A stretch of 63,970 bases of DNA from a virus (Duplodnaviria; Caudoviricetes). Shown in pieces: positions 1-63,970 of the stretch (position 1 is the stretch's first letter; the number at the start of each line of letters is the position of its first letter). The position numbers and the translations under genes are program-made. The DNA lies in IMG/VR virus record IMGVR_UViG_3300013108_000662, positions 1-63,970 of that record; one strand, 5' to 3'. A model generated the notes under the pieces. It was not told the origin of the DNA, searched no databases, and saw only the letters and a program-made list of their open reading frames with translations.

Positions 1-3
1 TCT

Positions 4-2733
4 TTATTCGCTAGGATTTACTATCCCAGTGTTCTTAAAAGTTATATTTAGATCCAGTTTTCTTCCTGTCTTCTTGCTGGTTGTTCGTATTTTGAACGTC
101 TTTTCCCAGACTTTATCTATTTCCGGCGCTCCCAGGATACTTGAAATCGGGGCTGATAGGATGTTGGGGGTGCCCAGTGCGGACGGGTCCTCTTCATCAA
201 CTGCCAGCTGCTGAAAGCTCGGCTCTATATAAATAAACCTTCGTCCTGATTTGGTGTATTGGTTCGTCGGTGCTTCAAACATAAATAGTTCTTGGCGTAA
301 AAAGATCTGTCCTCCGTTATCCACCATTTCAACTTTAAAAATAGGCGTAGGATTGGAGACATTCCCATGCACATCGATTGCGCGGGCGCAATAATAATAA
401 ACTGTATTTGGAATTATCTCGTCTTTAAGGTCCTCGGAAGGGGAGACATTGCCGGCAATAGTTCGCACTAGCCCAGATTCAAAATCTGCATAAGTGGTAG
501 GCTCTGTGTTTATTCTAAATAACTGATATGATTCCACAGGATCATCGGATAGGAAACTGAGTCTCTCGATGTTATCGAATGATGTCTGGATGCCCGTCTC
601 GGCCAAATATTGCTCAACAAAATATGACTTATCCTGCTCTAGAATGGCTACTGGCTTTTGAGATTCTCTGCCCGTCGATGGTTGGAGAAGGATCTTTACT
701 CGGTTATTAATTCCCTGAAAGGGGTAAAAGGATATGTCCGGCTGGACGGGTGGTTTATCGTGGATAACTGTTGCTAGAGTACCATTAATATACGGAACCA
801 GCACTGCTTTAACATTGGAGGTGTTAAAGGCTTTAACAGTAGTATCATAACGAGTATATACTTCGGACAATTCAACTTGAGTTTGAATGGGTGTAGCCTC
901 GACTTCCAGGGTGCCGTTCGGGAATGCATATCTATACTCATTGCCAAATATCAATGCTACTCTTTCTACAGTATATCGATATTTTACTCCCATCTTTACC
1001 TGACTATCATAATAGGTAATGTTTCGCGACTCAAGGTCCATAAAATTAGTGAGATAAAAAGTTTGGCGTGGGGCTGCGTTTGGCCCATCGCTATCGCGGT
1101 ATTTCTTGACGACAAACATTAATGTTTCCACATGACATGAGTTGCCATTAAGCATTTGCTGAAAGGATCGAGTTGATTGGTCGGACAGGATTTCTAGGGT
1201 CGCGACTGCGGAGTCGATCTGATCATTAACATCAATGGAGGGGTCCTGCTCTGTTCCAACCGGGGGGCGATCATGGAGACCGCCGACGCCCGCAATTACG
1301 TGGTCTTGTGCGATTTGATCGGCAATCTCGGATGATTCCTCATCAATTTCATCCGTGGCCGATTCGAGATCATAAACCAGGGGATATTCAATAGTAGGTG
1401 CCCTGTTGGTAAAAGGCGCATCGTCGGTTGCGGCTGTCACATGTTTTATCTGGGCTTTGAAACTCATCGTTTGGGCATCTGTTGCCCTCAGACTTTCGAT
1501 GGCTTTTACCTGCAGCATATCTATTAAGTCTAATCCATTCTCGACAGGCTGGCCAGTATGTCCGGCTAGGGTTGGGAGAATCTCCCCATCGACAGAGTAG
1601 CCCGGGGTGGGAATAGTAATAACGTTATAAAAAGGAGCATCAGGGCTAACATTATTCTCCTCTAAAATCTCGTGATCTCGATGGAGAACAAAAATATCTT
1701 TTTCAATAATGGTCGAAAGTGACGCTAAGTTAATGGTTGGGGCGGCTAGAGCTTCAGAATAAAGACGATAAAAACCAGTAACATGCTGTTCGGTATAGCC
1801 GAAGCCATTGGCCCAGGAAACGGTCTGTTGGAACCATCGACGATCAGATCCGTCCGCTGCATCAGCGATTTCTTGATGATCCAGAGATAGAGCTGTTACA
1901 TACCGTCCGCCAGCCAATGGAGACTCAGATTCGTTTTGTAGTTCAAGCTGCAAATAGTAGCCATTTGGGATAAGATGCTCGGGAACATTGTCGGGTGCAA
2001 TAACATCTTCATAAGCAGGAAACCCGCCTTCGTATCTCTCATATACAGATTGGATAGAAAATTCGGAGCCGGCTCGTTCTCTTATAAGAGGATCAGCTGA
2101 GTCTAGGAAGAATTTGGTTGTATGGTCGTGGAGGGGGGTGTCTATGAGTCCATGAAAGATCCCCGGAGTTTGGTCAGCATGAGTTAGGGGGCGCTCGGGG
2201 GCTGGCCGATTATCGAGGACATTCTTTAGTCGAGATGCGATTGCCTGGGCAGGAGCGAAGACTGAAAGGTCCCCATTATTGGGTATGCCAACGTATCGAA
2301 AATAGTTTCTGGCTGTTTCAGAGATACCGGCATAACTAGACCATGCAGCGTCTGAAAATTGCAAGTTTATGGTATTCTCTCCTGTGGGGTAGGGCGCAAG
2401 ATCACCAACAATGTTATAATCGAGGATGATGTTGGTGCCATGATTGGGTCCGACGAATTGTGCTGCCACGCTGCCGCCCATGGCGCCTTGAGTGGGATCT
2501 AGAGCATTAGGGTTAGTCGGGGTCACTTGTGCGCCGGCAGACCATAGGGCGTTACCTTGGGTGCCGGGATACTCTAAGTAATAGGCTCCAAGCAGACCGC
2601 GGAACCTGTCGATGGTTCCCCATCGGGTTCGAATCATAGGGTGGAAGCCGTCTGGATTATTAGTGCGCTGGCGCGTGCCAACTTGTGTAGAATTCACCAA
2701 TGTAATTCTATCCTGATAGGTGCTAACAGGCAT
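4..2733 (-). CDS. Putative virion structural protein with C-terminal fibronectin type III-like domains (909 aa)
   Basis: Long ORF in the structural module. FN3-like signatures YYDSQVKMGVKYRYTV and NTVYYYCARAIDVHGNVSNP. Confidence 0.6.
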   Translation of the reverse strand: MPVSTYQDRITLVNSTQVGTRQRTNNPDGFHPMIRTRWGTIDRFRGLLGAYYLEYPGTQGNALWSAGAQVTPTNPNALDPTQGAMGGSVAAQFVGPNHGTNIILDYNIVGDLAPYPTGENTINLQFSDAAWSSYAGISETARNYFRYVGIPNNGDLSVFAPAQAIASRLKNVLDNRPAPERPLTHADQTPGIFHGLIDTPLHDHTTKFFLDSADPLIRERAGSEFSIQSVYERYEGGFPAYEDVIAPDNVPEHLIPNGYYLQLELQNESESPLAGGRYVTALSLDHQEIADAADGSDRRWFQQTVSWANGFGYTEQHVTGFYRLYSEALAAPTINLASLSTIIEKDIFVLHRDHEILEENNVSPDAPFYNVITIPTPGYSVDGEILPTLAGHTGQPVENGLDLIDMLQVKAIESLRATDAQTMSFKAQIKHVTAATDDAPFTNRAPTIEYPLVYDLESATDEIDEESSEIADQIAQDHVIAGVGGLHDRPPVGTEQDPSIDVNDQIDSAVATLEILSDQSTRSFQQMLNGNSCHVETLMFVVKKYRDSDGPNAAPRQTFYLTNFMDLESRNITYYDSQVKMGVKYRYTVERVALIFGNEYRYAFPNGTLEVEATPIQTQVELSEVYTRYDTTVKAFNTSNVKAVLVPYINGTLATVIHDKPPVQPDISFYPFQGINNRVKILLQPSTGRESQKPVAILEQDKSYFVEQYLAETGIQTSFDNIERLSFLSDDPVESYQLFRINTEPTTYADFESGLVRTIAGNVSPSEDLKDEIIPNTVYYYCARAIDVHGNVSNPTPIFKVEMVDNGGQIFLRQELFMFEAPTNQYTKSGRRFIYIEPSFQQLAVDEEDPSALGTPNILSAPISSILGAPEIDKVWEKTFKIRTTSKKTGRKLDLNITFKNTGIVNPSE

Positions 2734-2737
2734 ATCC

Positions 2738-5446
2738 TTAGTACCTCACTCCAGCGATAGCTGCTTTCTGCCGGCGCTCTTGTCTAGAATCGCGACTGCC
2801 GCGGGTGACGTCTATGGCGCCAGCCCTAGGGGTGTCCGCTGGAATATTCTTGGCATATATCATCTCTGTTGAATTGATGTACTTGAGCATCTGTTTGTTC
2901 GCTCTGTTGATGTTTTGATATATCGAAGAATAAAGTTGTCTGTAACCGGGGGAACTGGACAGCTTTGCCGAGGGAGCGGGACCCAAAATAAAGATAGAGG
3001 CCAGAGGCTCTAGTCCCACTTGGGCTGTTGGGACGTCCAGGGTGTTGGAGATCTTCACTAATCGACATATCAAAGAAGCACCGGTGGCTACAGCCTTTTC
3101 ATATATTGCCGGGGTCATAAGGTCCCAGTTCTGACTTCCAATCTCCACAGATTTCTTATCTCCGTATTCAGCTAAATATTGTACCTGAACTATAGATCCA
3201 AAATTAAGTATATTTGTCATAGTATCAGATTGCTGAATAACATTAAAGTCTTCTTGGGCTTTTTGCAGCGCCAATGAGCCGCGGACGCTGTCCGAACTCA
3301 CCATATGCGTTATATTTTCAAAGTTGGTTATAGATTTATTAACCAGTTCCATAACTAAGTCGGATTCAGCTGGGCGGTGTAAGAGATCTTGAATGTATTG
3401 GGGAGCCGCAACAGATCCACTAGCCATAGAATCGGCACGTGTTTGGGGGGTTGCAAAGACAGATCCAGAGGAAAAATATTCCGTTGATGAAATGCCTGTT
3501 GGATTCTGAATTTCGGTGTCAAAGACCATCTTTCGAAGACTCTTTTGGTTTGCTTCTGCCGTGATTCCAGATGCAGCTATTATCTCTACTGTATTTGTTT
3601 GGGGAGTTTTTGAAGGCTGTAAGTTAGTTGTGTCGGAGTCTTCTACATTGCTCCGTAGAAAAGAAAGAAAATTACCAGTTGTGTTCTCCAAACTAGTGGT
3701 GGGAACGACAACTGGATTCGCGCGAAGACCAACGGATTGGGGTGTTAAAAACCCTACCTGATTTATGGCTCCTGCTGATGGGTTGTTAATAGAGAACTTC
3801 TGTAGCTCAGCGGCTACTCTTGATTGCATAGAATTATAACTTATGGTGGGGACCGGAGAACTAGAGCCCATAATACTCGCTTCGATATAGTTTAACCCTA
3901 CGCTTTTCGTGTCGGGAATTTGAAAGCGCTGTGAGAGAACCTTGACGAGTCGGGGCGCCGAATTGCCACGTGGGTTAGAAATATTATCCTGAACATGTTT
4001 AGCATCCGGACGCAGCGATAATCCCGGCGATACACTAGTCTGCAAATGAACACAGAAATTCTGTATCATATCTATCACCAGCGCTCGATTACTCTCAGCA
4101 TCCAGAGCACTAACAGACATCATAGCCATCAGATAGCGCTGCCAGGCCGAGCGAGAGATTGTGCGGAAAGGCGCGCGACCAAAAATAAATTGTATACAAG
4201 CGATGTATGTATCTATTAAGTCCTTAATTGATTCAGAGGAAGGCTGAGGTCCGGCGCCGGTGTATCTGCTCAGGGCGGTCGATAGGTTGGAATAAGACGC
4301 CTTAATAGAGTCTAGGGTATCATCATGTAAGATGATCTCTATTTTATACTCCACCATATTGTGACTCAGCTTATCTGTCGTTTTATCTATAAAGCTCATA
4401 TTCACGATTGTATTATTGTTAAATTTACTAAGGATGCGAAGCCCTTGATTTAGAGAAGCCACCTGAACATAATCGTTCTGAGCCTGCAATCCGCCCTGAA
4501 TTGCTATTCCTGGCGTTAAACTGTTCGACCTGTTGTTTAGTTGAGTCTGCTTCTGATATACTACAACATCTTTTATTTGAGCTGCTGAGAGCAGTGTCGC
4601 TGGATTTACAATGGACCTTCCAAGATTAGTATTATTTTGTGCGAAGCTCAAGTGATTAAAGGAAAACACTGCATGTACGTATCCCGATTTATTTCTTGAA
4701 AAAGTTGCAGGGGATAGGTAGGCTGGCTTGGTATTCAGAAGATCTTCTTTGCGGCGCCGGGGAGAGAAGGTTAGACTTTCACCTAGACTCAGTATTCGGT
4801 GATCTTTGTTCTTCGCATTTAACGCTGGCATTGACAATAGTCGGGGCTGAGAATGGGTAGTAGGGGCGTACCCCGCTGTTGGGGTGTCAGCGATATGATG
4901 GGCTGATCCAGGCCAAATCTGATTCTCTGATCCGTAATCGGGGGTGGTATCGGCTAATCTATATAAGTTAGTGGCAGAGGGTGTAACACCATTCACCATA
5001 ATAGTCTCACGGACCATATTTCCAATCCTTAGTCCAGTAGGAGTCTCTATATAGGAAACCACTAGCGCATAAATGTTTTTTGTATTTCTGGGGAATGACT
5101 TGGTGACCTGATGTGTCATGGAATAAACCGACTGCGCATTGGTGGTTTGGATGTTGGCGGTTAGCTCAAAGTCAGCCGGAACAAGAGACAAATTATACCG
5201 ATCTGTCGGGGAGGCTGCAATCATTTCCAATAACTGCTGAGGATTGGCAGTCAGAAGCTCTATTGCGCGAGCGGTGGGGGCACAATAAACATAATTAGAA
5301 ACCTGAGTTAGTGGATTAAGACGCGTAACTTGATTGGCAATAGATAAGGAAACAACAATGTTTCTCTCTACATCCAAGCGTGTCTGTATCTCCCTAATCA
5401 ATACGAACGGGGTCGAGCGCTGATATGGTCCTGTTGCGACGCTCAT
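2738..5446 (-). CDS. Hypothetical protein, probably structural (~902 aa)
   Basis: Long Ser/Thr/Asn-rich ORF. Start moved to 5446 (MSVATG) because of the ATGA overlap with the upstream stop. Confidence 0.6.
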   Translation of the reverse strand: MSVATGPYQRSTPFVLIREIQTRLDVERNIVVSLSIANQVTRLNPLTQVSNYVYCAPTARAIELLTANPQQLLEMIAASPTDRYNLSLVPADFELTANIQTTNAQSVYSMTHQVTKSFPRNTKNIYALVVSYIETPTGLRIGNMVRETIMVNGVTPSATNLYRLADTTPDYGSENQIWPGSAHHIADTPTAGYAPTTHSQPRLLSMPALNAKNKDHRILSLGESLTFSPRRRKEDLLNTKPAYLSPATFSRNKSGYVHAVFSFNHLSFAQNNTNLGRSIVNPATLLSAAQIKDVVVYQKQTQLNNRSNSLTPGIAIQGGLQAQNDYVQVASLNQGLRILSKFNNNTIVNMSFIDKTTDKLSHNMVEYKIEIILHDDTLDSIKASYSNLSTALSRYTGAGPQPSSESIKDLIDTYIACIQFIFGRAPFRTISRSAWQRYLMAMMSVSALDAESNRALVIDMIQNFCVHLQTSVSPGLSLRPDAKHVQDNISNPRGNSAPRLVKVLSQRFQIPDTKSVGLNYIEASIMGSSSPVPTISYNSMQSRVAAELQKFSINNPSAGAINQVGFLTPQSVGLRANPVVVPTTSLENTTGNFLSFLRSNVEDSDTTNLQPSKTPQTNTVEIIAASGITAEANQKSLRKMVFDTEIQNPTGISSTEYFSSGSVFATPQTRADSMASGSVAAPQYIQDLLHRPAESDLVMELVNKSITNFENITHMVSSDSVRGSLALQKAQEDFNVIQQSDTMTNILNFGSIVQVQYLAEYGDKKSVEIGSQNWDLMTPAIYEKAVATGASLICRLVKISNTLDVPTAQVGLEPLASIFILGPAPSAKLSSSPGYRQLYSSIYQNINRANKQMLKYINSTEMIYAKNIPADTPRAGAIDVTRGSRDSRQERRQKAAIAGVRY

Positions 5447-6417
5447 TCGCATGGCTCCTCATTTATTGTAGTATAAAGATTACGATTGAATCTGAGTCGG
5501 CTTGCTGTTGTAGTAAGAGACGCAGGAGCAATGTTCAACTCCTCAATGACTTCATCACTTACTTCTTCGTCGACAAATACATTCATATAATATTCTACAT
5601 TCTCCGTGGTGGGTGCCACAAATTCTCCGCCGGAGAGGTCGGCGAATGCCTTCTGGCTCCAAGTGGTGCCGGGGCCACTAGTTGGCTCCTGCTCATATAC
5701 TTCTAGCTCAAAGTTTTCTGATTCAAAATCAGTGTTATTTTCTATAATCTCAAGCATAAGGTAATTATCCCTTAATGCTAAAAATACTTCTGTTTCTCCT
5801 AAGCGGTCTGTAATGGCGGCGGCAAGAGAGGCATCGTTGCTAAAATAGGTCTCGTAATCTATCGTGATATTGATTTGAGGGATATTCCGAATGACGGTTC
5901 GATCGTTATCAGTTTCCAGACCGGGCAGCTCTTCTTCAGTATATCTTTCGGCTGAAACAATTGTTGGTTCAGAGAGAAGAGTGAGTTGCCATGCCGCGTT
6001 GTACGGAGTGTTAAGCGATGAATTGCCGATTATATGATTAGTAAGGTATTGTTGTTCTGCATAAATCTGTTGGTTGCGGCGAGTATGCTCTTCAACGGTG
6101 GGCTCCGAGTTAACGCTGATGTTTGCTAACGAAGACCCCTCTTCATCTAGGAACTGAGTAACTCTTCGTTCTGCACTTGTCGTTTGGTTTTGAATTTTCA
6201 GACGGGGAGTATTATACTGAATTCTGGGTTTCGTCTCGTTCTGGACTTCCTGGAGCTGTACTCCTGAGGAGTCCTGACTTCCTCCTACATCATATAAGAT
6301 GTCATCATCAAAGAATGCATAGTAAGTAGGGTTTAACTGCCCGCGTCCTAGAAGCTGCTTTCCATATTCCGTTAGCTGAACGTCTAACACTTCCTCTTTT
6401 TTGTTAAAGAATTCCAT
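5443..6417 (-). CDS. Putative baseplate/tail-associated structural protein (324 aa)
   Basis: N-terminal LTEYGKQLLGRG...YYAFFDDDILYD resembles tail-fibre/baseplate attachment N-termini. GGAGG SD-like site upstream. Confidence 0.5.
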   Translation of the reverse strand: MEFFNKKEEVLDVQLTEYGKQLLGRGQLNPTYYAFFDDDILYDVGGSQDSSGVQLQEVQNETKPRIQYNTPRLKIQNQTTSAERRVTQFLDEEGSSLANISVNSEPTVEEHTRRNQQIYAEQQYLTNHIIGNSSLNTPYNAAWQLTLLSEPTIVSAERYTEEELPGLETDNDRTVIRNIPQINITIDYETYFSNDASLAAAITDRLGETEVFLALRDNYLMLEIIENNTDFESENFELEVYEQEPTSGPGTTWSQKAFADLSGGEFVAPTTENVEYYMNVFVDEEVSDEVIEELNIAPASLTTTASRLRFNRNLYTTINEEPCE

Positions 6418-6439
6418 TTAGTACATCGCCTCCATTAAC

Positions 6440-9400
6440 TTAGTTCTCTGTTCGGTCGACATCGAGCGACTCATTGGTTGAGATATTGGTGTTCTGTTTA
6501 AGGTCCGTGGAGACATATTGAACTTGTTCGTTGATCTTTGCTAGCTCCACAAGAGAACAGAAATCATATGGCCAGTTATATGAATAGGGGCTCGTAATAT
6601 TAGGTGTGATAGAATCAGTATTTTCGCTCACAAGCGACCGGCGGTAGGTCTCAAAATCCTTCTTCGCACGTTGCTTAACTTTAAAAACCATCCACTGCAC
6701 AGGAGAATTCTCAGCAATCAGAAGATCAATAAGCTCTTTTTCTTCGACGTAGGCTTCTTGAGTTTGAAATTTCTCACCAATTTTAGGAGGTAGTCCTTGC
6801 CAAATATCTACCAAGTCTTGTTGAGTCAAATTAACAGAGTATTCAAACACATACATCATAATCGGGAGAACTGAGTCAAACTCTACAAAATCAAACTTTG
6901 GAGGAAATACATATTTATTCAGCGCATTAACGGCTTTCTCATATGTGGCAGTGTCTTTCGCGCCCGGTGGCATCGCGATAAACTGGCGCTCATTGTCCTT
7001 GTTTCGGAATGGAATAGCCACCAAAGCCTCGCTCATCGTAAAGCCGGGTTGGAGAGTGCCGATTCGCTTCGGAATACCGGTTGGCATGCCAATAATTTGT
7101 GCTAAATCTCCCTGTATGCTTCCGGAGCCGGCACTAACAACAGCAAAGATACCATCTTTTGAGTCCTCTGGGATCTGCCCGTACTGATGCCACATTCCCT
7201 TTACCTTAAATTCCTCAGCTCCAATGCCCGCGAGGACGGTTGATTCTGGAGGCACAGAAGCAGAAACGTGGGCAAAATTAAGGGCTGGGGTCTCAAACTT
7301 AGATTGGATTAGCCATCGATCCTTTTGCTCTACGGTGCCCGCGGGAACCGTCTCAAGTGTGTCTGTTAGGTTGAAACAGCTATCGATATTCATTTGCATA
7401 GGTGATGTGGATGCATCCGTGGTGCCGTTCATCGAGTTGCGCGTGAAGGTCATCGTGGTGTTGGCAAATATCTCTTGTAACGAGGGGATCCCTGACCATG
7501 TGGCTGTATACTCAAACTTACAGTATGCCGCGGCGCCGTAATAAGGAGGCGTAACGTGCGTCATCGATAGTCCATTGGCCGAGGTGGGCTTTGCCACTAA
7601 CGGCTGTCCGAATGCCAGGGAGTTATCATATAAGGTAAATCGCTCAGTGTCAGGTCCCTGCTTGGCATTAGACGGAATAGGGGTCCTAAACAGCTTGAGT
7701 TGCATAGAATAAGTAGAGCCCGAGCGCACAGGCTGAAAACTCTCTTCGCGGGCGGACTGGAAGTTTGTCAGGCGTCCCATGAACATATTTGTTGTCTCAC
7801 ACAAAAAGTTGTCCATCGCCAGTTTATAAAGCTGGTCGCCCTGGAATGATACAAAGTCAATCGAGGAGTTTTGTCCCGAGGGGTAGGGTGTGGGCTCCGC
7901 GGCGCTATCTTTCGTACCCGTGTCATAGAGTTTAGTGCTTAGGGCGCCCCCTAATGGCAGCTGTTGCAATACGGTATTGTTGAAGAAACTTTCAGGCTTA
8001 TAAAGAGCCTCAAAAGGAATTTTATTCGGTACATATCCGCCGGCGGCATCAGTGTCATCAAGCGGCACATTCAAAGGTATAGTGTAAGGGATCGCTATGG
8101 TTTTCTCCCGCTCATCACTATAAGTAAATAGATTAGACGGAGGTCCGGACGCGGGAGGTCTGTTCATAAAATCTGGGGATGAGGAGGTGTTTGCCAAAAC
8201 AAAGTTAGATACAGCGATTCCCGACTTAATGGTATTATACAAGATCCCGGGGGAGACCATAGGTTCTAGTAAAATACGTAGGCTCTCGGCATTTGCATTA
8301 ATAGAGGAACCATAGGATTGGGATAACAGTTGTGCTATTACCGCAGTACGCTCGGCTGGATAAAAGCCCTTATATGGTAAGAACTTAACCAGTGCGTCGC
8401 ATTTGAGGGCTATCTTGTCTCTGATAATTTTAAGATCGCCAGACCTCTGTTCATTAAGATCGTTGTCAATAACACTAAAATATTTAAGGAAATCGCCATT
8501 TGTATAAATTCTGTAAAAACCATCTTGTGCGCTAGAGCTAAGACTAGATCCTGTTAATTCTAGGATATTATCCAGTGATGCCTGAAAATCACCCTCGTAA
8601 GTATTAATGTAGGTTTCTATGAGTCCGCTCATCCTAAATTCAGGAACGATCGAGTAGTCCTTTCCATGCGCGCGCATCTTCTCAGCATAAGACACATAAT
8701 TTGAGTAGGGGCTCTTGCCTGACTGAGAGCCAGCTAGCCACTGCGCGTCGCCCACAAACACTGGGAATTCGGAGACCGGATCCTCCCCTAGCGGGAGACG
8801 CATGGCATATGTTGGGGCAGCGATGATGGCAGTTCGATCGCCTTCGAGGCTATAGCCGCTGTATCGAGAATAAGCATTTAGCAGTTCGCCTGCACCATCA
8901 TTAAGGTTTGTTGATGCACTGGTGGTGAAATTTAGGTGCCCATCCATTGGCCACGTACTTTCGTACGCTACTGTTTGCCCCATTGATCCGAGCTGTCCGC
9001 CATAAGTTAAACTGCGTTTATCGCGACTATCGTCCCAGATATTAGTGATAGTGAATCTCGTGCGCGATCGAATTGCGGCTTTATATACATTTAGGGCCGA
9101 GGGGTATACTCGCTGGGAATAATTAACGGCGACGCTTAGTGGGCTGTATAGGGTATAGCTAGCTACTTGCTTATATGGACTCGCTGTATTAAATTCTGTG
9201 TTTATACCTAGAAGTTGGTTGAGTCCTCGATGGTTGAAATGTTCGAGAGAAGCATGAAATGGGACCGACACCACCATGTTGTTAGCGGGATTTGAGTTCG
9301 CTGTATTATCTTCAAAATAAAACTGAATAGGGGACGAGTTGTTCGATATCGGCGGCTCATAATAATCTATAAAGGCATTGGGATTCTGGGGCTGTATGAA

Positions 9401-12400
9401 TCCAATCGTATTTCCACCTATGATATTAGGGATCTTGGGAGGAACAAGTGTAGCCCCGATCTTATTGGTCTGTCGTAGCTGGCGTACAATGGGGTGTTCT
9501 GAGGTGCGAATTTGCTTCCAACTAGGTGTGCCGTATACGTTCCCTCGATTATTCATCAATACATTAAAGTAGTCGGCGCCATTACTTAGTCCCAAACCTA
9601 GAGTGCTATTGTAATAGGAGGAACTAGCTACCGACGATAAAGGAAATCCCAATATGTGCGAGGAGGCTGTTACTGGGTCGAGGATCCTATTGCGAATACC
9701 AACAAAGTTTGACCCAGGATAGGTGCCGCTGATTACTATTTGACTGAGGGTTGAGGCACTATTAAAGCTCGGCGGTTGCAGTCCCAGTATGGCGGTGCCG
9801 CTGATCATCGATCCTGTCACCCAGCTGTATTGCTGTGTTGATCGTGGAATAGCGTGCTGGACATAAAGGTTATCATATACGGTACCTGTGGCATACACAG
9901 CGATATATCCCTTGCCGGGTCCCGCGAACTGTTCGCCGGTCTGGATGATGCGGCGACGGGGGTTTCGGTTAGTTTTGTGCCATGATGGGAACTGGGCTAT
10001 CGTTGCGAGGGTGCCGTAAGCAGCGTCCATACCAAATTTACCGGCATGAAGAGTAGATAACTGATTAAGTCCGCGGTTCTTCTGAATTTGATCGACAACA
10101 CGAATTGTGTTCTGAATTGATGGATCCATTGAGGCGGAGCCTGGGAAGCCAAAGTTTATTACGCGCTGGTTACGATAAGGTCCGGCATTATTAACAGATA
10201 ACTCTTCATGCGCGGGCTCCATATATCCCCGTGATAGCGTGCTATATTCGCCGGGAGAGGAAAATCTATTAACAATAATTGTCTGATTAGAGTTAGCTCC
10301 AGTACGATTAGGCAGTGCATAATCGATTTCTCCGCCAGGATTTGCGGTGGATGTTGCGTCGAGAGGAAATTTGCCTCTAGTAGCTAGTGTTTCGGGATAT
10401 AGGGCGAAATCAAATGATTGATCATTGAAGAAAGGATCGTTAGTGGTGCGGCCATTCGTACTAATGACTTGATAGTTTTTCTGATAGTTTCCTATCCTAT
10501 CGTGAGCAATCGTTCCGGATAGAGTGACGCCCATCGACGCTGTCGTCATTAGAATATTCTTAATATTCACCGGGCGCTTAGCCGTTTCTTCTCGCATGCG
10601 GAAAGCGGTTGGTATCTGTGGAACGGGGGCACCACCTGTGGAATTTGCCGGAATAATAGCCAGAGAGTCGGCAAACACGGTCCCAGCTGAGGATGTTACT
10701 CCCGTGAATTGAATGCGGAAACCTTCTGCACGGGACAAAACCGTATCGTCACCGCTATTGATTGGCGTGTGTCGATAAAATCGTCCGCCAACGAACTTCT
10801 CGCTAAATGGTCCCTGCAGGGGTTTATCGTGACCTAGAACAAAATCATCATGCAAGTTGGTAATAAGAGTTCCCGACCTGTATTGAGTCACTACTGCCTC
10901 ATTATAACCTGTCTTAACTGACGAGCTGTAAAGACTAAAGGGCGCATAATTATTGCCATCTTGTTTTTGATCATCGCTAGCGCCTCTATTAATACCCGGG
11001 TCGAGGGAGAAACCTAGACGCTGCTTATAGGAGGAGCTGGGATAGAATTGATCGTTGGTCTCTATCAGCTGTTCGACCTCTGTACCCAGACCAACCATAA
11101 TATTTTGTGGTATTTGTGCTGTGCCGGGGACGGTCGGACCAAAAGGTGCAGTTGCGGCAAAAACATAATTTGGTCGGTTGTTTGGGTGGCGGCTGACACC
11201 ACCTAGCTCTAGCTGGGCCCGCATAGACAGACGCGCATTGGATTGATTGCCGCGATGGAAACGCTCTTGAATCACAGAGGTGATCGCGTCCAGATCAGAG
11301 GTGGAAGCCTCTGCGCGGTAACGATGCCAGTACAAATTATTGTTTTCGGAGCCGGGTCCAATGGGCGCATGGAGATATTGCCACGAGCGCATTGAGGGGG
11401 GATTAGAGCTGCCAATCTGTCGGTAAGTTAAGTCCTGAGAATTATTAAATCCAGGCTGAGCCGGTGGCGATGGTGGTGGGGGTGATGTAATGTTACTTAT
11501 CGACGACCCTATCTCATTGCCTCCGATTTTCTCTAGGAATGGAAACTTATGACGATATTTAGGTCGCTCCAGGATGTGATTTTCAATCACAGTCAGAATG
11601 CTATCTGTAACATCGGCACTAGCGGGAACAAACTGGGAGAGTATAACAGACAGCGAACTATCAAACCATTTATAAAACTCATAGAACTTATCAAAGTCTA
11701 GGACAGGATTTTCGATGCTTTCAAAAAACTTCTGTCGCATGAACGATAGTTTCTTATAGTCTGTACGATATCTCTCTACGGGGTCGCCGATCAGGTTATT
11801 AAAATCTTTAAGAGTAGCAAAATAATTCACCATTTCTTCCGAAATCACCTGATACATGCTTTTTTCAAAAGCAAAGGAGTAATTAACGGGTCGCGAATCA
11901 GACGTCAGAGCATGAAGCTCTTGGGCTCCTAGGGTTCTGACCATCTCTTCTCCGTATAGCTGCTCCGGGAGATTTAACTTGGACGATACTATGAAATCTT
12001 TATCGATTGCAGTAGTGGAGGATGGCGAGAAATAATTACCTAAGCCCGTGTATTGCTTATTAAGAATATTTCCTAAGGCGCCGAACCGCGAGGGGGACGC
12101 GGATCCAGAACTCAAATCGGTGACTGAGAACTGTCCCGATGCATTAGAGCCGGTGTTGTTGAGAAACTCCCAATTAAACACAAGTGTGTCAAACTTAGTG
12201 ATCTCGCCAAAAGACGCAGATGGATTAAACGGAAATGCGTAGAGATGGGGTTGGAGCGCCCCATGGTTTTGACTATCCAGCGCATGGCCGCGGAGGGCTT
12301 CGTCTTCAACATAATCTAACCAATACCGCGCGGCATTCACCTTAACATCTGAAGAAGCCAGCACTGATCCTGTGAAGTTTTGTCTATGCGCTCCGATATA

Positions 12401-14935
12401 GGCTCGTCGGGATCCTGTCATGAATCCGACAGGAGGCGCTAAGATTGTACCAGAGACCGTAAACTCATCTAAAATTACGCCGGAATCAGCATGGACGCCG
12501 TGGAGTTCTATAACATAATCGTTATTAACAGCAGAGGCTGGAGCCGGAGCGGAGCCAGTGGGCATACCCTTGAACGGAAAGGTTAGAGGTTTAATGCGAA
12601 CGGACAAATTCCATCTTGTGTTATCATAAACTTCTTGATATAAATCCGACACAAGCCTTGGAACATAGCCGCCGGTCGATCCAGTCAGAACAAACCTTAC
12701 ATTCGAGGACTGTAGCTCATCTCTTTCTGCATATACTTGAAAGTTTGTTCCGTCTAGTGTGGGCCACGTAGTGTCGGCGGCAGTAGTGAGGGCGCCATGC
12801 ACACCAAAAAGTGAAGCACTAATAACATTAGTATTAATATATGCAATAGATGCTTGGTCGACTTTTTTGGGAAACAAGATTTCTGTTTCCATCGTAAGAG
12901 CATAGCCGCCGGTCAAATGAGTATTAGAGGCGATGAAGCCAACAGAATTTGTATTTAAGGGATCAGCATAGTTATAGACTGTGGCATTGTTTCCGGGAGT
13001 GGTATTAAAATCCACATAGTTATCGGCTTCTACAACATTGCGCCTATTGTTGCGCAGCTCGTATTCAATATTGTTAGCATACATATTGAACTTAACTAAC
13101 TCATCATCAATCCCGAAACAACGAAGAATATTTCGGAACGCCTTAATCGTCCCCTTCGTCTTATAAAGATACGAGAGATTGTTGTATAGATTTTGATAGA
13201 TAATATTCTTAGTGTCAGCTAGGGTTTGTTCATATACCTTATCTTCGCTCCTGTCAGCTAATCTCTCTAATATATCCGCATCAAGAAATATCTCAGGGGC
13301 TACCAAGCCCTTAGCCGCTAGCAAGTTTTGCGCAAAAGGTAGTGGCTTGTTGCTTCCACTAGGATACTGGACATCTTGAAGTGTATTGAGACTTTCGATT
13401 TGAAGCTGCAAAGTGTCAAAATAACTTGACATGATCTGAGTTAGGTATCGAAGATTACCCTCTCCCTCTTGATCTTCTTCGGTGATCCAGGCTGGAATAG
13501 AATTATAGACGGCAGCGTTGTTAATACCATCATATGCTGATCCCGATGTCTTCAGCGAACTAGCGAGCGCGACGACCTCCGGGTGGAAGGAGTATATAAT
13601 AGGATCCCGGAATTCCTTAATGGCTGCGCTAGAAGAAACTATAGCTGACCCGGTGTTTCGCGATCCTGCGCTGTACCCAGTCCAGCTACCGTTGGAGATG
13701 CGACCAGAATAGTCCAGTACGACACTATCAGTCGCCGCCACACCCGTTATACCTTCGTTAAACTTATAATAGACCCCTAGATCTACATTGCCGGATTCAG
13801 CAGTCTCTATGAAGGGCTGAGGGTCTGTGTTAACGCCTCCCCCTACTTGTGTGAACCAGTAGCGACCGATATCTTTCGAAGAACGTTGAGTTTTCCAATA
13901 GCGGAATTCGTCCAAGGATGCGGCTAGCTTGCCGTCGCCGGCTTTTGTAGCGCTAGGCGTGGCGGTGCCAGATACTGGGGCGATAAGTGCGCCGAGATAT
14001 GCTTGAAGTCCCGGAATGGCAATGTCATTTATGCCGGCAGATCCCAGCGTTTGGTCTCCATCAAGTCCGCCATCAACATAAAAACGTGTCTTTATTCCTG
14101 CAGAAGCGGACCTGAGTGTTACGGCGTAATGATGCCAGCGCCCGTCAGCAACCGAGGCGCTTGTGACTGTGGCACTTCCAATGGGCTGTCGATAAATGCC
14201 CGCGTTGCCGGACATGACGGTTAATAAGAACGGGTCCGATCCATCTGACAGGTTACCTGTGAGTTCTAGCCTTAATCGCGCGTAAGTAGCTGATGAGGAT
14301 ATTTCTCCATTCCACATGTCGAATATCACTTCGCGACTAGAAGTGGCAGGATCCAAGAATGTATCCTTCTTTAGCCAAAACTCAACCGAGGCGCCATGAG
14401 AAGCCAAATCGAAGGCCAGGTTTGAAGTCCGGCGCATTGAGGGTTCATAGTAGTTGGAGCCCGTAAATCCTACTGCGAGATTCTCCATCCCGTTTGGGTT
14501 GGTATTAGGTCCGCCCTTTACATAGATAAACTCCTGGGTGCTGGGGCGGCCGTAGCCGTCGATGACCTGGGTTGTTGCGGAGCCTTCTGCAGACATAATG
14601 ACATACCCAGTGGTACGGGGGTATTTCTCGTCATAGATGTAAAGATCTAGGTATGTGGAAGCATTAACCCACTTTAATCGTTCTTGGAGCGAACCGTCAT
14701 AAGGATATGTATTGTAGATGCGCCGGAGGGAACTGTCGTAGTATTCTTCAGCCGAGCCATACCGGGCGAAGTTTTCCGGCTTGGAAAAATCGACACGAGG
14801 TATGAATCTCTCTTCTTCGATGATATCTTGCTCGTGATACCCAACAGATTCAACTTCTGATCCTATGTCAGCGGCTGACTTGTTTGCGAGAGACTGTATG
14901 TTTTCGGCAACTTCGAAATACTTCTTAATGGTCAT
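6440..14935 (-). CDS. Giant baseplate wedge protein (T4 gp7/P2 gpI-like motif) with LamG/concanavalin A-like domains (2831 aa)
   Basis: LamG motifs SVEFWLK, DGRWHHYAVTL, LDEFRYW, VYYKFNEG. Wedge motif YLYKTKGTIKAFRNILRCFGI. Lies two genes downstream of the gp6-like gene. Confidence 0.65.
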   Translation of the reverse strand: MTIKKYFEVAENIQSLANKSAADIGSEVESVGYHEQDIIEEERFIPRVDFSKPENFARYGSAEEYYDSSLRRIYNTYPYDGSLQERLKWVNASTYLDLYIYDEKYPRTTGYVIMSAEGSATTQVIDGYGRPSTQEFIYVKGGPNTNPNGMENLAVGFTGSNYYEPSMRRTSNLAFDLASHGASVEFWLKKDTFLDPATSSREVIFDMWNGEISSSATYARLRLELTGNLSDGSDPFLLTVMSGNAGIYRQPIGSATVTSASVADGRWHHYAVTLRSASAGIKTRFYVDGGLDGDQTLGSAGINDIAIPGLQAYLGALIAPVSGTATPSATKAGDGKLAASLDEFRYWKTQRSSKDIGRYWFTQVGGGVNTDPQPFIETAESGNVDLGVYYKFNEGITGVAATDSVVLDYSGRISNGSWTGYSAGSRNTGSAIVSSSAAIKEFRDPIIYSFHPEVVALASSLKTSGSAYDGINNAAVYNSIPAWITEEDQEGEGNLRYLTQIMSSYFDTLQLQIESLNTLQDVQYPSGSNKPLPFAQNLLAAKGLVAPEIFLDADILERLADRSEDKVYEQTLADTKNIIYQNLYNNLSYLYKTKGTIKAFRNILRCFGIDDELVKFNMYANNIEYELRNNRRNVVEADNYVDFNTTPGNNATVYNYADPLNTNSVGFIASNTHLTGGYALTMETEILFPKKVDQASIAYINTNVISASLFGVHGALTTAADTTWPTLDGTNFQVYAERDELQSSNVRFVLTGSTGGYVPRLVSDLYQEVYDNTRWNLSVRIKPLTFPFKGMPTGSAPAPASAVNNDYVIELHGVHADSGVILDEFTVSGTILAPPVGFMTGSRRAYIGAHRQNFTGSVLASSDVKVNAARYWLDYVEDEALRGHALDSQNHGALQPHLYAFPFNPSASFGEITKFDTLVFNWEFLNNTGSNASGQFSVTDLSSGSASPSRFGALGNILNKQYTGLGNYFSPSSTTAIDKDFIVSSKLNLPEQLYGEEMVRTLGAQELHALTSDSRPVNYSFAFEKSMYQVISEEMVNYFATLKDFNNLIGDPVERYRTDYKKLSFMRQKFFESIENPVLDFDKFYEFYKWFDSSLSVILSQFVPASADVTDSILTVIENHILERPKYRHKFPFLEKIGGNEIGSSISNITSPPPPSPPAQPGFNNSQDLTYRQIGSSNPPSMRSWQYLHAPIGPGSENNNLYWHRYRAEASTSDLDAITSVIQERFHRGNQSNARLSMRAQLELGGVSRHPNNRPNYVFAATAPFGPTVPGTAQIPQNIMVGLGTEVEQLIETNDQFYPSSSYKQRLGFSLDPGINRGASDDQKQDGNNYAPFSLYSSSVKTGYNEAVVTQYRSGTLITNLHDDFVLGHDKPLQGPFSEKFVGGRFYRHTPINSGDDTVLSRAEGFRIQFTGVTSSAGTVFADSLAIIPANSTGGAPVPQIPTAFRMREETAKRPVNIKNILMTTASMGVTLSGTIAHDRIGNYQKNYQVISTNGRTTNDPFFNDQSFDFALYPETLATRGKFPLDATSTANPGGEIDYALPNRTGANSNQTIIVNRFSSPGEYSTLSRGYMEPAHEELSVNNAGPYRNQRVINFGFPGSASMDPSIQNTIRVVDQIQKNRGLNQLSTLHAGKFGMDAAYGTLATIAQFPSWHKTNRNPRRRIIQTGEQFAGPGKGYIAVYATGTVYDNLYVQHAIPRSTQQYSWVTGSMISGTAILGLQPPSFNSASTLSQIVISGTYPGSNFVGIRNRILDPVTASSHILGFPLSSVASSSYYNSTLGLGLSNGADYFNVLMNNRGNVYGTPSWKQIRTSEHPIVRQLRQTNKIGATLVPPKIPNIIGGNTIGFIQPQNPNAFIDYYEPPISNNSSPIQFYFEDNTANSNPANNMVVSVPFHASLEHFNHRGLNQLLGINTEFNTASPYKQVASYTLYSPLSVAVNYSQRVYPSALNVYKAAIRSRTRFTITNIWDDSRDKRSLTYGGQLGSMGQTVAYESTWPMDGHLNFTTSASTNLNDGAGELLNAYSRYSGYSLEGDRTAIIAAPTYAMRLPLGEDPVSEFPVFVGDAQWLAGSQSGKSPYSNYVSYAEKMRAHGKDYSIVPEFRMSGLIETYINTYEGDFQASLDNILELTGSSLSSSAQDGFYRIYTNGDFLKYFSVIDNDLNEQRSGDLKIIRDKIALKCDALVKFLPYKGFYPAERTAVIAQLLSQSYGSSINANAESLRILLEPMVSPGILYNTIKSGIAVSNFVLANTSSSPDFMNRPPASGPPSNLFTYSDEREKTIAIPYTIPLNVPLDDTDAAGGYVPNKIPFEALYKPESFFNNTVLQQLPLGGALSTKLYDTGTKDSAAEPTPYPSGQNSSIDFVSFQGDQLYKLAMDNFLCETTNMFMGRLTNFQSAREESFQPVRSGSTYSMQLKLFRTPIPSNAKQGPDTERFTLYDNSLAFGQPLVAKPTSANGLSMTHVTPPYYGAAAYCKFEYTATWSGIPSLQEIFANTTMTFTRNSMNGTTDASTSPMQMNIDSCFNLTDTLETVPAGTVEQKDRWLIQSKFETPALNFAHVSASVPPESTVLAGIGAEEFKVKGMWHQYGQIPEDSKDGIFAVVSAGSGSIQGDLAQIIGMPTGIPKRIGTLQPGFTMSEALVAIPFRNKDNERQFIAMPPGAKDTATYEKAVNALNKYVFPPKFDFVEFDSVLPIMMYVFEYSVNLTQQDLVDIWQGLPPKIGEKFQTQEAYVEEKELIDLLIAENSPVQWMVFKVKQRAKKDFETYRRSLVSENTDSITPNITSPYSYNWPYDFCSLVELAKINEQVQYVSTDLKQNTNISTNESLDVDRTEN

Positions 14936-14942
14936 GTTCTAA

Positions 14943-16457
14943 TTATTCTTCAACTCGAAATTTGAACGTTTGTGGTTGTTCCTGCCATGCTCCTATGCTA
15001 TCGTTGTAATAAGACAACTTAATTTCATACATATATCCGGGCTCCAAAAGACCCATATCCAGGTCAAAGTAGTTGCCATCCTTGTCGTAGGAGAGGTAAG
15101 TACTGTAATTAGACCCGGTGCCGTACTGGATAGCTCTGTGGTTATCGGTTACGCGAGTGATGCTATACGAGGCACTCGGAATAATATCTGTTGGATTATT
15201 GGCGGTAGAAACCACATACACTGTAGGGCTCCAATTTCGGTCTCGTACGAAGAAACGGAAACGTCCGGTGTCTTGACTTGAATACACTTTCTTAAGATTT
15301 GTGCAACTCGTAATACGATTAAATGTTGGCGCATAAGCATATGTAGGCATCAATTCGGGGTAGAAGGAACCGGTGAGGAACTCAACGCCTCCGGAGTGCC
15401 ATACATCATGAATAGCCATTAAAGGCGTAGCTGCCGCTGTGAGAGCCACGGAGCATGAATAGATACCGGGACTCACATAACTAGCAGTAGTGTTAAAATC
15501 GCCAGCTGTAGCTGTTCCGCCGCCTACCGACAGTGCGAGCTTGGAGCCGGCTGGGTCTCCATTGGAACTAGAATAGAAAGAGACTAATAGGTCATTGGTT
15601 CCCACGGAGGGAATATTGACAAGCCGGCCGCGGATATAGTTATAAATATGAAGATTATTTAAGTTGTCTAAGGCTGGGGCTAGGGAGCTGGAGAAGTAAA
15701 AGTTTTCTCGGTCATCCTGGATCCTGGAGTCCCATCGAGCCTCAATTACGGGGCGCTTATAAAAGAATTCAGTCGAGCGCGCGAAGAACTTTTTGGTATA
15801 ATAAGATTGTGTGGCTCCGTCGAGGTTTTGGATTGTGCCGTTGGCGCCTGCGGCTAGGGCATATGCTTCCTGACTAGCTGTGAGTCTAACGCCAAAACCA
15901 TAATTAGTAAATTCGTTACCCGATGTGATCCAGCGTTCAACAATCTCTGAGACATCTAGATCGATGTCTTCGTAACCGAGGGGGAAGGATACATTGTAGT
16001 TGGATGCCGTAAGATAGTCGCCACCCTGGTTCGTCCAATCAGTTGCCGGGGCGCGTTGTCCCCAGTTGGCTTGACCAATATCTTGGTAATTGTCCATATC
16101 CAGACCCGAACCTTCAGTCCAGGAGGCTGAGACTGGGGCAACTATAAGATTAAAATCCTGCGGTAGCGTGAAGGGTGTTCGGGCGTTGAACATCCTCAAG
16201 TAAAAAGAGACGCTTCCCGAAGCGGGAATAATACCGGCGGCCCGATTGGAGGAGATGCTGTCAATAGGAAAGTTAATCAAGATCCGAGACAGCTCCTGAG
16301 ATTGACCATTTGAGCCAGATTCTTGTCCGTAGATAGAGAATACCTCCAGCGCGTCTGCATATCCCATATTGGAGCCGGTGCCGCGAGTAACCAAGTTGGA
16401 CTCGAAGGCGTTTGTTATGGTAGTGTCAGCACTAGCTGTGTATCGAAGAATAGCCAT
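14943..16457 (-). CDS. Structural protein with DNRLRE/CBM96-like beta-sandwich domain (504 aa)
   Basis: Pattern ADTTI..N.G...LEV..SRILINF..FYLRMF..PVSASWTEG..ANW..GGD..LDVSEIVERW..NYGFGVRL typical of DNRLRE domains. Baseplate context. Confidence 0.55.
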   Translation of the reverse strand: MAILRYTASADTTITNAFESNLVTRGTGSNMGYADALEVFSIYGQESGSNGQSQELSRILINFPIDSISSNRAAGIIPASGSVSFYLRMFNARTPFTLPQDFNLIVAPVSASWTEGSGLDMDNYQDIGQANWGQRAPATDWTNQGGDYLTASNYNVSFPLGYEDIDLDVSEIVERWITSGNEFTNYGFGVRLTASQEAYALAAGANGTIQNLDGATQSYYTKKFFARSTEFFYKRPVIEARWDSRIQDDRENFYFSSSLAPALDNLNNLHIYNYIRGRLVNIPSVGTNDLLVSFYSSSNGDPAGSKLALSVGGGTATAGDFNTTASYVSPGIYSCSVALTAAATPLMAIHDVWHSGGVEFLTGSFYPELMPTYAYAPTFNRITSCTNLKKVYSSQDTGRFRFFVRDRNWSPTVYVVSTANNPTDIIPSASYSITRVTDNHRAIQYGTGSNYSTYLSYDKDGNYFDLDMGLLEPGYMYEIKLSYYNDSIGAWQEQPQTFKFRVEE

Positions 16458-18262
16458 TATCTTACGGATCCTTTAATATCTACGTTGGGGAACTTAAGCT
16501 CAAAAGCTACATTTTCCGTGCCGTTAATGCGTCGTCCATCAGGAGATGTCTTTCCGTGGAAGTTGTAGTAGGCATCAGAATAACTTGCTCCGGCTACTGA
16601 GTCGACCCCTATATCTACCACATCGATCACCCCATCAACCTTGTTGAGTACTCTATAGAAGTCCCCAAATACTATAGACTCGCCGATCTGGTATGGATTG
16701 TCCAACAAATATTGCCTCAGCGCGGTGACACAGCGACTCAGCACGGTTGCAGCGCTTGAATTAATATCTGCCGTTACTGTAAAGTTAAGGACAAAATTCA
16801 CTACTTGAGCGTCGAGAATATCAACTGTATCATTTATCATTCTATATTGATTGATCCAATTCTTTAAATTACTTTTCAAAGTAATATTGGGAGGTATCAG
16901 TTTGCCGCTGGTATTTTCTGACAATACGTAGATATTGAGATTTCTCTTAAATTCGTCAAAATCTCTGACGACTGCAGCTCTTTTGACTGCTCCAAATTTG
17001 CCGGGCATGCCATAACACACAGAAACATAATCCTGTGCCGTTACCGCGCGGTTCTGGGCGGCATAGTGCCCCATTACTCTCTGTTTTAATTCTTCTGAGG
17101 ATGGGAGTGATATGTCTCCCACAAAACTCTCTTCATTTATTACTTCAAGGGAATTAACTACTCCCTGTCGGGTTGCTACGGATAAAGACCCCTGTGATCT
17201 AAAGTGGAGGAGCGGCCGTGTTACTTGGGTTATGGTTCCCACACCTGCATTAACGTCCGAGGTGGTATTTAATCTATAACCAATTCTGAGTGTTGTATCC
17301 GCCGGCGCAATGCCAAATTTATCTGTACTTATTAATTTGGACGGATCAAAATCAATGTCGGTGATGTAGGTGCGTCCCTGCTGGTCCAAAACAACGTTAG
17401 AGGGGTTAGCGACTGCATTAGCGAGTAGTTGGGAATCTGATCCATAGCCAAACTGAATAAAAGTTTGGTTTCTGGCTCTGTCTACGGTGAATCGGCGGGC
17501 TACTGGAGTAGCTTTAAGGATGTTTTTTACTGTATCATTCGTGGCAGGATTGGAGTTGCGTAAGGCTTTGTAGATAATATTTTGAGATAAATAATCGACC
17601 TCCACATATTCATGTCCTTCGGAATCTATAACAGATAATACCTCCGCAACGTTTTGCACGCCCAAATCAATACGACGAAATCGCTGGAAACTCCCTACAG
17701 TAACCTCCTTGAAGGCCGTGCGTCCGGAGACCGCTCGTCCTGAGGCGCGAATAATATAGCTTGTCGGGCTTCCTGTCGATGAGTCGACTTCGCCGACGAC
17801 TACCTGATTAGTTGTACGCGAGAAATCAACATCTGTCATTAAACTATAAAGTCCGCCGCCAGTGGATGAAAAAGTAGAGCCAGCTCGAAGAACTGGTGCA
17901 TAGGAGGTATCTGGTCCGGGATTGCCAACTGTTCCCAGCGCTGGGACTTTTATATAGAAGCTAAGTTGTCCATAGGAGGAGGGGCTAGTATCTAGCTTGA
18001 ATCCCAGCTGTTTCGCTATGCGAACTACATTGTCATATTCAATTGCAGTATTTAAAAAGCTCTCATTAGATTGATAGTCGAGATAAAAAGATAAAATATC
18101 TCCCACATAAGCTACCGTATCAAGCATCAGAGACCCAAACGATGCTTTGTTAAAGTCTTTATATGTATCGGGATAATATCTCTTGGCGTAATTTTCTAAA
18201 TCTTTGCGGATAGAATCAAAATCACGGGATGTATATTTAATCGGTTGTAGTTTCTTGGGCAT
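16457..18262 (-). CDS. Baseplate wedge subunit, T4 gp6 / baseplate J-like (601 aa)
   Basis: YTSRDFDSIRKDL..DFNKASFGSLMLDTVAYVGDILSFYLD..ESFL.TA N-terminus and AQNRAVTAQDY motif. Adjacent to gp25-like gene. Confidence 0.85.
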   Translation of the reverse strand: MPKKLQPIKYTSRDFDSIRKDLENYAKRYYPDTYKDFNKASFGSLMLDTVAYVGDILSFYLDYQSNESFLNTAIEYDNVVRIAKQLGFKLDTSPSSYGQLSFYIKVPALGTVGNPGPDTSYAPVLRAGSTFSSTGGGLYSLMTDVDFSRTTNQVVVGEVDSSTGSPTSYIIRASGRAVSGRTAFKEVTVGSFQRFRRIDLGVQNVAEVLSVIDSEGHEYVEVDYLSQNIIYKALRNSNPATNDTVKNILKATPVARRFTVDRARNQTFIQFGYGSDSQLLANAVANPSNVVLDQQGRTYITDIDFDPSKLISTDKFGIAPADTTLRIGYRLNTTSDVNAGVGTITQVTRPLLHFRSQGSLSVATRQGVVNSLEVINEESFVGDISLPSSEELKQRVMGHYAAQNRAVTAQDYVSVCYGMPGKFGAVKRAAVVRDFDEFKRNLNIYVLSENTSGKLIPPNITLKSNLKNWINQYRMINDTVDILDAQVVNFVLNFTVTADINSSAATVLSRCVTALRQYLLDNPYQIGESIVFGDFYRVLNKVDGVIDVVDIGVDSVAGASYSDAYYNFHGKTSPDGRRINGTENVAFELKFPNVDIKGSVR

Positions 18263-18274
18263 CTTATTGTCTCA

Positions 18275-18673
18275 TTAAATAGGCTGATTTACTTGTATTT
18301 GCAAGGCGACAGAAGCGCGGACTGGCACAATTGTAAAAAATATGTTGATATTTAGGGAATTTGGAAATAGATCGGGCTGATTTTCAGGTGATGAGAATCT
18401 TATTTCATTTATGGTAATATAGGGCAAATATCTTTGAACTTGTTCTTGAATAGCTGTAGATATAGCTCCGTAAGTGGAACTATTTTGAAGCTCGAACAGT
18501 CCGGACTGAATTCCCACTCCAAAGTTGGGATCCATCATACGCTCGCCTGGATTGGTAAGTACCAGCATGCGCATATTTTGTTTGGCTAGTTCAACAAAAG
18601 TAGTATTCAGGCGATATGCACCAAACACATCGTCTGTAACAAGAGGCAAAGATACTGATAGTCCAGAACTCAC
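18275..18673 (-). CDS. Baseplate wedge subunit, GPW/gp25 family (132 aa)
   Basis: KQNMRMLVLTNPGERMMDPNFGVGIQSGLFE signature. GTG start. Confidence 0.9.
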   Translation of the reverse strand: MSSGLSVSLPLVTDDVFGAYRLNTTFVELAKQNMRMLVLTNPGERMMDPNFGVGIQSGLFELQNSSTYGAISTAIQEQVQRYLPYITINEIRFSSPENQPDLFPNSLNINIFFTIVPVRASVALQIQVNQPI

Positions 18674-18676
18674 GAA

Positions 18677-20575
18677 TTAGTCTCCTTCTTCCGGGTCGCA
18701 ACCAGGGTCCGTTGTGGGCTGATCCACATTTTGTGTTTCATTACGGTTATTTCTAATTAGTTCCAGTAACAAATAAAGTAGTCCCAGCGGTAAAGGTGGC
18801 GCCATGATCATGCCGCTTACCGTGCCAGTGAAGTCGATACCGCCATCAAGAGTAGCTGTGGGGAAGAAGTTAGCAGGGGGCTCTGGTAGTCCTTGACTAT
18901 CAATCGCAGCCCAAAGTCCATTTTCGCCTGCTGTGAAGCCAGCCTCGACTAAACAGACTATTAATCCCATTAGTTGTTCTCCCGATGTGCGGAGAGGTGT
19001 ATCTTCGCCAAACTCTTCTTTAAGCATTTGGTTTATCGCGTCCGCGGGTCCTGCGTCTAGTGCTATTACACCATTATTAAAGGCGGCGGCGGATCCTGTT
19101 TTAATCAACTTTGTTATGGCCACATGGGGATCAACCAGTTCCACAATGCCCTTGAGAATCTCGATAGGTGTCTCAATAAGCATTTTGAGTATAAAGTCGC
19201 GGGCTTCGAAGTTGAAGTTATTATCACCGTTTGCTGCAGCAATGGCGGCGGCTGCAGCTGGACGGTTCATGTTAGGTTCTTTTAAGAAATCATGATCTTC
19301 TCGGAGAATGTCTATGAGCATGTCGAGCGCTCGGATCTTCGGTGCTGAAAAGGCTTGACTAATCCCATCAAAGTATTTTTCAGTTAAATAGAGGTTGTGT
19401 ATAATGGGAACCGATTCGATAACCCCTTGCTGAAATGTGGTATTAAAATAGTTCTTATATTTGGTATTGCCAGCAAATGTAGAGATCTCTGTTTCGGTGG
19501 GCTGGCGGAGGGAGAACCCGGTCTCCTCTAGTGTAGCGTTCAAAGCGTCGAGGGCTGCATCTTCTCGGGCTTGCTGCTTGGCGGGTGCGGTTTCTCGTAG
19601 CTCTTCTATATCTGCCACTAATACCTCGATGGCTGCGTAAATATTAGCTATGATCATATCCCAGACTTGAGTGTTGATGTGTCCGGACGTCCGTACTCTA
19701 AACAAGTCGTATGAAAATGGATCTATCTCACTCCCGTATAACGCGTTGTGAAGGGCGGCGATTCGAACCAGGATTCTTGTACCAACATAAGTAGTAGAGT
19801 TGGGATATGGAGTATTGGCAGCTGCAGCGTTGAGCGTAAAAAGATTGGGCTCTGGTCTGTTGTGTGCCTTCCTCTCTAAAAGTAGGAAATCCTCCAGGGA
19901 CCAGGACGACATGCTGGTAGAGTGTCCCGTATATGTTGTTCTACTGTCGTTCCCCGTTGCGTACGCCATGGCATAATAAAGGCTGCTCTTGGTCGGTCGG
20001 GTTCCGGCTGATGGATCATCGGAGTCTTTCAGGGTGTAATAGTTTCTCATGCGTCGCAACTCTTCTTTCATTGCGTTCTTGAGGGTGTCGCCTGTTCTGT
20101 AATCACCGGTATCTAGTCCGGCGGCGATTGCTAGGCTCTCCGACATGGTGGCAGGATTGCCAAAAGTAAAAAATTCATCAGCCGCCAGATTTTGTAGAAT
20201 AGAATCGTTCATTGTCTTTAGGCGAATAAACCAATCACGGCGTCTAGAGGGAGCCTGAGGGTTGGTTTTACGATCGCCGATCCCGGCGGTCTTGATCTGC
20301 CCAGGAAGATCACTTCCTAGAAAGCGTTCCATCCAGTTGTTTTCTGCACCGAGAGATGTGAGGACGTCCTGTTCTGCTTGCCAGGAATCAATAGTTATCT
20401 CGTTTTGTCCGGAAGTGTAGGATTCGCGACGGAACCCCAAATCACTCCGGGGTTTAAACACTAATTGTGGGTTGGGGGGCTGAATGTCAGGATCACTGGC
20501 GGTGCCCATATTCCAGCCTGTGCCAAAAAGGGCGCGGTAGATCTGTGTTCGCGTTAAATATGATGAGTCAGACAT
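18677..20575 (-). CDS. Hypothetical protein, probably virion-associated (632 aa)
   Basis: Long ORF in the baseplate module with a hydrophobic helical C-terminal third. No recognisable family. Confidence 0.6.
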   Translation of the reverse strand: MSDSSYLTRTQIYRALFGTGWNMGTASDPDIQPPNPQLVFKPRSDLGFRRESYTSGQNEITIDSWQAEQDVLTSLGAENNWMERFLGSDLPGQIKTAGIGDRKTNPQAPSRRRDWFIRLKTMNDSILQNLAADEFFTFGNPATMSESLAIAAGLDTGDYRTGDTLKNAMKEELRRMRNYYTLKDSDDPSAGTRPTKSSLYYAMAYATGNDSRTTYTGHSTSMSSWSLEDFLLLERKAHNRPEPNLFTLNAAAANTPYPNSTTYVGTRILVRIAALHNALYGSEIDPFSYDLFRVRTSGHINTQVWDMIIANIYAAIEVLVADIEELRETAPAKQQAREDAALDALNATLEETGFSLRQPTETEISTFAGNTKYKNYFNTTFQQGVIESVPIIHNLYLTEKYFDGISQAFSAPKIRALDMLIDILREDHDFLKEPNMNRPAAAAAIAAANGDNNFNFEARDFILKMLIETPIEILKGIVELVDPHVAITKLIKTGSAAAFNNGVIALDAGPADAINQMLKEEFGEDTPLRTSGEQLMGLIVCLVEAGFTAGENGLWAAIDSQGLPEPPANFFPTATLDGGIDFTGTVSGMIMAPPLPLGLLYLLLELIRNNRNETQNVDQPTTDPGCDPEEGD

Positions 20576-21278
20576 AATTGGTTATTCCTGCCTTTTCGGG
20601 GAGAGGCGTATTGACGACTGTTGTAAAATCAAAATCCTCACGTAATTCAATAGGGGGGCGTCTATAAGTTCGCCCGTTTTTCATTTTTTCTTTTTGTTTA
20701 AGTGACGGAAACACGTTATATCCCATGCCTCCCGGAAATTTCCATAAAAAATTCGACAGCTTTTCTGGATGTGGGTGTCTTCTGATATGTGATTTACCAT
20801 TTTTTGTCCATGTACGCCCTATTGCAACCATGTCATAGTCCATTGGAGGAGAGTCGAGAGTGAGAGTACCACCGGTGCTGCTAATATTTTTAGGTCTTAT
20901 ACTAATGATATCACCATCGAGACCGGGGCCCGGGCTTGTAAGGTGTGTGGTAGTTCTCTCAAAGTAGTTTGCCAACGAATCATTCCAATTAATGTCTATT
21001 AATTGCTTGAGATCCAGCCCTAGTTGGGTGGCTTTAACCAAGATATTCTCTAATTCTTCATAGGATTCAATCTTGCCCTGAGCTACTATATCTGTGTCCC
21101 AGGTATCCCACTGCTCCAAGACGCCGCCACATACCCAAAATTTATAGTTTTGCGTTCCCGGGATGCGGAAAAACTCTTCTTTCCACAAATTCAATAGGCT
21201 ACCATCGGGACGGTACCAGGGCTTGGTTGTATGGGCTGGTCCTTTAGTATATTCAAATTTCTGTGTATGTGTCATCAT
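20568..21278 (-). CDS. Putative Pol beta-superfamily nucleotidyltransferase-like protein (236 aa)
   Basis: FWVCGGVLEQWDTWDTDIVAQG gives a hGG..DxDh motif, with a later candidate third Asp in LIDINW. Confidence 0.45.
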   Translation of the reverse strand: MMTHTQKFEYTKGPAHTTKPWYRPDGSLLNLWKEEFFRIPGTQNYKFWVCGGVLEQWDTWDTDIVAQGKIESYEELENILVKATQLGLDLKQLIDINWNDSLANYFERTTTHLTSPGPGLDGDIISIRPKNISSTGGTLTLDSPPMDYDMVAIGRTWTKNGKSHIRRHPHPEKLSNFLWKFPGGMGYNVFPSLKQKEKMKNGRTYRRPPIELREDFDFTTVVNTPLPEKAGITNYV

Positions 21279-21280
21279 CT

Positions 21281-24200
21281 TTAACTAGGCTCTTCTCCGC
21301 GGTCCTCTGAGCGATTAGAGCGGGGATCCTGCGGGTCTGGTGAGGGATCACCGCCGCCGCCTTGTTCCGGCGGGGAGTTTTGTTCCCATGGGTCGGGGGG
21401 ACTCGGAGAACCATCACCGCCGCCGCCGCCCTGGGACGCGGCGCGGAGATCTTCGTCCGTAATGGTCGCGACAGATGGGAAGTCGGCAAAGTACGCTTCA
21501 TAAACTTCATCAACATACCCTGGGAGGGCGCGGCGTGGTCCGAGGCTTTCAATTGGAAGAGCCTCCGTATTCCACGGCAATCTATAAGGATCACCGGGAA
21601 AGGAGCGTGCTCCCCGGCCGGGTTCATTAAGGGGCTCGGGCCATGAATTCGTCTCGTAGCGGGACTCATAAATACGTGTCCAGCCGTAGGTGCTATCAAA
21701 TTCCTCAAAAATGAGTATCTGTTCTTCATACCATTTTTCAAAATGGGCATCAGTGCCGGGGTAGGATGCGCCCAGAGAGCGCTGATATGGTTTTGAGGGT
21801 CCGGCCCAATAACTCCAAGAATATAATAAAGGCGGTGCCATACTATTCTCTTGAGCTGGTGGATCTGTTTGTTCGCCAGTTGCCGGGTCGATCCAGACGC
21901 GTCGGGAATAAATATTTTCAATCAACGGCATCACAAAACCAGTGCCACGAGGAGGTGGTTCGTCCCGGAATTGAACCGGACCTGAACTAGGGTCTGTGAG
22001 GGGTTCGGGGTTGGAGCCGGGGGTGGTGTCCCACATAAGAGGAGGAGTGGCGTGGCTATGGGGTCCGGTGATATTATCGTGGTCGCTGTGGATCACGGGT
22101 TCCCCTGACGGATCAAGGTGAGTGTGTGCTCCCGGAGGGGATTCGGGCGCTTCGATCGATGTGGTTAAGTCTCCCGAATAATACCACAGCGAATAAACGC
22201 GCTGTTGATAGTGTGAGATAGGGGGCTGGACACTATCAACTTCATCTACTATAAAGACTCTAGAGCGAGAAGAGAATGAGATCTGGGCGGCGATTTGAAT
22301 ATCTGTTATAGAAGAGGGCTCTTGTAATGCCGATTGAAGAACGGGATAAGTAGAGATAAGTGCTTGGTCCATGGGGCGAGGGAACTTATTGGTCTTAGCG
22401 AGTGCTCGTTGGATCGTATTTGTTATAGGGGTGGCGGCAAAATGGAGTCGCTCAGACACCAGATAATCTATTATATCCTCAAAGCCGGCCGTGGTTGAAG
22501 CCGCAGATGTGGTGTTTGTGAAAACTGTCCCTGTAGGGAAAGCTATATCTCCGGGAGTGCCGCTATAGCGGATTCCACCATTGGCTGTGATTGAGGGTCT
22601 AACGATCTTCTTACCGAAATAACTCAATATGTCATTCTTAATAGCTGTCACATTACCCGGGCGCATAGAAGGGGGGAGTTTGATTGCCGTGGGATTTTCG
22701 ATAAATGCGATCGCGCGGGACTTAACTTGTTGTTTGATAAACCTGAATAGATATCCGTTGTGGTCCGTGAGCAATGAGTCCAGATTGAAGGCAGCAAAAA
22801 CAAAGATATTTTTAACCACTATTTCAGCTAACGCAATCTGAATATATAAGAGCATCAATCCAAGCTTGAGGGCGCGGCGGACTTTATCGCGGGCAGTGTC
22901 TCTTAGGTCGTTGCACGCCTGTTCAGCATACTCACGCGTCATTTGCTCTAAGATTCCTTGGATATCCAGCAAGTCTGCCACCTTATCGGGAGGACAGTCC
23001 TCATTTAGATGAAAGAGCTGCAGCGTTTTAAGCGTTGCTGCATCAAATGCCCCGTTTTCTATAATATAGTCAAACATGTTTTTTAACAAGGTCGCATAGA
23101 CCTGGGGGAATTGATTTTCGAGGACAAAGGAACGGTTTTCGACCATCTCTTCTTCTCTTGCGTCTTCTTGTTCATTTGAAGGTAGGGTAGAAAAATTGAA
23201 TTGAGTGTCAATATAGTTCTCTAAAAACTGTTGAAGATAAATATTTGTTGCAGAGGAGTGGGAGTTCTCTGGTTCGGACAAGCCTAATTCTGTCAGTTGG
23301 GGCTGAAGTTCATTTAGAATCCCGTTGCTTAGTACAAGTTGTGACGTCGATTGGGCTTGTATTTCCACCAATTGTGACTGTCCCGGAGTATTTAGTGGAT
23401 ATACTATTTGTAGATATTCATGAGTGGGGGCTGTAACCGTGGAGGGTATAGGGGGCGGAAAACTAAACCGGATGTTATGGGGCTTTACAGGATTCATGGA
23501 GAGGTCGTCGATGCTTAACGTGTTTGGGTCTGTCTCCGTGGGAAAAGCACTAAAATGGACTGGGGCATTATATAATCCAGTAGCACTAATAAACGTTGCT
23601 TTAGAGGGTTGCACATAGTCTCGGAAGTCTCGGAAAAAGTCCTGCTTAAAACGATAAGTACGGATTACTGGTCCGTCACCTTCAGCGAGATTAGTTAGAT
23701 TGTTAGATAGACCCTGAAGTCCAGCGTTAAATTGACTTGTGGCTAATGCCCTGATCATCTCTTCAACAATATCGCCAAAGAGTCCGAAGTTCTCAGTAAC
23801 GTCAAAGCCGACGACATCTTCCAAAGATGGGTCACAGTCTATAGTGAGATCCCTTATTATATCGGCCCCTCCTTCCAGTTGAGTCATAACTGAACTAATT
23901 TTTTCTTCAATATCGTTAAGAATGGCAGGATCTAAATCCTCTAGCGAACCTGTTGCTTCTACGGGGCGCCATAGATTTGCAGTATCCGCCGTACCTAAAA
24001 CATTTGACTCGGCTCCCCTAACCAGTACGGGGTCAAGAAGAATCTCTTTTATTGATTCGGCGGAACTTATAAACTGGACCTCTACCGTTTCTGCCACCGC
24101 ATTGAACACTTCTGGGATAGCTTTAGTAATAGTAGGGTCATTAATGAAGTTCTCTCTGTCCATGCAATCAAAATTAACTTCAGGGAGATTGGGCAGCAGA

Positions 24201-26368
24201 TCTCCCAGGTCTTCAAGATTCGGCAGGTTTAAGCAAATATTCTCCTGATTTAAAGTTACAACCGTGTTGGCTATCTCATCGCAAAGTTCTGTTACATCAG
24301 TGATCCCGGAGAGGTCACTAATGAACCCCATTACAGAAGTGATATCTGATAATTGCTGTTGAATGATACTATTATCATAATTCTGGTTGAATTCCACAAT
24401 CCGATTTACGAGCGACATTGGAGGCTTTCCAAGAGGATTGAGAAGATTACATACGTCGACGGAACTTAATATTTGAGAGAGAGCGCTTAAGTACTGTCGT
24501 AGTACCGATGGATGCAGTCCATTTTTGGAAGCGAGCCCAGCTAGTCCGTCTTCTACGCTACCGGGTTCCGTGAGTAGTCCGTTTATATTACTGGCACCAT
24601 AGTCGCCGGCGAAAGGATTATTCACAGCGCATGCCTCTCTAATAAGATTGGCCATCTGCTCCACGATCGTAACAGCCATTCGCTGTAGAGCACTCACAGC
24701 CGCCTGCTTGATAAGGTTTCCGATATCTCCATCTTTCAGCTTAGGCTTCAAACTCTTGAAATCAAACTTAGGGATCTGTATAAATTCTCGTGGCTCAGGG
24801 GGCTTTCGATAATATACATTTAATGCTTGGGAGTGTAGTGCTGTCTTTACTGCGCTAACAAGTCGGCTAGCCTCAAAATTGGCCCCAAAAGTGAGACACA
24901 ACATTACCTCCTTTAAGAGCTGATCTATGCCCAGAGAGCGTATTAGCCTAGCTACTGCTGGATTGAGCTTCCCAACTAACCCTAAAGGCATAAGGGGGTT
25001 TGCCAATATGTCCTCCACCACAGATGCGGCTGAGGCTGCTGCGGTGAATCCTTTAGTTTTCTGTACAGCGAAAACTTTACGCCGAACGTCTCTATTGCTT
25101 CGTATTTCTTTGCTGATTTTTTCTATTTCAGCCTCTGTATATAGTGTACTGAACCCCTCCTTTAAGGCGGTTACATCTGTCGCTGAGATCAGCCCAAGTT
25201 CTTTGGCGGCCTTAATATATTCATTTTGAATTGATTCTTGATGTTGTGCCGCCAGCTCGGCTGGTGTCATGGGTCGCGGGAGAGCGACAGAACCGCTAGC
25301 GATATCTCCTAGGCTCCCGAAAGTTCCAAAGTTGAGTCCAAATGAGCCTGATAAGGTGGACATAACGTTGGGAGACTCCAAGAACTGCCACACCGTATAT
25401 GGTGGGGCGTCCGGATTGATTGAACCATTTTCCACCTGCTCTACAATCGTTCGGTAGTTCTGTAATATTGCAACGGTCATTGGATCGTGGAATTGTGTCT
25501 TGTAGAGAACTGCTGAGAAGACTCCCACTTTGAGTGGGCTATTTTGAATGGACTCTTCCACCAATAGATAGGACATTCTCACGACTGCGGGTTTATTGTT
25601 CTTTTTTCCAAATTCTAAAGTAAGAGTGTCGGCATCCGTAAGATTAGCGGCTGAGGAGCGTCGTAATTGGGCGACCAAGCTACTCACGAGCCAATTTAGC
25701 GTTAGCTGAACGCTCGTTTGTGTGAAAGTAAAATCAAGATTTATGTTTAATTGTCCTTCGAACCCTTGGTGCTGTTGGTTAAAAGCCCGGAGTCCATCAT
25801 TAAGGAAGTTGTTTTGGCGCCCCAATGATGCGATCGCTAATGTTGTGGAAGATGTAGGAACAGACACATTATTTTTAGTACGGAAATATTCGTAGTTGGA
25901 CTCATAAGAGGGCATCTTGCCCTCAGCTTCCAACTTCTCTCGTCGGGCGAGGAAATCGAGGTTTGTGCTCACAACAACAACGCTCTTGTTAGCCATGGGG
26001 GGTGCGGCGTTAAAGTAATGTTCTATCTTTATTGAGCGCTGAATACTTGACATCAACTCTATTGTTTCGGTCATAGATATCATCGGCTGCGGCTCGTTGT
26101 CCCCGGGGAGGGTCAATTTAGGACTATTATCTAGTATTTCTTGGAACGTCGTCTCATTGAAAAGATAGGTGTAGAACTCCGGAAGATAATGCGTGACATA
26201 ATAGCGGAGTGCTTTCTCCTTTAATTCTGCCTCTCTCTCCCTTTGTTCGGAAGCATTTCGGATACGAGGACTAACCTTGAACTTAAGTTTATAGGACTTA
26301 GTAGATTCTTCATAAAATGGAATCTTAAAATCCTGATTGAGATATCTTTTAGGAGGTAATAAAGGCAT
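21281..26368 (-). CDS. Large hypothetical virion protein (1695 aa) with Pro/Gly-rich C-terminal tail
   Basis: Long, mostly helical-looking ORF directly downstream of the spike genes. Confidence 0.65.
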   Translation of the reverse strand: MPLLPPKRYLNQDFKIPFYEESTKSYKLKFKVSPRIRNASEQREREAELKEKALRYYVTHYLPEFYTYLFNETTFQEILDNSPKLTLPGDNEPQPMISMTETIELMSSIQRSIKIEHYFNAAPPMANKSVVVVSTNLDFLARREKLEAEGKMPSYESNYEYFRTKNNVSVPTSSTTLAIASLGRQNNFLNDGLRAFNQQHQGFEGQLNINLDFTFTQTSVQLTLNWLVSSLVAQLRRSSAANLTDADTLTLEFGKKNNKPAVVRMSYLLVEESIQNSPLKVGVFSAVLYKTQFHDPMTVAILQNYRTIVEQVENGSINPDAPPYTVWQFLESPNVMSTLSGSFGLNFGTFGSLGDIASGSVALPRPMTPAELAAQHQESIQNEYIKAAKELGLISATDVTALKEGFSTLYTEAEIEKISKEIRSNRDVRRKVFAVQKTKGFTAAASAASVVEDILANPLMPLGLVGKLNPAVARLIRSLGIDQLLKEVMLCLTFGANFEASRLVSAVKTALHSQALNVYYRKPPEPREFIQIPKFDFKSLKPKLKDGDIGNLIKQAAVSALQRMAVTIVEQMANLIREACAVNNPFAGDYGASNINGLLTEPGSVEDGLAGLASKNGLHPSVLRQYLSALSQILSSVDVCNLLNPLGKPPMSLVNRIVEFNQNYDNSIIQQQLSDITSVMGFISDLSGITDVTELCDEIANTVVTLNQENICLNLPNLEDLGDLLPNLPEVNFDCMDRENFINDPTITKAIPEVFNAVAETVEVQFISSAESIKEILLDPVLVRGAESNVLGTADTANLWRPVEATGSLEDLDPAILNDIEEKISSVMTQLEGGADIIRDLTIDCDPSLEDVVGFDVTENFGLFGDIVEEMIRALATSQFNAGLQGLSNNLTNLAEGDGPVIRTYRFKQDFFRDFRDYVQPSKATFISATGLYNAPVHFSAFPTETDPNTLSIDDLSMNPVKPHNIRFSFPPPIPSTVTAPTHEYLQIVYPLNTPGQSQLVEIQAQSTSQLVLSNGILNELQPQLTELGLSEPENSHSSATNIYLQQFLENYIDTQFNFSTLPSNEQEDAREEEMVENRSFVLENQFPQVYATLLKNMFDYIIENGAFDAATLKTLQLFHLNEDCPPDKVADLLDIQGILEQMTREYAEQACNDLRDTARDKVRRALKLGLMLLYIQIALAEIVVKNIFVFAAFNLDSLLTDHNGYLFRFIKQQVKSRAIAFIENPTAIKLPPSMRPGNVTAIKNDILSYFGKKIVRPSITANGGIRYSGTPGDIAFPTGTVFTNTTSAASTTAGFEDIIDYLVSERLHFAATPITNTIQRALAKTNKFPRPMDQALISTYPVLQSALQEPSSITDIQIAAQISFSSRSRVFIVDEVDSVQPPISHYQQRVYSLWYYSGDLTTSIEAPESPPGAHTHLDPSGEPVIHSDHDNITGPHSHATPPLMWDTTPGSNPEPLTDPSSGPVQFRDEPPPRGTGFVMPLIENIYSRRVWIDPATGEQTDPPAQENSMAPPLLYSWSYWAGPSKPYQRSLGASYPGTDAHFEKWYEEQILIFEEFDSTYGWTRIYESRYETNSWPEPLNEPGRGARSFPGDPYRLPWNTEALPIESLGPRRALPGYVDEVYEAYFADFPSVATITDEDLRAASQGGGGGDGSPSPPDPWEQNSPPEQGGGGDPSPDPQDPRSNRSEDRGEEPS

Positions 26369-26372
26369 TATC

Positions 26373-27344
26373 TTAGTTGGTATTGTTATACTTGCTTAAA
26401 ATATAAGCACTAGTGTTTTCTTCTGTGACAAACTCTACAACACCGGTCGCTCCTAAGTAGTTAGTTTCTATCATAGCACACTTTGTAGCATGAAGTCCTA
26501 GTTGAGCCGTGACATCCGCTACGATCGATACTAGTCCCTTAATGGAGGCTTGCGTGCCCCCCGTCCAGGGTGGGCTAGTAGGTGTGCCATAGAATGGTGA
26601 GTTGTGTGTATGGTTAGCCATGGCAATCGTTACTTGGCGATATTCATCTACATAGTTATTGAAGAGTCCTCGAAGTTCATTAATAGCGCCCACGATCTCC
26701 GTGAGGCATGCCACTAAGTTCTCGCCCTTTACTAAGGGCTGCATATCACTAGAATCATTCATTGCTATCAAGTCAATTCCATAGCGTTGCATCCCCACAT
26801 TCTTTAGCTCGCCTCCCTGCGAATTATACGCGTCGGTGCGAGTGACAAGCTTGATGTTCTCTCTACCGATGAGCCTAACAGTGTCGGCTTTTATGGCGAC
26901 CGTGCTCCGGGGGGCGGCCTCCGTAGTGTTGCCGACGCGTCCGGGAGTAAGATCAAACTCGGCGTCGACGTTACAACGTTGAGAAAGGTAGATCCGCGCG
27001 GCATCTAGTTTTTGATCGGAATTCACTTGGATAAGTTGTTCGTTATCGTCGCGGCGGCGGGCGCGGAAGCCCTTGCGTCCGGCAACAATATCAATCGCTG
27101 CCGTATGAGTTCCTACCCGACTTGATAGTGAGTCTCCCAACCTATCTTTGCCGAGCACCAGAAAAGCATTTCCGCGAGAATATACGCTCTCGTAGGGAGT
27201 GGAGTTGAACGCGGGGACATCAAAATCATATCCCGTCACATCCTCACCAATCCCTATAAATGCCTCTTTTTCATCTGGAGTCAATGACTCATACTGGGCC
27301 CGGGCATGGGGCGACATAAGATCAAGATTGATGGCTTTAGTCAT
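26373..27344 (-). CDS. Baseplate central spike, gp5 C-terminal-like (323 aa)
   Basis: Beta-helix-like segments (DAARIYLSQ, VAIKADTVRLIGRENIKL), QPLVKGENL, and the HTH apex motif (ANHTHNSP). Confidence 0.6.
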   Translation of the reverse strand: MTKAINLDLMSPHARAQYESLTPDEKEAFIGIGEDVTGYDFDVPAFNSTPYESVYSRGNAFLVLGKDRLGDSLSSRVGTHTAAIDIVAGRKGFRARRRDDNEQLIQVNSDQKLDAARIYLSQRCNVDAEFDLTPGRVGNTTEAAPRSTVAIKADTVRLIGRENIKLVTRTDAYNSQGGELKNVGMQRYGIDLIAMNDSSDMQPLVKGENLVACLTEIVGAINELRGLFNNYVDEYRQVTIAMANHTHNSPFYGTPTSPPWTGGTQASIKGLVSIVADVTAQLGLHATKCAMIETNYLGATGVVEFVTEENTSAYILSKYNNTN

Positions 27345-29095
27345 GTCGGGGAGCCTCCGGAGGGCGAAGGAGTCCCTGTAGCGACGTTCGTCTGAGGCGT
27401 GGGGTCACTTATAAAGGACGCATCCGGATTAACAGTGAATCCAGCAGCGCGCAGGACGCGGACAGCATCGATGTCATTCAAGAGATTCCACCGGGCGCGC
27501 TTTAAATAATGAACCGCATCACAAGGAGTGTGCCCAGTGTTACCCTGGGTGTTTGCCTCCGAGGCCCAATAAGATTGTCCTGCGTTCAGGAGTTCTTCAT
27601 CTGGTCCTGGTGTCAGATCTTGTAGCACCGGAGTGGATGAGCCCGGCTTTCTCCATCTCTTAAATGGAATTCCGCCCGATGCCCATTCCGCTGCATATTG
27701 CCAAGCGGCGAGACCCACATTGTCGTGGAGACCGAGAAGATAACCACCCAGCTTTGGTTGTTTTCGAAAAAGAAGCGATACTCCAAGCTTGTTCTGTCCT
27801 GTTCGGTCGAAGTTCTTTTGCCAGACTGCAGTGGTGAAGTACTTCTTCACAGTAAATCGGAAGGTGCTGGGGATGAACTGAAATCTTCCGGCTGTATAGA
27901 AGCCGTTATTCTTCCACGCAGCATTGGACTGGGCGACGAGCCCGGCATTTAGCCAACGGCGAAGGACGTCGTCCGGAGGGTTCTGGTTATCCCCGTGGAG
28001 TTTGGTCTTGTCACTTTTGGGATCTCCGGCGGTTCGGTCCATGATAACATATCGCGCATTGGATCCCGGTGGATTCCATGATCCCCCTGATTTATATCCC
28101 ATCATTAGCGAAGATACCTCTTCAATTTTTAGTGTCTCAAAATTTCGGCCTCGGAGGGGCCCCCCGGAAATCCAGGCGCCATTATCTCCTGGGGTATCTC
28201 CCCCATAGGTACGGTTAGTAGAATTTACTTTTCCTTCGTGGGCTGCAATCCAGTCCAACAGTTCTGCAAGGGGAGGAATGAGAATCTCTGTGTCATCCCA
28301 ATTCAATTTAGCGGAGCGATTGGCATTGCGAGCCGAGACATTTCTCTTTGCCCATGCTTCAGGTGGAGTAAGGGGCGTCCATGCCGGTACCGGGGGATAC
28401 CCCTCCGGGTTATCGCACGGCTCGCCGGGCTCGGACCGGACTCTGGCGGCGCCGGAGCCGCCGGGGGCTGGAGGGGTTGGCGCTGAGGTGGGAGCCGTGG
28501 AATCTTGCGAAGGTACGGTACCTGCCGCTTCACGGGTTCTCTGTACAGTTCCCCCGGGGCGACTTGGACGAGAATTTGGGGATGTTGGGGATGACCAGTT
28601 AGGAGGGCGCCGGCTGATTTTTTTCACTATCCTAGGATTGTTTAAAAGTTCCGCATCTTGATACCTTACCTTCACTACATCTCCTAGATTAAACGTGATG
28701 TTTGGATCCAGAAGTGCATCAGTGGGGATTTCCTGATATCCTCCGAGAATCGGATCTTTATCTGACTCTGGGGGGCGAAGGGGCTCAAGTTCTGGAATAT
28801 AGACCCGGTATAGATAATTAATAAAAGTGGATTGTTCGCCCGCTGCCTCTGCGGCAAGGACCGTGGCAGGGTACTGGGCTGTTGCATAGTCTATCCTTCG
28901 TTTGCCTACTACAACCCCTTGAAACTCGTCTATGGATTTTAGCGAACTCTTTTCGAACGCTTTTTCGGCAGCCATTCGCAAAGCTGTTGCTGGTTTAGTC
29001 CTTCTTCGGTCGCCCGACGGATTACCGTCGTTTTCTTTTAAATTATTCAGATCCCCGTGTTCAAGATCTTTGAGTTTACCAAAAGATATAGGCAT
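27341..29095 (-). CDS. Baseplate hub/spike N-terminal OB-fold fused to a lambda R-type (GH24/GH104) lysozyme/lytic transglycosylase (584 aa)
   Basis: OB-fold motifs YRVYIPEL and LGDVVKVRY, then a Pro/Ser linker. Lysozyme motifs LLDWIAAHEG, AGRFQFIPSTF, FDRTGQNKLG, AAEWAS. Confidence 0.7.
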   Translation of the reverse strand: MPISFGKLKDLEHGDLNNLKENDGNPSGDRRRTKPATALRMAAEKAFEKSSLKSIDEFQGVVVGKRRIDYATAQYPATVLAAEAAGEQSTFINYLYRVYIPELEPLRPPESDKDPILGGYQEIPTDALLDPNITFNLGDVVKVRYQDAELLNNPRIVKKISRRPPNWSSPTSPNSRPSRPGGTVQRTREAAGTVPSQDSTAPTSAPTPPAPGGSGAARVRSEPGEPCDNPEGYPPVPAWTPLTPPEAWAKRNVSARNANRSAKLNWDDTEILIPPLAELLDWIAAHEGKVNSTNRTYGGDTPGDNGAWISGGPLRGRNFETLKIEEVSSLMMGYKSGGSWNPPGSNARYVIMDRTAGDPKSDKTKLHGDNQNPPDDVLRRWLNAGLVAQSNAAWKNNGFYTAGRFQFIPSTFRFTVKKYFTTAVWQKNFDRTGQNKLGVSLLFRKQPKLGGYLLGLHDNVGLAAWQYAAEWASGGIPFKRWRKPGSSTPVLQDLTPGPDEELLNAGQSYWASEANTQGNTGHTPCDAVHYLKRARWNLLNDIDAVRVLRAAGFTVNPDASFISDPTPQTNVATGTPSPSGGSPT

Positions 29096-29397
29096 CAGTC
29101 TTTATTCTCGTTCAAGAGGTCAAATAGTTCTTCTTTGTCATTTTCAGTGAGTCCGACGTTTGTTGTCTTTTGGCGCTGGAGGATCGAAGCAAGTTTAACC
29201 ATTTGCTCGTTGGAGCGCTGGAGGTTCTCTACGAACTTAGCAGCGATTGGTCCCATCTCTCGGCGGTCGGTTGCAGACGCAGCCATGTCAGCCATAACAT
29301 CCATAAGGAGTGTCTTGGCCATTGCCCTGTCTTCTCTGATGTTTTTTGTGGTCTCTTCTAGATATTCGTCTAGGCTTAGATCTCGCCGTTTTGCCAT
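29095..29397 (-). CDS. Hypothetical helical protein (100 aa)
   Basis: Fills the gap between neighbours with tight overlaps. Coiled-coil-like. Confidence 0.6.
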   Translation of the reverse strand: MAKRRDLSLDEYLEETTKNIREDRAMAKTLLMDVMADMAASATDRREMGPIAAKFVENLQRSNEQMVKLASILQRQKTTNVGLTENDKEELFDLLNENKD

Positions 29398-30068
29398 TTG
29401 TTCTTAAACGTCCTATATCGTTTTCTTAGTTTATTAAGATTATTAACGACTTGTTTGGTATTCAGTCCTGTAATCTCCCTAAGATATAAGTAAATAGCTT
29501 TTTTATTGAAAATTTCTATCTGGTCGGCTGATTCTAAGAGGATCCGGACTGCCATCAGAACCTTTTTTTCATTTTCCTTAAGCATGAAGGAGTCCCAAGT
29601 GTCGATCTCGCCATGAAGGGAGGACCAGAACTCCATCTCCGAACGCATCTGAAAATAAGTTTTCTCTTGCGATACCAGATCTTCGTCCAGCTGGCTGATA
29701 ATATCTTCCATGAAGATCTCAGTTCTGTTTCGCTTTTGCGTTCTCTTGACCTTGTGGATAAACCAGTTCTTGGTTACTACCGAAAAATAGGAAAACGCTT
29801 TGGATCCCTTGCTCGGATCGTATTTGTTTAAAATTGTGGTGAGCCACACCTTGCAGTCAGCCTTTAAGTAATCAATATTTGGTAGCGTGGTGAACCGATA
29901 AGTATAGATAATCTTATCTACCATTTGATCAAAGGCCGGCTGGATATACTCTTCGTACAGTTTGGAGCGCAGCTCTCTATCATCAGTGTTCGCGTACTTA
30001 ATGATCGCATCCTCATGGACGCTCGTAAAATAATGATTCTTTTTTCTAGTTCTCTTCTTGCGTGGCAT
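29376..30068 (-). CDS. Phage RNA polymerase sigma factor, T4 gp55-like (230 aa)
   Basis: NHYFT N-terminus, region 2-like KYDPSKGSKAFSYFSVVTKNWFI, and a C-terminal HTH-like YLYLREITGLNTKQV. Confidence 0.7.
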   Translation of the reverse strand: MPRKKRTRKKNHYFTSVHEDAIIKYANTDDRELRSKLYEEYIQPAFDQMVDKIIYTYRFTTLPNIDYLKADCKVWLTTILNKYDPSKGSKAFSYFSVVTKNWFIHKVKRTQKRNRTEIFMEDIISQLDEDLVSQEKTYFQMRSEMEFWSSLHGEIDTWDSFMLKENEKKVLMAVRILLESADQIEIFNKKAIYLYLREITGLNTKQVVNNLNKLRKRYRTFKNKWQNGEI

Positions 30069-30363
30069 TTAACTCTTCCTCTAGTTCTGCATCAAGACCA
30101 TATTCAAATATGCCTCGAAAATCTTCCATCTCCTCTAAGACTTCCTGTACTCTCATCATTAGCTCTTGGATCATGGGTTCGCCATGGTAATTCTCCATGC
30201 TATACATTGATTTAAGAAAAGTATGGAATGCCTTATTGGTCAGGAATAGGTCGGCCAGGTTCTCAGATATAAACACAAACTTTCGTAAAAGTCGTGTAAC
30301 ATACCACACCAAAAAGCCATTTATTACTACCGAAACTGCCAGCAATAGATAAACTTGCATCAT
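30046..30363 (-). CDS. Small membrane-anchored hypothetical protein (105 aa)
   Basis: N-terminal hydrophobic helix VYLLLAVSVVINGFLVWYV. Confidence 0.6.
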   Translation of the reverse strand: MMQVYLLLAVSVVINGFLVWYVTRLLRKFVFISENLADLFLTNKAFHTFLKSMYSMENYHGEPMIQELMMRVQEVLEEMEDFRGIFEYGLDAELEEELNATQEEN

Positions 30364-30608
30364 GTGTTTTTCCCAACATCTTTCTGTTGTTGTTTGAGGT
30401 CTTCTCTAGCATCCGCTATAAATTCTTCAGTTACTTGACCCACTTTTTTATGCAGGGCCTTCTTAGGTGCGGTGGAAAAGCGGCTCAACAACTTTACCAT
30501 TGTTCCCACCTCCTTGCAGTCACTGCAGTCTGCAATGCTCTCAGATGAAAGATGTTGCACGGTGCTTGTTTGCCGGCAAGCGCTGCAGCGATAGCTATAG
30601 CGGGGCAT
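30360..30608 (-). CDS. FmdB-family zinc-ribbon protein (82 aa)
   Basis: MPRYSYRCSAC...CSDC...KLLS matches the FmdB CxxC-CxxC pattern. Confidence 0.75.
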   Translation of the reverse strand: MPRYSYRCSACRQTSTVQHLSSESIADCSDCKEVGTMVKLLSRFSTAPKKALHKKVGQVTEEFIADAREDLKQQQKDVGKNT

Positions 30609-30609
30609 C

Positions 30610-30837
30610 TCAGCCCTCAGGAATTAAGACAGTAGAGTCGGTAATCGTCTCAGTGTCTGTGAGTTCCACGCCTTCAAGGGATACAACGGGGGGATTTGCT
30701 ACCACTAGAGTACCGTCATCCGCTACTACCAGATCCATCTCTGTAAGTACAGGAACAATATCACTCTGTTCCAGTAGTGATTTCTGGAGAGCCATCATCA
30801 GGGCTCCGACTGCTTGATTTGATAATTTCATAATCAT
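30610..30837 (-). CDS. Hypothetical protein (75 aa)
   Basis: AAGGAG SD upstream. Fills the intergenic space. Confidence 0.6.
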   Translation of the reverse strand: MIMKLSNQAVGALMMALQKSLLEQSDIVPVLTEMDLVVADDGTLVVANPPVVSLEGVELTDTETITDSTVLIPEG

Positions 30838-30844
30838 TTTCTCC

Positions 30845-31822
30845 TTATTCTAGATCCTCTGACATCCATCGCTCGATCATCTCTTCCAACATGGATTCAA
30901 AGGTATATTCTGGTTTCCATCCGAGTACTTCTCGTGACTTGGAGGAATCACCCTTGAGATACTTCAATTCCTCAGGGCGCATATACTTGGGATTTTGTAC
31001 TACATAATCTTCGTAGTTCAGATCTAATTTTGTAAATACTATCTCACATAAATCGCGGACAGTATGAGTTTCGCCGGTGGCGACTATAAATTCTTCGGGT
31101 GTATCATGATTAATAATCATGTGCATAGCTCTTACATAGTCTTTAGAGTGTCCCCAGTCCCGGGAGGAGTCCATATTGCCTAATTCTAGCTTATCAACGA
31201 GGCCCTTCTTAATCTGTACTGCGGTTTTCACGACTTTGTTCGTCACAAAGTTAGTGCCGCGGCGCGGGGATTCGTGATTAAAGAGGATACCATTGCATGC
31301 GTGCAGCCCATAGGCGTGACGATAATGGCGTACTAGGTTATATCCCATCACCTTAGCACAGCCGTAGGGGCTCACAGGGGTCATCGGAGTAGTGAGGCGC
31401 TGGATTCCGTCGTCATCGACCGAATTTCCAAACATCTCAGATGAGCTAGCTTGATAGAATTTTGCGGTGGGGCAAATAGTTCTATAGACTTCAAGCATAT
31501 TTAAGACCCCCATGGCATTAGTCTGAATAGTGAATGAAGGCATATCAAAGCTTACTCTCACATGGCTCATAGCTCCGAGGTTATAGATTTCGTCGGGTTG
31601 TACCTCAGACATAATACGAACTAATGAAGGGTAGTCTAGCAGATCACCATAATGAGTATGCACATTTTCTAGGTGAGCTAATTTAGCAAGTCGGAAGTTT
31701 TGGTTTTCTGCGACCGAGTGCCGGCGGACAATACCATGCACCTCATACCCCTTGGAACTTAACAGTTCGGTTAGATAACTGCCGTCTTGTCCAGCAATTC
31801 CGGTTATCAGTGCTTTTTTCAT
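30845..31822 (-). CDS. gmd: GDP-mannose 4,6-dehydratase
   Basis: ALITGIAGQDGSYL, PDEIYNLGAMSHV, FYQASSSEMFG, SPYGCAK, GILFNHESPRRG, RDWGHSKDYV. Confidence 0.95.
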   Translation of the reverse strand: MKKALITGIAGQDGSYLTELLSSKGYEVHGIVRRHSVAENQNFRLAKLAHLENVHTHYGDLLDYPSLVRIMSEVQPDEIYNLGAMSHVRVSFDMPSFTIQTNAMGVLNMLEVYRTICPTAKFYQASSSEMFGNSVDDDGIQRLTTPMTPVSPYGCAKVMGYNLVRHYRHAYGLHACNGILFNHESPRRGTNFVTNKVVKTAVQIKKGLVDKLELGNMDSSRDWGHSKDYVRAMHMIINHDTPEEFIVATGETHTVRDLCEIVFTKLDLNYEDYVVQNPKYMRPEELKYLKGDSSKSREVLGWKPEYTFESMLEEMIERWMSEDLE

Positions 31823-32412
31823 TTTCTAAAAATCTCCATTTGTGTTAGATCAGGCCAATCGGTTACCACCCATTTCTTGGGAGGGGTGGCAATCGCAGCA
31901 GGTAATTTACTTAATCCTAGTTGTGCTGTTTCCGGGGTCATATAATAATGATAACCCATTGTGTCTATGTCCTGCTCTCTCCAAGGTATATTAGGTATTC
32001 TACCATCATATGACATCTTTTTTAACATTTTCGCATCTTTTGGGTTATCCGTTAGAATCATTCCGCCTCGACCGAGGCTCAGGTGCTTTCTAAACTGAAA
32101 ACTTAAGCACATGAACGTGTCCGGGATATATGAGCCTTGTTCCCAGAGGACCGCAGCATCGACTATGTTGGTTCCTCCTAGAAAATAATAATCTTCCCAA
32201 TCTTCATCTCTCCATTCAAATTCAATACCTAGCTTGGTGGCTAGAAATGGAACGGATATATAGGTTCTTTTTGGCACGGTATAATGTGTAACGCCTTGAT
32301 GGCGTAAGCACAACTCTAAACCATGAGTGCAGCAGTCTATTGCTACCGCATAGGGAGCGCCGAAGTAGTCGGCGACCTTAGTCTCTAGTTCTTCAATGGC
32401 TTCAAACGACAT
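31819..32412 (-). CDS. Miniaturised DegT/DnrJ/EryC1/StrS-family PLP-dependent protein (197 aa)
   Basis: ELETKVADYFGAPYAVA, IVDAA, LSFQFRKHLSLGRGGMILTD (PLP lysine), MGYHYYM. About half the usual length. Confidence 0.75.
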   Translation of the reverse strand: MSFEAIEELETKVADYFGAPYAVAIDCCTHGLELCLRHQGVTHYTVPKRTYISVPFLATKLGIEFEWRDEDWEDYYFLGGTNIVDAAVLWEQGSYIPDTFMCLSFQFRKHLSLGRGGMILTDNPKDAKMLKKMSYDGRIPNIPWREQDIDTMGYHYYMTPETAQLGLSKLPAAIATPPKKWVVTDWPDLTQMEIFRK

Positions 32413-32937
32413 TTATTCAGTCCTCGCGGTCAATAATTCATAGCGTCGGTGGGCTTCAGTGGCATCGATGATCTTGACAAGTTTTGCTGGATTTCCCTTA
32501 TAGACGCCCCAGGGTACAGTATCTCCCATTAATAGAGAGCCGGCGCCCAGAAGCACTCCTTCTCTCAAAATACTTCCAGGCAAAACAACAGCATTGGTCC
32601 CCACATTTGAGAATTTCTCTAGAACCACAGGGGCCATCACTTGCCTTCCTTTTAAATCATCCGGGATCATTGCACCAAATAGTCCGGAGCCATCGAAGCG
32701 ATCAGAGCCGCAAATGAGGCGGGCTCCAGCCATGATATTATTAACGCCGTGGATCTCCAGGGTTGTTGTCAAACCTCCAATGCTGGTTACATATGGAGAA
32801 ATATGAACATAGCTCCCTATTTGTAGCCTAGTTGTACAATAAAATCCCTTATCTATTGCATTATTGGATCCGATAGTATATGAATCGTCTTTAATATATA
32901 CGTCTTCATGGATAAAATTATTATTTTCGAATATCAT
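32413..32937 (-). CDS. Hexapeptide-repeat (LbH) O-acetyltransferase (174 aa)
   Basis: VGTNAVVLPGSILREGVLLGAGSL...WGVYKGNPAKLVK. Confidence 0.85.
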   Translation of the reverse strand: MIFENNNFIHEDVYIKDDSYTIGSNNAIDKGFYCTTRLQIGSYVHISPYVTSIGGLTTTLEIHGVNNIMAGARLICGSDRFDGSGLFGAMIPDDLKGRQVMAPVVLEKFSNVGTNAVVLPGSILREGVLLGAGSLLMGDTVPWGVYKGNPAKLVKIIDATEAHRRYELLTARTE

Positions 32938-33353
32938 ATAAAGATCTTATCTTTATCGATTCCAAGGTAGGGTCCCGACTTATATTCATATACGGTGGTA
33001 TTGTCTTCTAGTATTTCATAGGTATGTCCTCCGTAGAGAGTCACCGACATGTCGCCAGCTTCCAGCTCCCACTCGCCAAGCAGAGAATCATCAACATCGT
33101 AAAAAAAGCACTTAACCCTTCCTGCTGTCACCACCCAGGACTCCTGAGCTATGGTTTTGCCAGGGATCTCTTTCCATACATGCTTGTGAGGTCTAAAAGT
33201 TCTACCTTTGCTGAATCTCAGTGCGGAACACTGAAGATAGTGTTCTTCTGCTATGATGTCTTCACGAGACTCCTCTCCCGTAGGCGCCTCCGGTCGATAA
33301 ATAATATGCAGTAGCTTCCCGGGCTCTACTTTAGAAAATATTTCTTCTTTCAT
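32934..33353 (-). CDS. Cupin-fold protein (WbuC-like sugar isomerase/epimerase)
   Basis: FRPHKH...QESWVV..G...LEAGD...GGHTYEILE...EYKSGPY. Start at 33353 by ATGA overlap. Confidence 0.7.
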   Translation of the reverse strand: MKEEIFSKVEPGKLLHIIYRPEAPTGEESREDIIAEEHYLQCSALRFSKGRTFRPHKHVWKEIPGKTIAQESWVVTAGRVKCFFYDVDDSLLGEWELEAGDMSVTLYGGHTYEILEDNTTVYEYKSGPYLGIDKDKIFI

Positions 33354-34099
33354 CCTGCCTTCCAATCTTTCAGTGAGGTGAAAATATCGTATTCCTCGTC
33401 ATTAAGTCTCTGAAACTTATTCCAGCCAAAGTTTCGGCCACTCTTGCTTGCCAACATGTTATTGTGCTGCTTTGCGTTGTAGCCGCCCTTCACTACCGAA
33501 TTAATCCATGGAGCGATGGGCTTAGACTTGGGAACCAATAAGGTATGTCCATCATTCTTAGCTCGGGGAATATTATTAATCTCTAAAGCCCACATATTCG
33601 GTTGATCAAAATACTTGAGATAGTAATCCTTACGAATAAGACTCTGGGCTGCAGTATATCTATAATCCATATCTTGTGGAAAAATATTAAAATCGTCACT
33701 AAAGGGGCGTGATGACATATATTGATAGCGCGCTCCTAGGAATAATTCGATCTTCGATGCCTTGTTCTCACGGAGAAGAGTGGCGCCTTTACTCAGTAGG
33801 TCTTGATCAACCGTGTCTATTAGAAAGGCGTCCTCTAACATCAACACGAAAATATCAGTATCGAGGCTCTCAAGAATGGGGCGAAAGGGCTCTACGACTG
33901 ACTTTGGAGGGAAATCCTCTTGTTTTCCAGCCGAGATAAATTTAAAGTTGTCGGGCAATTTTGTCTCTGGTGGTTTAAAGCCCAGAATATTAACTTTCTG
34001 ATCTGGGGACCAATGTTTATTGAATAGATAAGCGAATTTGTCCAGTAACGAGACATATCTATCGGATGTAAAAACTATAACTTCCATTCTTTTCTCCAT
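33350..34099 (-). CDS. Putative GT-A-like glycosyltransferase (249 aa)
   Basis: VIVFTSDRY N-terminus and FVLMLEDAFL (DxD-like) motif. Glycan cluster context. Confidence 0.45.
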   Translation of the reverse strand: MEKRMEVIVFTSDRYVSLLDKFAYLFNKHWSPDQKVNILGFKPPETKLPDNFKFISAGKQEDFPPKSVVEPFRPILESLDTDIFVLMLEDAFLIDTVDQDLLSKGATLLRENKASKIELFLGARYQYMSSRPFSDDFNIFPQDMDYRYTAAQSLIRKDYYLKYFDQPNMWALEINNIPRAKNDGHTLLVPKSKPIAPWINSVVKGGYNAKQHNNMLASKSGRNFGWNKFQRLNDEEYDIFTSLKDWKAG

Positions 34100-34908
34100 T
34101 TATTAAACTCTGCGAACACATACTCGGGCGTAGGGTGCCATGATTTTTCAGACAAAAACAGAACTGGTGTTGCATGGGGGTTCCATGTATTAATATATCT
34201 ATCCCTGTTGCCTTCTTTCGACCACACCACATGGGGGGCCCCGCATAAACTGGCAAGATGCATCGGTCCGGAGGAAGGTCCAAAAACACAGTCGCTATTG
34301 CGAATCACATCAAAAACAGTCGCCAAATCCCCATCACGTAAATCTGTGGTGTCCTCAATATACGCGGACTCAGCTGATGTTCCTATGCAGGCTATGGTGG
34401 ATCCATCATTTTGTAGCTTATCCCGAAGGTGTTTCCAGTTCGTCAGACTCCAATTATCTTCCTTGCGCAGATCTCGGTCGCGAATGTGGAAAATATAGTC
34501 ATAGGATTTATCTCCTATATCTCCAAATTTGAGATAGTGAGGTATTATGTGCCTTTCCCCAAATACTTCGGACTGTGTGCAGGGCGTAAAAGGAGGCATC
34601 CCCAGGCGCCTGGGAGGAATAAGAGTGGTACCTGGCTTGAAGAGTTGAGTATGAGATTGTAGCACCTCCTTCAAGACGCGGTTTGTATCTACTCCATGCA
34701 TAAAGAAAGAATCCGCTAGCCCACTGAGTTGTGGCAGAGATATGAACTCATCAGCAAAGTCCGCATATAAAGCCTGCGAGCTAGAGCGACATATAACAAC
34801 AGTATTATCGTAATGCTGGGAAAGAGAGCGCATATACGCCTGCCACGCAAATAGTTCCCAACCAAATTCCCCAACCCAAGGTCCGACGATTAGCTGCTTT
34901 ATACTCAT
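34075..34908 (-). CDS. Glycosyltransferase family 9-like (heptosyltransferase-like) protein (277 aa)
   Basis: DNWSLTNWKHL, DLRDGDLATVFDVIRNSDCVFGPSSGPMHLASLCGAPHVVW are GT9 C-terminal motifs. Confidence 0.7.
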   Translation of the reverse strand: MSIKQLIVGPWVGEFGWELFAWQAYMRSLSQHYDNTVVICRSSSQALYADFADEFISLPQLSGLADSFFMHGVDTNRVLKEVLQSHTQLFKPGTTLIPPRRLGMPPFTPCTQSEVFGERHIIPHYLKFGDIGDKSYDYIFHIRDRDLRKEDNWSLTNWKHLRDKLQNDGSTIACIGTSAESAYIEDTTDLRDGDLATVFDVIRNSDCVFGPSSGPMHLASLCGAPHVVWSKEGNRDRYINTWNPHATPVLFLSEKSWHPTPEYVFAEFNKWRKEWKL

Positions 34909-34911
34909 TGC

Positions 34912-36021
34912 TTACTGCTTCTGAGATAAATATCTCTTTAGCTCATCGCAAACCTTTACGATTTGTTCTTGCGTAAGCTCTGCATACATCGGCAGACTCA
35001 GACAGTGGCTAGCATTATATTCGGCATTCGGAAACTGGCCGCGGGAACCATATGAGTCTGCCAACACCTCTTGCAAATGGAGGGGGGTAGGGTAATGTAG
35101 CCCTGTGGCTACTCCATTTTCTTTTAAAAATGCCTGGGCATCTTTAGGATCTGCGAGATGTACAACAAATAGGTGCCATACGGGATTCGCCCACTCTTCT
35201 ACTACGGGCAGTGTCAGTCCGGGGACATCAGAAAGATGCTCTAAGTAGGTGGCCGCATTATCGCAGCGCTGTTTGGTCCAGTCTGCGATATAATCTAGTT
35301 TAATGGCTAGTCCAGCAGCCAGGACCGATGAGAGACGCGAGTTATTGCCTAAAACATTATGTACATATTTTTCGCTAGAGCCATGGTTTCGGACTTGTTG
35401 TATAATATTAGCTAATTCTGTGCTATTTGTTGTAATGGCACCACCTTCGCCGGTTGCTCCCAAGTTCTTTCCGGGATAGAATGAGAATGCTGCAGCATCT
35501 CCCAATGATCCACAAGGAGAACCCTTATATGTTGCAAGATGAGCTTGTGCGCTATCCTCTAGTACCCAGAGGCTTCGTTCATGAGCTATTTCCTTGAGCG
35601 CGTCCATATCACACGGCTGTCCATACAAATGTACCCCGATAATACCCGCTGTACGGTCAGTGATCGCTGCGCGGACACTTTCGGGATCTATGTTCCAGGT
35701 GCCCCACTTGCAATCAACTAGCACCGGGATAGCACCCACTAACATGACCGCTTCAGCAGTGGCCACAAAAGTATTGGCAGGTAGGATTACCTCATCCCCG
35801 GGTTCCACGCCAAGTCCTCGTAGGGCAACCTCTAAGGCGTCTGTACCACTGGAGACTGCGATGCATTCTGTGGTGTTACATAGATCTGCAAACCCAGTCT
35901 CCAGGCGATCAACCCAGGGTCCTCCAACGAAGCCTGTGCAATCTATAATTTCTTCCCATGCGGTGAGCAATCTTTCTTTAATCTGCTTATGCTGGGGCTT
36001 TAAGTCTACAAATGGAATCAT
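34912..36021 (-). CDS. DegT/DnrJ/EryC1/StrS nucleotide-sugar aminotransferase (WbpE/FdtB-like, 369 aa)
   Basis: IPFVDLK, SSGTDAL, VHLYGQP, EDSAQAH, SFYPGKNLGATGEGG, HYPTPLHLQ. Confidence 0.92.
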   Translation of the reverse strand: MIPFVDLKPQHKQIKERLLTAWEEIIDCTGFVGGPWVDRLETGFADLCNTTECIAVSSGTDALEVALRGLGVEPGDEVILPANTFVATAEAVMLVGAIPVLVDCKWGTWNIDPESVRAAITDRTAGIIGVHLYGQPCDMDALKEIAHERSLWVLEDSAQAHLATYKGSPCGSLGDAAAFSFYPGKNLGATGEGGAITTNSTELANIIQQVRNHGSSEKYVHNVLGNNSRLSSVLAAGLAIKLDYIADWTKQRCDNAATYLEHLSDVPGLTLPVVEEWANPVWHLFVVHLADPKDAQAFLKENGVATGLHYPTPLHLQEVLADSYGSRGQFPNAEYNASHCLSLPMYAELTQEQIVKVCDELKRYLSQKQ

Positions 36022-36500
36022 GATTCTCTCCTATGTATGATTCGAGCAGGATTGCCTACTACGGTTGTGTTGGGTGCCACATCTCTAGTGACTACAGCAC
36101 CGGCGCCAATTACAGCTCCGTCGCCGATAGTGACTCCGCACATAATTGTGGCACCTGTTCCTATACTTACTCTGGTGCCAACTGTGGTCTTCTCCAGAGT
36201 CCAATCCTCATCTGAGGCTAACTGCCCTTCTGTATTAGTGGAGGCAGGAAATCTGTCATTTATGAACATTACTCCATGTCCCACAAAACAGCCATCTCCG
36301 ATTGTGACACCCTCACAAATAAAGGTATGGCTAGATATTTTACACAGCTTTCCTATAACAGCATTTTTTTGTATTTCAACAAAAGTTCCAATTTTAGACT
36401 CATCGCCGATTGTACAACCATACAGGTTAGTGTAATGATACACCGACACACCTGCTCCTAGAGAGACAGAATCACTGACTAGAGCTGTGGGAGCTATCAT
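36018..36500 (-). CDS. Nucleotide-sugar N-acetyltransferase (WbpD/FdtC-like LbH)
   Basis: NLYGCTIGDESKIGTFVEIQKNAVIG..CKISSHTFICEGVTI..VGHGVMFIND..GAGAVVTRDV..VGNPAR. Start at 36500 by ATGA overlap. Confidence 0.9.
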   Translation of the reverse strand: MIAPTALVSDSVSLGAGVSVYHYTNLYGCTIGDESKIGTFVEIQKNAVIGKLCKISSHTFICEGVTIGDGCFVGHGVMFINDRFPASTNTEGQLASDEDWTLEKTTVGTRVSIGTGATIMCGVTIGDGAVIGAGAVVTRDVAPNTTVVGNPARIIHRRES

Positions 36501-37501
36501 CTGGAAATCTCCATAGTCTCTGCTGTGTCTAGGCACTGATCTGCAAGTTCTAGAATTTGAACTATTTGAGCGGCTGTGGTGCCAGGAGCGACTGGCTCTT
36601 CTCCTGTCATAACACAGCGAGCAAAATCGTTTGCTACTTCTAGTAGCGGCTCCGTCATATCGATGGCCGGGGCGGTGGTTCCCTCATCCGTATAGATAAA
36701 TGTATCATTATCCTTTTTCATGTTCTTATGGCATATTTTAACTTTATCAGTAGGACTTAGATCATCCCAAAGAAGCATTTTTTCGGTGCCAATAATACTA
36801 AACTGCCGCGTCTTTGTTGGGGCGAGCCAACTATTATGAATAGAAATATTAATGTTATTCTCTAATTGAACATGAAGGTGGGCATCGGCAGCAAAAGGAG
36901 AATCTGGGTGTTTTGCACCCGAAGCCCTTACAGAGACGGGAACGTAGGTGTCACCTAAGACATATTCACAAATGGATAAATCATGGGGGGCGAGATCCCA
37001 CAGCACATTCACATCCTTCTGGAACAGTCCCAAATTTGTGCGTGTGGAATTAATCGCTAGAATATCCCCCAAGATGCCACTCTCCACCACCGTCCGAATG
37101 CTACGGACCGGTCCGGAGTAACAGAAAGTGTGATCGCACATAAGAGTAAGATTATTAGTGCTAGCTACTGTGACCAGCTCTGTAGCTTGCTCATAGTTTA
37201 AAGCTATCGGTTTCTCGATCAATACATGCTTCCCTTGTTCTAGAGCTGCTAGCGCCAGTTGATAATGGGTACGTACGGGGGTTGCGATTGCGACAGCGTC
37301 AATCTCGGCACTATTAAGCATAGTGTTAATATCAGAATAAATTTCTATATTCTCATAGTCTTCAATACGCGATTGAGCTAATTCAGTATTAGCATCACAA
37401 ACAGCGGTCACTTTTGTGAGTGAGCAGTTAACAAAGTTGCGAAGGAGATTCTTCCCCCAATAGCCGGTTCCGACGAGTCCTATTTTAACACGTTCATTCA
37501 T
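36497..37501 (-). CDS. Gfo/Idh/MocA-family oxidoreductase (WbpB-like sugar 3-dehydrogenase, 334 aa)
   Basis: IGLVGTGYWGKNLLRNF, IATPVRTH, KHVLIEKP, NVLWDLAPHD. Confidence 0.9.
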   Translation of the reverse strand: MNERVKIGLVGTGYWGKNLLRNFVNCSLTKVTAVCDANTELAQSRIEDYENIEIYSDINTMLNSAEIDAVAIATPVRTHYQLALAALEQGKHVLIEKPIALNYEQATELVTVASTNNLTLMCDHTFCYSGPVRSIRTVVESGILGDILAINSTRTNLGLFQKDVNVLWDLAPHDLSICEYVLGDTYVPVSVRASGAKHPDSPFAADAHLHVQLENNINISIHNSWLAPTKTRQFSIIGTEKMLLWDDLSPTDKVKICHKNMKKDNDTFIYTDEGTTAPAIDMTEPLLEVANDFARCVMTGEEPVAPGTTAAQIVQILELADQCLDTAETMEISR

Positions 37502-38385
37502 GAGTTGGATACTTTCTCTTTATAAATTTCTAGGATTTTAGTTGCCCAAGCATCTTTTGACATACCTTGAACTTTGTGATATCCTTGTTCTCTTATTTTA
37601 TTCCTCTTTTCGGGGTTTTTTAAGTAATAAGCTATCTTTTCATTGAGATCGCGCGCGTCGGTATAAATCACCAAGTCCTCCCCATCCACAAATAACTCCT
37701 CGCGGCCTTGCCAATCTGTACTAAGAAGAAGCCCCTTAGCTCCCAATACTTTATAAACCCTGTCGGATGCACCTCCGGTCGTCGCAAGATTTAAATTTAT
37801 CTTTGACCTAGAAACAACGCGGGCATGATCGGCGGCATATGCGTTAGACACATGGGTCACAGGGTGTTCGATGGTTGCTAGCCACTTCTGTCTTTCTGAG
37901 TGGAGTGATCCTATAAAGCTGACATCTAGATCTTGCTCCAGGTCATATGGTTTATGGAACAACGGATCGTATCCTTCGAGGACATACTCTACACAAGGAT
38001 TAGCTTGTCTAAACACCTCCACCGTATTCGCGACGCCTGTACAAACATAACTACTAAATCTGGCTTTTTCGAGAATTCCGGGAGTCTGGTTTAATGTACT
38101 AAGGGGGTCCATCCACCACAAGCACGTGGTAGTCATGGCGGTACATTCCCAAAAGACGCGAGGATCTAGCTCTGCGCATTTCGAGAAAACCACCAGATCT
38201 GGCTGGCGCTGCCGGCATGTCTCTATAATGAGCTGATCCAGTGCTGTCGGACCGATATCCATGCGTTTTTGTCGAAAATTAATTCCTATAACCTCGGCGC
38301 CCGTCTTAAGGAAGCCGCGGAGTTGGGCATTATTTGTAGAGCGATTGGCGCTATCAAATACTCCAATAAATAAAATCTTAACCAT
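37498..38385 (-). CDS. CgeB-like GT-B glycosyltransferase (295 aa)
   Basis: DVSFIGS, SRSKINLN, RVYKVLGAKGLLLS, LFVDGEDLVIY, KIAYYLKNPEKRNKIREQG. Confidence 0.8.
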   Translation of the reverse strand: MVKILFIGVFDSANRSTNNAQLRGFLKTGAEVIGINFRQKRMDIGPTALDQLIIETCRQRQPDLVVFSKCAELDPRVFWECTAMTTTCLWWMDPLSTLNQTPGILEKARFSSYVCTGVANTVEVFRQANPCVEYVLEGYDPLFHKPYDLEQDLDVSFIGSLHSERQKWLATIEHPVTHVSNAYAADHARVVSRSKINLNLATTGGASDRVYKVLGAKGLLLSTDWQGREELFVDGEDLVIYTDARDLNEKIAYYLKNPEKRNKIREQGYHKVQGMSKDAWATKILEIYKEKVSNS

Positions 38386-38989
38386 AAGGTTGTCTCTTAT
38401 CTACCACCACCATTAAACACCACTGGTTCATCTGTACATCCCGCGGTTTAGAGCGGATCTTAGTGATACTAGTAGAATAGGGCTTTGACATTGTAATAAA
38501 TTCAGCTGCGGGTGTATATCCCTCTTTGCCCGGGCGGAGGGACCAATAATTGCAGTGACCTTGTGGTGGGGGTCCGGGCATATCAAAGGATCGTTCATAT
38601 GGAACTGTAACTATTAACCTTTCTGTTGCTAAACTTAGAAGCTTTGCGTAAAAATCTTTATAGTTGGGTAGATGTTCGATAACTTCGGAACACATCACCA
38701 CTTCATAGCTATCTTCAAGCTTATCTGTTACCATGAAATCATCTTCTATAAAATTAACTCCGGCGGGGTGTGTCCAACTGGTGCGTGCTTCGATGTCTAT
38801 TGCGGTGACTGAAAGTCCCATGTTATGTAAAGTTCGAGGTACGGAGCCATGACCGCACCCAACATCTAGGATCTGGGGAGGATCCCCAAAAACCGGAAGT
38901 GCATCAATAATGCTCCTGTGTCGTATATCAAAGGGGATCTGAATGTCTCCTGCTGCGATGTGATGCAAACTATCTTTTGTATTACTCAT
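38378..38989 (-). CDS. Class I SAM-dependent methyltransferase (203 aa)
   Basis: ILDVGCGHG motif I, YEVVMCSEVIEHL, LIVTVP. Confidence 0.88.
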   Translation of the reverse strand: MSNTKDSLHHIAAGDIQIPFDIRHRSIIDALPVFGDPPQILDVGCGHGSVPRTLHNMGLSVTAIDIEARTSWTHPAGVNFIEDDFMVTDKLEDSYEVVMCSEVIEHLPNYKDFYAKLLSLATERLIVTVPYERSFDMPGPPPQGHCNYWSLRPGKEGYTPAAEFITMSKPYSTSITKIRSKPRDVQMNQWCLMVVVDKRQPYG

Positions 38990-39007
38990 TTTTTATACCT
39001 TGTGTGT

Positions 39008-39766
39008 TTATAATGAAAAGACCACATTTTCCACAACTTCATGAAGTGGTCGTACGCGATCATAGATTCCTTTTCCTCGTCCGAAATATACTAAGTCTAT
39101 CTCTTTATCCATGGCATGGCACGCGTGATAAAACACTGAGTCAGGAATACAGACCGCGGACGCGCGGCGGAGGATCTCAAATTGAACATTTATATTGTAA
39201 TCAAGGTGTCCTATCTCTTTTCCGATCTCTATCACTTTTTCTAGTCCTCGGTTCTTTTTAAGCCACTGGCGCCCATAATCTGCTGGTAAGTCTTTGGATG
39301 GTACTCCAGTTGATGTCTGCACAAAGCCGAAGGGGTCACTTCCCACCTTGTCTTCTATAATTCTTTCAGCGGTCGTAGTGTCCTCAGGCGTAGTATGCAA
39401 TTCGGTTTTAGGATCCTGGTAAGGATCGATTCCCAAATACTTAAAATTAAGAAGTATTTTGCTTATGGGGTCTGTATGCATGGGCATAACAACTCCGCGG
39501 AGACCTTTATCGCGGGCGGCCGCCTTCCAGTCGTTATAGACGGCATTAAAACCCACCTGCGAGTTGGGGTAATCTAACCAAGCATCTTTGGTATAATAGA
39601 CCTCATCGACATAGGGATTATGGTCGAAGAACTGCGCAGATCGGAATCTCTCTAGAGTCGCAACATTAAGCTTCTGTCCATGTTTATTGTAGTATTCTCT
39701 TAGCGCTGGCGTTAAGAGAACACAATCCCCAAGCCCATGAGGATAGATGACTAAGATATCTTTCAT
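39008..39766 (-). CDS. Glycosyltransferase family 9-like (heptosyltransferase-like) protein
   Basis: KDILVIYPHGLGDCVLLTPALRE and FDHNPYVDEV match GT9 N-termini. IPDSVFYHACHA at the C-terminus. Start set at MKDILV. Confidence 0.7.
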   Translation of the reverse strand: MKDILVIYPHGLGDCVLLTPALREYYNKHGQKLNVATLERFRSAQFFDHNPYVDEVYYTKDAWLDYPNSQVGFNAVYNDWKAAARDKGLRGVVMPMHTDPISKILLNFKYLGIDPYQDPKTELHTTPEDTTTAERIIEDKVGSDPFGFVQTSTGVPSKDLPADYGRQWLKKNRGLEKVIEIGKEIGHLDYNINVQFEILRRASAVCIPDSVFYHACHAMDKEIDLVYFGRGKGIYDRVRPLHEVVENVVFSL

Positions 39767-39770
39767 ATTT

Positions 39771-40610
39771 TTAATCCCACCGTAATAACCAATCATTTTG
39801 CGTGTGGATTGGGGTCATAATCAGGCCGCTCGGAAGAATAGAAGTTAGCTTCTTTATTTCTTGGGGTCTCTTTTTTGCATTATTCATTTCTATCAGAAGT
39901 GCAGGCTTATAGCGTTTAATGGTCTCAAGACCTCCGGCAATAACTTCCAGATCGGCACCTTCGCAATCTATTTTAATCAGGTCGACCTTTTCTAGTTTTA
40001 ACGAATCTATAGAAATAGAGGGCACCTTATAAACTAGATCAATTAAAACTTCTTGTCCGGACAGGCTCTGGGAGCCGCGGGCTGCCTCTTCCGGTCGAAC
40101 ATATCCATACTGTCCCGTTATAAGTCCAGTTTTTATGTTATGAACCGGGAAGGATATCTTTTCCTCCGTAGTGTCGGCTAGGCACACGCGGTTGAGCACG
40201 GTGTTTGTGACGTTTTCCGGGGAATTGCTCTCTATGTTATATTTGGCGCAAACATAGTTTTGAGGTGATGCCTCCACAGAGATTATTTCCCCTCCCCCCT
40301 TCCGGGACAGATATCTTCCAAACATCATTGACATAGTTCCCATATGAGCGCCAATGTCCAATATAACCGATCCTTTTTTAATGTAAGGGAGGCTGGCTTT
40401 TATTATGTGTGAAGACAAGAGCTTTCCTTCGGCTAAATTCCCCACATCTCCGTGGATCCCCTTCAGAGATCCCCCCAGATAGTCGGGCACGTATTGTTGA
40501 GGCAACAATAGGGTGCCAAATTCATTCAAGACCTTTACGTATTCCGTAATCACGACTTCTTCGAAGCCTGTGGAGTGTCTATAAGCCATAGATTCTACTT
40601 TGGTTTTCAT
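39771..40610 (-). CDS. FkbM-family methyltransferase
   Basis: VILDIGAHMG, SVEASPQN, VDLIKIDCEGADLEVIAGG..TIKRYKPALLIE. Start at 40610 by ATGA overlap. Confidence 0.88.
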   Translation of the reverse strand: MKTKVESMAYRHSTGFEEVVITEYVKVLNEFGTLLLPQQYVPDYLGGSLKGIHGDVGNLAEGKLLSSHIIKASLPYIKKGSVILDIGAHMGTMSMMFGRYLSRKGGGEIISVEASPQNYVCAKYNIESNSPENVTNTVLNRVCLADTTEEKISFPVHNIKTGLITGQYGYVRPEEAARGSQSLSGQEVLIDLVYKVPSISIDSLKLEKVDLIKIDCEGADLEVIAGGLETIKRYKPALLIEMNNAKKRPQEIKKLTSILPSGLIMTPIHTQNDWLLRWD

Positions 40611-41422
40611 AGCTTTATTCCAAACAGGGCGTCGCCCAATTCTACAATTTCGTCGTCGACAAGGTGTCTGAACGCGGAGTGATCTTTCCATTCTTCATGC
40701 CGAGTGAGTACCTTCATCTGTTGAGCATTGCCATCGAACTTCTCACGATCGAAAGAGCTGCCGCTCCCGAAATTCATTACCTTATTCAAGCCGCGATCCG
40801 TAAATTCTAAACCAAGGCGATCGCAAATTCCTTTGCGATACTCGGCACTCACAAACCATTCATTAAAGTTTATTACTTCAATCTCTTGATGAGTCTCAGA
40901 GCCGTGTAGGGCTTGGCGGGCATGCCGTTTCCATTCTCGGAGGCGTTGGGGCAACTGAGTGCCCACATCAGTGGCCCCGGGGTCGGGAGGGTTCTTCAGC
41001 CTCTGTAAGCAAGAGGCAATAAAGTTATAAGGATCCCGAACAATTAAAATTGTTTTTCCTCCATTCTTCATTTCTGCGAAATTCCACATCTCCAAGCGAC
41101 TGTAGTCCTCCAGAGTGAGATCTTCAATGTTATAGAGATTATCTACAACTCTGGAGAAATCGGAATTATGAAATTCTTGACGGAGTTTGTTGCTGGCTGC
41201 TAGGTCTATCTTGTGATCTACAAAATAGTTCTTTACTTCGTGGCCATTGGAATTAGGAACATAATGAACCACCATATGCTCCTTCATGGGCAAGAGGCGT
41301 TTATCCGCCCAACCCTGAATGCAGTTATTATAATGTAGGACCTCGTGGCTATTCTGTTGGGCAAACCAATTGACAACGCCATGCTGTCCGCTCCTCTTCA
41401 TGCAAATAAATAAATAATTCAT
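40607..41422 (-). CDS. Sulfotransferase-like protein (271 aa)
   Basis: PSB-loop-like MKRSGQHGVVNW, 3'-PB-like ILIVRDPYNFIAS, and INFNEW..ICDRLGL. Confidence 0.65.
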   Translation of the reverse strand: MNYLFICMKRSGQHGVVNWFAQQNSHEVLHYNNCIQGWADKRLLPMKEHMVVHYVPNSNGHEVKNYFVDHKIDLAASNKLRQEFHNSDFSRVVDNLYNIEDLTLEDYSRLEMWNFAEMKNGGKTILIVRDPYNFIASCLQRLKNPPDPGATDVGTQLPQRLREWKRHARQALHGSETHQEIEVINFNEWFVSAEYRKGICDRLGLEFTDRGLNKVMNFGSGSSFDREKFDGNAQQMKVLTRHEEWKDHSAFRHLVDDEIVELGDALFGIKL

Positions 41423-41439
41423 CTTGGTATTCCTGTGTT

Positions 41440-42162
41440 CTATTCAAAAGTGTAATTAAAGTATTTTACATCTTCGATGCACTTCTCTAGCATGATTTGC
41501 TGAGTTTGTGGGGTATAATATTCTTGATATGGTATTGACTTTGTTTTTCTAGGGACTTGTCCAAAGGGCGATGCCTTACCGCCGGCGACGTCACCGTGAT
41601 AGGTGCCAAGTTTATCGGAGTATCTTTTTAGCTTCATCTTATCAAAGATATTACCCGTATCGCGCTCTAGGTTCTCGTACCGTCCGATATAATCACTCAT
41701 TACGGTTCCGGTTTTAGGACACCTAAACCAATCCAACTGGAATCTATGGTATGAAGGATTTACTTGGCAAAATGTTGCACCATCATACATATCTACAAAT
41801 TTTTCGAACGTACTACACTGATGGCGTCCTTTTCGATTCTCGTACAGTGATACTGCTCGACACCATGGGTTTCGAACGAAACCAAACTTATACGCGGCTT
41901 GATATAATTTTTCTCCTTCGACGGCTCCTTTCAGACGATGTAACCCGCTACGATACTCATTCAAATTAAAATGTGTTCTATTACCCACCAATCTGTATCC
42001 CTTTTCTATAGGGCTTCGCACCGCTAGGCGGGAAATCGTCGTACTGGCCGTTTTGGGAACTGCAACAAAAATGAATCGATAATTAAAATATTCGCCCCAA
42101 TACCTAAGACACTTTGTCATAATGTGGCGATGTTGAGCTTCGTCATCGGTTGGAGTTTGCAC
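41440..42162 (-). CDS. Sulfotransferase family 2 protein (240 aa)
   Basis: FIFVAVPKTASTTI, KFGFVRNPWCRAVSLY, DYIGRYENLERD, YQEYY..EDVKYFNYTF. Confidence 0.85.
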   Translation of the reverse strand: MQTPTDDEAQHRHIMTKCLRYWGEYFNYRFIFVAVPKTASTTISRLAVRSPIEKGYRLVGNRTHFNLNEYRSGLHRLKGAVEGEKLYQAAYKFGFVRNPWCRAVSLYENRKGRHQCSTFEKFVDMYDGATFCQVNPSYHRFQLDWFRCPKTGTVMSDYIGRYENLERDTGNIFDKMKLKRYSDKLGTYHGDVAGGKASPFGQVPRKTKSIPYQEYYTPQTQQIMLEKCIEDVKYFNYTFE

Positions 42163-42163
42163 T

Positions 42164-42541
42164 TTAGTCTCCTTTTACAATTCGATGACTATCCTCGTCA
42201 AAATGCTGTGTTGAGAACTCGAAAAGTTCTGTATCTTCTAGAGCAATCATCTGATGTCTCAGTCCCCGATAAACATGGAAGTTATCGCCACGTTCTAGGA
42301 TTAATTCATGGGCTGCATTGAGATCGTCACGATCAGAATATTTAACGAGCATTTTACCGGATTGAATATAAAATACTTCATCCTTCTTTACGTGATAGTG
42401 CCAGGAGCATCGCTTCCCCTTAACAAAGTACAGCAACTTCCCACAGTACTCCTCATTATTAACAATCCATTTTTCAAAGCCCCACCCCTTAGGGACGAAC
42501 GTCATTGGTAAAGAAGTCTTCATCTTTAATTCCTTTGTCAT
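42164..42541 (-). CDS. Cupin-domain sugar isomerase (mannose-6-P/D-lyxose isomerase-like)
   Basis: VPKGWGFEKWIVNNEEYCGKLL..SWHYHVKKDEVFYIQSG..HQM..EFST. Exact start uncertain. Confidence 0.75.
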   Translation of the reverse strand: MTKELKMKTSLPMTFVPKGWGFEKWIVNNEEYCGKLLYFVKGKRCSWHYHVKKDEVFYIQSGKMLVKYSDRDDLNAAHELILERGDNFHVYRGLRHQMIALEDTELFEFSTQHFDEDSHRIVKGD

Positions 42542-42821
42542 CTATATAAATATCGCCAGCTGGCTTTCCTAAAAAGAGGGAATGAAATTTAACACCCCAC
42601 TCTGTTAGTTGGTTAAACGTGAATACATAAAACAAATCAAATGCATGTGAAGGATTGTTATGTGTTCGTCCCATTCCTCTGGCAGTTTGGAAAATGATTT
42701 TATGCCCTTCATCATAGAGGGCATTAACGCGATCTATTCGGTCCTGTAATGGCTGGGCGGTGTCATAGTCGCCGTCCGTAAGTGTACAGATGGTGCCATC
42801 AATATCAAAAACATAATTCAT
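42489..42821 (-). CDS. Small capless HAD-superfamily phosphatase (110 aa)
   Basis: Motif I FDIDGTIC, motif II TARG, motif III/IV GKP..DIYIDDK. Confidence 0.85.
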   Translation of the reverse strand: MNYVFDIDGTICTLTDGDYDTAQPLQDRIDRVNALYDEGHKIIFQTARGMGRTHNNPSHAFDLFYVFTFNQLTEWGVKFHSLFLGKPAGDIYIDDKGIKDEDFFTNDVRP

Positions 42822-42822
42822 T

Positions 42823-43593
42823 TTATATCATATCCTCGGGACGTAAGCAGTACGTCCCAAACTTTTGTACCACTATTCTAGCACAATTATTAGCGAATTT
42901 AAGCGCTGTAGGCATATCTGTTGTTCCTAGGTATTCACATACGAGGGCTGCTAAGAAAGTATCACCTGCTCCGGATACATCAAATACCTCACATTCTTCT
43001 GTGGGGTATATAGCGCCATCGTATTTCACGCCTCTGGCTCCAAGGGTTACAATAAGTTTAGCCGACGCACTTATCTGTTTCATTTCATTGCTTTCTTTTT
43101 CATTTATCTTTATGAAGCAATGCTCGTAGCATTCAAGATTTTTCTTTTTGGAATCTACAAATAATGGAATACTAGATTCATGGCACTTTCCGGAAAGATA
43201 TAGTGCTACTTCTCGACTGATAAACCCCTTGTCATAGTCTGATACTACCACCGCATCGTAGCCCGAGATATCTATCTGTTCTGGATCAATAGGTTGTACT
43301 TTATTACTCTCTCCAAAATCTGCCCTCAGAAGATGCTGTTTTGTTTTGGTATCAACGAAGCGATCTTTGTAGATCATCTCGTCATTCTTAAGAACATCCA
43401 CAGAGGCGCCCAGAGCCTCTAGGTTGGCTCCTACGTTCAGACACATGCCTAGGCGCTCTTCCGTATATAAATGCTTTAAAACGGGAACAGGAGCTTCTGG
43501 ACTAAGACGAGTAACAGAACCGTAATAATAGCGATCTGTACAGGCATCACCTATCAGTAATACTTTCAATGATTTTGGTTGTGGAGTATCCAT
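42823..43593 (-). CDS. RfaE/HldE domain I: D-glycero-D-manno-heptose-7-phosphate kinase-like (PfkB family, 256 aa)
   Basis: VLLIGDACTDRYYYGSVTRLSPEAPVPV, VSDYDKG, DVSGAGDTFLAAL. Confidence 0.88.
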   Translation of the reverse strand: MDTPQPKSLKVLLIGDACTDRYYYGSVTRLSPEAPVPVLKHLYTEERLGMCLNVGANLEALGASVDVLKNDEMIYKDRFVDTKTKQHLLRADFGESNKVQPIDPEQIDISGYDAVVVSDYDKGFISREVALYLSGKCHESSIPLFVDSKKKNLECYEHCFIKINEKESNEMKQISASAKLIVTLGARGVKYDGAIYPTEECEVFDVSGAGDTFLAALVCEYLGTTDMPTALKFANNCARIVVQKFGTYCLRPEDMI

Positions 43594-43945
43594 CTATTCT
43601 CTCAAAGTACTTAATCTCTTGAGCCCAGTGACCACCGACGATGGTTTTACCCTTCCAGTCAGAGCCCACTATCATTATGTCCGGTGCTGTGCTCTTTACT
43701 AGCTCCTCTAATTCCTCAGGAGTATCAAAGACCTCAACACGATCAATGTATCGTAAGGATGATAGCATAAATTTTCTATCTTCTACATTATTGATCGGGC
43801 GGTCAGGTCCCTTGGCTGCTTTAACTTTTTCATCAGAATCTATAGCGACGACCAAAGTCGTGCCTAACAGCGCCCCATATTTAAATAGTTCTAAATGACC
43901 GCGGTGCAAGATATCAAAGCACCCATTAATAAATACTGTCGTCAT
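43547..43945 (-). CDS. RfaE/HldE domain II: heptose-1-phosphate adenylyltransferase-like (132 aa)
   Basis: VFINGCFDILHRGH, IDSDEKV...KGPDRPIN, VGSDW, YSTTKIIE. Confidence 0.88.
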   Translation of the reverse strand: MTTVFINGCFDILHRGHLELFKYGALLGTTLVVAIDSDEKVKAAKGPDRPINNVEDRKFMLSSLRYIDRVEVFDTPEELEELVKSTAPDIMIVGSDWKGKTIVGGHWAQEIKYFERIDGYSTTKIIESITDR

Positions 43946-44799
43946 ATGAGCGGCAGCGTCTTTCTGATCCCTTCTTCTAAGCCTAGGCGTGGCATAATAT
44001 AGCCGTTTGTTGAGATCTTATAGTTGTCGCTGCAAGTGTGGGTTTGATATTTTCCTTTTAGATGCTCGGGAAAGGGAACCTCTACAATCTTAGCACCTGT
44101 CTCGGCTGCTATAATCTTGGCTACGTCGTAAAACGAACGAGCGACACCAGTTCCCACATTATAGATTCCAGAATGTTTAAAATTTGGTGCAGCGAGAGTC
44201 ATAGCTACCACATCATCAATATGAACAAAGTCACGACGATAGTTCTCGCTCCCTTCAAAAATCTTTATCTCACCAGTCTCTCGGGCTTGCATCGTAAATT
44301 TATGGACTGGGCTGGCCATATCACCTTTATGATGCTCTTCGTGCCCAAAAACGTTAAAATATCGTAACCCAAAAATACGGGCATCAGGATTTAGGTTGAT
44401 CTGCTGTGTCACGAAGAGGTCTAAAGCAGTTTTACTAATAGCATAGGAATTAATGGGGGAGGGGGCTTGAGACTCCTTTTGCGTACCTTCTGCTGGTCCA
44501 TACACGGAGGCAGATGAGGCATACACAAATGGGATGCTCTTTTCAATACAAAGCTGAAGCAGTTGCAGACTATATGTTACATTATTTTGACTTAGTAACA
44601 CAGCGTCCGTTTCTGTGGTAGAAGATATAGCACCAAGATGATAGACGCACGAAACACAATCGGTTTGCTTCAACCAAACCAAAGATTCGTCGGGCGTGAG
44701 CATTGTATCGTTTGTTGGATCACAACTAATCACTGGTCCGTCTATGTTTTCCACAAGACATCCACCAATAAACCCATTTGCTCCCGTTACCAAAATCAT
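43942..44799 (-). CDS. hldD: ADP-L-glycero-D-manno-heptose 6-epimerase
   Basis: MILVTGANGFIG, HLGAISSTTE, FVYASSASVYG, GLRYFNVFG.EEHHKGDMAS, RDFVHIDDV, PFPEHLKGKYQ. Confidence 0.88.
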   Translation of the reverse strand: MILVTGANGFIGGCLVENIDGPVISCDPTNDTMLTPDESLVWLKQTDCVSCVYHLGAISSTTETDAVLLSQNNVTYSLQLLQLCIEKSIPFVYASSASVYGPAEGTQKESQAPSPINSYAISKTALDLFVTQQINLNPDARIFGLRYFNVFGHEEHHKGDMASPVHKFTMQARETGEIKIFEGSENYRRDFVHIDDVVAMTLAAPNFKHSGIYNVGTGVARSFYDVAKIIAAETGAKIVEVPFPEHLKGKYQTHTCSDNYKISTNGYIMPRLGLEEGIRKTLPLI

Positions 44800-45632
44800 G
44801 CTGTTATAACTCCATAAAAATATTCCAGCGCTTCCGCTACTTTCTTTTCTAATACGTCAATGAGTTCTCCCCCGGACATGTTGCCGTAAGGTTCACTTAG
44901 GAACCCAATAAGTTTGGGGTTGGTATATACCCTACAATTAAGCATTTTAGCTTCAGCTACAAGGCGACAGAACGTCTCCAGGACTTGAGGAATGAATACT
45001 AGTCCCTCGTATTCACTTAATTTTCTTAAAAACTCATATTGATCATCTGACGCTATCAAATCGAAATTGATTCCCCTGTCTGTGCAAAATTGGATTGCGG
45101 CACCGCGGCCTTTGGTGGGGTTTGAGGAATTGACGACTGCAAATTCTTTGGATTTCTCTTTTGAACAATTTCTCAAGAAGTCTAGCTTTTCTGGGGACCA
45201 GAGGCTAGTACCGATAGAATGTATAGTAGTGTTCTCTAGATTTTGTGCCATCACTCTCTTGCAGATTTCACTGAGAACTACAACCGCGGTGGCGTCCTGA
45301 TAAAAGCCTACATTTACGAGCTGATCGTGAGGAATTTTAAAACCCGCAAACCTAGAGGGATCCCGGGTCTTAACATATTTATGATCGTGTTCATAGATTA
45401 TATACTCACAATTCTTTCTCAGGTGATCTTTAATCTCGGCTGACAGGAGTACAAAATTAGCTACTATTACTTTATCGGCAGAATTCAAGACTTCTTTAGT
45501 TATATCTTTAGTATGGACTAAATTAACTACTAATCCGCGGGAGCGGAGATAGTTTATCAGGACTGCGTCGTTATTTTCACCGCCGCCATTGATCTGGTTG
45601 CTAAAGAAATCAGCCAGAAAGACGACACGCAT
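44796..45632 (-). CDS. GT-B glycosyltransferase-like protein (278 aa)
   Basis: VVFLADFF...GGGE, YEHDHKY, ETFCRLVAEAKMLNC. Confidence 0.65.
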   Translation of the reverse strand: MRVVFLADFFSNQINGGGENNDAVLINYLRSRGLVVNLVHTKDITKEVLNSADKVIVANFVLLSAEIKDHLRKNCEYIIYEHDHKYVKTRDPSRFAGFKIPHDQLVNVGFYQDATAVVVLSEICKRVMAQNLENTTIHSIGTSLWSPEKLDFLRNCSKEKSKEFAVVNSSNPTKGRGAAIQFCTDRGINFDLIASDDQYEFLRKLSEYEGLVFIPQVLETFCRLVAEAKMLNCRVYTNPKLIGFLSEPYGNMSGGELIDVLEKKVAEALEYFYGVITA

Positions 45633-46885
45633 TAGAGAATCTCAATTTCTCCCAGTGCCTGCATCCACTCTAGTTCCTCTTCGGAGGGATCATAGATATG
45701 CGAAACAAAATCTTTATACAATTTTTCATCCGTAAATGTTTCGAGTATATGATTCTGGAGAGTTGTGGCTTCTTTCCTATAGTGAGTCTCTTTTTCTAGT
45801 GCGTCTAGGAGCGCTCGCTTAAAAGATGCTTCACGCGCGTAAGCCCACATAGAGTCTTTCTCGATCACCCCGGGCCAGACAGCTTGGGGTTGCACCGTCT
45901 TAACATCATAATCTACTTTGATGATGCGCGGGACTGCCTTCTTTTTCTTGTTAGGCTTAGTAATAAAATCTAACTGTCCGCTCCAAGTTACAGTAATCAA
46001 TGGCAGCCCGTTATATGCGGCCTCAAACATAGGAAGCCCGTAACCCTCTCCATGCGCAATATTAATCAATGCTTTCATGGTCGGGTGCTGATACAGCCAT
46101 GTAAGGTTTTCTGGGGTAACCTCGCCATGAATTAGATATACCTTACATTTCCGATCGGGTACTTGTTGCAATAAGGTCTCCAGCCGAGCGGAGGTGAGTT
46201 CTCTGTCGCGTACGCAGTCTGAAGCCGTATTGGTTTTAAGAATGAGTCCGGCTGTAGGGTCATCCTTGAATGCCTCGGCGAACCACTTAATCGTATTGTC
46301 TAGATTTTTTCGAGGGCCCCACTGAGAGACTGCGAGAAAATTATTCTCCGTCTCCAGATTAATGTTTAGGGGATCCGCATCATGGTGTCTTACGGGATAA
46401 TTGACACAACTAACTGGCACTGTCACGCCCCAATTAGGCACCTCATTTCCTTGTTGATCTTTTACATCATAGGTGGTTGATTCCATCACTTTTTGAGAAT
46501 GGGATGACACCGTGATAACACTGTCCATCACCGTATTAATCTTATCAATCCACTGGGGAGATATCTTAGTGGTTTCGATACCGGCAGTATATCCGATGTT
46601 CTGATCTGCTATCTTCTCAAATTCATTGGGGACCGTGATTTGTAGCGATAAATCAAATTTGCCGCCGCTTTGAATATGATGAACCGTTTGTTGAGTTTTG
46701 TTTGTAATAAAGGAGCGCTCCTCCGACTCCTCAGCTATTTGTCCGGTCTGTCCCCATCCCGTATTAACAATATATATCTCAAAGAGATCTTCTCGGCTTC
46801 GCAGGGCGCGGAGAGCGAATCTGGACTGTTCGCCATATCCAGATCTGGACAACAATGGTCCTTTTACTAAAATCTTCTTTTTCAT
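45632..46885 (-). CDS. GT4-like glycosyltransferase (417 aa)
   Basis: SRSGYG, RKNLD, HGEGYGLPMFEAAYNGLPLI. Confidence 0.85.
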   Translation of the reverse strand: MKKKILVKGPLLSRSGYGEQSRFALRALRSREDLFEIYIVNTGWGQTGQIAEESEERSFITNKTQQTVHHIQSGGKFDLSLQITVPNEFEKIADQNIGYTAGIETTKISPQWIDKINTVMDSVITVSSHSQKVMESTTYDVKDQQGNEVPNWGVTVPVSCVNYPVRHHDADPLNINLETENNFLAVSQWGPRKNLDNTIKWFAEAFKDDPTAGLILKTNTASDCVRDRELTSARLETLLQQVPDRKCKVYLIHGEVTPENLTWLYQHPTMKALINIAHGEGYGLPMFEAAYNGLPLITVTWSGQLDFITKPNKKKKAVPRIIKVDYDVKTVQPQAVWPGVIEKDSMWAYAREASFKRALLDALEKETHYRKEATTLQNHILETFTDEKLYKDFVSHIYDPSEEELEWMQALGEIEIL

Positions 46886-48136
46886 CTAAAAAGTCCTCAC
46901 TTCGTAGGGGGTATATCCGGTTCGGGTATCCCAGGAGCCAAAGTTCTCATGGATCTCAGTAAAGAGGGTGTCCCACCTTTCGACATACTGATCAAAACTA
47001 AATTGGCGCTCAGTCCATTCGCGTCCGGAGGCACCGAGATCTGCTCGTTCTTCAGGGGTCATTTCGTACATTTTTACTAATGCATTAACCACTTGCTCTT
47101 CATTGAGACGATCCTCATAAATATAGGGAACGTCTTGGGATCCAATGATAGCTCTGGATGCGGGTTCTAGTCCTATACCGTACCAGTTTTCTCCGTCTGT
47201 GAGCTGATCTTGCAGACCACCAGTCAGAGTTGCAATGATCGGAGTTCCGCATGATAGGGATTCCAATGTTGATAGTCCGAAGCCTTCGGCGTCTGCTACA
47301 TTAATAGTGACGTCGGCTATATTATACATCATGGCAAGATCTTTAGATTCCACTTTATTCTGCGAAAAAAGAACCTGTCGATCTGTGAGACCAAGTTCAT
47401 GGATAATGGCTTCTAGATCTTGTCCATGGGGGTCCTTAACGTCCGTATGCATGATGAGGGCGGCGTTCTCATGTCCCACCTTGTCCAAGAATGCCTTAAA
47501 CCAAAAGATTAAGCTTCCAGATTGCTTGCGGCGAGCGTTACGATTATTCCAAAAACAAACAAATTTCCCATCTAGCTGCTGTTCTTTTTTAACCTGTGCA
47601 ATTTGTTCGGCACTGGCAGGCTTATAAATTGTGCCATCTACAGCATGGGGAATATAAGAACTTCCCACCTCGGGGGTTACTGTCTGAACTATATCATGTG
47701 TGAGCTTGGAAATGCATGCCACATGGTCATTGGAGAGGTACCACGGTCGGTTAAAATTAGGGTAAGGATAATTATCCCAAACATGATAATATACCATGGG
47801 TACATGCGTCCGGATCTCGTTCTCAATCTGCCACAGCCACGTGTAAAAGCGTGGATCTGTCATGAACCAAAGAATATCTGGCTTTTGTTGGTGGATCATG
47901 GCGCGAACTTGTTCTGCATTACCATAGCCATCCACGGGCCAAATGATCCAATCTGTCCCCCATTCGTCGGTCTGTTGAGGCTGGTGATTGGGGTGCTTGA
48001 TGGCGCCGCCAAAAGAAACAAACTGGTACTTGCCAGTTTTAAGCATTCCTTCAATGATGTATTTGGTTTGTGTTCCCACCCCAGAAGGAGATAATGGATG
48101 GTCACTGATCGTAAAGATCTTAATCTTATCTGACAT
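46886..48136 (-). CDS. GT4-like glycosyltransferase (416 aa)
   Basis: SDHPLSPSGVG, IPHAVD, NRNARRKQ, AEGFGLSTLESLSCGTPII. Confidence 0.88.
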   Translation of the reverse strand: MSDKIKIFTISDHPLSPSGVGTQTKYIIEGMLKTGKYQFVSFGGAIKHPNHQPQQTDEWGTDWIIWPVDGYGNAEQVRAMIHQQKPDILWFMTDPRFYTWLWQIENEIRTHVPMVYYHVWDNYPYPNFNRPWYLSNDHVACISKLTHDIVQTVTPEVGSSYIPHAVDGTIYKPASAEQIAQVKKEQQLDGKFVCFWNNRNARRKQSGSLIFWFKAFLDKVGHENAALIMHTDVKDPHGQDLEAIIHELGLTDRQVLFSQNKVESKDLAMMYNIADVTINVADAEGFGLSTLESLSCGTPIIATLTGGLQDQLTDGENWYGIGLEPASRAIIGSQDVPYIYEDRLNEEQVVNALVKMYEMTPEERADLGASGREWTERQFSFDQYVERWDTLFTEIHENFGSWDTRTGYTPYEVRTF

Positions 48137-48144
48137 ATTGGTTC

Positions 48145-48924
48145 CTAGCGACAGTGTTCGGTCTTATAAAGCTTACAACGATAGGGCTTTAAACAATTCA
48201 ACTTGTTTTTGATAGTAACCCCTTTTATTATATTATAGATTGCTTGATATAGAAGTTTAAGGGCGTTTTCAGTTTTCTTTTCGCCACTGGTTACTCTAAA
48301 TATCTCCACTCTGTCTTTTTTGGCTGTTCTTTTTAACAGCGCAAAATGAGTCTCTACTTGAGATGGATCAATGTTGTGCTTCTGACAGAAGAAATGTTTG
48401 TAAAGTGTGAGCTGGTACGTTACGAGCTTCTCAGCCTTTTTCCGAGAGTCCCAGCCCCAAGAGCATGTCTTCCAGTCAAAGAGGTGGTAAGTATCCCCCA
48501 CTTTCACTACGGCATCCACAAAACCCTTAAAGTATACGTTGAAGTTCTCAATGGGAACATAAAGCATCTCTTCAGAGGAGAAAACCTCATAATCACCGAA
48601 ATAATCTTCTAGAGCATCTTCAACTTCTGCCAGAATAGCTGGTCCAGCGACTTTCATGTCTTGGACCCGGCCGGCATCAAATTCAATGTTCTTTTCTAGA
48701 AGATCTTGAAGTCTTTTAGCAAACCCAAGCTGGAAGACTTCTGCTTCGTTAATATCTTCCTTTAGAAGCTTCTTCTCGCATACATCATGAATGGCTGATC
48801 CAAAGGCAGTATATTCATTTCCCTCAAAGGGTGCAACCTTCTCAACCCAGGCTTTTTTGTGGTAGTGGGGACAGTGTGCCCAGTCTTTCATTTCAGAATA
48901 AGAAATATGTTCTCGTTTAGACAC
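48145..48924 (-). CDS. Cas4/AddB-like PD-(D/E)XK nuclease (259 aa)
   Basis: HISYSE..CP, FGSAIHDVCE, FKGFVDAV, FDWKT, YQLTLY, and C-terminal C..C..C forming a candidate 4-Cys Fe-S staple. Confidence 0.85.
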   Translation of the reverse strand: MSKREHISYSEMKDWAHCPHYHKKAWVEKVAPFEGNEYTAFGSAIHDVCEKKLLKEDINEAEVFQLGFAKRLQDLLEKNIEFDAGRVQDMKVAGPAILAEVEDALEDYFGDYEVFSSEEMLYVPIENFNVYFKGFVDAVVKVGDTYHLFDWKTCSWGWDSRKKAEKLVTYQLTLYKHFFCQKHNIDPSQVETHFALLKRTAKKDRVEIFRVTSGEKKTENALKLLYQAIYNIIKGVTIKNKLNCLKPYRCKLYKTEHCR

Positions 48925-49528
48925 TTATCACCGTCTCAATCTTATCAAAGAGGACGGGGCTCACCTTTTTTAAATTCCAAGGTTCTTCAAGATAATATTT
49001 CTCAAACCCATTCGCGAAATACTCCTGAATGGACGTCGCAGCATAGGGCGATGCAAATAAACCCATTGTCAGATTTAAGAGTGTCGGGTAGCCAACTACA
49101 TCGGAAAGATACTTATCCCACTGGGCGCTGTACTCAGTATGAGTTGCATGGGCTTTGTGCGGATTAAATCCGTGCGCCTGGAGGATGTGAAAGAGCTTCT
49201 TTCGCTTTCCCTTAAATTCGTCAATAAGGTCTTGTGTGTAAATCTCCGTGCCGAAGGCGCTCTCTAGGGAGTGCGCAACTTCGTGGATGAAGTTCTCCAG
49301 CATATCATCAATTGTCGGCTCCATATTAGTCATATAAATTGCACCGTTATGATATGTGGCATTGCGACCGTTTAGCTCCCTCATCTCCCCAATATAGACT
49401 ACATCCACATTAACTAAGATAGCGGACGCAATGGTCTCTTCAGCATCTGCACAGAATTCAGGAATACTCACATGTGGGGGCGGCTCCCCTATGACAAAGA
49501 CAGGGATGTTATAGATGTAATATTCCAT
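48917..49528 (-). CDS. Zincin-like metallopeptidase (203 aa)
   Basis: FIHEVAHSLE plus SPYAATSIQEYFAN (third-ligand Glu, lethal-factor/MtfA-like). Confidence 0.65.
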   Translation of the reverse strand: MEYYIYNIPVFVIGEPPPHVSIPEFCADAEETIASAILVNVDVVYIGEMRELNGRNATYHNGAIYMTNMEPTIDDMLENFIHEVAHSLESAFGTEIYTQDLIDEFKGKRKKLFHILQAHGFNPHKAHATHTEYSAQWDKYLSDVVGYPTLLNLTMGLFASPYAATSIQEYFANGFEKYYLEEPWNLKKVSPVLFDKIETVISV

Positions 49529-49530
49529 TA

Positions 49531-49785
49531 TTAGCCCAGGAACTCATCTCGTCCTGCGGACATGTTCTCAGCATCGGTGAGTGCCTGCTCATAGCCGCGG
49601 AGGAAGTTCTCTTCGGCGATCGCCATTAGAAATTCTGGGAACTCTGCAGCAAATACCTGCACAGCCATATCAACTGTGACAGTTTCTTCAGCAAGAAGTC
49701 TTTCACCAATGTAGGTAACTACGAGTTCTTTCAGACCTGTCTCAGTTCCAACAGGATTTTGTAAATCGGGGTTTTCGTTTTCCAT
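49531..49785 (-). CDS. Hypothetical protein (84 aa)
   Basis: Compact ORF in the operon. AEENFLRGYEQAL-type motif. Confidence 0.6.
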   Translation of the reverse strand: MENENPDLQNPVGTETGLKELVVTYIGERLLAEETVTVDMAVQVFAAEFPEFLMAIAEENFLRGYEQALTDAENMSAGRDEFLG

Positions 49786-49792
49786 CTTAATC

Positions 49793-51112
49793 TCACAAGT
49801 TTTGTGCGGCGAAGGTGGCGACTCTAGACCTCTCTCCCTTATGTAGGGTAATGTGTGAAGCTAGCTCAAAATCCTTGAACTTTTCAACAGCATGAGTTAA
49901 TCCGTTAGTAGTAGCGTCAATGTAAACATTGTCAATCTGTTCTACGTCACCAGTCAGTACAATCTTTGTTCCTTCACCTACTCTCGTTATTATAGTCTTT
50001 AATTCGTGTGTTGTCAAGTTTTGTGCTTCATCAATAATAATAAAAGCGTTTGCTATTGACCGCCCACGAATGTAAGTGAGAGCTTCTATCTCTATTGTAC
50101 CCTTTTGCATGTAAATGTCAAGGGTTACTTTGTCATTTCCCATTAAAGTTTGCAGATTGTCCTGAATTGGCATCAACCAGGGGGACATTTTCTCCTCCAT
50201 AGTTCCGGGCAGGAAGCCAATGTCCTTTCCGAGGGGCTGTACGGGTCGTGAGACGATTATGCGGGAATACTTCTGTTGCACCTCGTCTATGGTCTGTTCA
50301 AGCCCTGCAGCGATGGCACAGATCGTCTTACCACTTCCTGCTTTACCGATGGCCGTGATGACCTCGATAGACGGGTCCATGAGAGCGTCTATCAAAAAGT
50401 GTTGCTCTTTGTTGCGCGGCTTGATTCCCCACACCGTTTTCTTATTGTGCATGAGTTGCCTCAGAGGTACCGAGGGGCTGATGAAGCGTGCAAGGGCTGT
50501 CTTCTTCTCGTTGGCGCTTGAAACCAACATCACATATTGATTAGCATGGAGCTTGTGTTCTTCGAGGTACACCTCTTCTTTAGCATAAAATTGATCAACC
50601 AACTGGTCATCTACTAAAATGGTAGCATAGCCCGTATAAATGCTTTCGCTGTTATCAACAATCTGATTATTCTGAAAGTCCTCGGAGGTTAGACCCACTG
50701 CATCCGCAATAACACGCATGTTGATATCACGCGAGACGAGAATAACCTTTCGTGGAGACTCTCGGTGCTCTCGCAATGCTGTCGCGATGATCAGGTGATC
50801 GGGGACACTAAGGTTAAGGTCCTCTGGGAGGTCCTGACGCTTGATTCCTTGCCCGCTGACTGCGCGGACGATGCCCAGACCCTTACGGATGCGCACACCG
50901 GTCTCCAGGGAGCCCTGAGAGCGCAGGTCGTCCCAGATACGAATAATCTTTCGTGCCTGCGCTCCGACGGCATCCTGACGCTTCTTATGGTTGTCTATTT
51001 CCTCAAATACCTTGAGAGGAACATGAATATCGTGATTTTTAAATGCATATATTGCATCTGCATTGGTAAGATAGACACTGGTGTCTAGGACGTATGTTTT
51101 CTTGCGGCTCAT
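49793..51112 (-). CDS. phoH: PIN-PhoH fusion protein (YlaK-type PhoH family, 439 aa)
   Basis: PIN YVLDTSV..EEID..DHLII..VSRDINMR. Walker A GKAGSGKT, IGFLPG, YIRGRS, IIDEAQN, GDVEQID. Confidence 0.92.
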   Translation of the reverse strand: MSRKKTYVLDTSVYLTNADAIYAFKNHDIHVPLKVFEEIDNHKKRQDAVGAQARKIIRIWDDLRSQGSLETGVRIRKGLGIVRAVSGQGIKRQDLPEDLNLSVPDHLIIATALREHRESPRKVILVSRDINMRVIADAVGLTSEDFQNNQIVDNSESIYTGYATILVDDQLVDQFYAKEEVYLEEHKLHANQYVMLVSSANEKKTALARFISPSVPLRQLMHNKKTVWGIKPRNKEQHFLIDALMDPSIEVITAIGKAGSGKTICAIAAGLEQTIDEVQQKYSRIIVSRPVQPLGKDIGFLPGTMEEKMSPWLMPIQDNLQTLMGNDKVTLDIYMQKGTIEIEALTYIRGRSIANAFIIIDEAQNLTTHELKTIITRVGEGTKIVLTGDVEQIDNVYIDATTNGLTHAVEKFKDFELASHITLHKGERSRVATFAAQNL

Positions 51113-51167
51113 ATAAACCTTTCAGTTCTATTGTAACTAGAGCTGAGTTTAGTAATGTTACTTTTTG

Positions 51168-51677
51168 TTAGCTGTCGCAAGTACTGGACACCACCTCTAC
51201 TGAGTCAGGTTGCAGGTCATCTCCATCCAAAGTAGATTGAGAGACCATACCAGTCGATTCTACGAGAGTGGAGGAAGACTGGATCTTCCCACCTCCCACG
51301 GCCCAGAGAAGCTTGATGCCTAGGCGATCGCATACATCCATTTCTGGGGTGTTATCAGTTTTTCGGTCTCCACCATTGGCAAAATAGTCTGGATTCATAC
51401 GCTCCAGAGCCTCACAAACAGTGTTGTCTGTATCATCTACGTGAGTAGTGGTGGCAACGCACCCAAACCCTTCAATAATCTCGCAGCGCTCCTCAAAAGG
51501 CATAAAAATATACCCCTTCTTTCTCATGAGCCATTCATCCGAATTAACAATCACTATGACTTTACCGAACTTAGCTGCTTCTTGCATCATTCGCAAGTGT
51601 CCTACATGGACCGGATCAAAGCCACCCGAGACGCAGACTGTGGTGTAAGGGGTGGGGGTTGCTTTTTCTTCACTCAT
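51168..51677 (-). CDS. Cytidylyltransferase-like (HIGH) nucleotidyltransferase (TagD/RibL-like)
   Basis: VSGGFDPVHVGH, VNSDEWLMRKKG, FANGGDR, KIQSSS. Start trimmed to MSEEK because the longer ORF runs into tRNA-Asn. Confidence 0.85.
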   Translation of the reverse strand: MSEEKATPTPYTTVCVSGGFDPVHVGHLRMMQEAAKFGKVIVIVNSDEWLMRKKGYIFMPFEERCEIIEGFGCVATTTHVDDTDNTVCEALERMNPDYFANGGDRKTDNTPEMDVCDRLGIKLLWAVGGGKIQSSSTLVESTGMVSQSTLDGDDLQPDSVEVVSSTCDS

Positions 51678-51703
51678 TTCGAACCTCTTTCCTAAGGTAA
51701 TGT

Positions 51704-51780
51704 TGGCTGCGGCGGTTGGATTCGAACCAACGACCCTCCGATTAACAGTCGGACGCATCTACCAGCTGAGCTACGCCGCA
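51704..51780 (-). tRNA. tRNA-Asn (GTT)
   Basis: TGCGGCG/CGCCGCA acceptor, anticodon arm TCCGA-CTGTTAA-TCGGA, GTTCGAATC, encoded CCA. Confidence 0.93.
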
Positions 51781-51824
51781 CCATTACTAATTATACAGCA
51801 TTCTTCTTATTTTTACATCAAATA

Positions 51825-51913
51825 TGGCAGAGGGAGCGGGATTTGAACCCGCGGTGGCTACAAACCACACAGCCTTTCCAAGACTGCACCATAAACCGCT
51901 CGGACATCCCTCT
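51825..51913 (-). tRNA. tRNA-Ser (GGA)
   Basis: AGAGGGA/TCCCTCT acceptor, CAGTC-TTGGAAA-GGCTG, long variable arm, G discriminator, CCA. Confidence 0.92.
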
Positions 51914-51920
51914 TGATTGT

Positions 51921-51995
51921 TGGAGCGGGTGATCAGATTCGAACTGACGACATTCGCGTTGGCAACGCGATGCTCTACCACTGAGCTACACCCGC
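51921..51995 (-). tRNA. tRNA-Gly (GCC)
   Basis: GCGGGTG/CACCCGC acceptor, TCGCG-TTGCCAA-CGCGA, U discriminator, CCA. Confidence 0.95.
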
Positions 51996-52345
51996 TAATA
52001 CTCTTTCTTTACTGCTAACTGTTTTTCTACTAATAGTTCGTTGATATTCTCGTCTTTGAGGTATATTACACCAATATAACGCCCATATTTACCTTTTTTA
52101 TCTTTTTGTGTCTGAATAATGACCTCTTTGTCTAGAATAAGGTCTCTAAGGAAATCTCTGGTCTTTAATCCTTCGGGTCTGCTCTTTCCGCGGACCTCTG
52201 GCGCATTAATCCCGGCTAATCTAACTTTTATAGTTGTTTTGATCTTGAATCCTAAATCAACTAAAGCTGTGACCGTATCCCCATCATAGACCTTTACGAT
52301 CAGGGCATTGTAACAGTAGGGCTTTATATCCATAGCGCCATACAC
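51995..52345 (-). CDS. Thermonuclease (SNase-like) family protein
   Basis: KVYDGDTV, VRLAGINAPE, GKYGRYIG, NINELLV. True start may be 52333. Confidence 0.88.
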   Translation of the reverse strand: MYGAMDIKPYCYNALIVKVYDGDTVTALVDLGFKIKTTIKVRLAGINAPEVRGKSRPEGLKTRDFLRDLILDKEVIIQTQKDKKGKYGRYIGVIYLKDENINELLVEKQLAVKKEY

Positions 52346-53106
52346 TGGAGTGAGCCGCCGGATTTGAGGAACTCAGATGTATCCAACAGATGAACATCAA
52401 ACCCACGTTCTGTTAGCAAGAATTTTAGTCCTTCATTGCCTGCGGGCATAAGTATATGATCTTTAAATACAATGGAGTTACAAGCAAACCTGTTGGCTTC
52501 TTCTTCCGAAACTGCGAGAAGTTCTATATCTTTTACTTTGTTGATAGTGTGCTTGCTGAACGCGCCAGGATAATAGATAGCAAAATCTTCTCTCAGTAGC
52601 GAAAAGCAGGTATCCAAGTGATAGAAATTAGGGTTTTTAAGTTTCAGAGGAAGAAGATCCAGCTCAAGGATCTCAGCAGCCCGACGGATAGCCTTAAGAT
52701 CCGATCGGAACCCATAACCTGCAATCATCTGATTATTCGTTACGATAGTGTCTCCGCAGCCTTCAAAGTTCATCTCCTCAGGCAAGACAAAAGTTTCATA
52801 TCCCTTTTCATCAAACCACTGCTTGAAGACTTGGCGCTCCATTTTGCGCTCAACATGCTTGAAGTTACTTAATACTACCTTGTTATTATGAACAGTTCCT
52901 GCATTGGCTGTAAATACCATGTCCGGCAGGAGTGGCCACTGCCCTATGAGTTTTGTTTTGGCACCTAGAAACTCTAGAGTATTCTTCATATTGAACCACT
53001 GCTTCATAACGAGTTCGCTATTTACAGGTTCGCCCTTCATCCAGGGGTTAATAGAGTAGGTGACATCAAAGTGGATAGGGGGACAAAGTAAGACAGTATT
53101 GTTCAT
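52324..53106 (-). CDS. Amidinotransferase/DDAH (pentein) family protein, arginine dihydrolase-like (260 aa)
   Basis: LLCPPIHFDVTYSINPWM, PDMVFTANAG, FEGCGD, FYHLDTCF, EFLKSGGSLQCM (catalytic Cys). Confidence 0.88.
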   Translation of the reverse strand: MNNTVLLCPPIHFDVTYSINPWMKGEPVNSELVMKQWFNMKNTLEFLGAKTKLIGQWPLLPDMVFTANAGTVHNNKVVLSNFKHVERKMERQVFKQWFDEKGYETFVLPEEMNFEGCGDTIVTNNQMIAGYGFRSDLKAIRRAAEILELDLLPLKLKNPNFYHLDTCFSLLREDFAIYYPGAFSKHTINKVKDIELLAVSEEEANRFACNSIVFKDHILMPAGNEGLKFLLTERGFDVHLLDTSEFLKSGGSLQCMALWI

Positions 53107-53134
53107 ACTTTATATAGTAGGTGAGAAGAGTAAA

Positions 53135-53211
53135 TGGTCGGAGTGGTAGGATTCGAACCTACGACTTTCGCGTCCCAAACGCGACGGACTGCCAGACTGT
53201 CCTACACTCCG
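53135..53211 (-). tRNA. tRNA-Pro (TGG)
   Basis: CGGAGTG/CACTCCG acceptor, TCGCG-TTTGGGA-CGCGA, CCA. Confidence 0.93.
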
Positions 53212-53214
53212 ATA

Positions 53215-53292
53215 TGGTGGGCAATGAGGGACTCGAACCCCCGACTTCCTCCGTGTAAAGGAGGCACTCTAAACCAACTGAGTTAATTGCCC
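53215..53292 (-). tRNA. tRNA-Val (TAC)
   Basis: GGGCAAT/ATTGCCC acceptor, CCTCC-TTTACAC-GGAGG, CCA. Confidence 0.94.
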
Positions 53293-53297
53293 GAAAA

Positions 53298-53373
53298 TGG
53301 TGGAGGTGATAGGGATCGAACCTACGACATCCAGCTTGCAAAGCTAGCGCTCTCCCAACTGAGCTACACCCCC
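53298..53373 (-). tRNA. tRNA-Ala (TGC)
   Basis: GGGGGTG/CACCTCC acceptor with G3:U70, CTAGC-TTTGCAA-GCTGG, CCA. Confidence 0.95.
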
Positions 53374-53380
53374 ATTATTT

Positions 53381-54057
<677 letters not shown>

Positions 54058-54061
<4 letters not shown>

Positions 54062-54330
54062 TTTAGTTTAGGATCCAGAAGATCTGCATAGGGGTCTTTA
54101 TCAGCCTCTATATCAGCATGTGTTAAGACATGCGTAGGATAAGTAACTACCACGTAGAGATCATGAAACATCATAGGGGCAAGCTGGCGAATATAAGATG
54201 AATCTTCCTTACAAAGACAATCTATATAAAGAGTCATCCCAAGAGTCCCAGGTTGGATATCGTACATGGCGTCTGCGCCCCATTCAAGGGCGGCTTCTAA
54301 GATAATGTTATCTCTTTCTAAGGGGGTCAC
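54058..54330 (-). CDS. Hypothetical protein (90 aa)
   Basis: Tightly packed ORF with overlaps at both ends. Confidence 0.55.
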
Positions 54331-54518
54331 TAATTTTTCTTTCGTCTAGTTTTCTTATGGAGCTTTTCAAATAATAGCTTTTTCCATAAGGTTCCTTCTA
54401 TCTCTTCTTTGGACATTCCCAGCGAATAAAGTCCCGCCAAGATTAATCTTATCTCCCGGTTAGAGAGATACACTGTCTTTAAAAAGGCTGGAAGCTTCTT
54501 TTCTTTCTCGTCGGACAT
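54330..54518 (-). CDS. Hypothetical basic protein (62 aa)
   Basis: Preceded by an ACTATTTATTAGG motif and a purine-rich leader. Confidence 0.55.
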   Translation of the reverse strand: MSDEKEKKLPAFLKTVYLSNREIRLILAGLYSLGMSKEEIEGTLWKKLLFEKLHKKTRRKKN

Positions 54519-54539
54519 ATCAACTGGTCCCTTTCTATT

Positions 54540-54552
54540 CCTAATAAATAGT
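54540..54552 (-). promoter_or_regulatory. Putative phage late promoter ACTATTTATTAGG (identical copy at 57636-57648)
   Basis: Exact 13-nt repeat about 20 nt upstream of two different start codons. Core CTAnTTA recurs upstream of many genes. Confidence 0.5.
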
Positions 54553-54559
54553 GATGCGT

Positions 54560-54790
54560 CTACGTATTCCCCTCTTTCCAGAGGAACATTGCTTCAATTG
54601 GCCAATAGACTGTCTTCCCAGTATCCAATACTTGTATTTTACATACTGTGATGGATTTGTCAAGTACCAGACCCACGAATCGCGATGGAAGGGGTGAGGA
54701 TTCCGAGCGCGCCGGATCTAAACAGATTACGATATCCCCTATCGTTGGGCAGATCTTAGACCGAGAGTGTCCCAACCGCCCATTTCCCAT
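54560..54790 (-). CDS. Hypothetical small SH3/KOW-like protein (start uncertain)
   Basis: IGDIVIC...VGLVL...CKIQVL..GKTVYW pattern common in phage small beta-barrel proteins. Confidence 0.45.
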   Translation of the reverse strand: MGNGRLGHSRSKICPTIGDIVICLDPARSESSPLPSRFVGLVLDKSITVCKIQVLDTGKTVYWPIEAMFLWKEGNT

Positions 54791-55323
54791 TTTTGATTCA
54801 TCACGTGATTTATTCGGTTAAAGTGTAAGAAACCCAGGGCATGTCCCAATTCATGTTCTAATACTGTTTCTCGTACGTCGGGACGCATATGAATGGCGGC
54901 CCAGCTAATCTTGCCCGTGAGGTTATCAACGAAAAAGCGGGTCTGTGCGAGCGCTTCTGGGTCTAAGCGGGTTTCTTTAGCTACTAGATGAATTACAATG
55001 TACCCCCAAGGTCTTTCGGATGTGCATGCTCCTTCGGGATCATCCTTATATCTAACCTTTTTGAATGTATATCCTAGATTTTGCCAGAATTTGACGGCAC
55101 TTTTAATCTGTATTTCACTTACGGGCGCATGTTCGCACACAAGCACCACTGGAGGGCGTGACCACATTGCGACCTGCGGAGGAACATTATTTACAGCTGG
55201 AACTCTCGGATAGTTAGCGATGGTCTCGGATGCATCCACTGGCTCCACTAAACTCACAATGGAATATGTCATTAGAGCAAAATATAAAACCACCGAAACT
55301 AAAAAACGGACTGTATCAGACAT
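54739..55323 (-). CDS. Matrixin (M10)-like zinc metalloprotease with N-terminal membrane anchor (194 aa)
   Basis: VLEHELGHALGFLH (HExxHxxGxxH) followed by Met-turn HVMN. Hydrophobic N-terminus. Confidence 0.82.
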   Translation of the reverse strand: MSDTVRFLVSVVLYFALMTYSIVSLVEPVDASETIANYPRVPAVNNVPPQVAMWSRPPVVLVCEHAPVSEIQIKSAVKFWQNLGYTFKKVRYKDDPEGACTSERPWGYIVIHLVAKETRLDPEALAQTRFFVDNLTGKISWAAIHMRPDVRETVLEHELGHALGFLHFNRINHVMNQKWEMGGWDTLGLRSAQR

Positions 55324-55330
55324 ACTATAT

Positions 55331-55852
55331 TTAGTTTACATCAAGCGTTTTGTAATAAACTCTTCCTTCAACTCGTTGAGATACTTCGGGTTTTGGGATA
55401 AATAATGTTAAAACCTTACCTAGATCATCTTCTGGGCGCCAAATAAGCTGCAGGATCCCCATATCCTCAGACCACAACCAATCAAACTCATTACCTAGCT
55501 TTGTTTCATAAGAATCTATGCATGCATATGTATTGGTAGTTAAGGCTGCTACTGACATGTCATGAAGTGCATAGCCACTATTCAGCACAACATTTGTGCC
55601 ACAGATAGAAAAGAAATACTCTCCTACCAGGTCTTCCAGGATCGCTAAACTTACATACCCTGATATTAGTTCTGTTTCTAGTGTTTCGGTACAGTTAAAA
55701 ACAGCCGATGATGTAGACTCAGGATCAGCCCACCAGCATGACATGAGCGCATATAGCTCTCCATATTCTTCTTCTCTAACGTCTTCAGGGGTGAGAGGGA
55801 TGGCGCATGCTGTTAAAATTATTAATATTATTAAAGTAAATAATTTATACAT
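55331..55852 (-). CDS. Putative lipoprotein (173 aa)
   Basis: MYK + hydrophobic stretch + LTAC lipobox. Confidence 0.65.
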   Translation of the reverse strand: MYKLFTLIILIILTACAIPLTPEDVREEEYGELYALMSCWWADPESTSSAVFNCTETLETELISGYVSLAILEDLVGEYFFSICGTNVVLNSGYALHDMSVAALTTNTYACIDSYETKLGNEFDWLWSEDMGILQLIWRPEDDLGKVLTLFIPKPEVSQRVEGRVYYKTLDVN

Positions 55853-55943
55853 GCTGTTATAACTAGCAATATAATTAATATTATTAAGAAGATACAGAAG
55901 ATTGCAGTGGTGGCTTCTTTAAGATAAACTAGCATTCAATATT

Positions 55944-55972
55944 ATAATATATATTATATTTGTAGGTGTCAA
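55944..55972 (-). promoter_or_regulatory. Sigma70-type promoter TTGACA-N17-TATTAT
   Basis: Perfect -35 at 55972-55967, 17-nt spacer, 5/6 -10 at 55949-55944, in an AT-rich intergenic region upstream of the lipoprotein gene. Confidence 0.7.
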
Positions 55973-55987
55973 GTAAAAAGTATATTT

Positions 55988-56299
55988 TTATTCACAACAG
56001 TCGTGTTTATCTTGATTATCTTCCCTATTGGATAGTTTAACCCACAGACCCCAGAGGATCGGAATTGCTAACCAATGAAAACACAAGATAAGAGATGCGG
56101 GGATTCCAGCATAGAAAGCTGGATGTACATAGTTCCCCAAGGCGCCAAAGATAATCGGAAATACAACGTCCTCGACAATCTCCCACCCAACAAATATGAT
56201 AACAAAAGCTAATCCATTTTTCCTCAGGAAGGCTCTTAACCTCTCTTTGGAGAAGTTGGCCAACTTGTGAGAGATTCTAGATTTTAACCATGTAATCAT
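55988..56299 (-). CDS. Small membrane protein (103 aa)
   Basis: Two hydrophobic segments. Starts 8 nt after the CCA of the upstream RNA. Confidence 0.65.
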   Translation of the reverse strand: MITWLKSRISHKLANFSKERLRAFLRKNGLAFVIIFVGWEIVEDVVFPIIFGALGNYVHPAFYAGIPASLILCFHWLAIPILWGLWVKLSNREDNQDKHDCCE

Positions 56300-56307
56300 A
56301 AGTTTTT

Positions 56308-56389
56308 TGGTGGAGGTGCACGGAGTCGAACCGTGGTCCTGAGAATACCCTTGCAGGTCTTAATCCCAGTCGAAACCCAAACCACCCCC
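56308..56389 (-). ncRNA. Mini-tmRNA: tmRNA tRNA-like domain only, lacking the mRNA-like domain (82 nt)
   Basis: Minus strand reads GGGGGTG GTTTGGGTTTCGAC TGGGATTAAG ACCT-GCAA-GGGT ATTCTCA GGAC CACGG-TTCGACT-CCGTG CACCTCC ACCA. It has an Ala acceptor with G3:U70, an unpaired tmRNA-type D-loop ending GGnTTCGAC, helix 2a (CTGGGA/TCTCAG), GGAC linker and T-arm. Confidence 0.8.
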
Positions 56390-56423
56390 ATTTGGATGTT
56401 GACATAAGTAAATATATCAGTTA

Positions 56424-56774
56424 TTATAGATCATCACTAAAGGAATCTCTAATCTTATACTTATTCTTCAATTTATTAAACTGTAAATCTGTAATACCTA
56501 ATATTCTAGTGCATTCTTTATTACTGTTTCCAATGCTAATGACAGCATTGTATAGAGCTTCTTTAACAACTTCTACTGTGATTGACCAAAGGTTAAAACC
56601 ATACAATCTTCCAGCAGTTAGCCGGCTTGAGCACTCTAGTTTAAGGGCTAATAGTTCTTCCAGGGTCAAGGATGAGAGCATTATTTCAAATGCTTCATTA
56701 GACTTACCTTCTTTTCTCAGCTTGTTAGAGAAGGAAATATTTCTACTAAACCCCTCAGTACGGGATTTTGTCAT
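56424..56774 (-). CDS. Protein with C-terminal Fis-type helix-turn-helix (116 aa)
   Basis: VKEALYNAVISIGNSNKECTRILGITDLQFNKLKNKYKI resembles the Fis/HTH_8 pattern. Confidence 0.55.
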   Translation of the reverse strand: MTKSRTEGFSRNISFSNKLRKEGKSNEAFEIMLSSLTLEELLALKLECSSRLTAGRLYGFNLWSITVEVVKEALYNAVISIGNSNKECTRILGITDLQFNKLKNKYKIRDSFSDDL

Positions 56775-56780
56775 AGGGTT

Positions 56781-57617
56781 CTACAGGAGATGTTCTATAA
56801 TATCATCAATGTCCAAGAACTTTAAAACCTCTTGGAGTTCAAAGGCCGGCATATCAGTTTCTGCATCAACACCATTCTCTGGTTCATCTGCTACAGCATC
56901 GGCTGCAACTGCAGGCTCTGGGACGTTAGTTTGCAGCTCACCTTCAAATTTCTCAAAATATAGAGCCAAGTTCTTCATGAGATACTCTTCAAACATTGCA
57001 GTATCTTCTGGGTTATCCAGATCATCAAAGGCTCTTAGGATTACTTTCTCGATGTCTCCGAAGTCTGTGAAGGCTCTATTGCGACCAGTTTTATCTTCAC
57101 CTTCAATTCCAAATTCGTCTTTTTCATCCACTTCGACTTCTTCAACTTCTTCATCATCAACGTTGATAAAGTCTGGGTCGTCTTCCGGACGATCGCCGAC
57201 GTCAATGTCGATCTCTTCGTCAATTTCTTCTGTGATTTCCGCATCTTCTCCGGCTTCCTTACGAGACTCTTCTGGAGCCAGAGAGTTTTTAACGGCGTTC
57301 AGGATGTGGTTCTTGTATGACTCACGCTGCTGCAAGTCGGTAGTGAGAGATTTGTATCCGGTCTGGAGTACTGAGAGTACATTAGTATTCTTCAGGAGAT
57401 CTTCAAGGGCATTGATGCCCGTGCTATCATGTTTGGCCACAGAGGCAACAGCTGCTTGGCTTTCAGAGAGCATAGAACGTACTACAGCTCGTAGTCGCTC
57501 TTCGTTTTTGTGCTCAACAAGCTTACTTTTATTACGCCGGCGCAATACAGCTGTAATGGCTTTCCGTACGTTCTCACGAAGGATTAATTCTTCTGCAAAT
57601 TCTTTACGATCAATCAT
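56781..57617 (-). CDS. Acidic hypothetical protein, possible head-internal/scaffold-type protein (278 aa)
   Basis: Very Glu/Asp-rich. LRENVRKAI and EERLRAVVRSMLSE helices. Late-promoter-like motif upstream. Confidence 0.65.
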   Translation of the reverse strand: MIDRKEFAEELILRENVRKAITAVLRRRNKSKLVEHKNEERLRAVVRSMLSESQAAVASVAKHDSTGINALEDLLKNTNVLSVLQTGYKSLTTDLQQRESYKNHILNAVKNSLAPEESRKEAGEDAEITEEIDEEIDIDVGDRPEDDPDFINVDDEEVEEVEVDEKDEFGIEGEDKTGRNRAFTDFGDIEKVILRAFDDLDNPEDTAMFEEYLMKNLALYFEKFEGELQTNVPEPAVAADAVADEPENGVDAETDMPAFELQEVLKFLDIDDIIEHLL

Positions 57618-57619
57618 CT

Positions 57620-59695
57620 CTAGCCCACCGTTATACCTAATAAATAGTCCATTACTTCAGTAACCAACTCTTCTTTTAGGAACTCGTCTTTCTTACGCTT
57701 CTTCTTTTCAGACCCTGCGACATCCGGGTACCTCGGTTTCGCACCCAGAGGAAGTGAATACCCGGCGATACCACTAGAGGAGACACCTCCGACGCCGCCG
57801 GCAGCACTTATCTCATCTAACTCACCGCCAAGAACTCTCATTATATCATCAACATCGACATCATTTAACTCGTCCGGTAATCCAGCAAGGAATGTCTTAT
57901 CATCATTATCTACCAATGCCTTACGCATTTGAGTGGCACTAACACCACCCATCTGTGGAGGGATCGGAATTTCTGTAACTTCAACACCTTCTCGACGACC
58001 CGCAGCTGTCTTGAATCTACCACCCTCGACATCCTTCTCGCCGAGAACAAGGAAGAGGTTGTCTCCCATATCAGCTTCTTCATCAATATATTCATATACA
58101 GAACGAACTGGGGTAATATCTGATACTCGTACATCAACCTCGCCGGGCAAGTACTTTTCATATATTTTCCATACATCGACTGCTTGCTGCGGGGTAAGAC
58201 CTTCATGCACCTTGGGAGAGACGAAGATAATGATCTTATCCACTCCCGGGTTCTCAAGTACTGATTTGGCCACATTGAAGTGTCCGCCGTGTGGTGGCTT
58301 GAACTTTCCAGGGTAGAGAGCAACATTTTGCCCTAACTGCTCGTTGAGGGTGAAGTCAATGGTACTCACAATCCCCGCTGGAAGCTTCAGATGTCCTTGT
58401 AGTTCCTTCTTCTCTGCCAGGGCAGGTATGCCCTTGCGTCCGTACTTAAACAACCCTAGAATCTGATTCATTGGCGCGAAACCACCGGTGAATTTGTACG
58501 TATTGCCGTCGTAGTCAAAGACGAATCCTTCGGCAGCTGAAGATACACCTTCGATATTCTTAAGCTTTTCCATCTGGACTTTGAGAATTTCCATAGCATC
58601 TTCATTACCAGAGGCTTCAATAGCCTTGATAGCTTTATCTACTTCGGCTCGCTGTCGTTCTAGTTCTTCATCACTGTCCAAAACAAAGGCGCTTTTAAGG
58701 CTACGAAGCATTTCAACAGCAAAATCATGGATGATATCTTCAATAGGAAAGATAATTTTCTTAAGATACTGCGGATAGTTAGAAGCTAAATGTTTAACTC
58801 TATCATTCACTTCGGGGTCGTCGGCCACTTTAAGGATTTGTCTTGTTTCAAGTCCCCGAACCTTTTTGGGACCAGCTTCACCCTCAATAACCCCATAGTA
58901 ATCTTCCATGATTCGCTTAATCAAGAGCTTCTTAGCATCTCGGTTAAGTTCGGGAATCTGTTCGGAAATAAGTTTATCCAGGCTTTTCACAATATAGGTT
59001 CCGATACTATCGTTATCGCCTACACCCACATCAGACATAAATTGATCTAGTCGCCCTAACGCAATCATTAAATCTTCGTCATTACCTAAACCTTCAAGGT
59101 TTCTAATGGCATTAACCTCAACCTTAAAGTCTCTCTTTGACATCTTATCTTGAGTTCTCTCAAGTGCTGCTTGAAGTTTAGCCGCTTGTTCTTCGCCAAA
59201 GTCTCTCCCACTTTTATCTGGAATGGGTTTGCCAGTTTCTCGGTCGTAAGCAGCATGTCCTGCTCGGTGAATCAGGAATGTCTTCTTATCATAGTTAATG
59301 ACATTGGCACTACCTGGATCCATGACCTCGGCATTATAGTAGATATTAGTATCCGGACCAAACAGTTCTAGTTGCTCCTCGTCAGAGAGTGATTCTACAG
59401 CTTCCTCAAAAGCATAGAATGAATTAACAAAAGCGTCGGTGAGAGCACCTCGTCCCTCAAACTTAGCAAGAAGTTCAGCCGGAGTCATACCGCCGGCTTT
59501 GATATTCCCTTTGTTACGAGCTGCCCGAACAGTTCCGTCCTGGACATTATAAGAAACAAACAGGTTTTGTCCATCTGTTTTTTCAGTCCCCTGTAGCTCA
59601 CCAGCCGAAGCTGCATGCATTATCTCCTTAATCTGACCAAAGGTCATATAAGGATTGTCATAAATGTGGGACATATGTCCAAAGACGCCGCCCAT
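57620..59695 (-). CDS. Fusion protein: N-terminal KxDG ligase-like domain (DUF6267-like) + C-terminal HIGH-family nucleotidyltransferase (691 aa)
   Basis: N-terminal HMSHIYD, TEKTDGQNLFVS, AARNKG, AEGFVF..TYKFTG (ligase-like motifs I, IV, V). C-terminal LYPGKFKPPHGGH and GVSATQMRKAL. Confidence 0.7.
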   Translation of the reverse strand: MGGVFGHMSHIYDNPYMTFGQIKEIMHAASAGELQGTEKTDGQNLFVSYNVQDGTVRAARNKGNIKAGGMTPAELLAKFEGRGALTDAFVNSFYAFEEAVESLSDEEQLELFGPDTNIYYNAEVMDPGSANVINYDKKTFLIHRAGHAAYDRETGKPIPDKSGRDFGEEQAAKLQAALERTQDKMSKRDFKVEVNAIRNLEGLGNDEDLMIALGRLDQFMSDVGVGDNDSIGTYIVKSLDKLISEQIPELNRDAKKLLIKRIMEDYYGVIEGEAGPKKVRGLETRQILKVADDPEVNDRVKHLASNYPQYLKKIIFPIEDIIHDFAVEMLRSLKSAFVLDSDEELERQRAEVDKAIKAIEASGNEDAMEILKVQMEKLKNIEGVSSAAEGFVFDYDGNTYKFTGGFAPMNQILGLFKYGRKGIPALAEKKELQGHLKLPAGIVSTIDFTLNEQLGQNVALYPGKFKPPHGGHFNVAKSVLENPGVDKIIIFVSPKVHEGLTPQQAVDVWKIYEKYLPGEVDVRVSDITPVRSVYEYIDEEADMGDNLFLVLGEKDVEGGRFKTAAGRREGVEVTEIPIPPQMGGVSATQMRKALVDNDDKTFLAGLPDELNDVDVDDIMRVLGGELDEISAAGGVGGVSSSGIAGYSLPLGAKPRYPDVAGSEKKKRKKDEFLKEELVTEVMDYLLGITVG
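57636..57648 (-). promoter_or_regulatory. Putative phage late promoter ACTATTTATTAGG
   Basis: Identical to 54540-54552. Lies 18 nt upstream of the 57617 start. Confidence 0.5.
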
Positions 59696-59699
59696 GGGG

Positions 59700-59948
59700 T
59701 TACTCCTTAGATTCTTCTAGAACCTGAACTTGTTCTTCTAGAACATTAACGCGCTCTTGCAAGCGTCGCATTTGGCGCCTTACCTCTTTGAGATTTGCCT
59801 TCGCACGTTCCATGCGTAAAGTGTCAGTCTTGGTACGGGGTGTAATAGCCTCCAGTACTTCAGAGATGGACTGCAGATAGCTGGCCAAGCTGGGCTTAGA
59901 GGTTTTACCTTCTTGCAAGAACTCTCGCGTCATTCGGCGAAAGTCCAT
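59700..59948 (-). CDS. Coiled-coil hypothetical protein (82 aa)
   Basis: Heptad-rich C-terminus LKEVRRQMRRLQERVNVLEEQV. Confidence 0.6.
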   Translation of the reverse strand: MDFRRMTREFLQEGKTSKPSLASYLQSISEVLEAITPRTKTDTLRMERAKANLKEVRRQMRRLQERVNVLEEQVQVLEESKE

Positions 59949-59950
59949 GA

Positions 59951-60244
59951 TTAGCCCTTCTTGGTCTTGTTAGTTGATCGCTTGCGAGCTGCCTTTTTTG
60001 GTGCAGGAGCTAGATCCTTCTCGGCTTGGTCCCAATCGGCGAGTCCTAATTTTGGAGCCTTTTTCTTAACAGACACTTTAGGTGCCTCTACGGACTCAGG
60101 GGCTTCAGGTGCTGCCTGTGGTACAACCTTCGGGGCTGCTTTGACTTTGGGAGCTGCTTTGGGAGCAGCCTTCTTTGGCGCTGGCGCCTGAGCCTTAGGG
60201 GCAGCTGCTGCTGCTCGGCGTCGTTTAATCCATGGTGCTACCAT
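59951..60244 (-). CDS. Ala/Lys/Pro-rich histone H1-like basic protein (97 aa)
   Basis: Repeated APK/KAAPK/PKKAA units. Confidence 0.55.
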   Translation of the reverse strand: MVAPWIKRRRAAAAAPKAQAPAPKKAAPKAAPKVKAAPKVVPQAAPEAPESVEAPKVSVKKKAPKLGLADWDQAEKDLAPAPKKAARKRSTNKTKKG

Positions 60245-60245
60245 T

Positions 60246-61460
60246 TTACTTATTCTCCTGTTTTACTCGCTCAATGATTCGGCGAGTGATTTCTTTTGCT
60301 TCACGAACAGAGATCTTGCTCTCCGATGTGGTAAAGACATTACGACCACCTACAGTCTGATCGCGATGGGGACGTTTTGCCTTCTTCTTCTTTGGAGTCG
60401 CTGTATCTTTGCTCATGAATGCGCGGGGGAATCCGGGGACATCCGTTGGGTCCTCTTCTTCGTCGGCTATCTTAGCCCACTTGCCGGCACCTTCTGCAAC
60501 AGCCTCATCCTTGCGGTCGTCCTCGTAGTCATCGTGGTCATACTCGGCTTCGTCGCGTTCGTGGTCTCGGTCGTCCCGAAGCGCGCGAAGATGTCGCTCA
60601 ATCTCTTTGATGTGATCGTCGTCAGCATGCTCGTTCTTCCAGTCGTTCCAGGCTTGGTCTTCGCCGGAGTCTTCCTCTAGAGCCTTTCCGTGCTTGAGGT
60701 CATCAATAGCCTCTTCTTCATCCTTCTCGGTGCCTGTAAAGGCAGCCGGGCTCTTGCCCCAGTCGTCCTCTTTACGATACATAGCATCGTCGCCCTCTTG
60801 GACGGGGCAACCACACTCAAGTCCGTGCGGACCATCATGCATCTCAGCGAGTTCCTCAGCTGCATCTTCGCCAGCCTCTTCGCCCGAAAGGACGCGGTCT
60901 GCGTGAGCTACGTCTGCAGGTTCATTCTTCTCTTCTTTAAGAAGTCCCCACTTCTTCATCAACTTTGTGTTCATTTCGTTGTTTTTCCACTCTTTAAGTG
61001 ACATTTTAGGTTCTCCTGAATCCGAGAAATCTATCTCGATGTTAATTTTTCCTGTCTTAATTAGGTCCTCAAAGTCCCTAAAGATCAAATTTCCTCTCTC
61101 ATACGCCTCACGTTCCATATCACGGAGGTGTGGGTCTTCCTGAGCATACCCAGGCGACGTAGAATCGGCACTGGTAAAATCGCCCCGACAGTTTTGGGCG
61201 TGATGCACAAGCTCATGTGATAAGGATCTCATGACATCCTTGGGGTGGCGCCCATCTGTATAGAGTACCACTTCAAGCTGCTCAGGATCGTAATATGCTG
61301 TTTTTCCTAGCATTTTGGCTGCATTATCTTCATCACTTTGAAAAATAATGCTCACTGGCTTATCGAAACCAAGTTGTTCCTGAGAGTAAGGGAAGAAGTT
61401 GTCTACCCACTGCTCTAGATGATATACATTACCGATGGTGTTATTTACGCACTTGTGCAT
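60246..61460 (-). CDS. Zincin-like metallopeptidase domain + acidic C-terminal region (404 aa)
   Basis: RSLSHELVHHAQN...MEREAYERG. Asp/Glu/His-rich tail. Confidence 0.7.
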   Translation of the reverse strand: MHKCVNNTIGNVYHLEQWVDNFFPYSQEQLGFDKPVSIIFQSDEDNAAKMLGKTAYYDPEQLEVVLYTDGRHPKDVMRSLSHELVHHAQNCRGDFTSADSTSPGYAQEDPHLRDMEREAYERGNLIFRDFEDLIKTGKINIEIDFSDSGEPKMSLKEWKNNEMNTKLMKKWGLLKEEKNEPADVAHADRVLSGEEAGEDAAEELAEMHDGPHGLECGCPVQEGDDAMYRKEDDWGKSPAAFTGTEKDEEEAIDDLKHGKALEEDSGEDQAWNDWKNEHADDDHIKEIERHLRALRDDRDHERDEAEYDHDDYEDDRKDEAVAEGAGKWAKIADEEEDPTDVPGFPRAFMSKDTATPKKKKAKRPHRDQTVGGRNVFTTSESKISVREAKEITRRIIERVKQENK

Positions 61461-61466
61461 GGTCTA

Positions 61467-61784
61467 TTAAATAGTTGAAAAGAGGAGAAAAAGAACTCCC
61501 CAAAGATGATACATGAAAACTGCTATGTATATTAAGTTTAAAGCTAGTAAAATCTTAAAGACTTTGCGACGGAACCTTTTGCGAAAATAATAAAGGATGT
61601 AAATCCCCACCCCACTCAGTCCAAGTTTGGCCACCACAAAAAGAAGAGGTGAGACCTGTAAAAAGAAATCCATTATAGGATTTGCTTCAGTAGCTAGGTC
61701 GTTTGTTACCCAGAAAAGAGTTGCAGACAGATCAATGAGAATCAACACTGCCAGAATGTAAACCAGTCTGACAATGTTTCTCAC
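61467..61784 (-). CDS. Membrane protein, DUF5658-like (105 aa)
   Basis: LIDLSATL...EANPIMDFFL...FVVAKL with three TM helices. Family recalled from motif. Confidence 0.65.
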   Translation of the reverse strand: MRNIVRLVYILAVLILIDLSATLFWVTNDLATEANPIMDFFLQVSPLLFVVAKLGLSGVGIYILYYFRKRFRRKVFKILLALNLIYIAVFMYHLWGVLFLLFSTI

Positions 61785-61787
61785 TAC

Positions 61788-62132
61788 TTATTCCTTCAGT
61801 TCCTGCTGTTCTCGTCTTGCCTTTCTCCATATCTGTCCCGGCGTTAAAGGGGTTTCTTCACTGTCGTCCTCGCCAGACTCCTCAAGCACCTCCGACTTAG
61901 ATTCCCAACTAGCAAACACCTTATCGTTCTGTTCGCCTCGACGGCTCACAATCAGCGCCTTTAGAGAGTCTACTACTCGTTCCACCCGAAGAAACTTTGG
62001 TTGCTGCCAAAAAGGAAGCAAGATGTGCAAGAGCATCGCTGCTCCAGATAATAGAAGCAAGCCCGCCATTTGAGCTGCTCGCATTGAATGACGAAGCCAA
62101 CCTTCGCCTTTAAGATGATTCCAGTCCCACAT
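61788..62132 (-). CDS. Hypothetical protein, DUF6356-like N-terminus (114 aa)
   Basis: HL..GEGWLRH.. hydrophobic helix ..LLHILLPFW. Family recalled from motif. Confidence 0.5.
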   Translation of the reverse strand: MWDWNHLKGEGWLRHSMRAAQMAGLLLLSGAAMLLHILLPFWQQPKFLRVERVVDSLKALIVSRRGEQNDKVFASWESKSEVLEESGEDDSEETPLTPGQIWRKARREQQELKE

Positions 62133-62473
62133 TATTCCTGTACTCCTGTTGATGCGTCACGATGACTCATCGTTTTAAATACTTGGTCTAGCGCTTTATA
62201 AGCAGCTTCAATTGTTTTTCTATCTTGATCATCGATAGGGGGAGTTGAATCTCCCGACATCATGGCATGAAGAGTCTGAGCCTGATTCATGATGTGAAAC
62301 AGCGCCTGCGCCGTATAATCAATATCAGCAACTTGGTTTGAGTTGGGAAGATTGTCTAATCCTCCCATGGACATCCCGCTGGTCGAACCCATGGGCATTT
62401 CTAATAAGACAGAATTAGATTGTGCAATCTCTTCATTGATTAGTTTTTGTAATTCGGAACGTGTAATTTTCAT
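62132..62473 (-). CDS. Hypothetical protein with MKITxxELxxLIxEE N-terminal motif
   Basis: Likely start MKITRSELQKLINEEI at 62473, with GAGG upstream. Confidence 0.6.
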   Translation of the reverse strand: MKITRSELQKLINEEIAQSNSVLLEMPMGSTSGMSMGGLDNLPNSNQVADIDYTAQALFHIMNQAQTLHAMMSGDSTPPIDDQDRKTIEAAYKALDQVFKTMSHRDASTGVQE

Positions 62474-62493
62474 TTTTTGATTTTCCTCAAGAT

Positions 62494-63225
62494 TCATTTA
62501 TTTTTGTTGGCACGCGCGCGACCGGCCGACGTCGCGATCAAGCGCTTCATAAAACTCTGCAACTCTGAGCGGAAGTAGGTTAAATCATCATCGTCGGCTA
62601 TTTTGGTTAAGATCTTTTCAATATCACTTAAAATGCCTCGCTCTTTAGTATCTACACCTTGTAAAATCTTACCAGCTCCAACATCTCTGGACCGACTTAG
62701 AGTTTGTTTTGCATGATCGCCCTGAGTTTGCGCTTTTGTCCCAAAACCTGCTAGAGCGTCTTCGCCTCCTGCTGACACTTCTTGCATGCCACCAAAACCA
62801 CCATCGCCCATTCCAACCATAGCACCACCGGCGTAGTCCCCCATGGCACCACCAGCGACATATCGCTGTTGATCCGGAGGAAGCGCCACCACGCGCTGAA
62901 CGGGCATCGGGTGTGCCCCAACTCCTACAAGCTCGTTGAGAGCCTCTCCTAGCGCTCTGGTTGCCTTGAAAGCGTGCTCATAGGCGCCGTCATAGATGGG
63001 CTCGTCTAGAGCCTCTACGAGCTTCTCTGTGGCTTCTCTAGCTGCGAGGGCAATCTCATATTTTTCGTTTGCCTCTTCATCACCCATATCCTGCTCATTG
63101 TCATCGGTATCTGCAGCAGGCATCCGATGCGGAACGCCTTCTGGGGCTGACGGTTCGTTGATACCTCCGCCGGTGAACATAGCTTCTCGTACGAGAGCTT
63201 CTAGTTGTTTATAATCAATTGACAT
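62494..63225 (-). CDS. Hypothetical protein, probable head-internal protein
   Basis: Likely start MSIDYKQLEALVREAM at 63225. Gly/Met-rich linker. Confidence 0.6.
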   Translation of the reverse strand: MSIDYKQLEALVREAMFTGGGINEPSAPEGVPHRMPAADTDDNEQDMGDEEANEKYEIALAAREATEKLVEALDEPIYDGAYEHAFKATRALGEALNELVGVGAHPMPVQRVVALPPDQQRYVAGGAMGDYAGGAMVGMGDGGFGGMQEVSAGGEDALAGFGTKAQTQGDHAKQTLSRSRDVGAGKILQGVDTKERGILSDIEKILTKIADDDDLTYFRSELQSFMKRLIATSAGRARANKNK

Positions 63226-63229
63226 TTTT

Positions 63230-63583
63230 TTAGTCTTTTCCTTGATCAATATCCGGAAACTTCCTCTTCACGGCCGCGCGGACTTTCGCCTTTTCCTCTG
63301 CAGTCCCGTGTTTGGACACCATGGCCAAAGCCATCCGTGCATGCTCTTCATCGGGGATAGGGTAAGAACCTGCCTGTTTGCCTTCGGGGCCCTCGCCTTT
63401 ACCTGGAAGGGCAAAGTCACTATCAGGTAATGCACGCCTTTCGGCGGCCGAGAGATCCTCTTCCTTGAGCATTTCATCAATTAATGCAGCTGGATCGAGG
63501 TTAAATACTTCAATCGCTTCCGCATTCGTGAGTACTACTTCTACTTCTTCTCTAATAATCTTCATTAATTCTGATTTCTTCAT
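63230..63583 (-). CDS. MKKSELMKIIREE-motif protein with DUF6582-like C-terminal domain (117 aa)
   Basis: LSAAERRALPDSDFALP...YPIPDEEHARMALAMV. Family recalled from motif. Confidence 0.65.
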   Translation of the reverse strand: MKKSELMKIIREEVEVVLTNAEAIEVFNLDPAALIDEMLKEEDLSAAERRALPDSDFALPGKGEGPEGKQAGSYPIPDEEHARMALAMVSKHGTAEEKAKVRAAVKRKFPDIDQGKD

Positions 63584-63607
63584 AACTGTGCTCCAAGCCT
63601 CTTATAA

Positions 63608-63970
63608 TTAGTCTTTACTATCGGCTTCTTTGATTTCTTTTTTAGCTCTGAGTACTTTTGCTACGGTTGCTTGTGCTCTTTCTTGTCCATACCCTTTGGT
63701 TCGCTTCATACACTTTACTTTGCCGTCAAAGGTCTTGCGACTAAAACAATCATCACCCTCACCCTCGGCTTGTAAGCCATCAGGTTCCATATATGGATGA
63801 TTCTTAAGATATGTTTTCATCTTATTTTCTTGTTTCACGTTTGAGATGCCACCAGGAAAAACCTTTTTGATTCTAATGTCTTCAATCTCGGGGAAATCAT
63901 TTCGTAGCTGCTTGACATCACTTAGGTGGATGTCCGAGTCGTCAAAGAAGTGAATACTCTCGATCGAAGT
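63608..63970 (-). CDS. 5'-truncated CDS, C-terminal part of a probable HAD-superfamily phosphatase
   Basis: The 76-aa ORF stays open to the window edge: TSIESIHFFDDSDIHLSDVKQL...SNVKQENKMKTYL. hhhFFDD is HAD motif IV-like. Confidence 0.55.
   Translation of the reverse strand, partial: TSIESIHFFDDSDIHLSDVKQLRNDFPEIEDIRIKKVFPGGISNVKQENKMKTYLKNHPYMEPDGLQAEGEGDDCFSRKTFDGKVKCMKRTKGYGQERAQATVAKVLRAKKEIKEADSKD

What the first reader, a model, noticed from the sequence alone, without database searches (positions are those of the whole stretch)
56308..56389. Phage-encoded 'mini-tmRNA': intact tRNA-like domain with the tag-reading domain replaced by a GNRA hairpin
Seen: an 82-nt RNA with an Ala acceptor stem (G3:U70, A discriminator, CCA) and no D-stem. 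Its 14-nt loop GTTTGGGTTTCGAC has the same length and GGnTTCGAC ending as the tmRNA D-loop (E. coli ATTCTGGATTCGAC). It also has helix 2a, the tmRNA GGAC connector and a T-arm. Where tmRNA carries ~270 nt of pseudoknots and the tag ORF, there is only TAAG-ACCT-GCAA-GGGT, a GNRA-capped hairpin. A late-promoter-like ATATTTA (56415-56409) and a TATAAT (56428-56423) lie just upstream. Known: the TLD binds SmpB and EF-Tu and is charged by AlaRS; tag-less tmRNAs are known from some mitochondria. I do not recall a described phage TLD-only form. Inference: it could sequester SmpB and block host trans-translation, or alanylate stalled nascent chains without adding a degradation tag, or act as a nuclease decoy.
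Basis: partly seen in the sequence, partly recalled or inferred. Interest (0 to 1): 0.92.

Follow-up and report, generated by a model that had tools for sequence, protein, structure and literature searches.

The report
Phage tag-less mini-tmRNA (tRNA-like domain only)
This phage carries an 82-base remnant of the bacterial ribosome-rescue RNA (tmRNA) that keeps only the alanine-accepting tRNA-like part, one of a conserved family found in many uncultured phages that probably interferes with the host's rescue-and-tagging system.

Summary
Window 56308-56389 (- strand) matches the Rfam bacterial tmRNA model end to end (67.2 bits, cut-off 47), with 302 model positions replaced by 9 nt. The tRNA and mt-tmRNA models give no match there, and ARAGORN calls nothing.

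It is not a one-off. One strict pattern found 119 IMG/VR contigs, of which 112 are the same kind of ~80-nt RNA in 65 subfamilies. The same pattern found only 15 in 185,579 bacterial species genomes. Covariation is strong: 98.9% of cells paired against 69.1% when shuffled, and G3:U70 in 100 of 100. In ten relatives the RNA is 88-100% identical while the upstream gene is 55-69%. A complete 194-kb relative has no SmpB and no full-length tmRNA.

The kind is already known from one case, mycobacteriophage DS6A ("TLD only"), reported to inhibit tmRNA in E. coli. My model scores DS6A at 57.7 bits.

The most likely role is competing with host tmRNA for SmpB and stalled ribosomes. Function and expression are inferred, not shown. 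The breadth of the family appears undescribed in the searchable literature.

The parts
56308..56389 (-). whole 82-nt tag-less mini-tmRNA (tRNA-like domain plus capped helix 2a)
   Evidence: RF00023 scores 67.2 bits over model positions 1-374, with 302 positions replaced by 9 nt. My model R1 scores it 75.3 bits.
56383..56389 (-). acceptor stem, 5' strand GGGGGUG (G3 at 56387)
   Evidence: Sequence. All 7 acceptor pairs are standard in 100 of 100 family members, and G3:U is invariant.
56370..56382 (-). D-loop analogue, 13 unpaired nt ending GGGUUUCGA, with no D stem
   Evidence: Aligned to the tmRNA D-loop consensus. The loop length before TTCGA varies from 6 to 11 nt in the family.
56364..56369 (-). 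helix 2a, 5' strand CUGGGA
   Evidence: Pairs 2-6 of this helix are standard in 87-102 of 103 unique family members, with 6 pair types. Five of its 6 pairs show changes on both sides.
56345..56363 (-). apex: UUAAG, ACCU-GCAA-GGGU hairpin, AU (UAA at 56360-56362), in place of about 300 nt of pseudoknots and tag frame
   Evidence: Sequence. Similar NAA[AG]NCC apexes occur in 30 of 65 subfamilies. They resemble the start of helix 2b in ordinary tmRNAs from fetched loci.
56339..56344 (-). helix 2a, 3' strand UUCUCA-G (G51 is the first G of GGAC)
56319..56338 (-). GAC connector and T arm (CACGG-UUCGACU-CCGUG)
   Evidence: T-stem pairs 1-4 are standard in 100 of 100 members, with 3-4 pair types each.
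56308..56318 (-). acceptor 3' strand CACCUCC, discriminator A, encoded CCA
56423..56451 (-). possible sigma-70-type promoter TAGAGA-17-TATAAT, overlapping the stop of the upstream gene
   Evidence: The consensus scan gives 10 of 12 matches. It is only partly conserved in relatives, as TAGAAT or AAGAAT. Weak.
56424..56774 (-). upstream 116-aa gene, syntenic with the RNA in all 9 relatives with enough held DNA upstream; no family match
55988..56299 (-). downstream 103-aa gene that starts 8 nt after the CCA; replaced by other genes in some relatives
51704..53456 (-). two groups of phage tRNA genes on the same strand (7 tRNAs); the tRNA-Ala(UGC) at 53298-53373 has the same acceptor stem and discriminator as the mini-tmRNA

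Best explanation
Identity: the element is a tag-less, tRNA-like-domain-only derivative of bacterial tmRNA, encoded by a large uncultured marine myovirus-like phage. It belongs to a conserved phage gene family of the same kind as the 'TLD only' RNA of mycobacteriophage DS6A.

Proposed mechanism (all steps inferred unless marked otherwise):
1. It is transcribed on the - strand together with, or just behind, the upstream gene, then cut out like a tRNA. RNase P would cut at G1 and the 3' end would be trimmed to the encoded CCA.
2. Host AlaRS charges it with alanine through G3:U70 and the A discriminator.
3. Host SmpB binds its D-loop/T-loop elbow. The phage encodes no SmpB.
4. EF-Tu delivers the complex to ribosomes stalled on mRNAs that lack a stop codon.
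5. The RNA can accept the nascent chain but has no reading frame to offer.

Net effect: it competes with host tmRNA for SmpB and for stalled ribosomes. This suppresses ssrA tagging, and the proteolysis and mRNA decay coupled to it, during infection.

What has been shown elsewhere: peptidyl transfer to synthetic TLD-only RNAs has been measured, and inhibition of tmRNA by a DS6A-like molecule in E. coli has been reported. For this element itself, every step is inferred from sequence.
For: Identity:
- RF00023 scores 67.2 bits end to end, with the middle deleted.
- There is no tRNA or mt-tmRNA model match.

Selection on the structure:
- In 100 family members, 98.9% of cells are paired against 69.1% when shuffled (0 of 500 shuffles as high) and 48-56% with slid partners.
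- The covariation score is 0.767 against 0.157, and 13 of 18 pairs change on both sides.
- Within the window's own subfamily, the RNA is 88-100% identical to the window's copy. The upstream gene is 55-69% and the downstream DNA 45-81% identical. Changes inside the RNA keep the pairs: UA to GC in helix 2a, AU to GC in the T stem.

The family is a phage family:
- 112 of 119 pattern hits in IMG/VR are of this kind, against 15 of 108 in 185,579 bacterial species genomes.
- Several of those 15 lie in arrays of 10-21 tRNAs, typical of binned phage contigs.
- 41 of 128 loci have a tRNA gene within 200 nt, and all 47 nearest tRNAs within 1 kb are on the same strand.

Dependence on host factors:
- No SmpB gene in 0 of 6 related records, including one rated 100% complete at 193,778 bp. 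Each has exactly one mini above the cut-off and no full-length tmRNA.

Same kind as DS6A:
- Model R1, built without DS6A, scores the DS6A element at 57.7 bits, E 1.3e-10.
- It has the same architecture.

Mechanism:
- Hudson et al. [quoted passage not shown]
- PMC11915505 (passages) says the DS6A form inhibits endogenous tmRNA when expressed in E. coli.
- PMC3895274 (passage) reports that peptidyl transfer to a TLD-only tmRNA was measured by Shimizu and Ueda 2006.
Against: - There is no evidence here that the RNA is made, processed, charged or bound by SmpB.
- The RNA-library evidence is one 284-nt contig of a ~93% relative that bridges 56249-56457. It is contig data only, and DNA carry-over is not excluded.
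- The folding energy is not exceptional (z = -0.61) and the MFE structure lacks the T arm.
- G3:U70 is kept in 100 of 100 members, although the search pattern allowed C at position 70. A pure SmpB sponge would not need charging, because uncharged versions also inhibit. This points to a role on the ribosome and fits the tag-less-rescue rival as well.
- The benefit to a phage of blocking trans-translation is not established. Some phages are said to need tmRNA (my recollection; not checked here).
- The host is unknown.
- The family was collected with patterns that fix TTCGAC, GGAC, the T loop and the 3' end, and with an acceptor-pairing filter. Conservation at those positions is therefore by construction.
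- I could not read Mao et al. 2009 itself.
Confidence: 0.55

Rival explanations
1. Tag-less ribosome rescue. The Ala-charged RNA with host SmpB enters stalled ribosomes and takes the nascent chain. The chain is then released without a degradation tag, either by ArfB-type or Pth-type hydrolysis after drop-off, or by a release factor reading the UAA next to helix 2a. The phage thereby frees ribosomes without feeding its own truncated products to host proteases. This is what is assumed for the frame-less mitochondrial tmRNAs.
For: - G3:U70, the A discriminator and the acceptor stem are invariant or always paired in 100 of 100 members, which argues that charging matters.
- TLD-only RNA accepts peptides in vitro (PMC3895274, passage).
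- Frame-less tmRNAs kept together with SmpB are thought to help organelles cope with incomplete mRNAs (PMC11915505, passage).
- UAA just beyond helix 2a occurs in 32 of 65 subfamilies. Shuffles give a mean of 12.8 and a maximum of 23 in 1000, and it occurs in 2 of 64 ordinary tmRNAs from fetched loci.
Against: - The reported effect of such a molecule in E. coli is inhibition of tmRNA, not rescue.
- No release step is known for a TLD-only RNA.
- Helix 2a is described as the counterpart of a long variable arm that points away from the decoding centre (my recollection of Bessho et al. 2007, not checked here). A UAA 7 nt into it is therefore unlikely to be decoded.
- About half of the subfamilies lack the UAA.
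Confidence: 0.25
2. A decoy or sponge for something other than the rescue system. Candidates are a defence nuclease or sensor that recognises tRNA- or tmRNA-like RNA, AlaRS, or RNase R.
For: - Defence systems with SmpB-like domains predicted to bind tmRNA exist (CoCoNuTs, PMC11090510, passages).
- A phage anti-CRISPR that works through tRNA and tmRNA fragments and RNase R is described (PMC11662646, passages).
- These are leads only; nothing links them to this element.
Against: - No protein family is linked to the RNA across the class. The best-linked family occurs in 9 of 65 subfamilies and reflects synteny among one phage group.
- Conservation of the complete AlaRS and elbow features is more than a decoy for a nuclease would need.
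Confidence: 0.08
3. A decaying or accidental remnant: a broken tmRNA gene, or the ssrA piece carried at the attachment site of an integrating phage.
For: - ssrA is a common integration site and phages carry fragments of it (PMC9004378, passage).
- At least one member (L173) is an obvious internal-deletion copy of an Alcaligenaceae-type tmRNA in a context that is not clearly phage.
Against: - Both the 5' and 3' halves are present and pair perfectly.
- There are 65 subfamilies with compensatory changes.
- The RNA is much better conserved than its flanks.
- A complete relative has no other tmRNA.
- In a Prochlorococcus single-cell genome the host tmRNA is two-piece and differs in acceptor, T arm and helix 2a from the one-piece mini on the phage contig.
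Confidence: 0.03
4. An unusual D-arm-less tRNA-Ala that decodes codons.
For: - It has an Ala acceptor stem identical to that of the phage's own tRNA-Ala(UGC).
- A 67-nt subfamily (L039, L048, L065, L075) has a 5-bp stem with a 7-nt loop in place of the apex. ARAGORN calls L039 and L048 tRNA-Glu.
Against: - The tRNA model gives no match at E<=10 and ARAGORN makes no call here.
- The window's apex is a 6-bp helix, an internal loop and a 4-nt-capped hairpin, not an anticodon arm.
- Even the 67-nt forms score best as tmRNA (69.2 bits).
Confidence: 0.02

Closest known systems
'TLD only' tmRNA of Mycobacterium phage DS6A (tmRNA Website tmID 11587; JN698994 28478-28560)
   Same: - About 83 nt and phage-encoded.
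- It has an acceptor stem, a stemless D-loop, a 5-bp helix 2a and a short apex of the GAAAACC-GCAC-GCGGUA type, which resembles several of the new subfamilies.
- It has a T arm and no pseudoknots or tag frame.
- My family model recognises it at 57.7 bits.
- It is reported to inhibit tmRNA in E. coli.
   Different: - DS6A has GGUCGAC and GGCAC where the window has UUUCGAC and GGAC, and it ends ACUA rather than with an encoded CCA.
- It scores under the Rfam cut-off (43.2 against 47 bits), whereas the window scores 67.2.
- It comes from a 60.6-kb actinophage, not a large marine myovirus-like phage.
- It is not annotated in the GenBank record.
Bacterial one-piece tmRNA (Rfam RF00023)
   Same: The tRNA-like domain is complete: G3:U70 acceptor stem, A discriminator, CCA, D-loop ending GGnUUCGAC, helix 2a, GGAC and the T arm. 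The first nucleotides after helix 2a resemble the start of helix 2b in proteobacterial tmRNAs from fetched loci.
   Different: It lacks all four pseudoknots, the resume codon, the tag frame and its stop: 302 of 374 model positions are missing. It therefore cannot perform trans-translation as defined.
Frame-less organellar tmRNAs (jakobid mt-tmRNA, Rfam RF02544; two ~65-bp plastid forms)
   Same: These are tRNA-like-domain-only tmRNAs without a tag frame. They are kept together with SmpB and presumed to be still useful (PMC11915505, passage).
   Different: There is no sequence or model match: RF02544 finds nothing in the window at E<=10. The organellar forms arose by reductive evolution of the resident gene. 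The window's RNA sits in a virus and acts beside an intact host tmRNA.
Full-length phage tmRNAs (mycobacteriophages of the Bxz1 group, Bacillus phage G, two-piece ssrA of Melnitz and pelagiphages)
   Same: They are phage-borne ssrA-derived genes, often near tRNA genes.
   Different: They keep a tag reading frame and are found by ARAGORN. The window's RNA has none and ARAGORN misses it.
tRNA-Ala
   Same: The 7-bp acceptor stem and discriminator are identical to those of the phage's own tRNA-Ala(UGC) at 53298-53373.
   Different: It has no D stem and no anticodon arm, and the tRNA model gives no match.

Membership tests
Bacterial tmRNA (Rfam RF00023) | Covariance-model score at or above the curated gathering score | tested here: met
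   67.2 bits against a cut-off of 47, E 5.4e-24, model positions 1-374.
Bacterial tmRNA (Rfam RF00023) | tRNA-like domain: 7-bp acceptor stem with G3:U70, A discriminator, CCA end, stemless D-loop, T arm | tested here: met
   Sequence and alignment. Across 100 family members, G3:U and all acceptor and T-stem pairs are standard.
Bacterial tmRNA (Rfam RF00023) | Helix 2a joining the tRNA-like domain to the body | tested here: met
   It has 6 pairs here. Five of 6 pairs show changes on both sides, and 96.8% of cells are paired.
Bacterial tmRNA (Rfam RF00023) | Pseudoknots PK1-PK4 | tested here: not met
   302 model positions are replaced by 9 nt. Only 19 nt lie between the two strands of helix 2a.
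Bacterial tmRNA (Rfam RF00023) | Tag reading frame with a resume codon and an in-frame stop | tested here: not met
   There is no room for one, and ARAGORN finds no tmRNA or tag peptide. It is therefore not filed as a functional tmRNA.
Bacterial tmRNA (Rfam RF00023) | Alanylation by AlaRS and binding of SmpB and EF-Tu | not testable with these tools
   Only the sequence determinants are present.
Phage TLD-only (frame-less) tmRNA, DS6A type | About 80-nt RNA made of the tRNA-like domain plus a capped helix 2a, encoded in a phage genome | tested here: met
   It is 82 nt. The contig has a baseplate wedge protein, PhoH and 7 tRNAs, and is an IMG/VR virus record.
Phage TLD-only (frame-less) tmRNA, DS6A type | One structural model recognises both this RNA and the DS6A RNA, and separates them from tRNAs and ordinary tmRNA ends | tested here: met
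   Model R1 was built from 10 other subfamilies. It scores the window at 75.3 bits and DS6A at 57.7. tRNAs and non-mini pattern hits score at most 41.4.
Phage TLD-only (frame-less) tmRNA, DS6A type | Inhibits host tmRNA function when expressed | not testable with these tools
   This is reported for a DS6A-like molecule in E. coli. The primary paper, Mao et al. 2009, is not held.
tRNA (Rfam RF00005) | Cloverleaf with a D stem and an anticodon arm | tested here: not met
   No match at this place at E<=10, while the 7 real tRNAs score 45.9-73.5 bits. ARAGORN finds nothing here.
Mitochondrial frame-less tmRNA (Rfam RF02544) | Match to the mt-tmRNA model | tested here: not met
   No match in the window at E<=10; 13 candidates were scored.
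ssrA fragment at a phage attachment site | Consists of the 3' part of the host tmRNA gene only | tested here: not met
   The 5' acceptor strand, D-loop and helix 2a 5' strand are present and pair with the 3' half. I did not scan the window for an integrase.

The most novel reading that the evidence does not exclude
The minis are not mere sponges but a working 'zero-length-tag' rescue RNA. Charged with Ala and escorted by host SmpB, they take the nascent chain from a stalled ribosome. The mini-specific UAA conserved just beyond helix 2a (32 of 65 subfamilies; 2 of 64 ordinary tmRNAs), or an ArfB/Pth-type factor, then ends the event. The phage would so recycle ribosomes while keeping its products out of the host's ssrA-ClpXP degradation route. 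This would be a widespread viral rewiring of bacterial ribosome rescue.
Probability: 0.08. Interest if true: 0.9.

Novelty: new member of a known kind. Interest (0 to 1): 0.66.

Why it matters
Trans-translation is nearly universal in bacteria and is a drug target. Until now a phage-borne tRNA-like-domain-only tmRNA was a one-phage curiosity (DS6A).

This window shows the same device in an unrelated large marine phage. Following it up shows a conserved family in about 150 viral contigs. Where bins or records carry names, they range from cyanobacteria to Bacillota and actinobacteria.

That makes a concrete question testable: do phages commonly switch off or re-route the host's ribosome-rescue and protein-tagging system, and why?

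It also supplies dozens of natural, compact candidate antagonists of SmpB-tmRNA.

There is a practical annotation point too. ARAGORN misses the window's RNA and gave no correct call in the family sample; the window's copy was also missed by the Rfam tRNA model. Rfam's tmRNA model labels these RNAs 'tmRNA'. Phage 'tmRNA' calls of about 80 nt should therefore not be read as tagging-competent tmRNAs.

Tried and rejected
Close relatives among sequenced phages:
- blastn of 2.1 kb around the element found nothing in 50,697 GenBank phage records.
- The 82 nt alone gave only chance T-arm matches to tRNAs, plus a 35-nt match in Ruegeria phage RpAliso. The mini model does not recognise the RpAliso element at E<=1e-4.
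- Three other subfamilies also gave no match at E<=1e-3. This shows only that near-identical copies are absent.

Relatives by protein:
- PhoH and the baseplate wedge protein reach at most 37% identity. The best matches are Microcystis phage Mel-JY01 and Flavobacterium phage immuto.
- Neither of these has a mini.

Host:
- It was not identified.

Expression:
- The look-up of sequencing runs gave only small shares (0.07-0.32).
- Read laying used contigs only. Uncovered parts in X1 and X2, and the depth peak and the 80-nt contig at 56310-56389 in X5 (library kind unknown), cannot be read as expression.

A protein partner:
- I clustered 1990 ORFs within 4 kb of 128 minis. No family spans the class.
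- The script that was to give references for all top clusters stopped on a coordinate assertion after four clusters, and I did not pursue it.

Other checks:
- ARAGORN's longer 'tmRNA' calls over six minis (L005, L022, L117, L041, L102, L109) were rejected for the three I checked. Rfam places the match on the 82-85-nt form in L005, L041 and L109.
- MAFFT alignment A1 misaligned the 5' acceptor strand. I replaced it with anchored parsing and a model-based alignment.
- Folding energy gave no support.

Papers and tools not available:
- Mao et al. 2009 and Jacob et al. 2004 are not held.
- Supplements are closed. Table S1 of PMC9004378 (402 phages with ARAGORN tmRNAs) and the database tables of PMC11915505 might list further frame-less phage forms that I could not see.

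My claim that the family is undescribed rests on searches and on passages of PMC4131195 and PMC11915505. It does not cover subscription journals or the tmRNA Website itself.
Full report
1. What is there.

On the - strand, window 56389 to 56308 reads as an 82-nt RNA. Its parts are:
- a 7-bp acceptor stem (GGGGGUG/CACCUCC) with a G:U at the third pair;
- an A discriminator and an encoded CCA;
- 13 unpaired nucleotides ending GGGUUUCGA in place of a D arm;
- a 6-bp helix, C21-G51 to A26-U46;
- an apex UUAAG / ACCU-GCAA-GGGU / AU;
- GAC and a T arm, CACGG-UUCGACU-CCGUG.

Rfam's bacterial tmRNA model matches it from its first to its last position at 67.2 bits (cut-off 47, E 5.4e-24), with 302 model positions replaced by 9 nt (repeated). 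Searched on its own, so that no clan competition applies, the tRNA model finds the window's seven tRNAs (45.9-73.5 bits) but nothing here, even at E<=10. The mitochondrial frame-less tmRNA model finds nothing. ARAGORN reports seven tRNAs and no tmRNA.

The minimum-free-energy fold is not better than shuffles (z = -0.61) and does not show the T arm. Energy alone therefore says nothing.

2. The genome around it.

The window is an IMG/VR virus record rated 41% complete, with 43-47% G+C in 8-kb windows. It encodes a baseplate wedge protein, a PhoH-like protein and glycosyltransferases. A class II aldolase and a DDAH-like enzyme lie among seven tRNA genes.

Its proteins are at most 37% identical to those of cultured phages. 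The best matches are Microcystis phage Mel-JY01 and Flavobacterium phage immuto.

All genes near the RNA are on the - strand:
- A 116-aa gene ends 34 nt upstream.
- A 103-aa gene starts 8 nt after the CCA.
- Neither matches Pfam or PHROGs.

A sigma-70-like TAGAGA-17-TATAAT lies at 56451-56423.

The phage's own tRNA-Ala(UGC) at 53298-53373 has the same acceptor stem and discriminator as the mini-tmRNA.

3. It is conserved in relatives.

Ten IMG/VR loci carry an RNA 88-100% identical to the window's copy. In the same loci the last 150 nt of the upstream gene is 55-69% identical, the spacer 41-97% and the downstream 150 nt 45-81%.

Differences inside the RNA keep the pairs: U-A to G-C, G-C to G-U, and G-U to A-U or G-C in helix 2a, and A-U to G-C in the T stem.

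The downstream gene is replaced by other genes in L062, L100, L090 and L057 (L006 holds too little downstream DNA to say). The upstream gene stays in all 9 relatives with enough DNA held there.

Five of these relatives were searched in full. Each has exactly one 82-nt match above the tmRNA cut-off (63-72.9 bits) and no full-length tmRNA. None of them, nor the window, has an SmpB gene: 0 of 6, including a 193,778-bp record rated 100% complete. The RNA must therefore work with host SmpB, if it works with SmpB at all.

4. It is one of a family.

I searched IMG/VR with a pattern that requires TTCGAC, then 15-45 nt, then GGAC, a T loop and YCCACCA.
- In 112 of the 119, a 5' strand that pairs with the 3' acceptor strand (at least 6 of 7 pairs) lies 12-18 nt upstream.
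- The other 7 (L009, L023, L026, L033, L056, L066, L105) do not qualify. Five of them were searched with my model and score at most 41.4 bits.
- A narrower re-scan returned 30 loci, of which 27 were already among the 119. The total for the strict pattern is therefore near 130.
- The same pattern without an encoded CCA gave 37 more loci. Of these, 36 score 44.9-74.5 bits over the full model.
- A DS6A-style pattern gave 2.

The first pattern in one genome for each of 185,579 bacterial and archaeal species gave 109 loci, of which my script parsed 108.
- 85 are the 3' parts of ordinary 350-430-nt tmRNAs.
- My crude filter passed 23, and 8 of those were also ordinary tmRNA ends.
- 15 remain as true minis.
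- Several of the 15 lie in arrays of 10-21 tRNA genes on metagenome-bin contigs, which look like binned phages.

Among the 128 loci with a mini, 56 hold a tRNA gene in the DNA I had. In 47 the nearest is within 1 kb, always on the same strand, and in 41 within 200 nt. At 85% identity the minis form 65 subfamilies.

5. The structure is under selection.

With anchored parsing of 103 unique sequences:
- T-stem pairs 1-4, which the pattern left free, are standard in 103 of 103, with 3-4 pair types each.
- Helix 2a pairs 2-6 are standard in 102, 100, 100, 97 and 87 of 103, with six pair types.
- G3:U70 holds in 103 of 103, although the pattern allowed C at position 70.

I built a covariance model (R1) from ten sequences of ten subfamilies. 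It scores minis at 57.7-94 bits, and tRNAs and other pattern hits at no more than 41.4.

On its alignment of 100 sequences:
- 98.9% of cells pair, against 69.1% in shuffles (0 of 500 as high) and 48-56% with slid partners.
- The covariation score is 0.767 against 0.157.
- 13 of 18 pairs change on both sides.

Three caveats apply:
- The alignment is fitted to the model.
- The acceptor filter and the fixed pattern positions make part of the conservation circular.
- Related sequences inflate shuffle tests. The slid-partner control does not suffer from that problem.

6. Origin.

In about half of the subfamilies the apex reads NAA[AG]NCC, then a short loop, then GG (30 of 65). A hairpin of at least 3 bp is predicted in 34 of 63. 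Ordinary proteobacterial tmRNAs in the fetched loci have a very similar string at the start of helix 2b. The minis therefore look like internal-deletion derivatives of one-piece tmRNAs.

One case (L173, an Achromobacter bin) is almost a straight deletion copy of an Alcaligenaceae-type tmRNA. Its neighbours are not clearly phage genes.

The minis are not simply copies of the current host's gene. On a phage-like contig in a Prochlorococcus single-cell genome, the mini is one-piece and differs in acceptor, T arm and helix 2a from that cell's own two-piece tmRNA.

7. What is known.

Hudson, Lau and Williams 2014 (PMC4131195; passages read) list 'Mycobacterium phage DS6A (TLD only)'. They state that a similar molecule, chargeable or not, strongly inhibits tmRNA, perhaps by titrating SmpB, citing Mao et al. 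2009.

The 2025 tmRNA database paper (PMC11915505; passages read) again names DS6A as the phage case. It appears beside jakobid mitochondria and two plastids, after a search of RefSeq viruses.

I located the DS6A element at JN698994 28478-28560:
- It is 83 nt and scores 43.2 bits with RF00023, under the cut-off.
- It has the same architecture.
- It is unannotated in the GenBank record.
- It is recognised by R1.

Five literature searches found no description of a wider phage family. That statement is limited to the open-access library, and supplements were closed.

The window's RNA is thus a new member of a known but barely studied kind. The size and conservation of the family appear to be new.

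8. How it most likely works.

Shown here:
- the sequence determinants for AlaRS (G3:U70, A discriminator);
- the complete tmRNA elbow;
- purifying selection on all three helices;
- absence of a tag frame and of a phage SmpB;
- frequent placement in tRNA clusters.

Taken from papers:
- TLD-only RNA undergoes peptidyl transfer in vitro (PMC3895274, passage).
- A DS6A-like RNA inhibits tmRNA in E. coli.

Inferred: the RNA is processed like a tRNA and charged with Ala. It then binds host SmpB and EF-Tu and enters non-stop ribosomes. It competes with host tmRNA, so that tagging and its coupled decay are suppressed. I put this at 0.55.

The invariant G3:U70 argues that charging matters. That fits action on the ribosome better than a pure sponge, and it keeps the tag-less-rescue rival alive at 0.25.

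An unexplained feature is the UAA just beyond helix 2a. It occurs in 32 of 65 subfamilies, against a shuffle mean of 12.8 (maximum 23 of 1000) and 2 of 64 ordinary tmRNAs. It could be a structural motif. A read stop codon seems unlikely on geometric grounds, but those grounds are recalled, not tested.

Expression is not shown. One RNA-library contig of a ~93% relative bridges the RNA and both flanks, and that is all.

9. Verdict.

- The finding still opens a family-level question that looks unreported.

Noticed in passing
window 56360-56362 (-), and the same place in L003-L230 minis: UAA sits just beyond the 5' strand of helix 2a in 32 of 65 subfamilies (62 of 103 unique minis). A mononucleotide shuffle gives a mean of 12.8 and a maximum of 23 in 1000. 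It occurs in 2 of 64 ordinary tmRNAs from fetched loci. It could be a structural motif or a signal; this is unexplained.
   Followed up: partly
L039:2015-2081, L048, L065, L075: A 67-nt subfamily has only a 5-bp stem with a 7-nt loop between TTCGA and GGAC, which looks like an anticodon arm. The middle loop letters differ between close relatives (CCA against GCA). ARAGORN calls L039 and L048 tRNA-Glu, while Rfam scores L039 best as tmRNA at 69.2 bits.
   Followed up: partly
L041:6093-6154 (-) and L039:871-1073 (+): A Pistol self-cleaving ribozyme (51.9 bits) lies about 105 nt upstream of the mini-tmRNA of L041, on the same strand. A RAGATH-24 RNA (54.1 bits) lies about 940 nt upstream of the mini of L039.
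   Followed up: no
window 56391-56405 (-), and relatives: A TGTCA motif about 15 nt upstream of G1, and AAAT directly before G1, are conserved in most of the 11 members of the window's subfamily, while the letters between them vary. This could be a processing or promoter signal.
   Followed up: no
window 53298-53373 (-): The phage tRNA-Ala(UGC) has exactly the same 7-bp acceptor stem and discriminator as the mini-tmRNA.
   Followed up: no
L173:3823-3902 (+): The mini in an Achromobacter metagenome bin is nearly a straight internal-deletion copy of an Alcaligenaceae-type tmRNA (compare L197). RF00023 scores it 91.2 bits. Its neighbours (O-acetyltransferase, methyltransferase, HAD hydrolase) are not clearly phage genes.
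   Followed up: partly
L286:1501-1792 (-) and L170:3956-4036 (+): One Prochlorococcus single-cell genome holds both its own two-piece tmRNA (301 bits with RF01851) and, on a 130-kb phage-like contig, a one-piece mini with a different acceptor stem, T arm and helix 2a.
   Followed up: yes
JN698994 28478-28560 (L235:1501-1583): The published 'TLD only' tmRNA of phage DS6A lies between gp33 and gp34 and has no feature in the GenBank record. It ends ACUA, so the CCA would have to be added.
   Followed up: yes
OR257569.1 2874-2956 and 2987-3423 (L236, L238): Ruegeria phage RpAliso has two unannotated weak tmRNA-model matches (34.7 and 28 bits) next to a tRNA cluster. This may be a permuted or degenerate ssrA. 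The mini model does not recognise it.
   Followed up: partly
window 56310-56389: In run X5 (library kind unknown) an 80-nt contig covers exactly the RNA at depth 457.6, while flanking contigs are at about 40-200. This could be an assembly collapse of a conserved segment shared by many strains, or an abundant small RNA. It cannot be told from contigs.
   Followed up: no
window 6440-14935 and 21281-26368 (-): Two very large ORFs of 2831 and 1695 aa lie in the structural region near the baseplate genes. I did not examine them.
   Followed up: no
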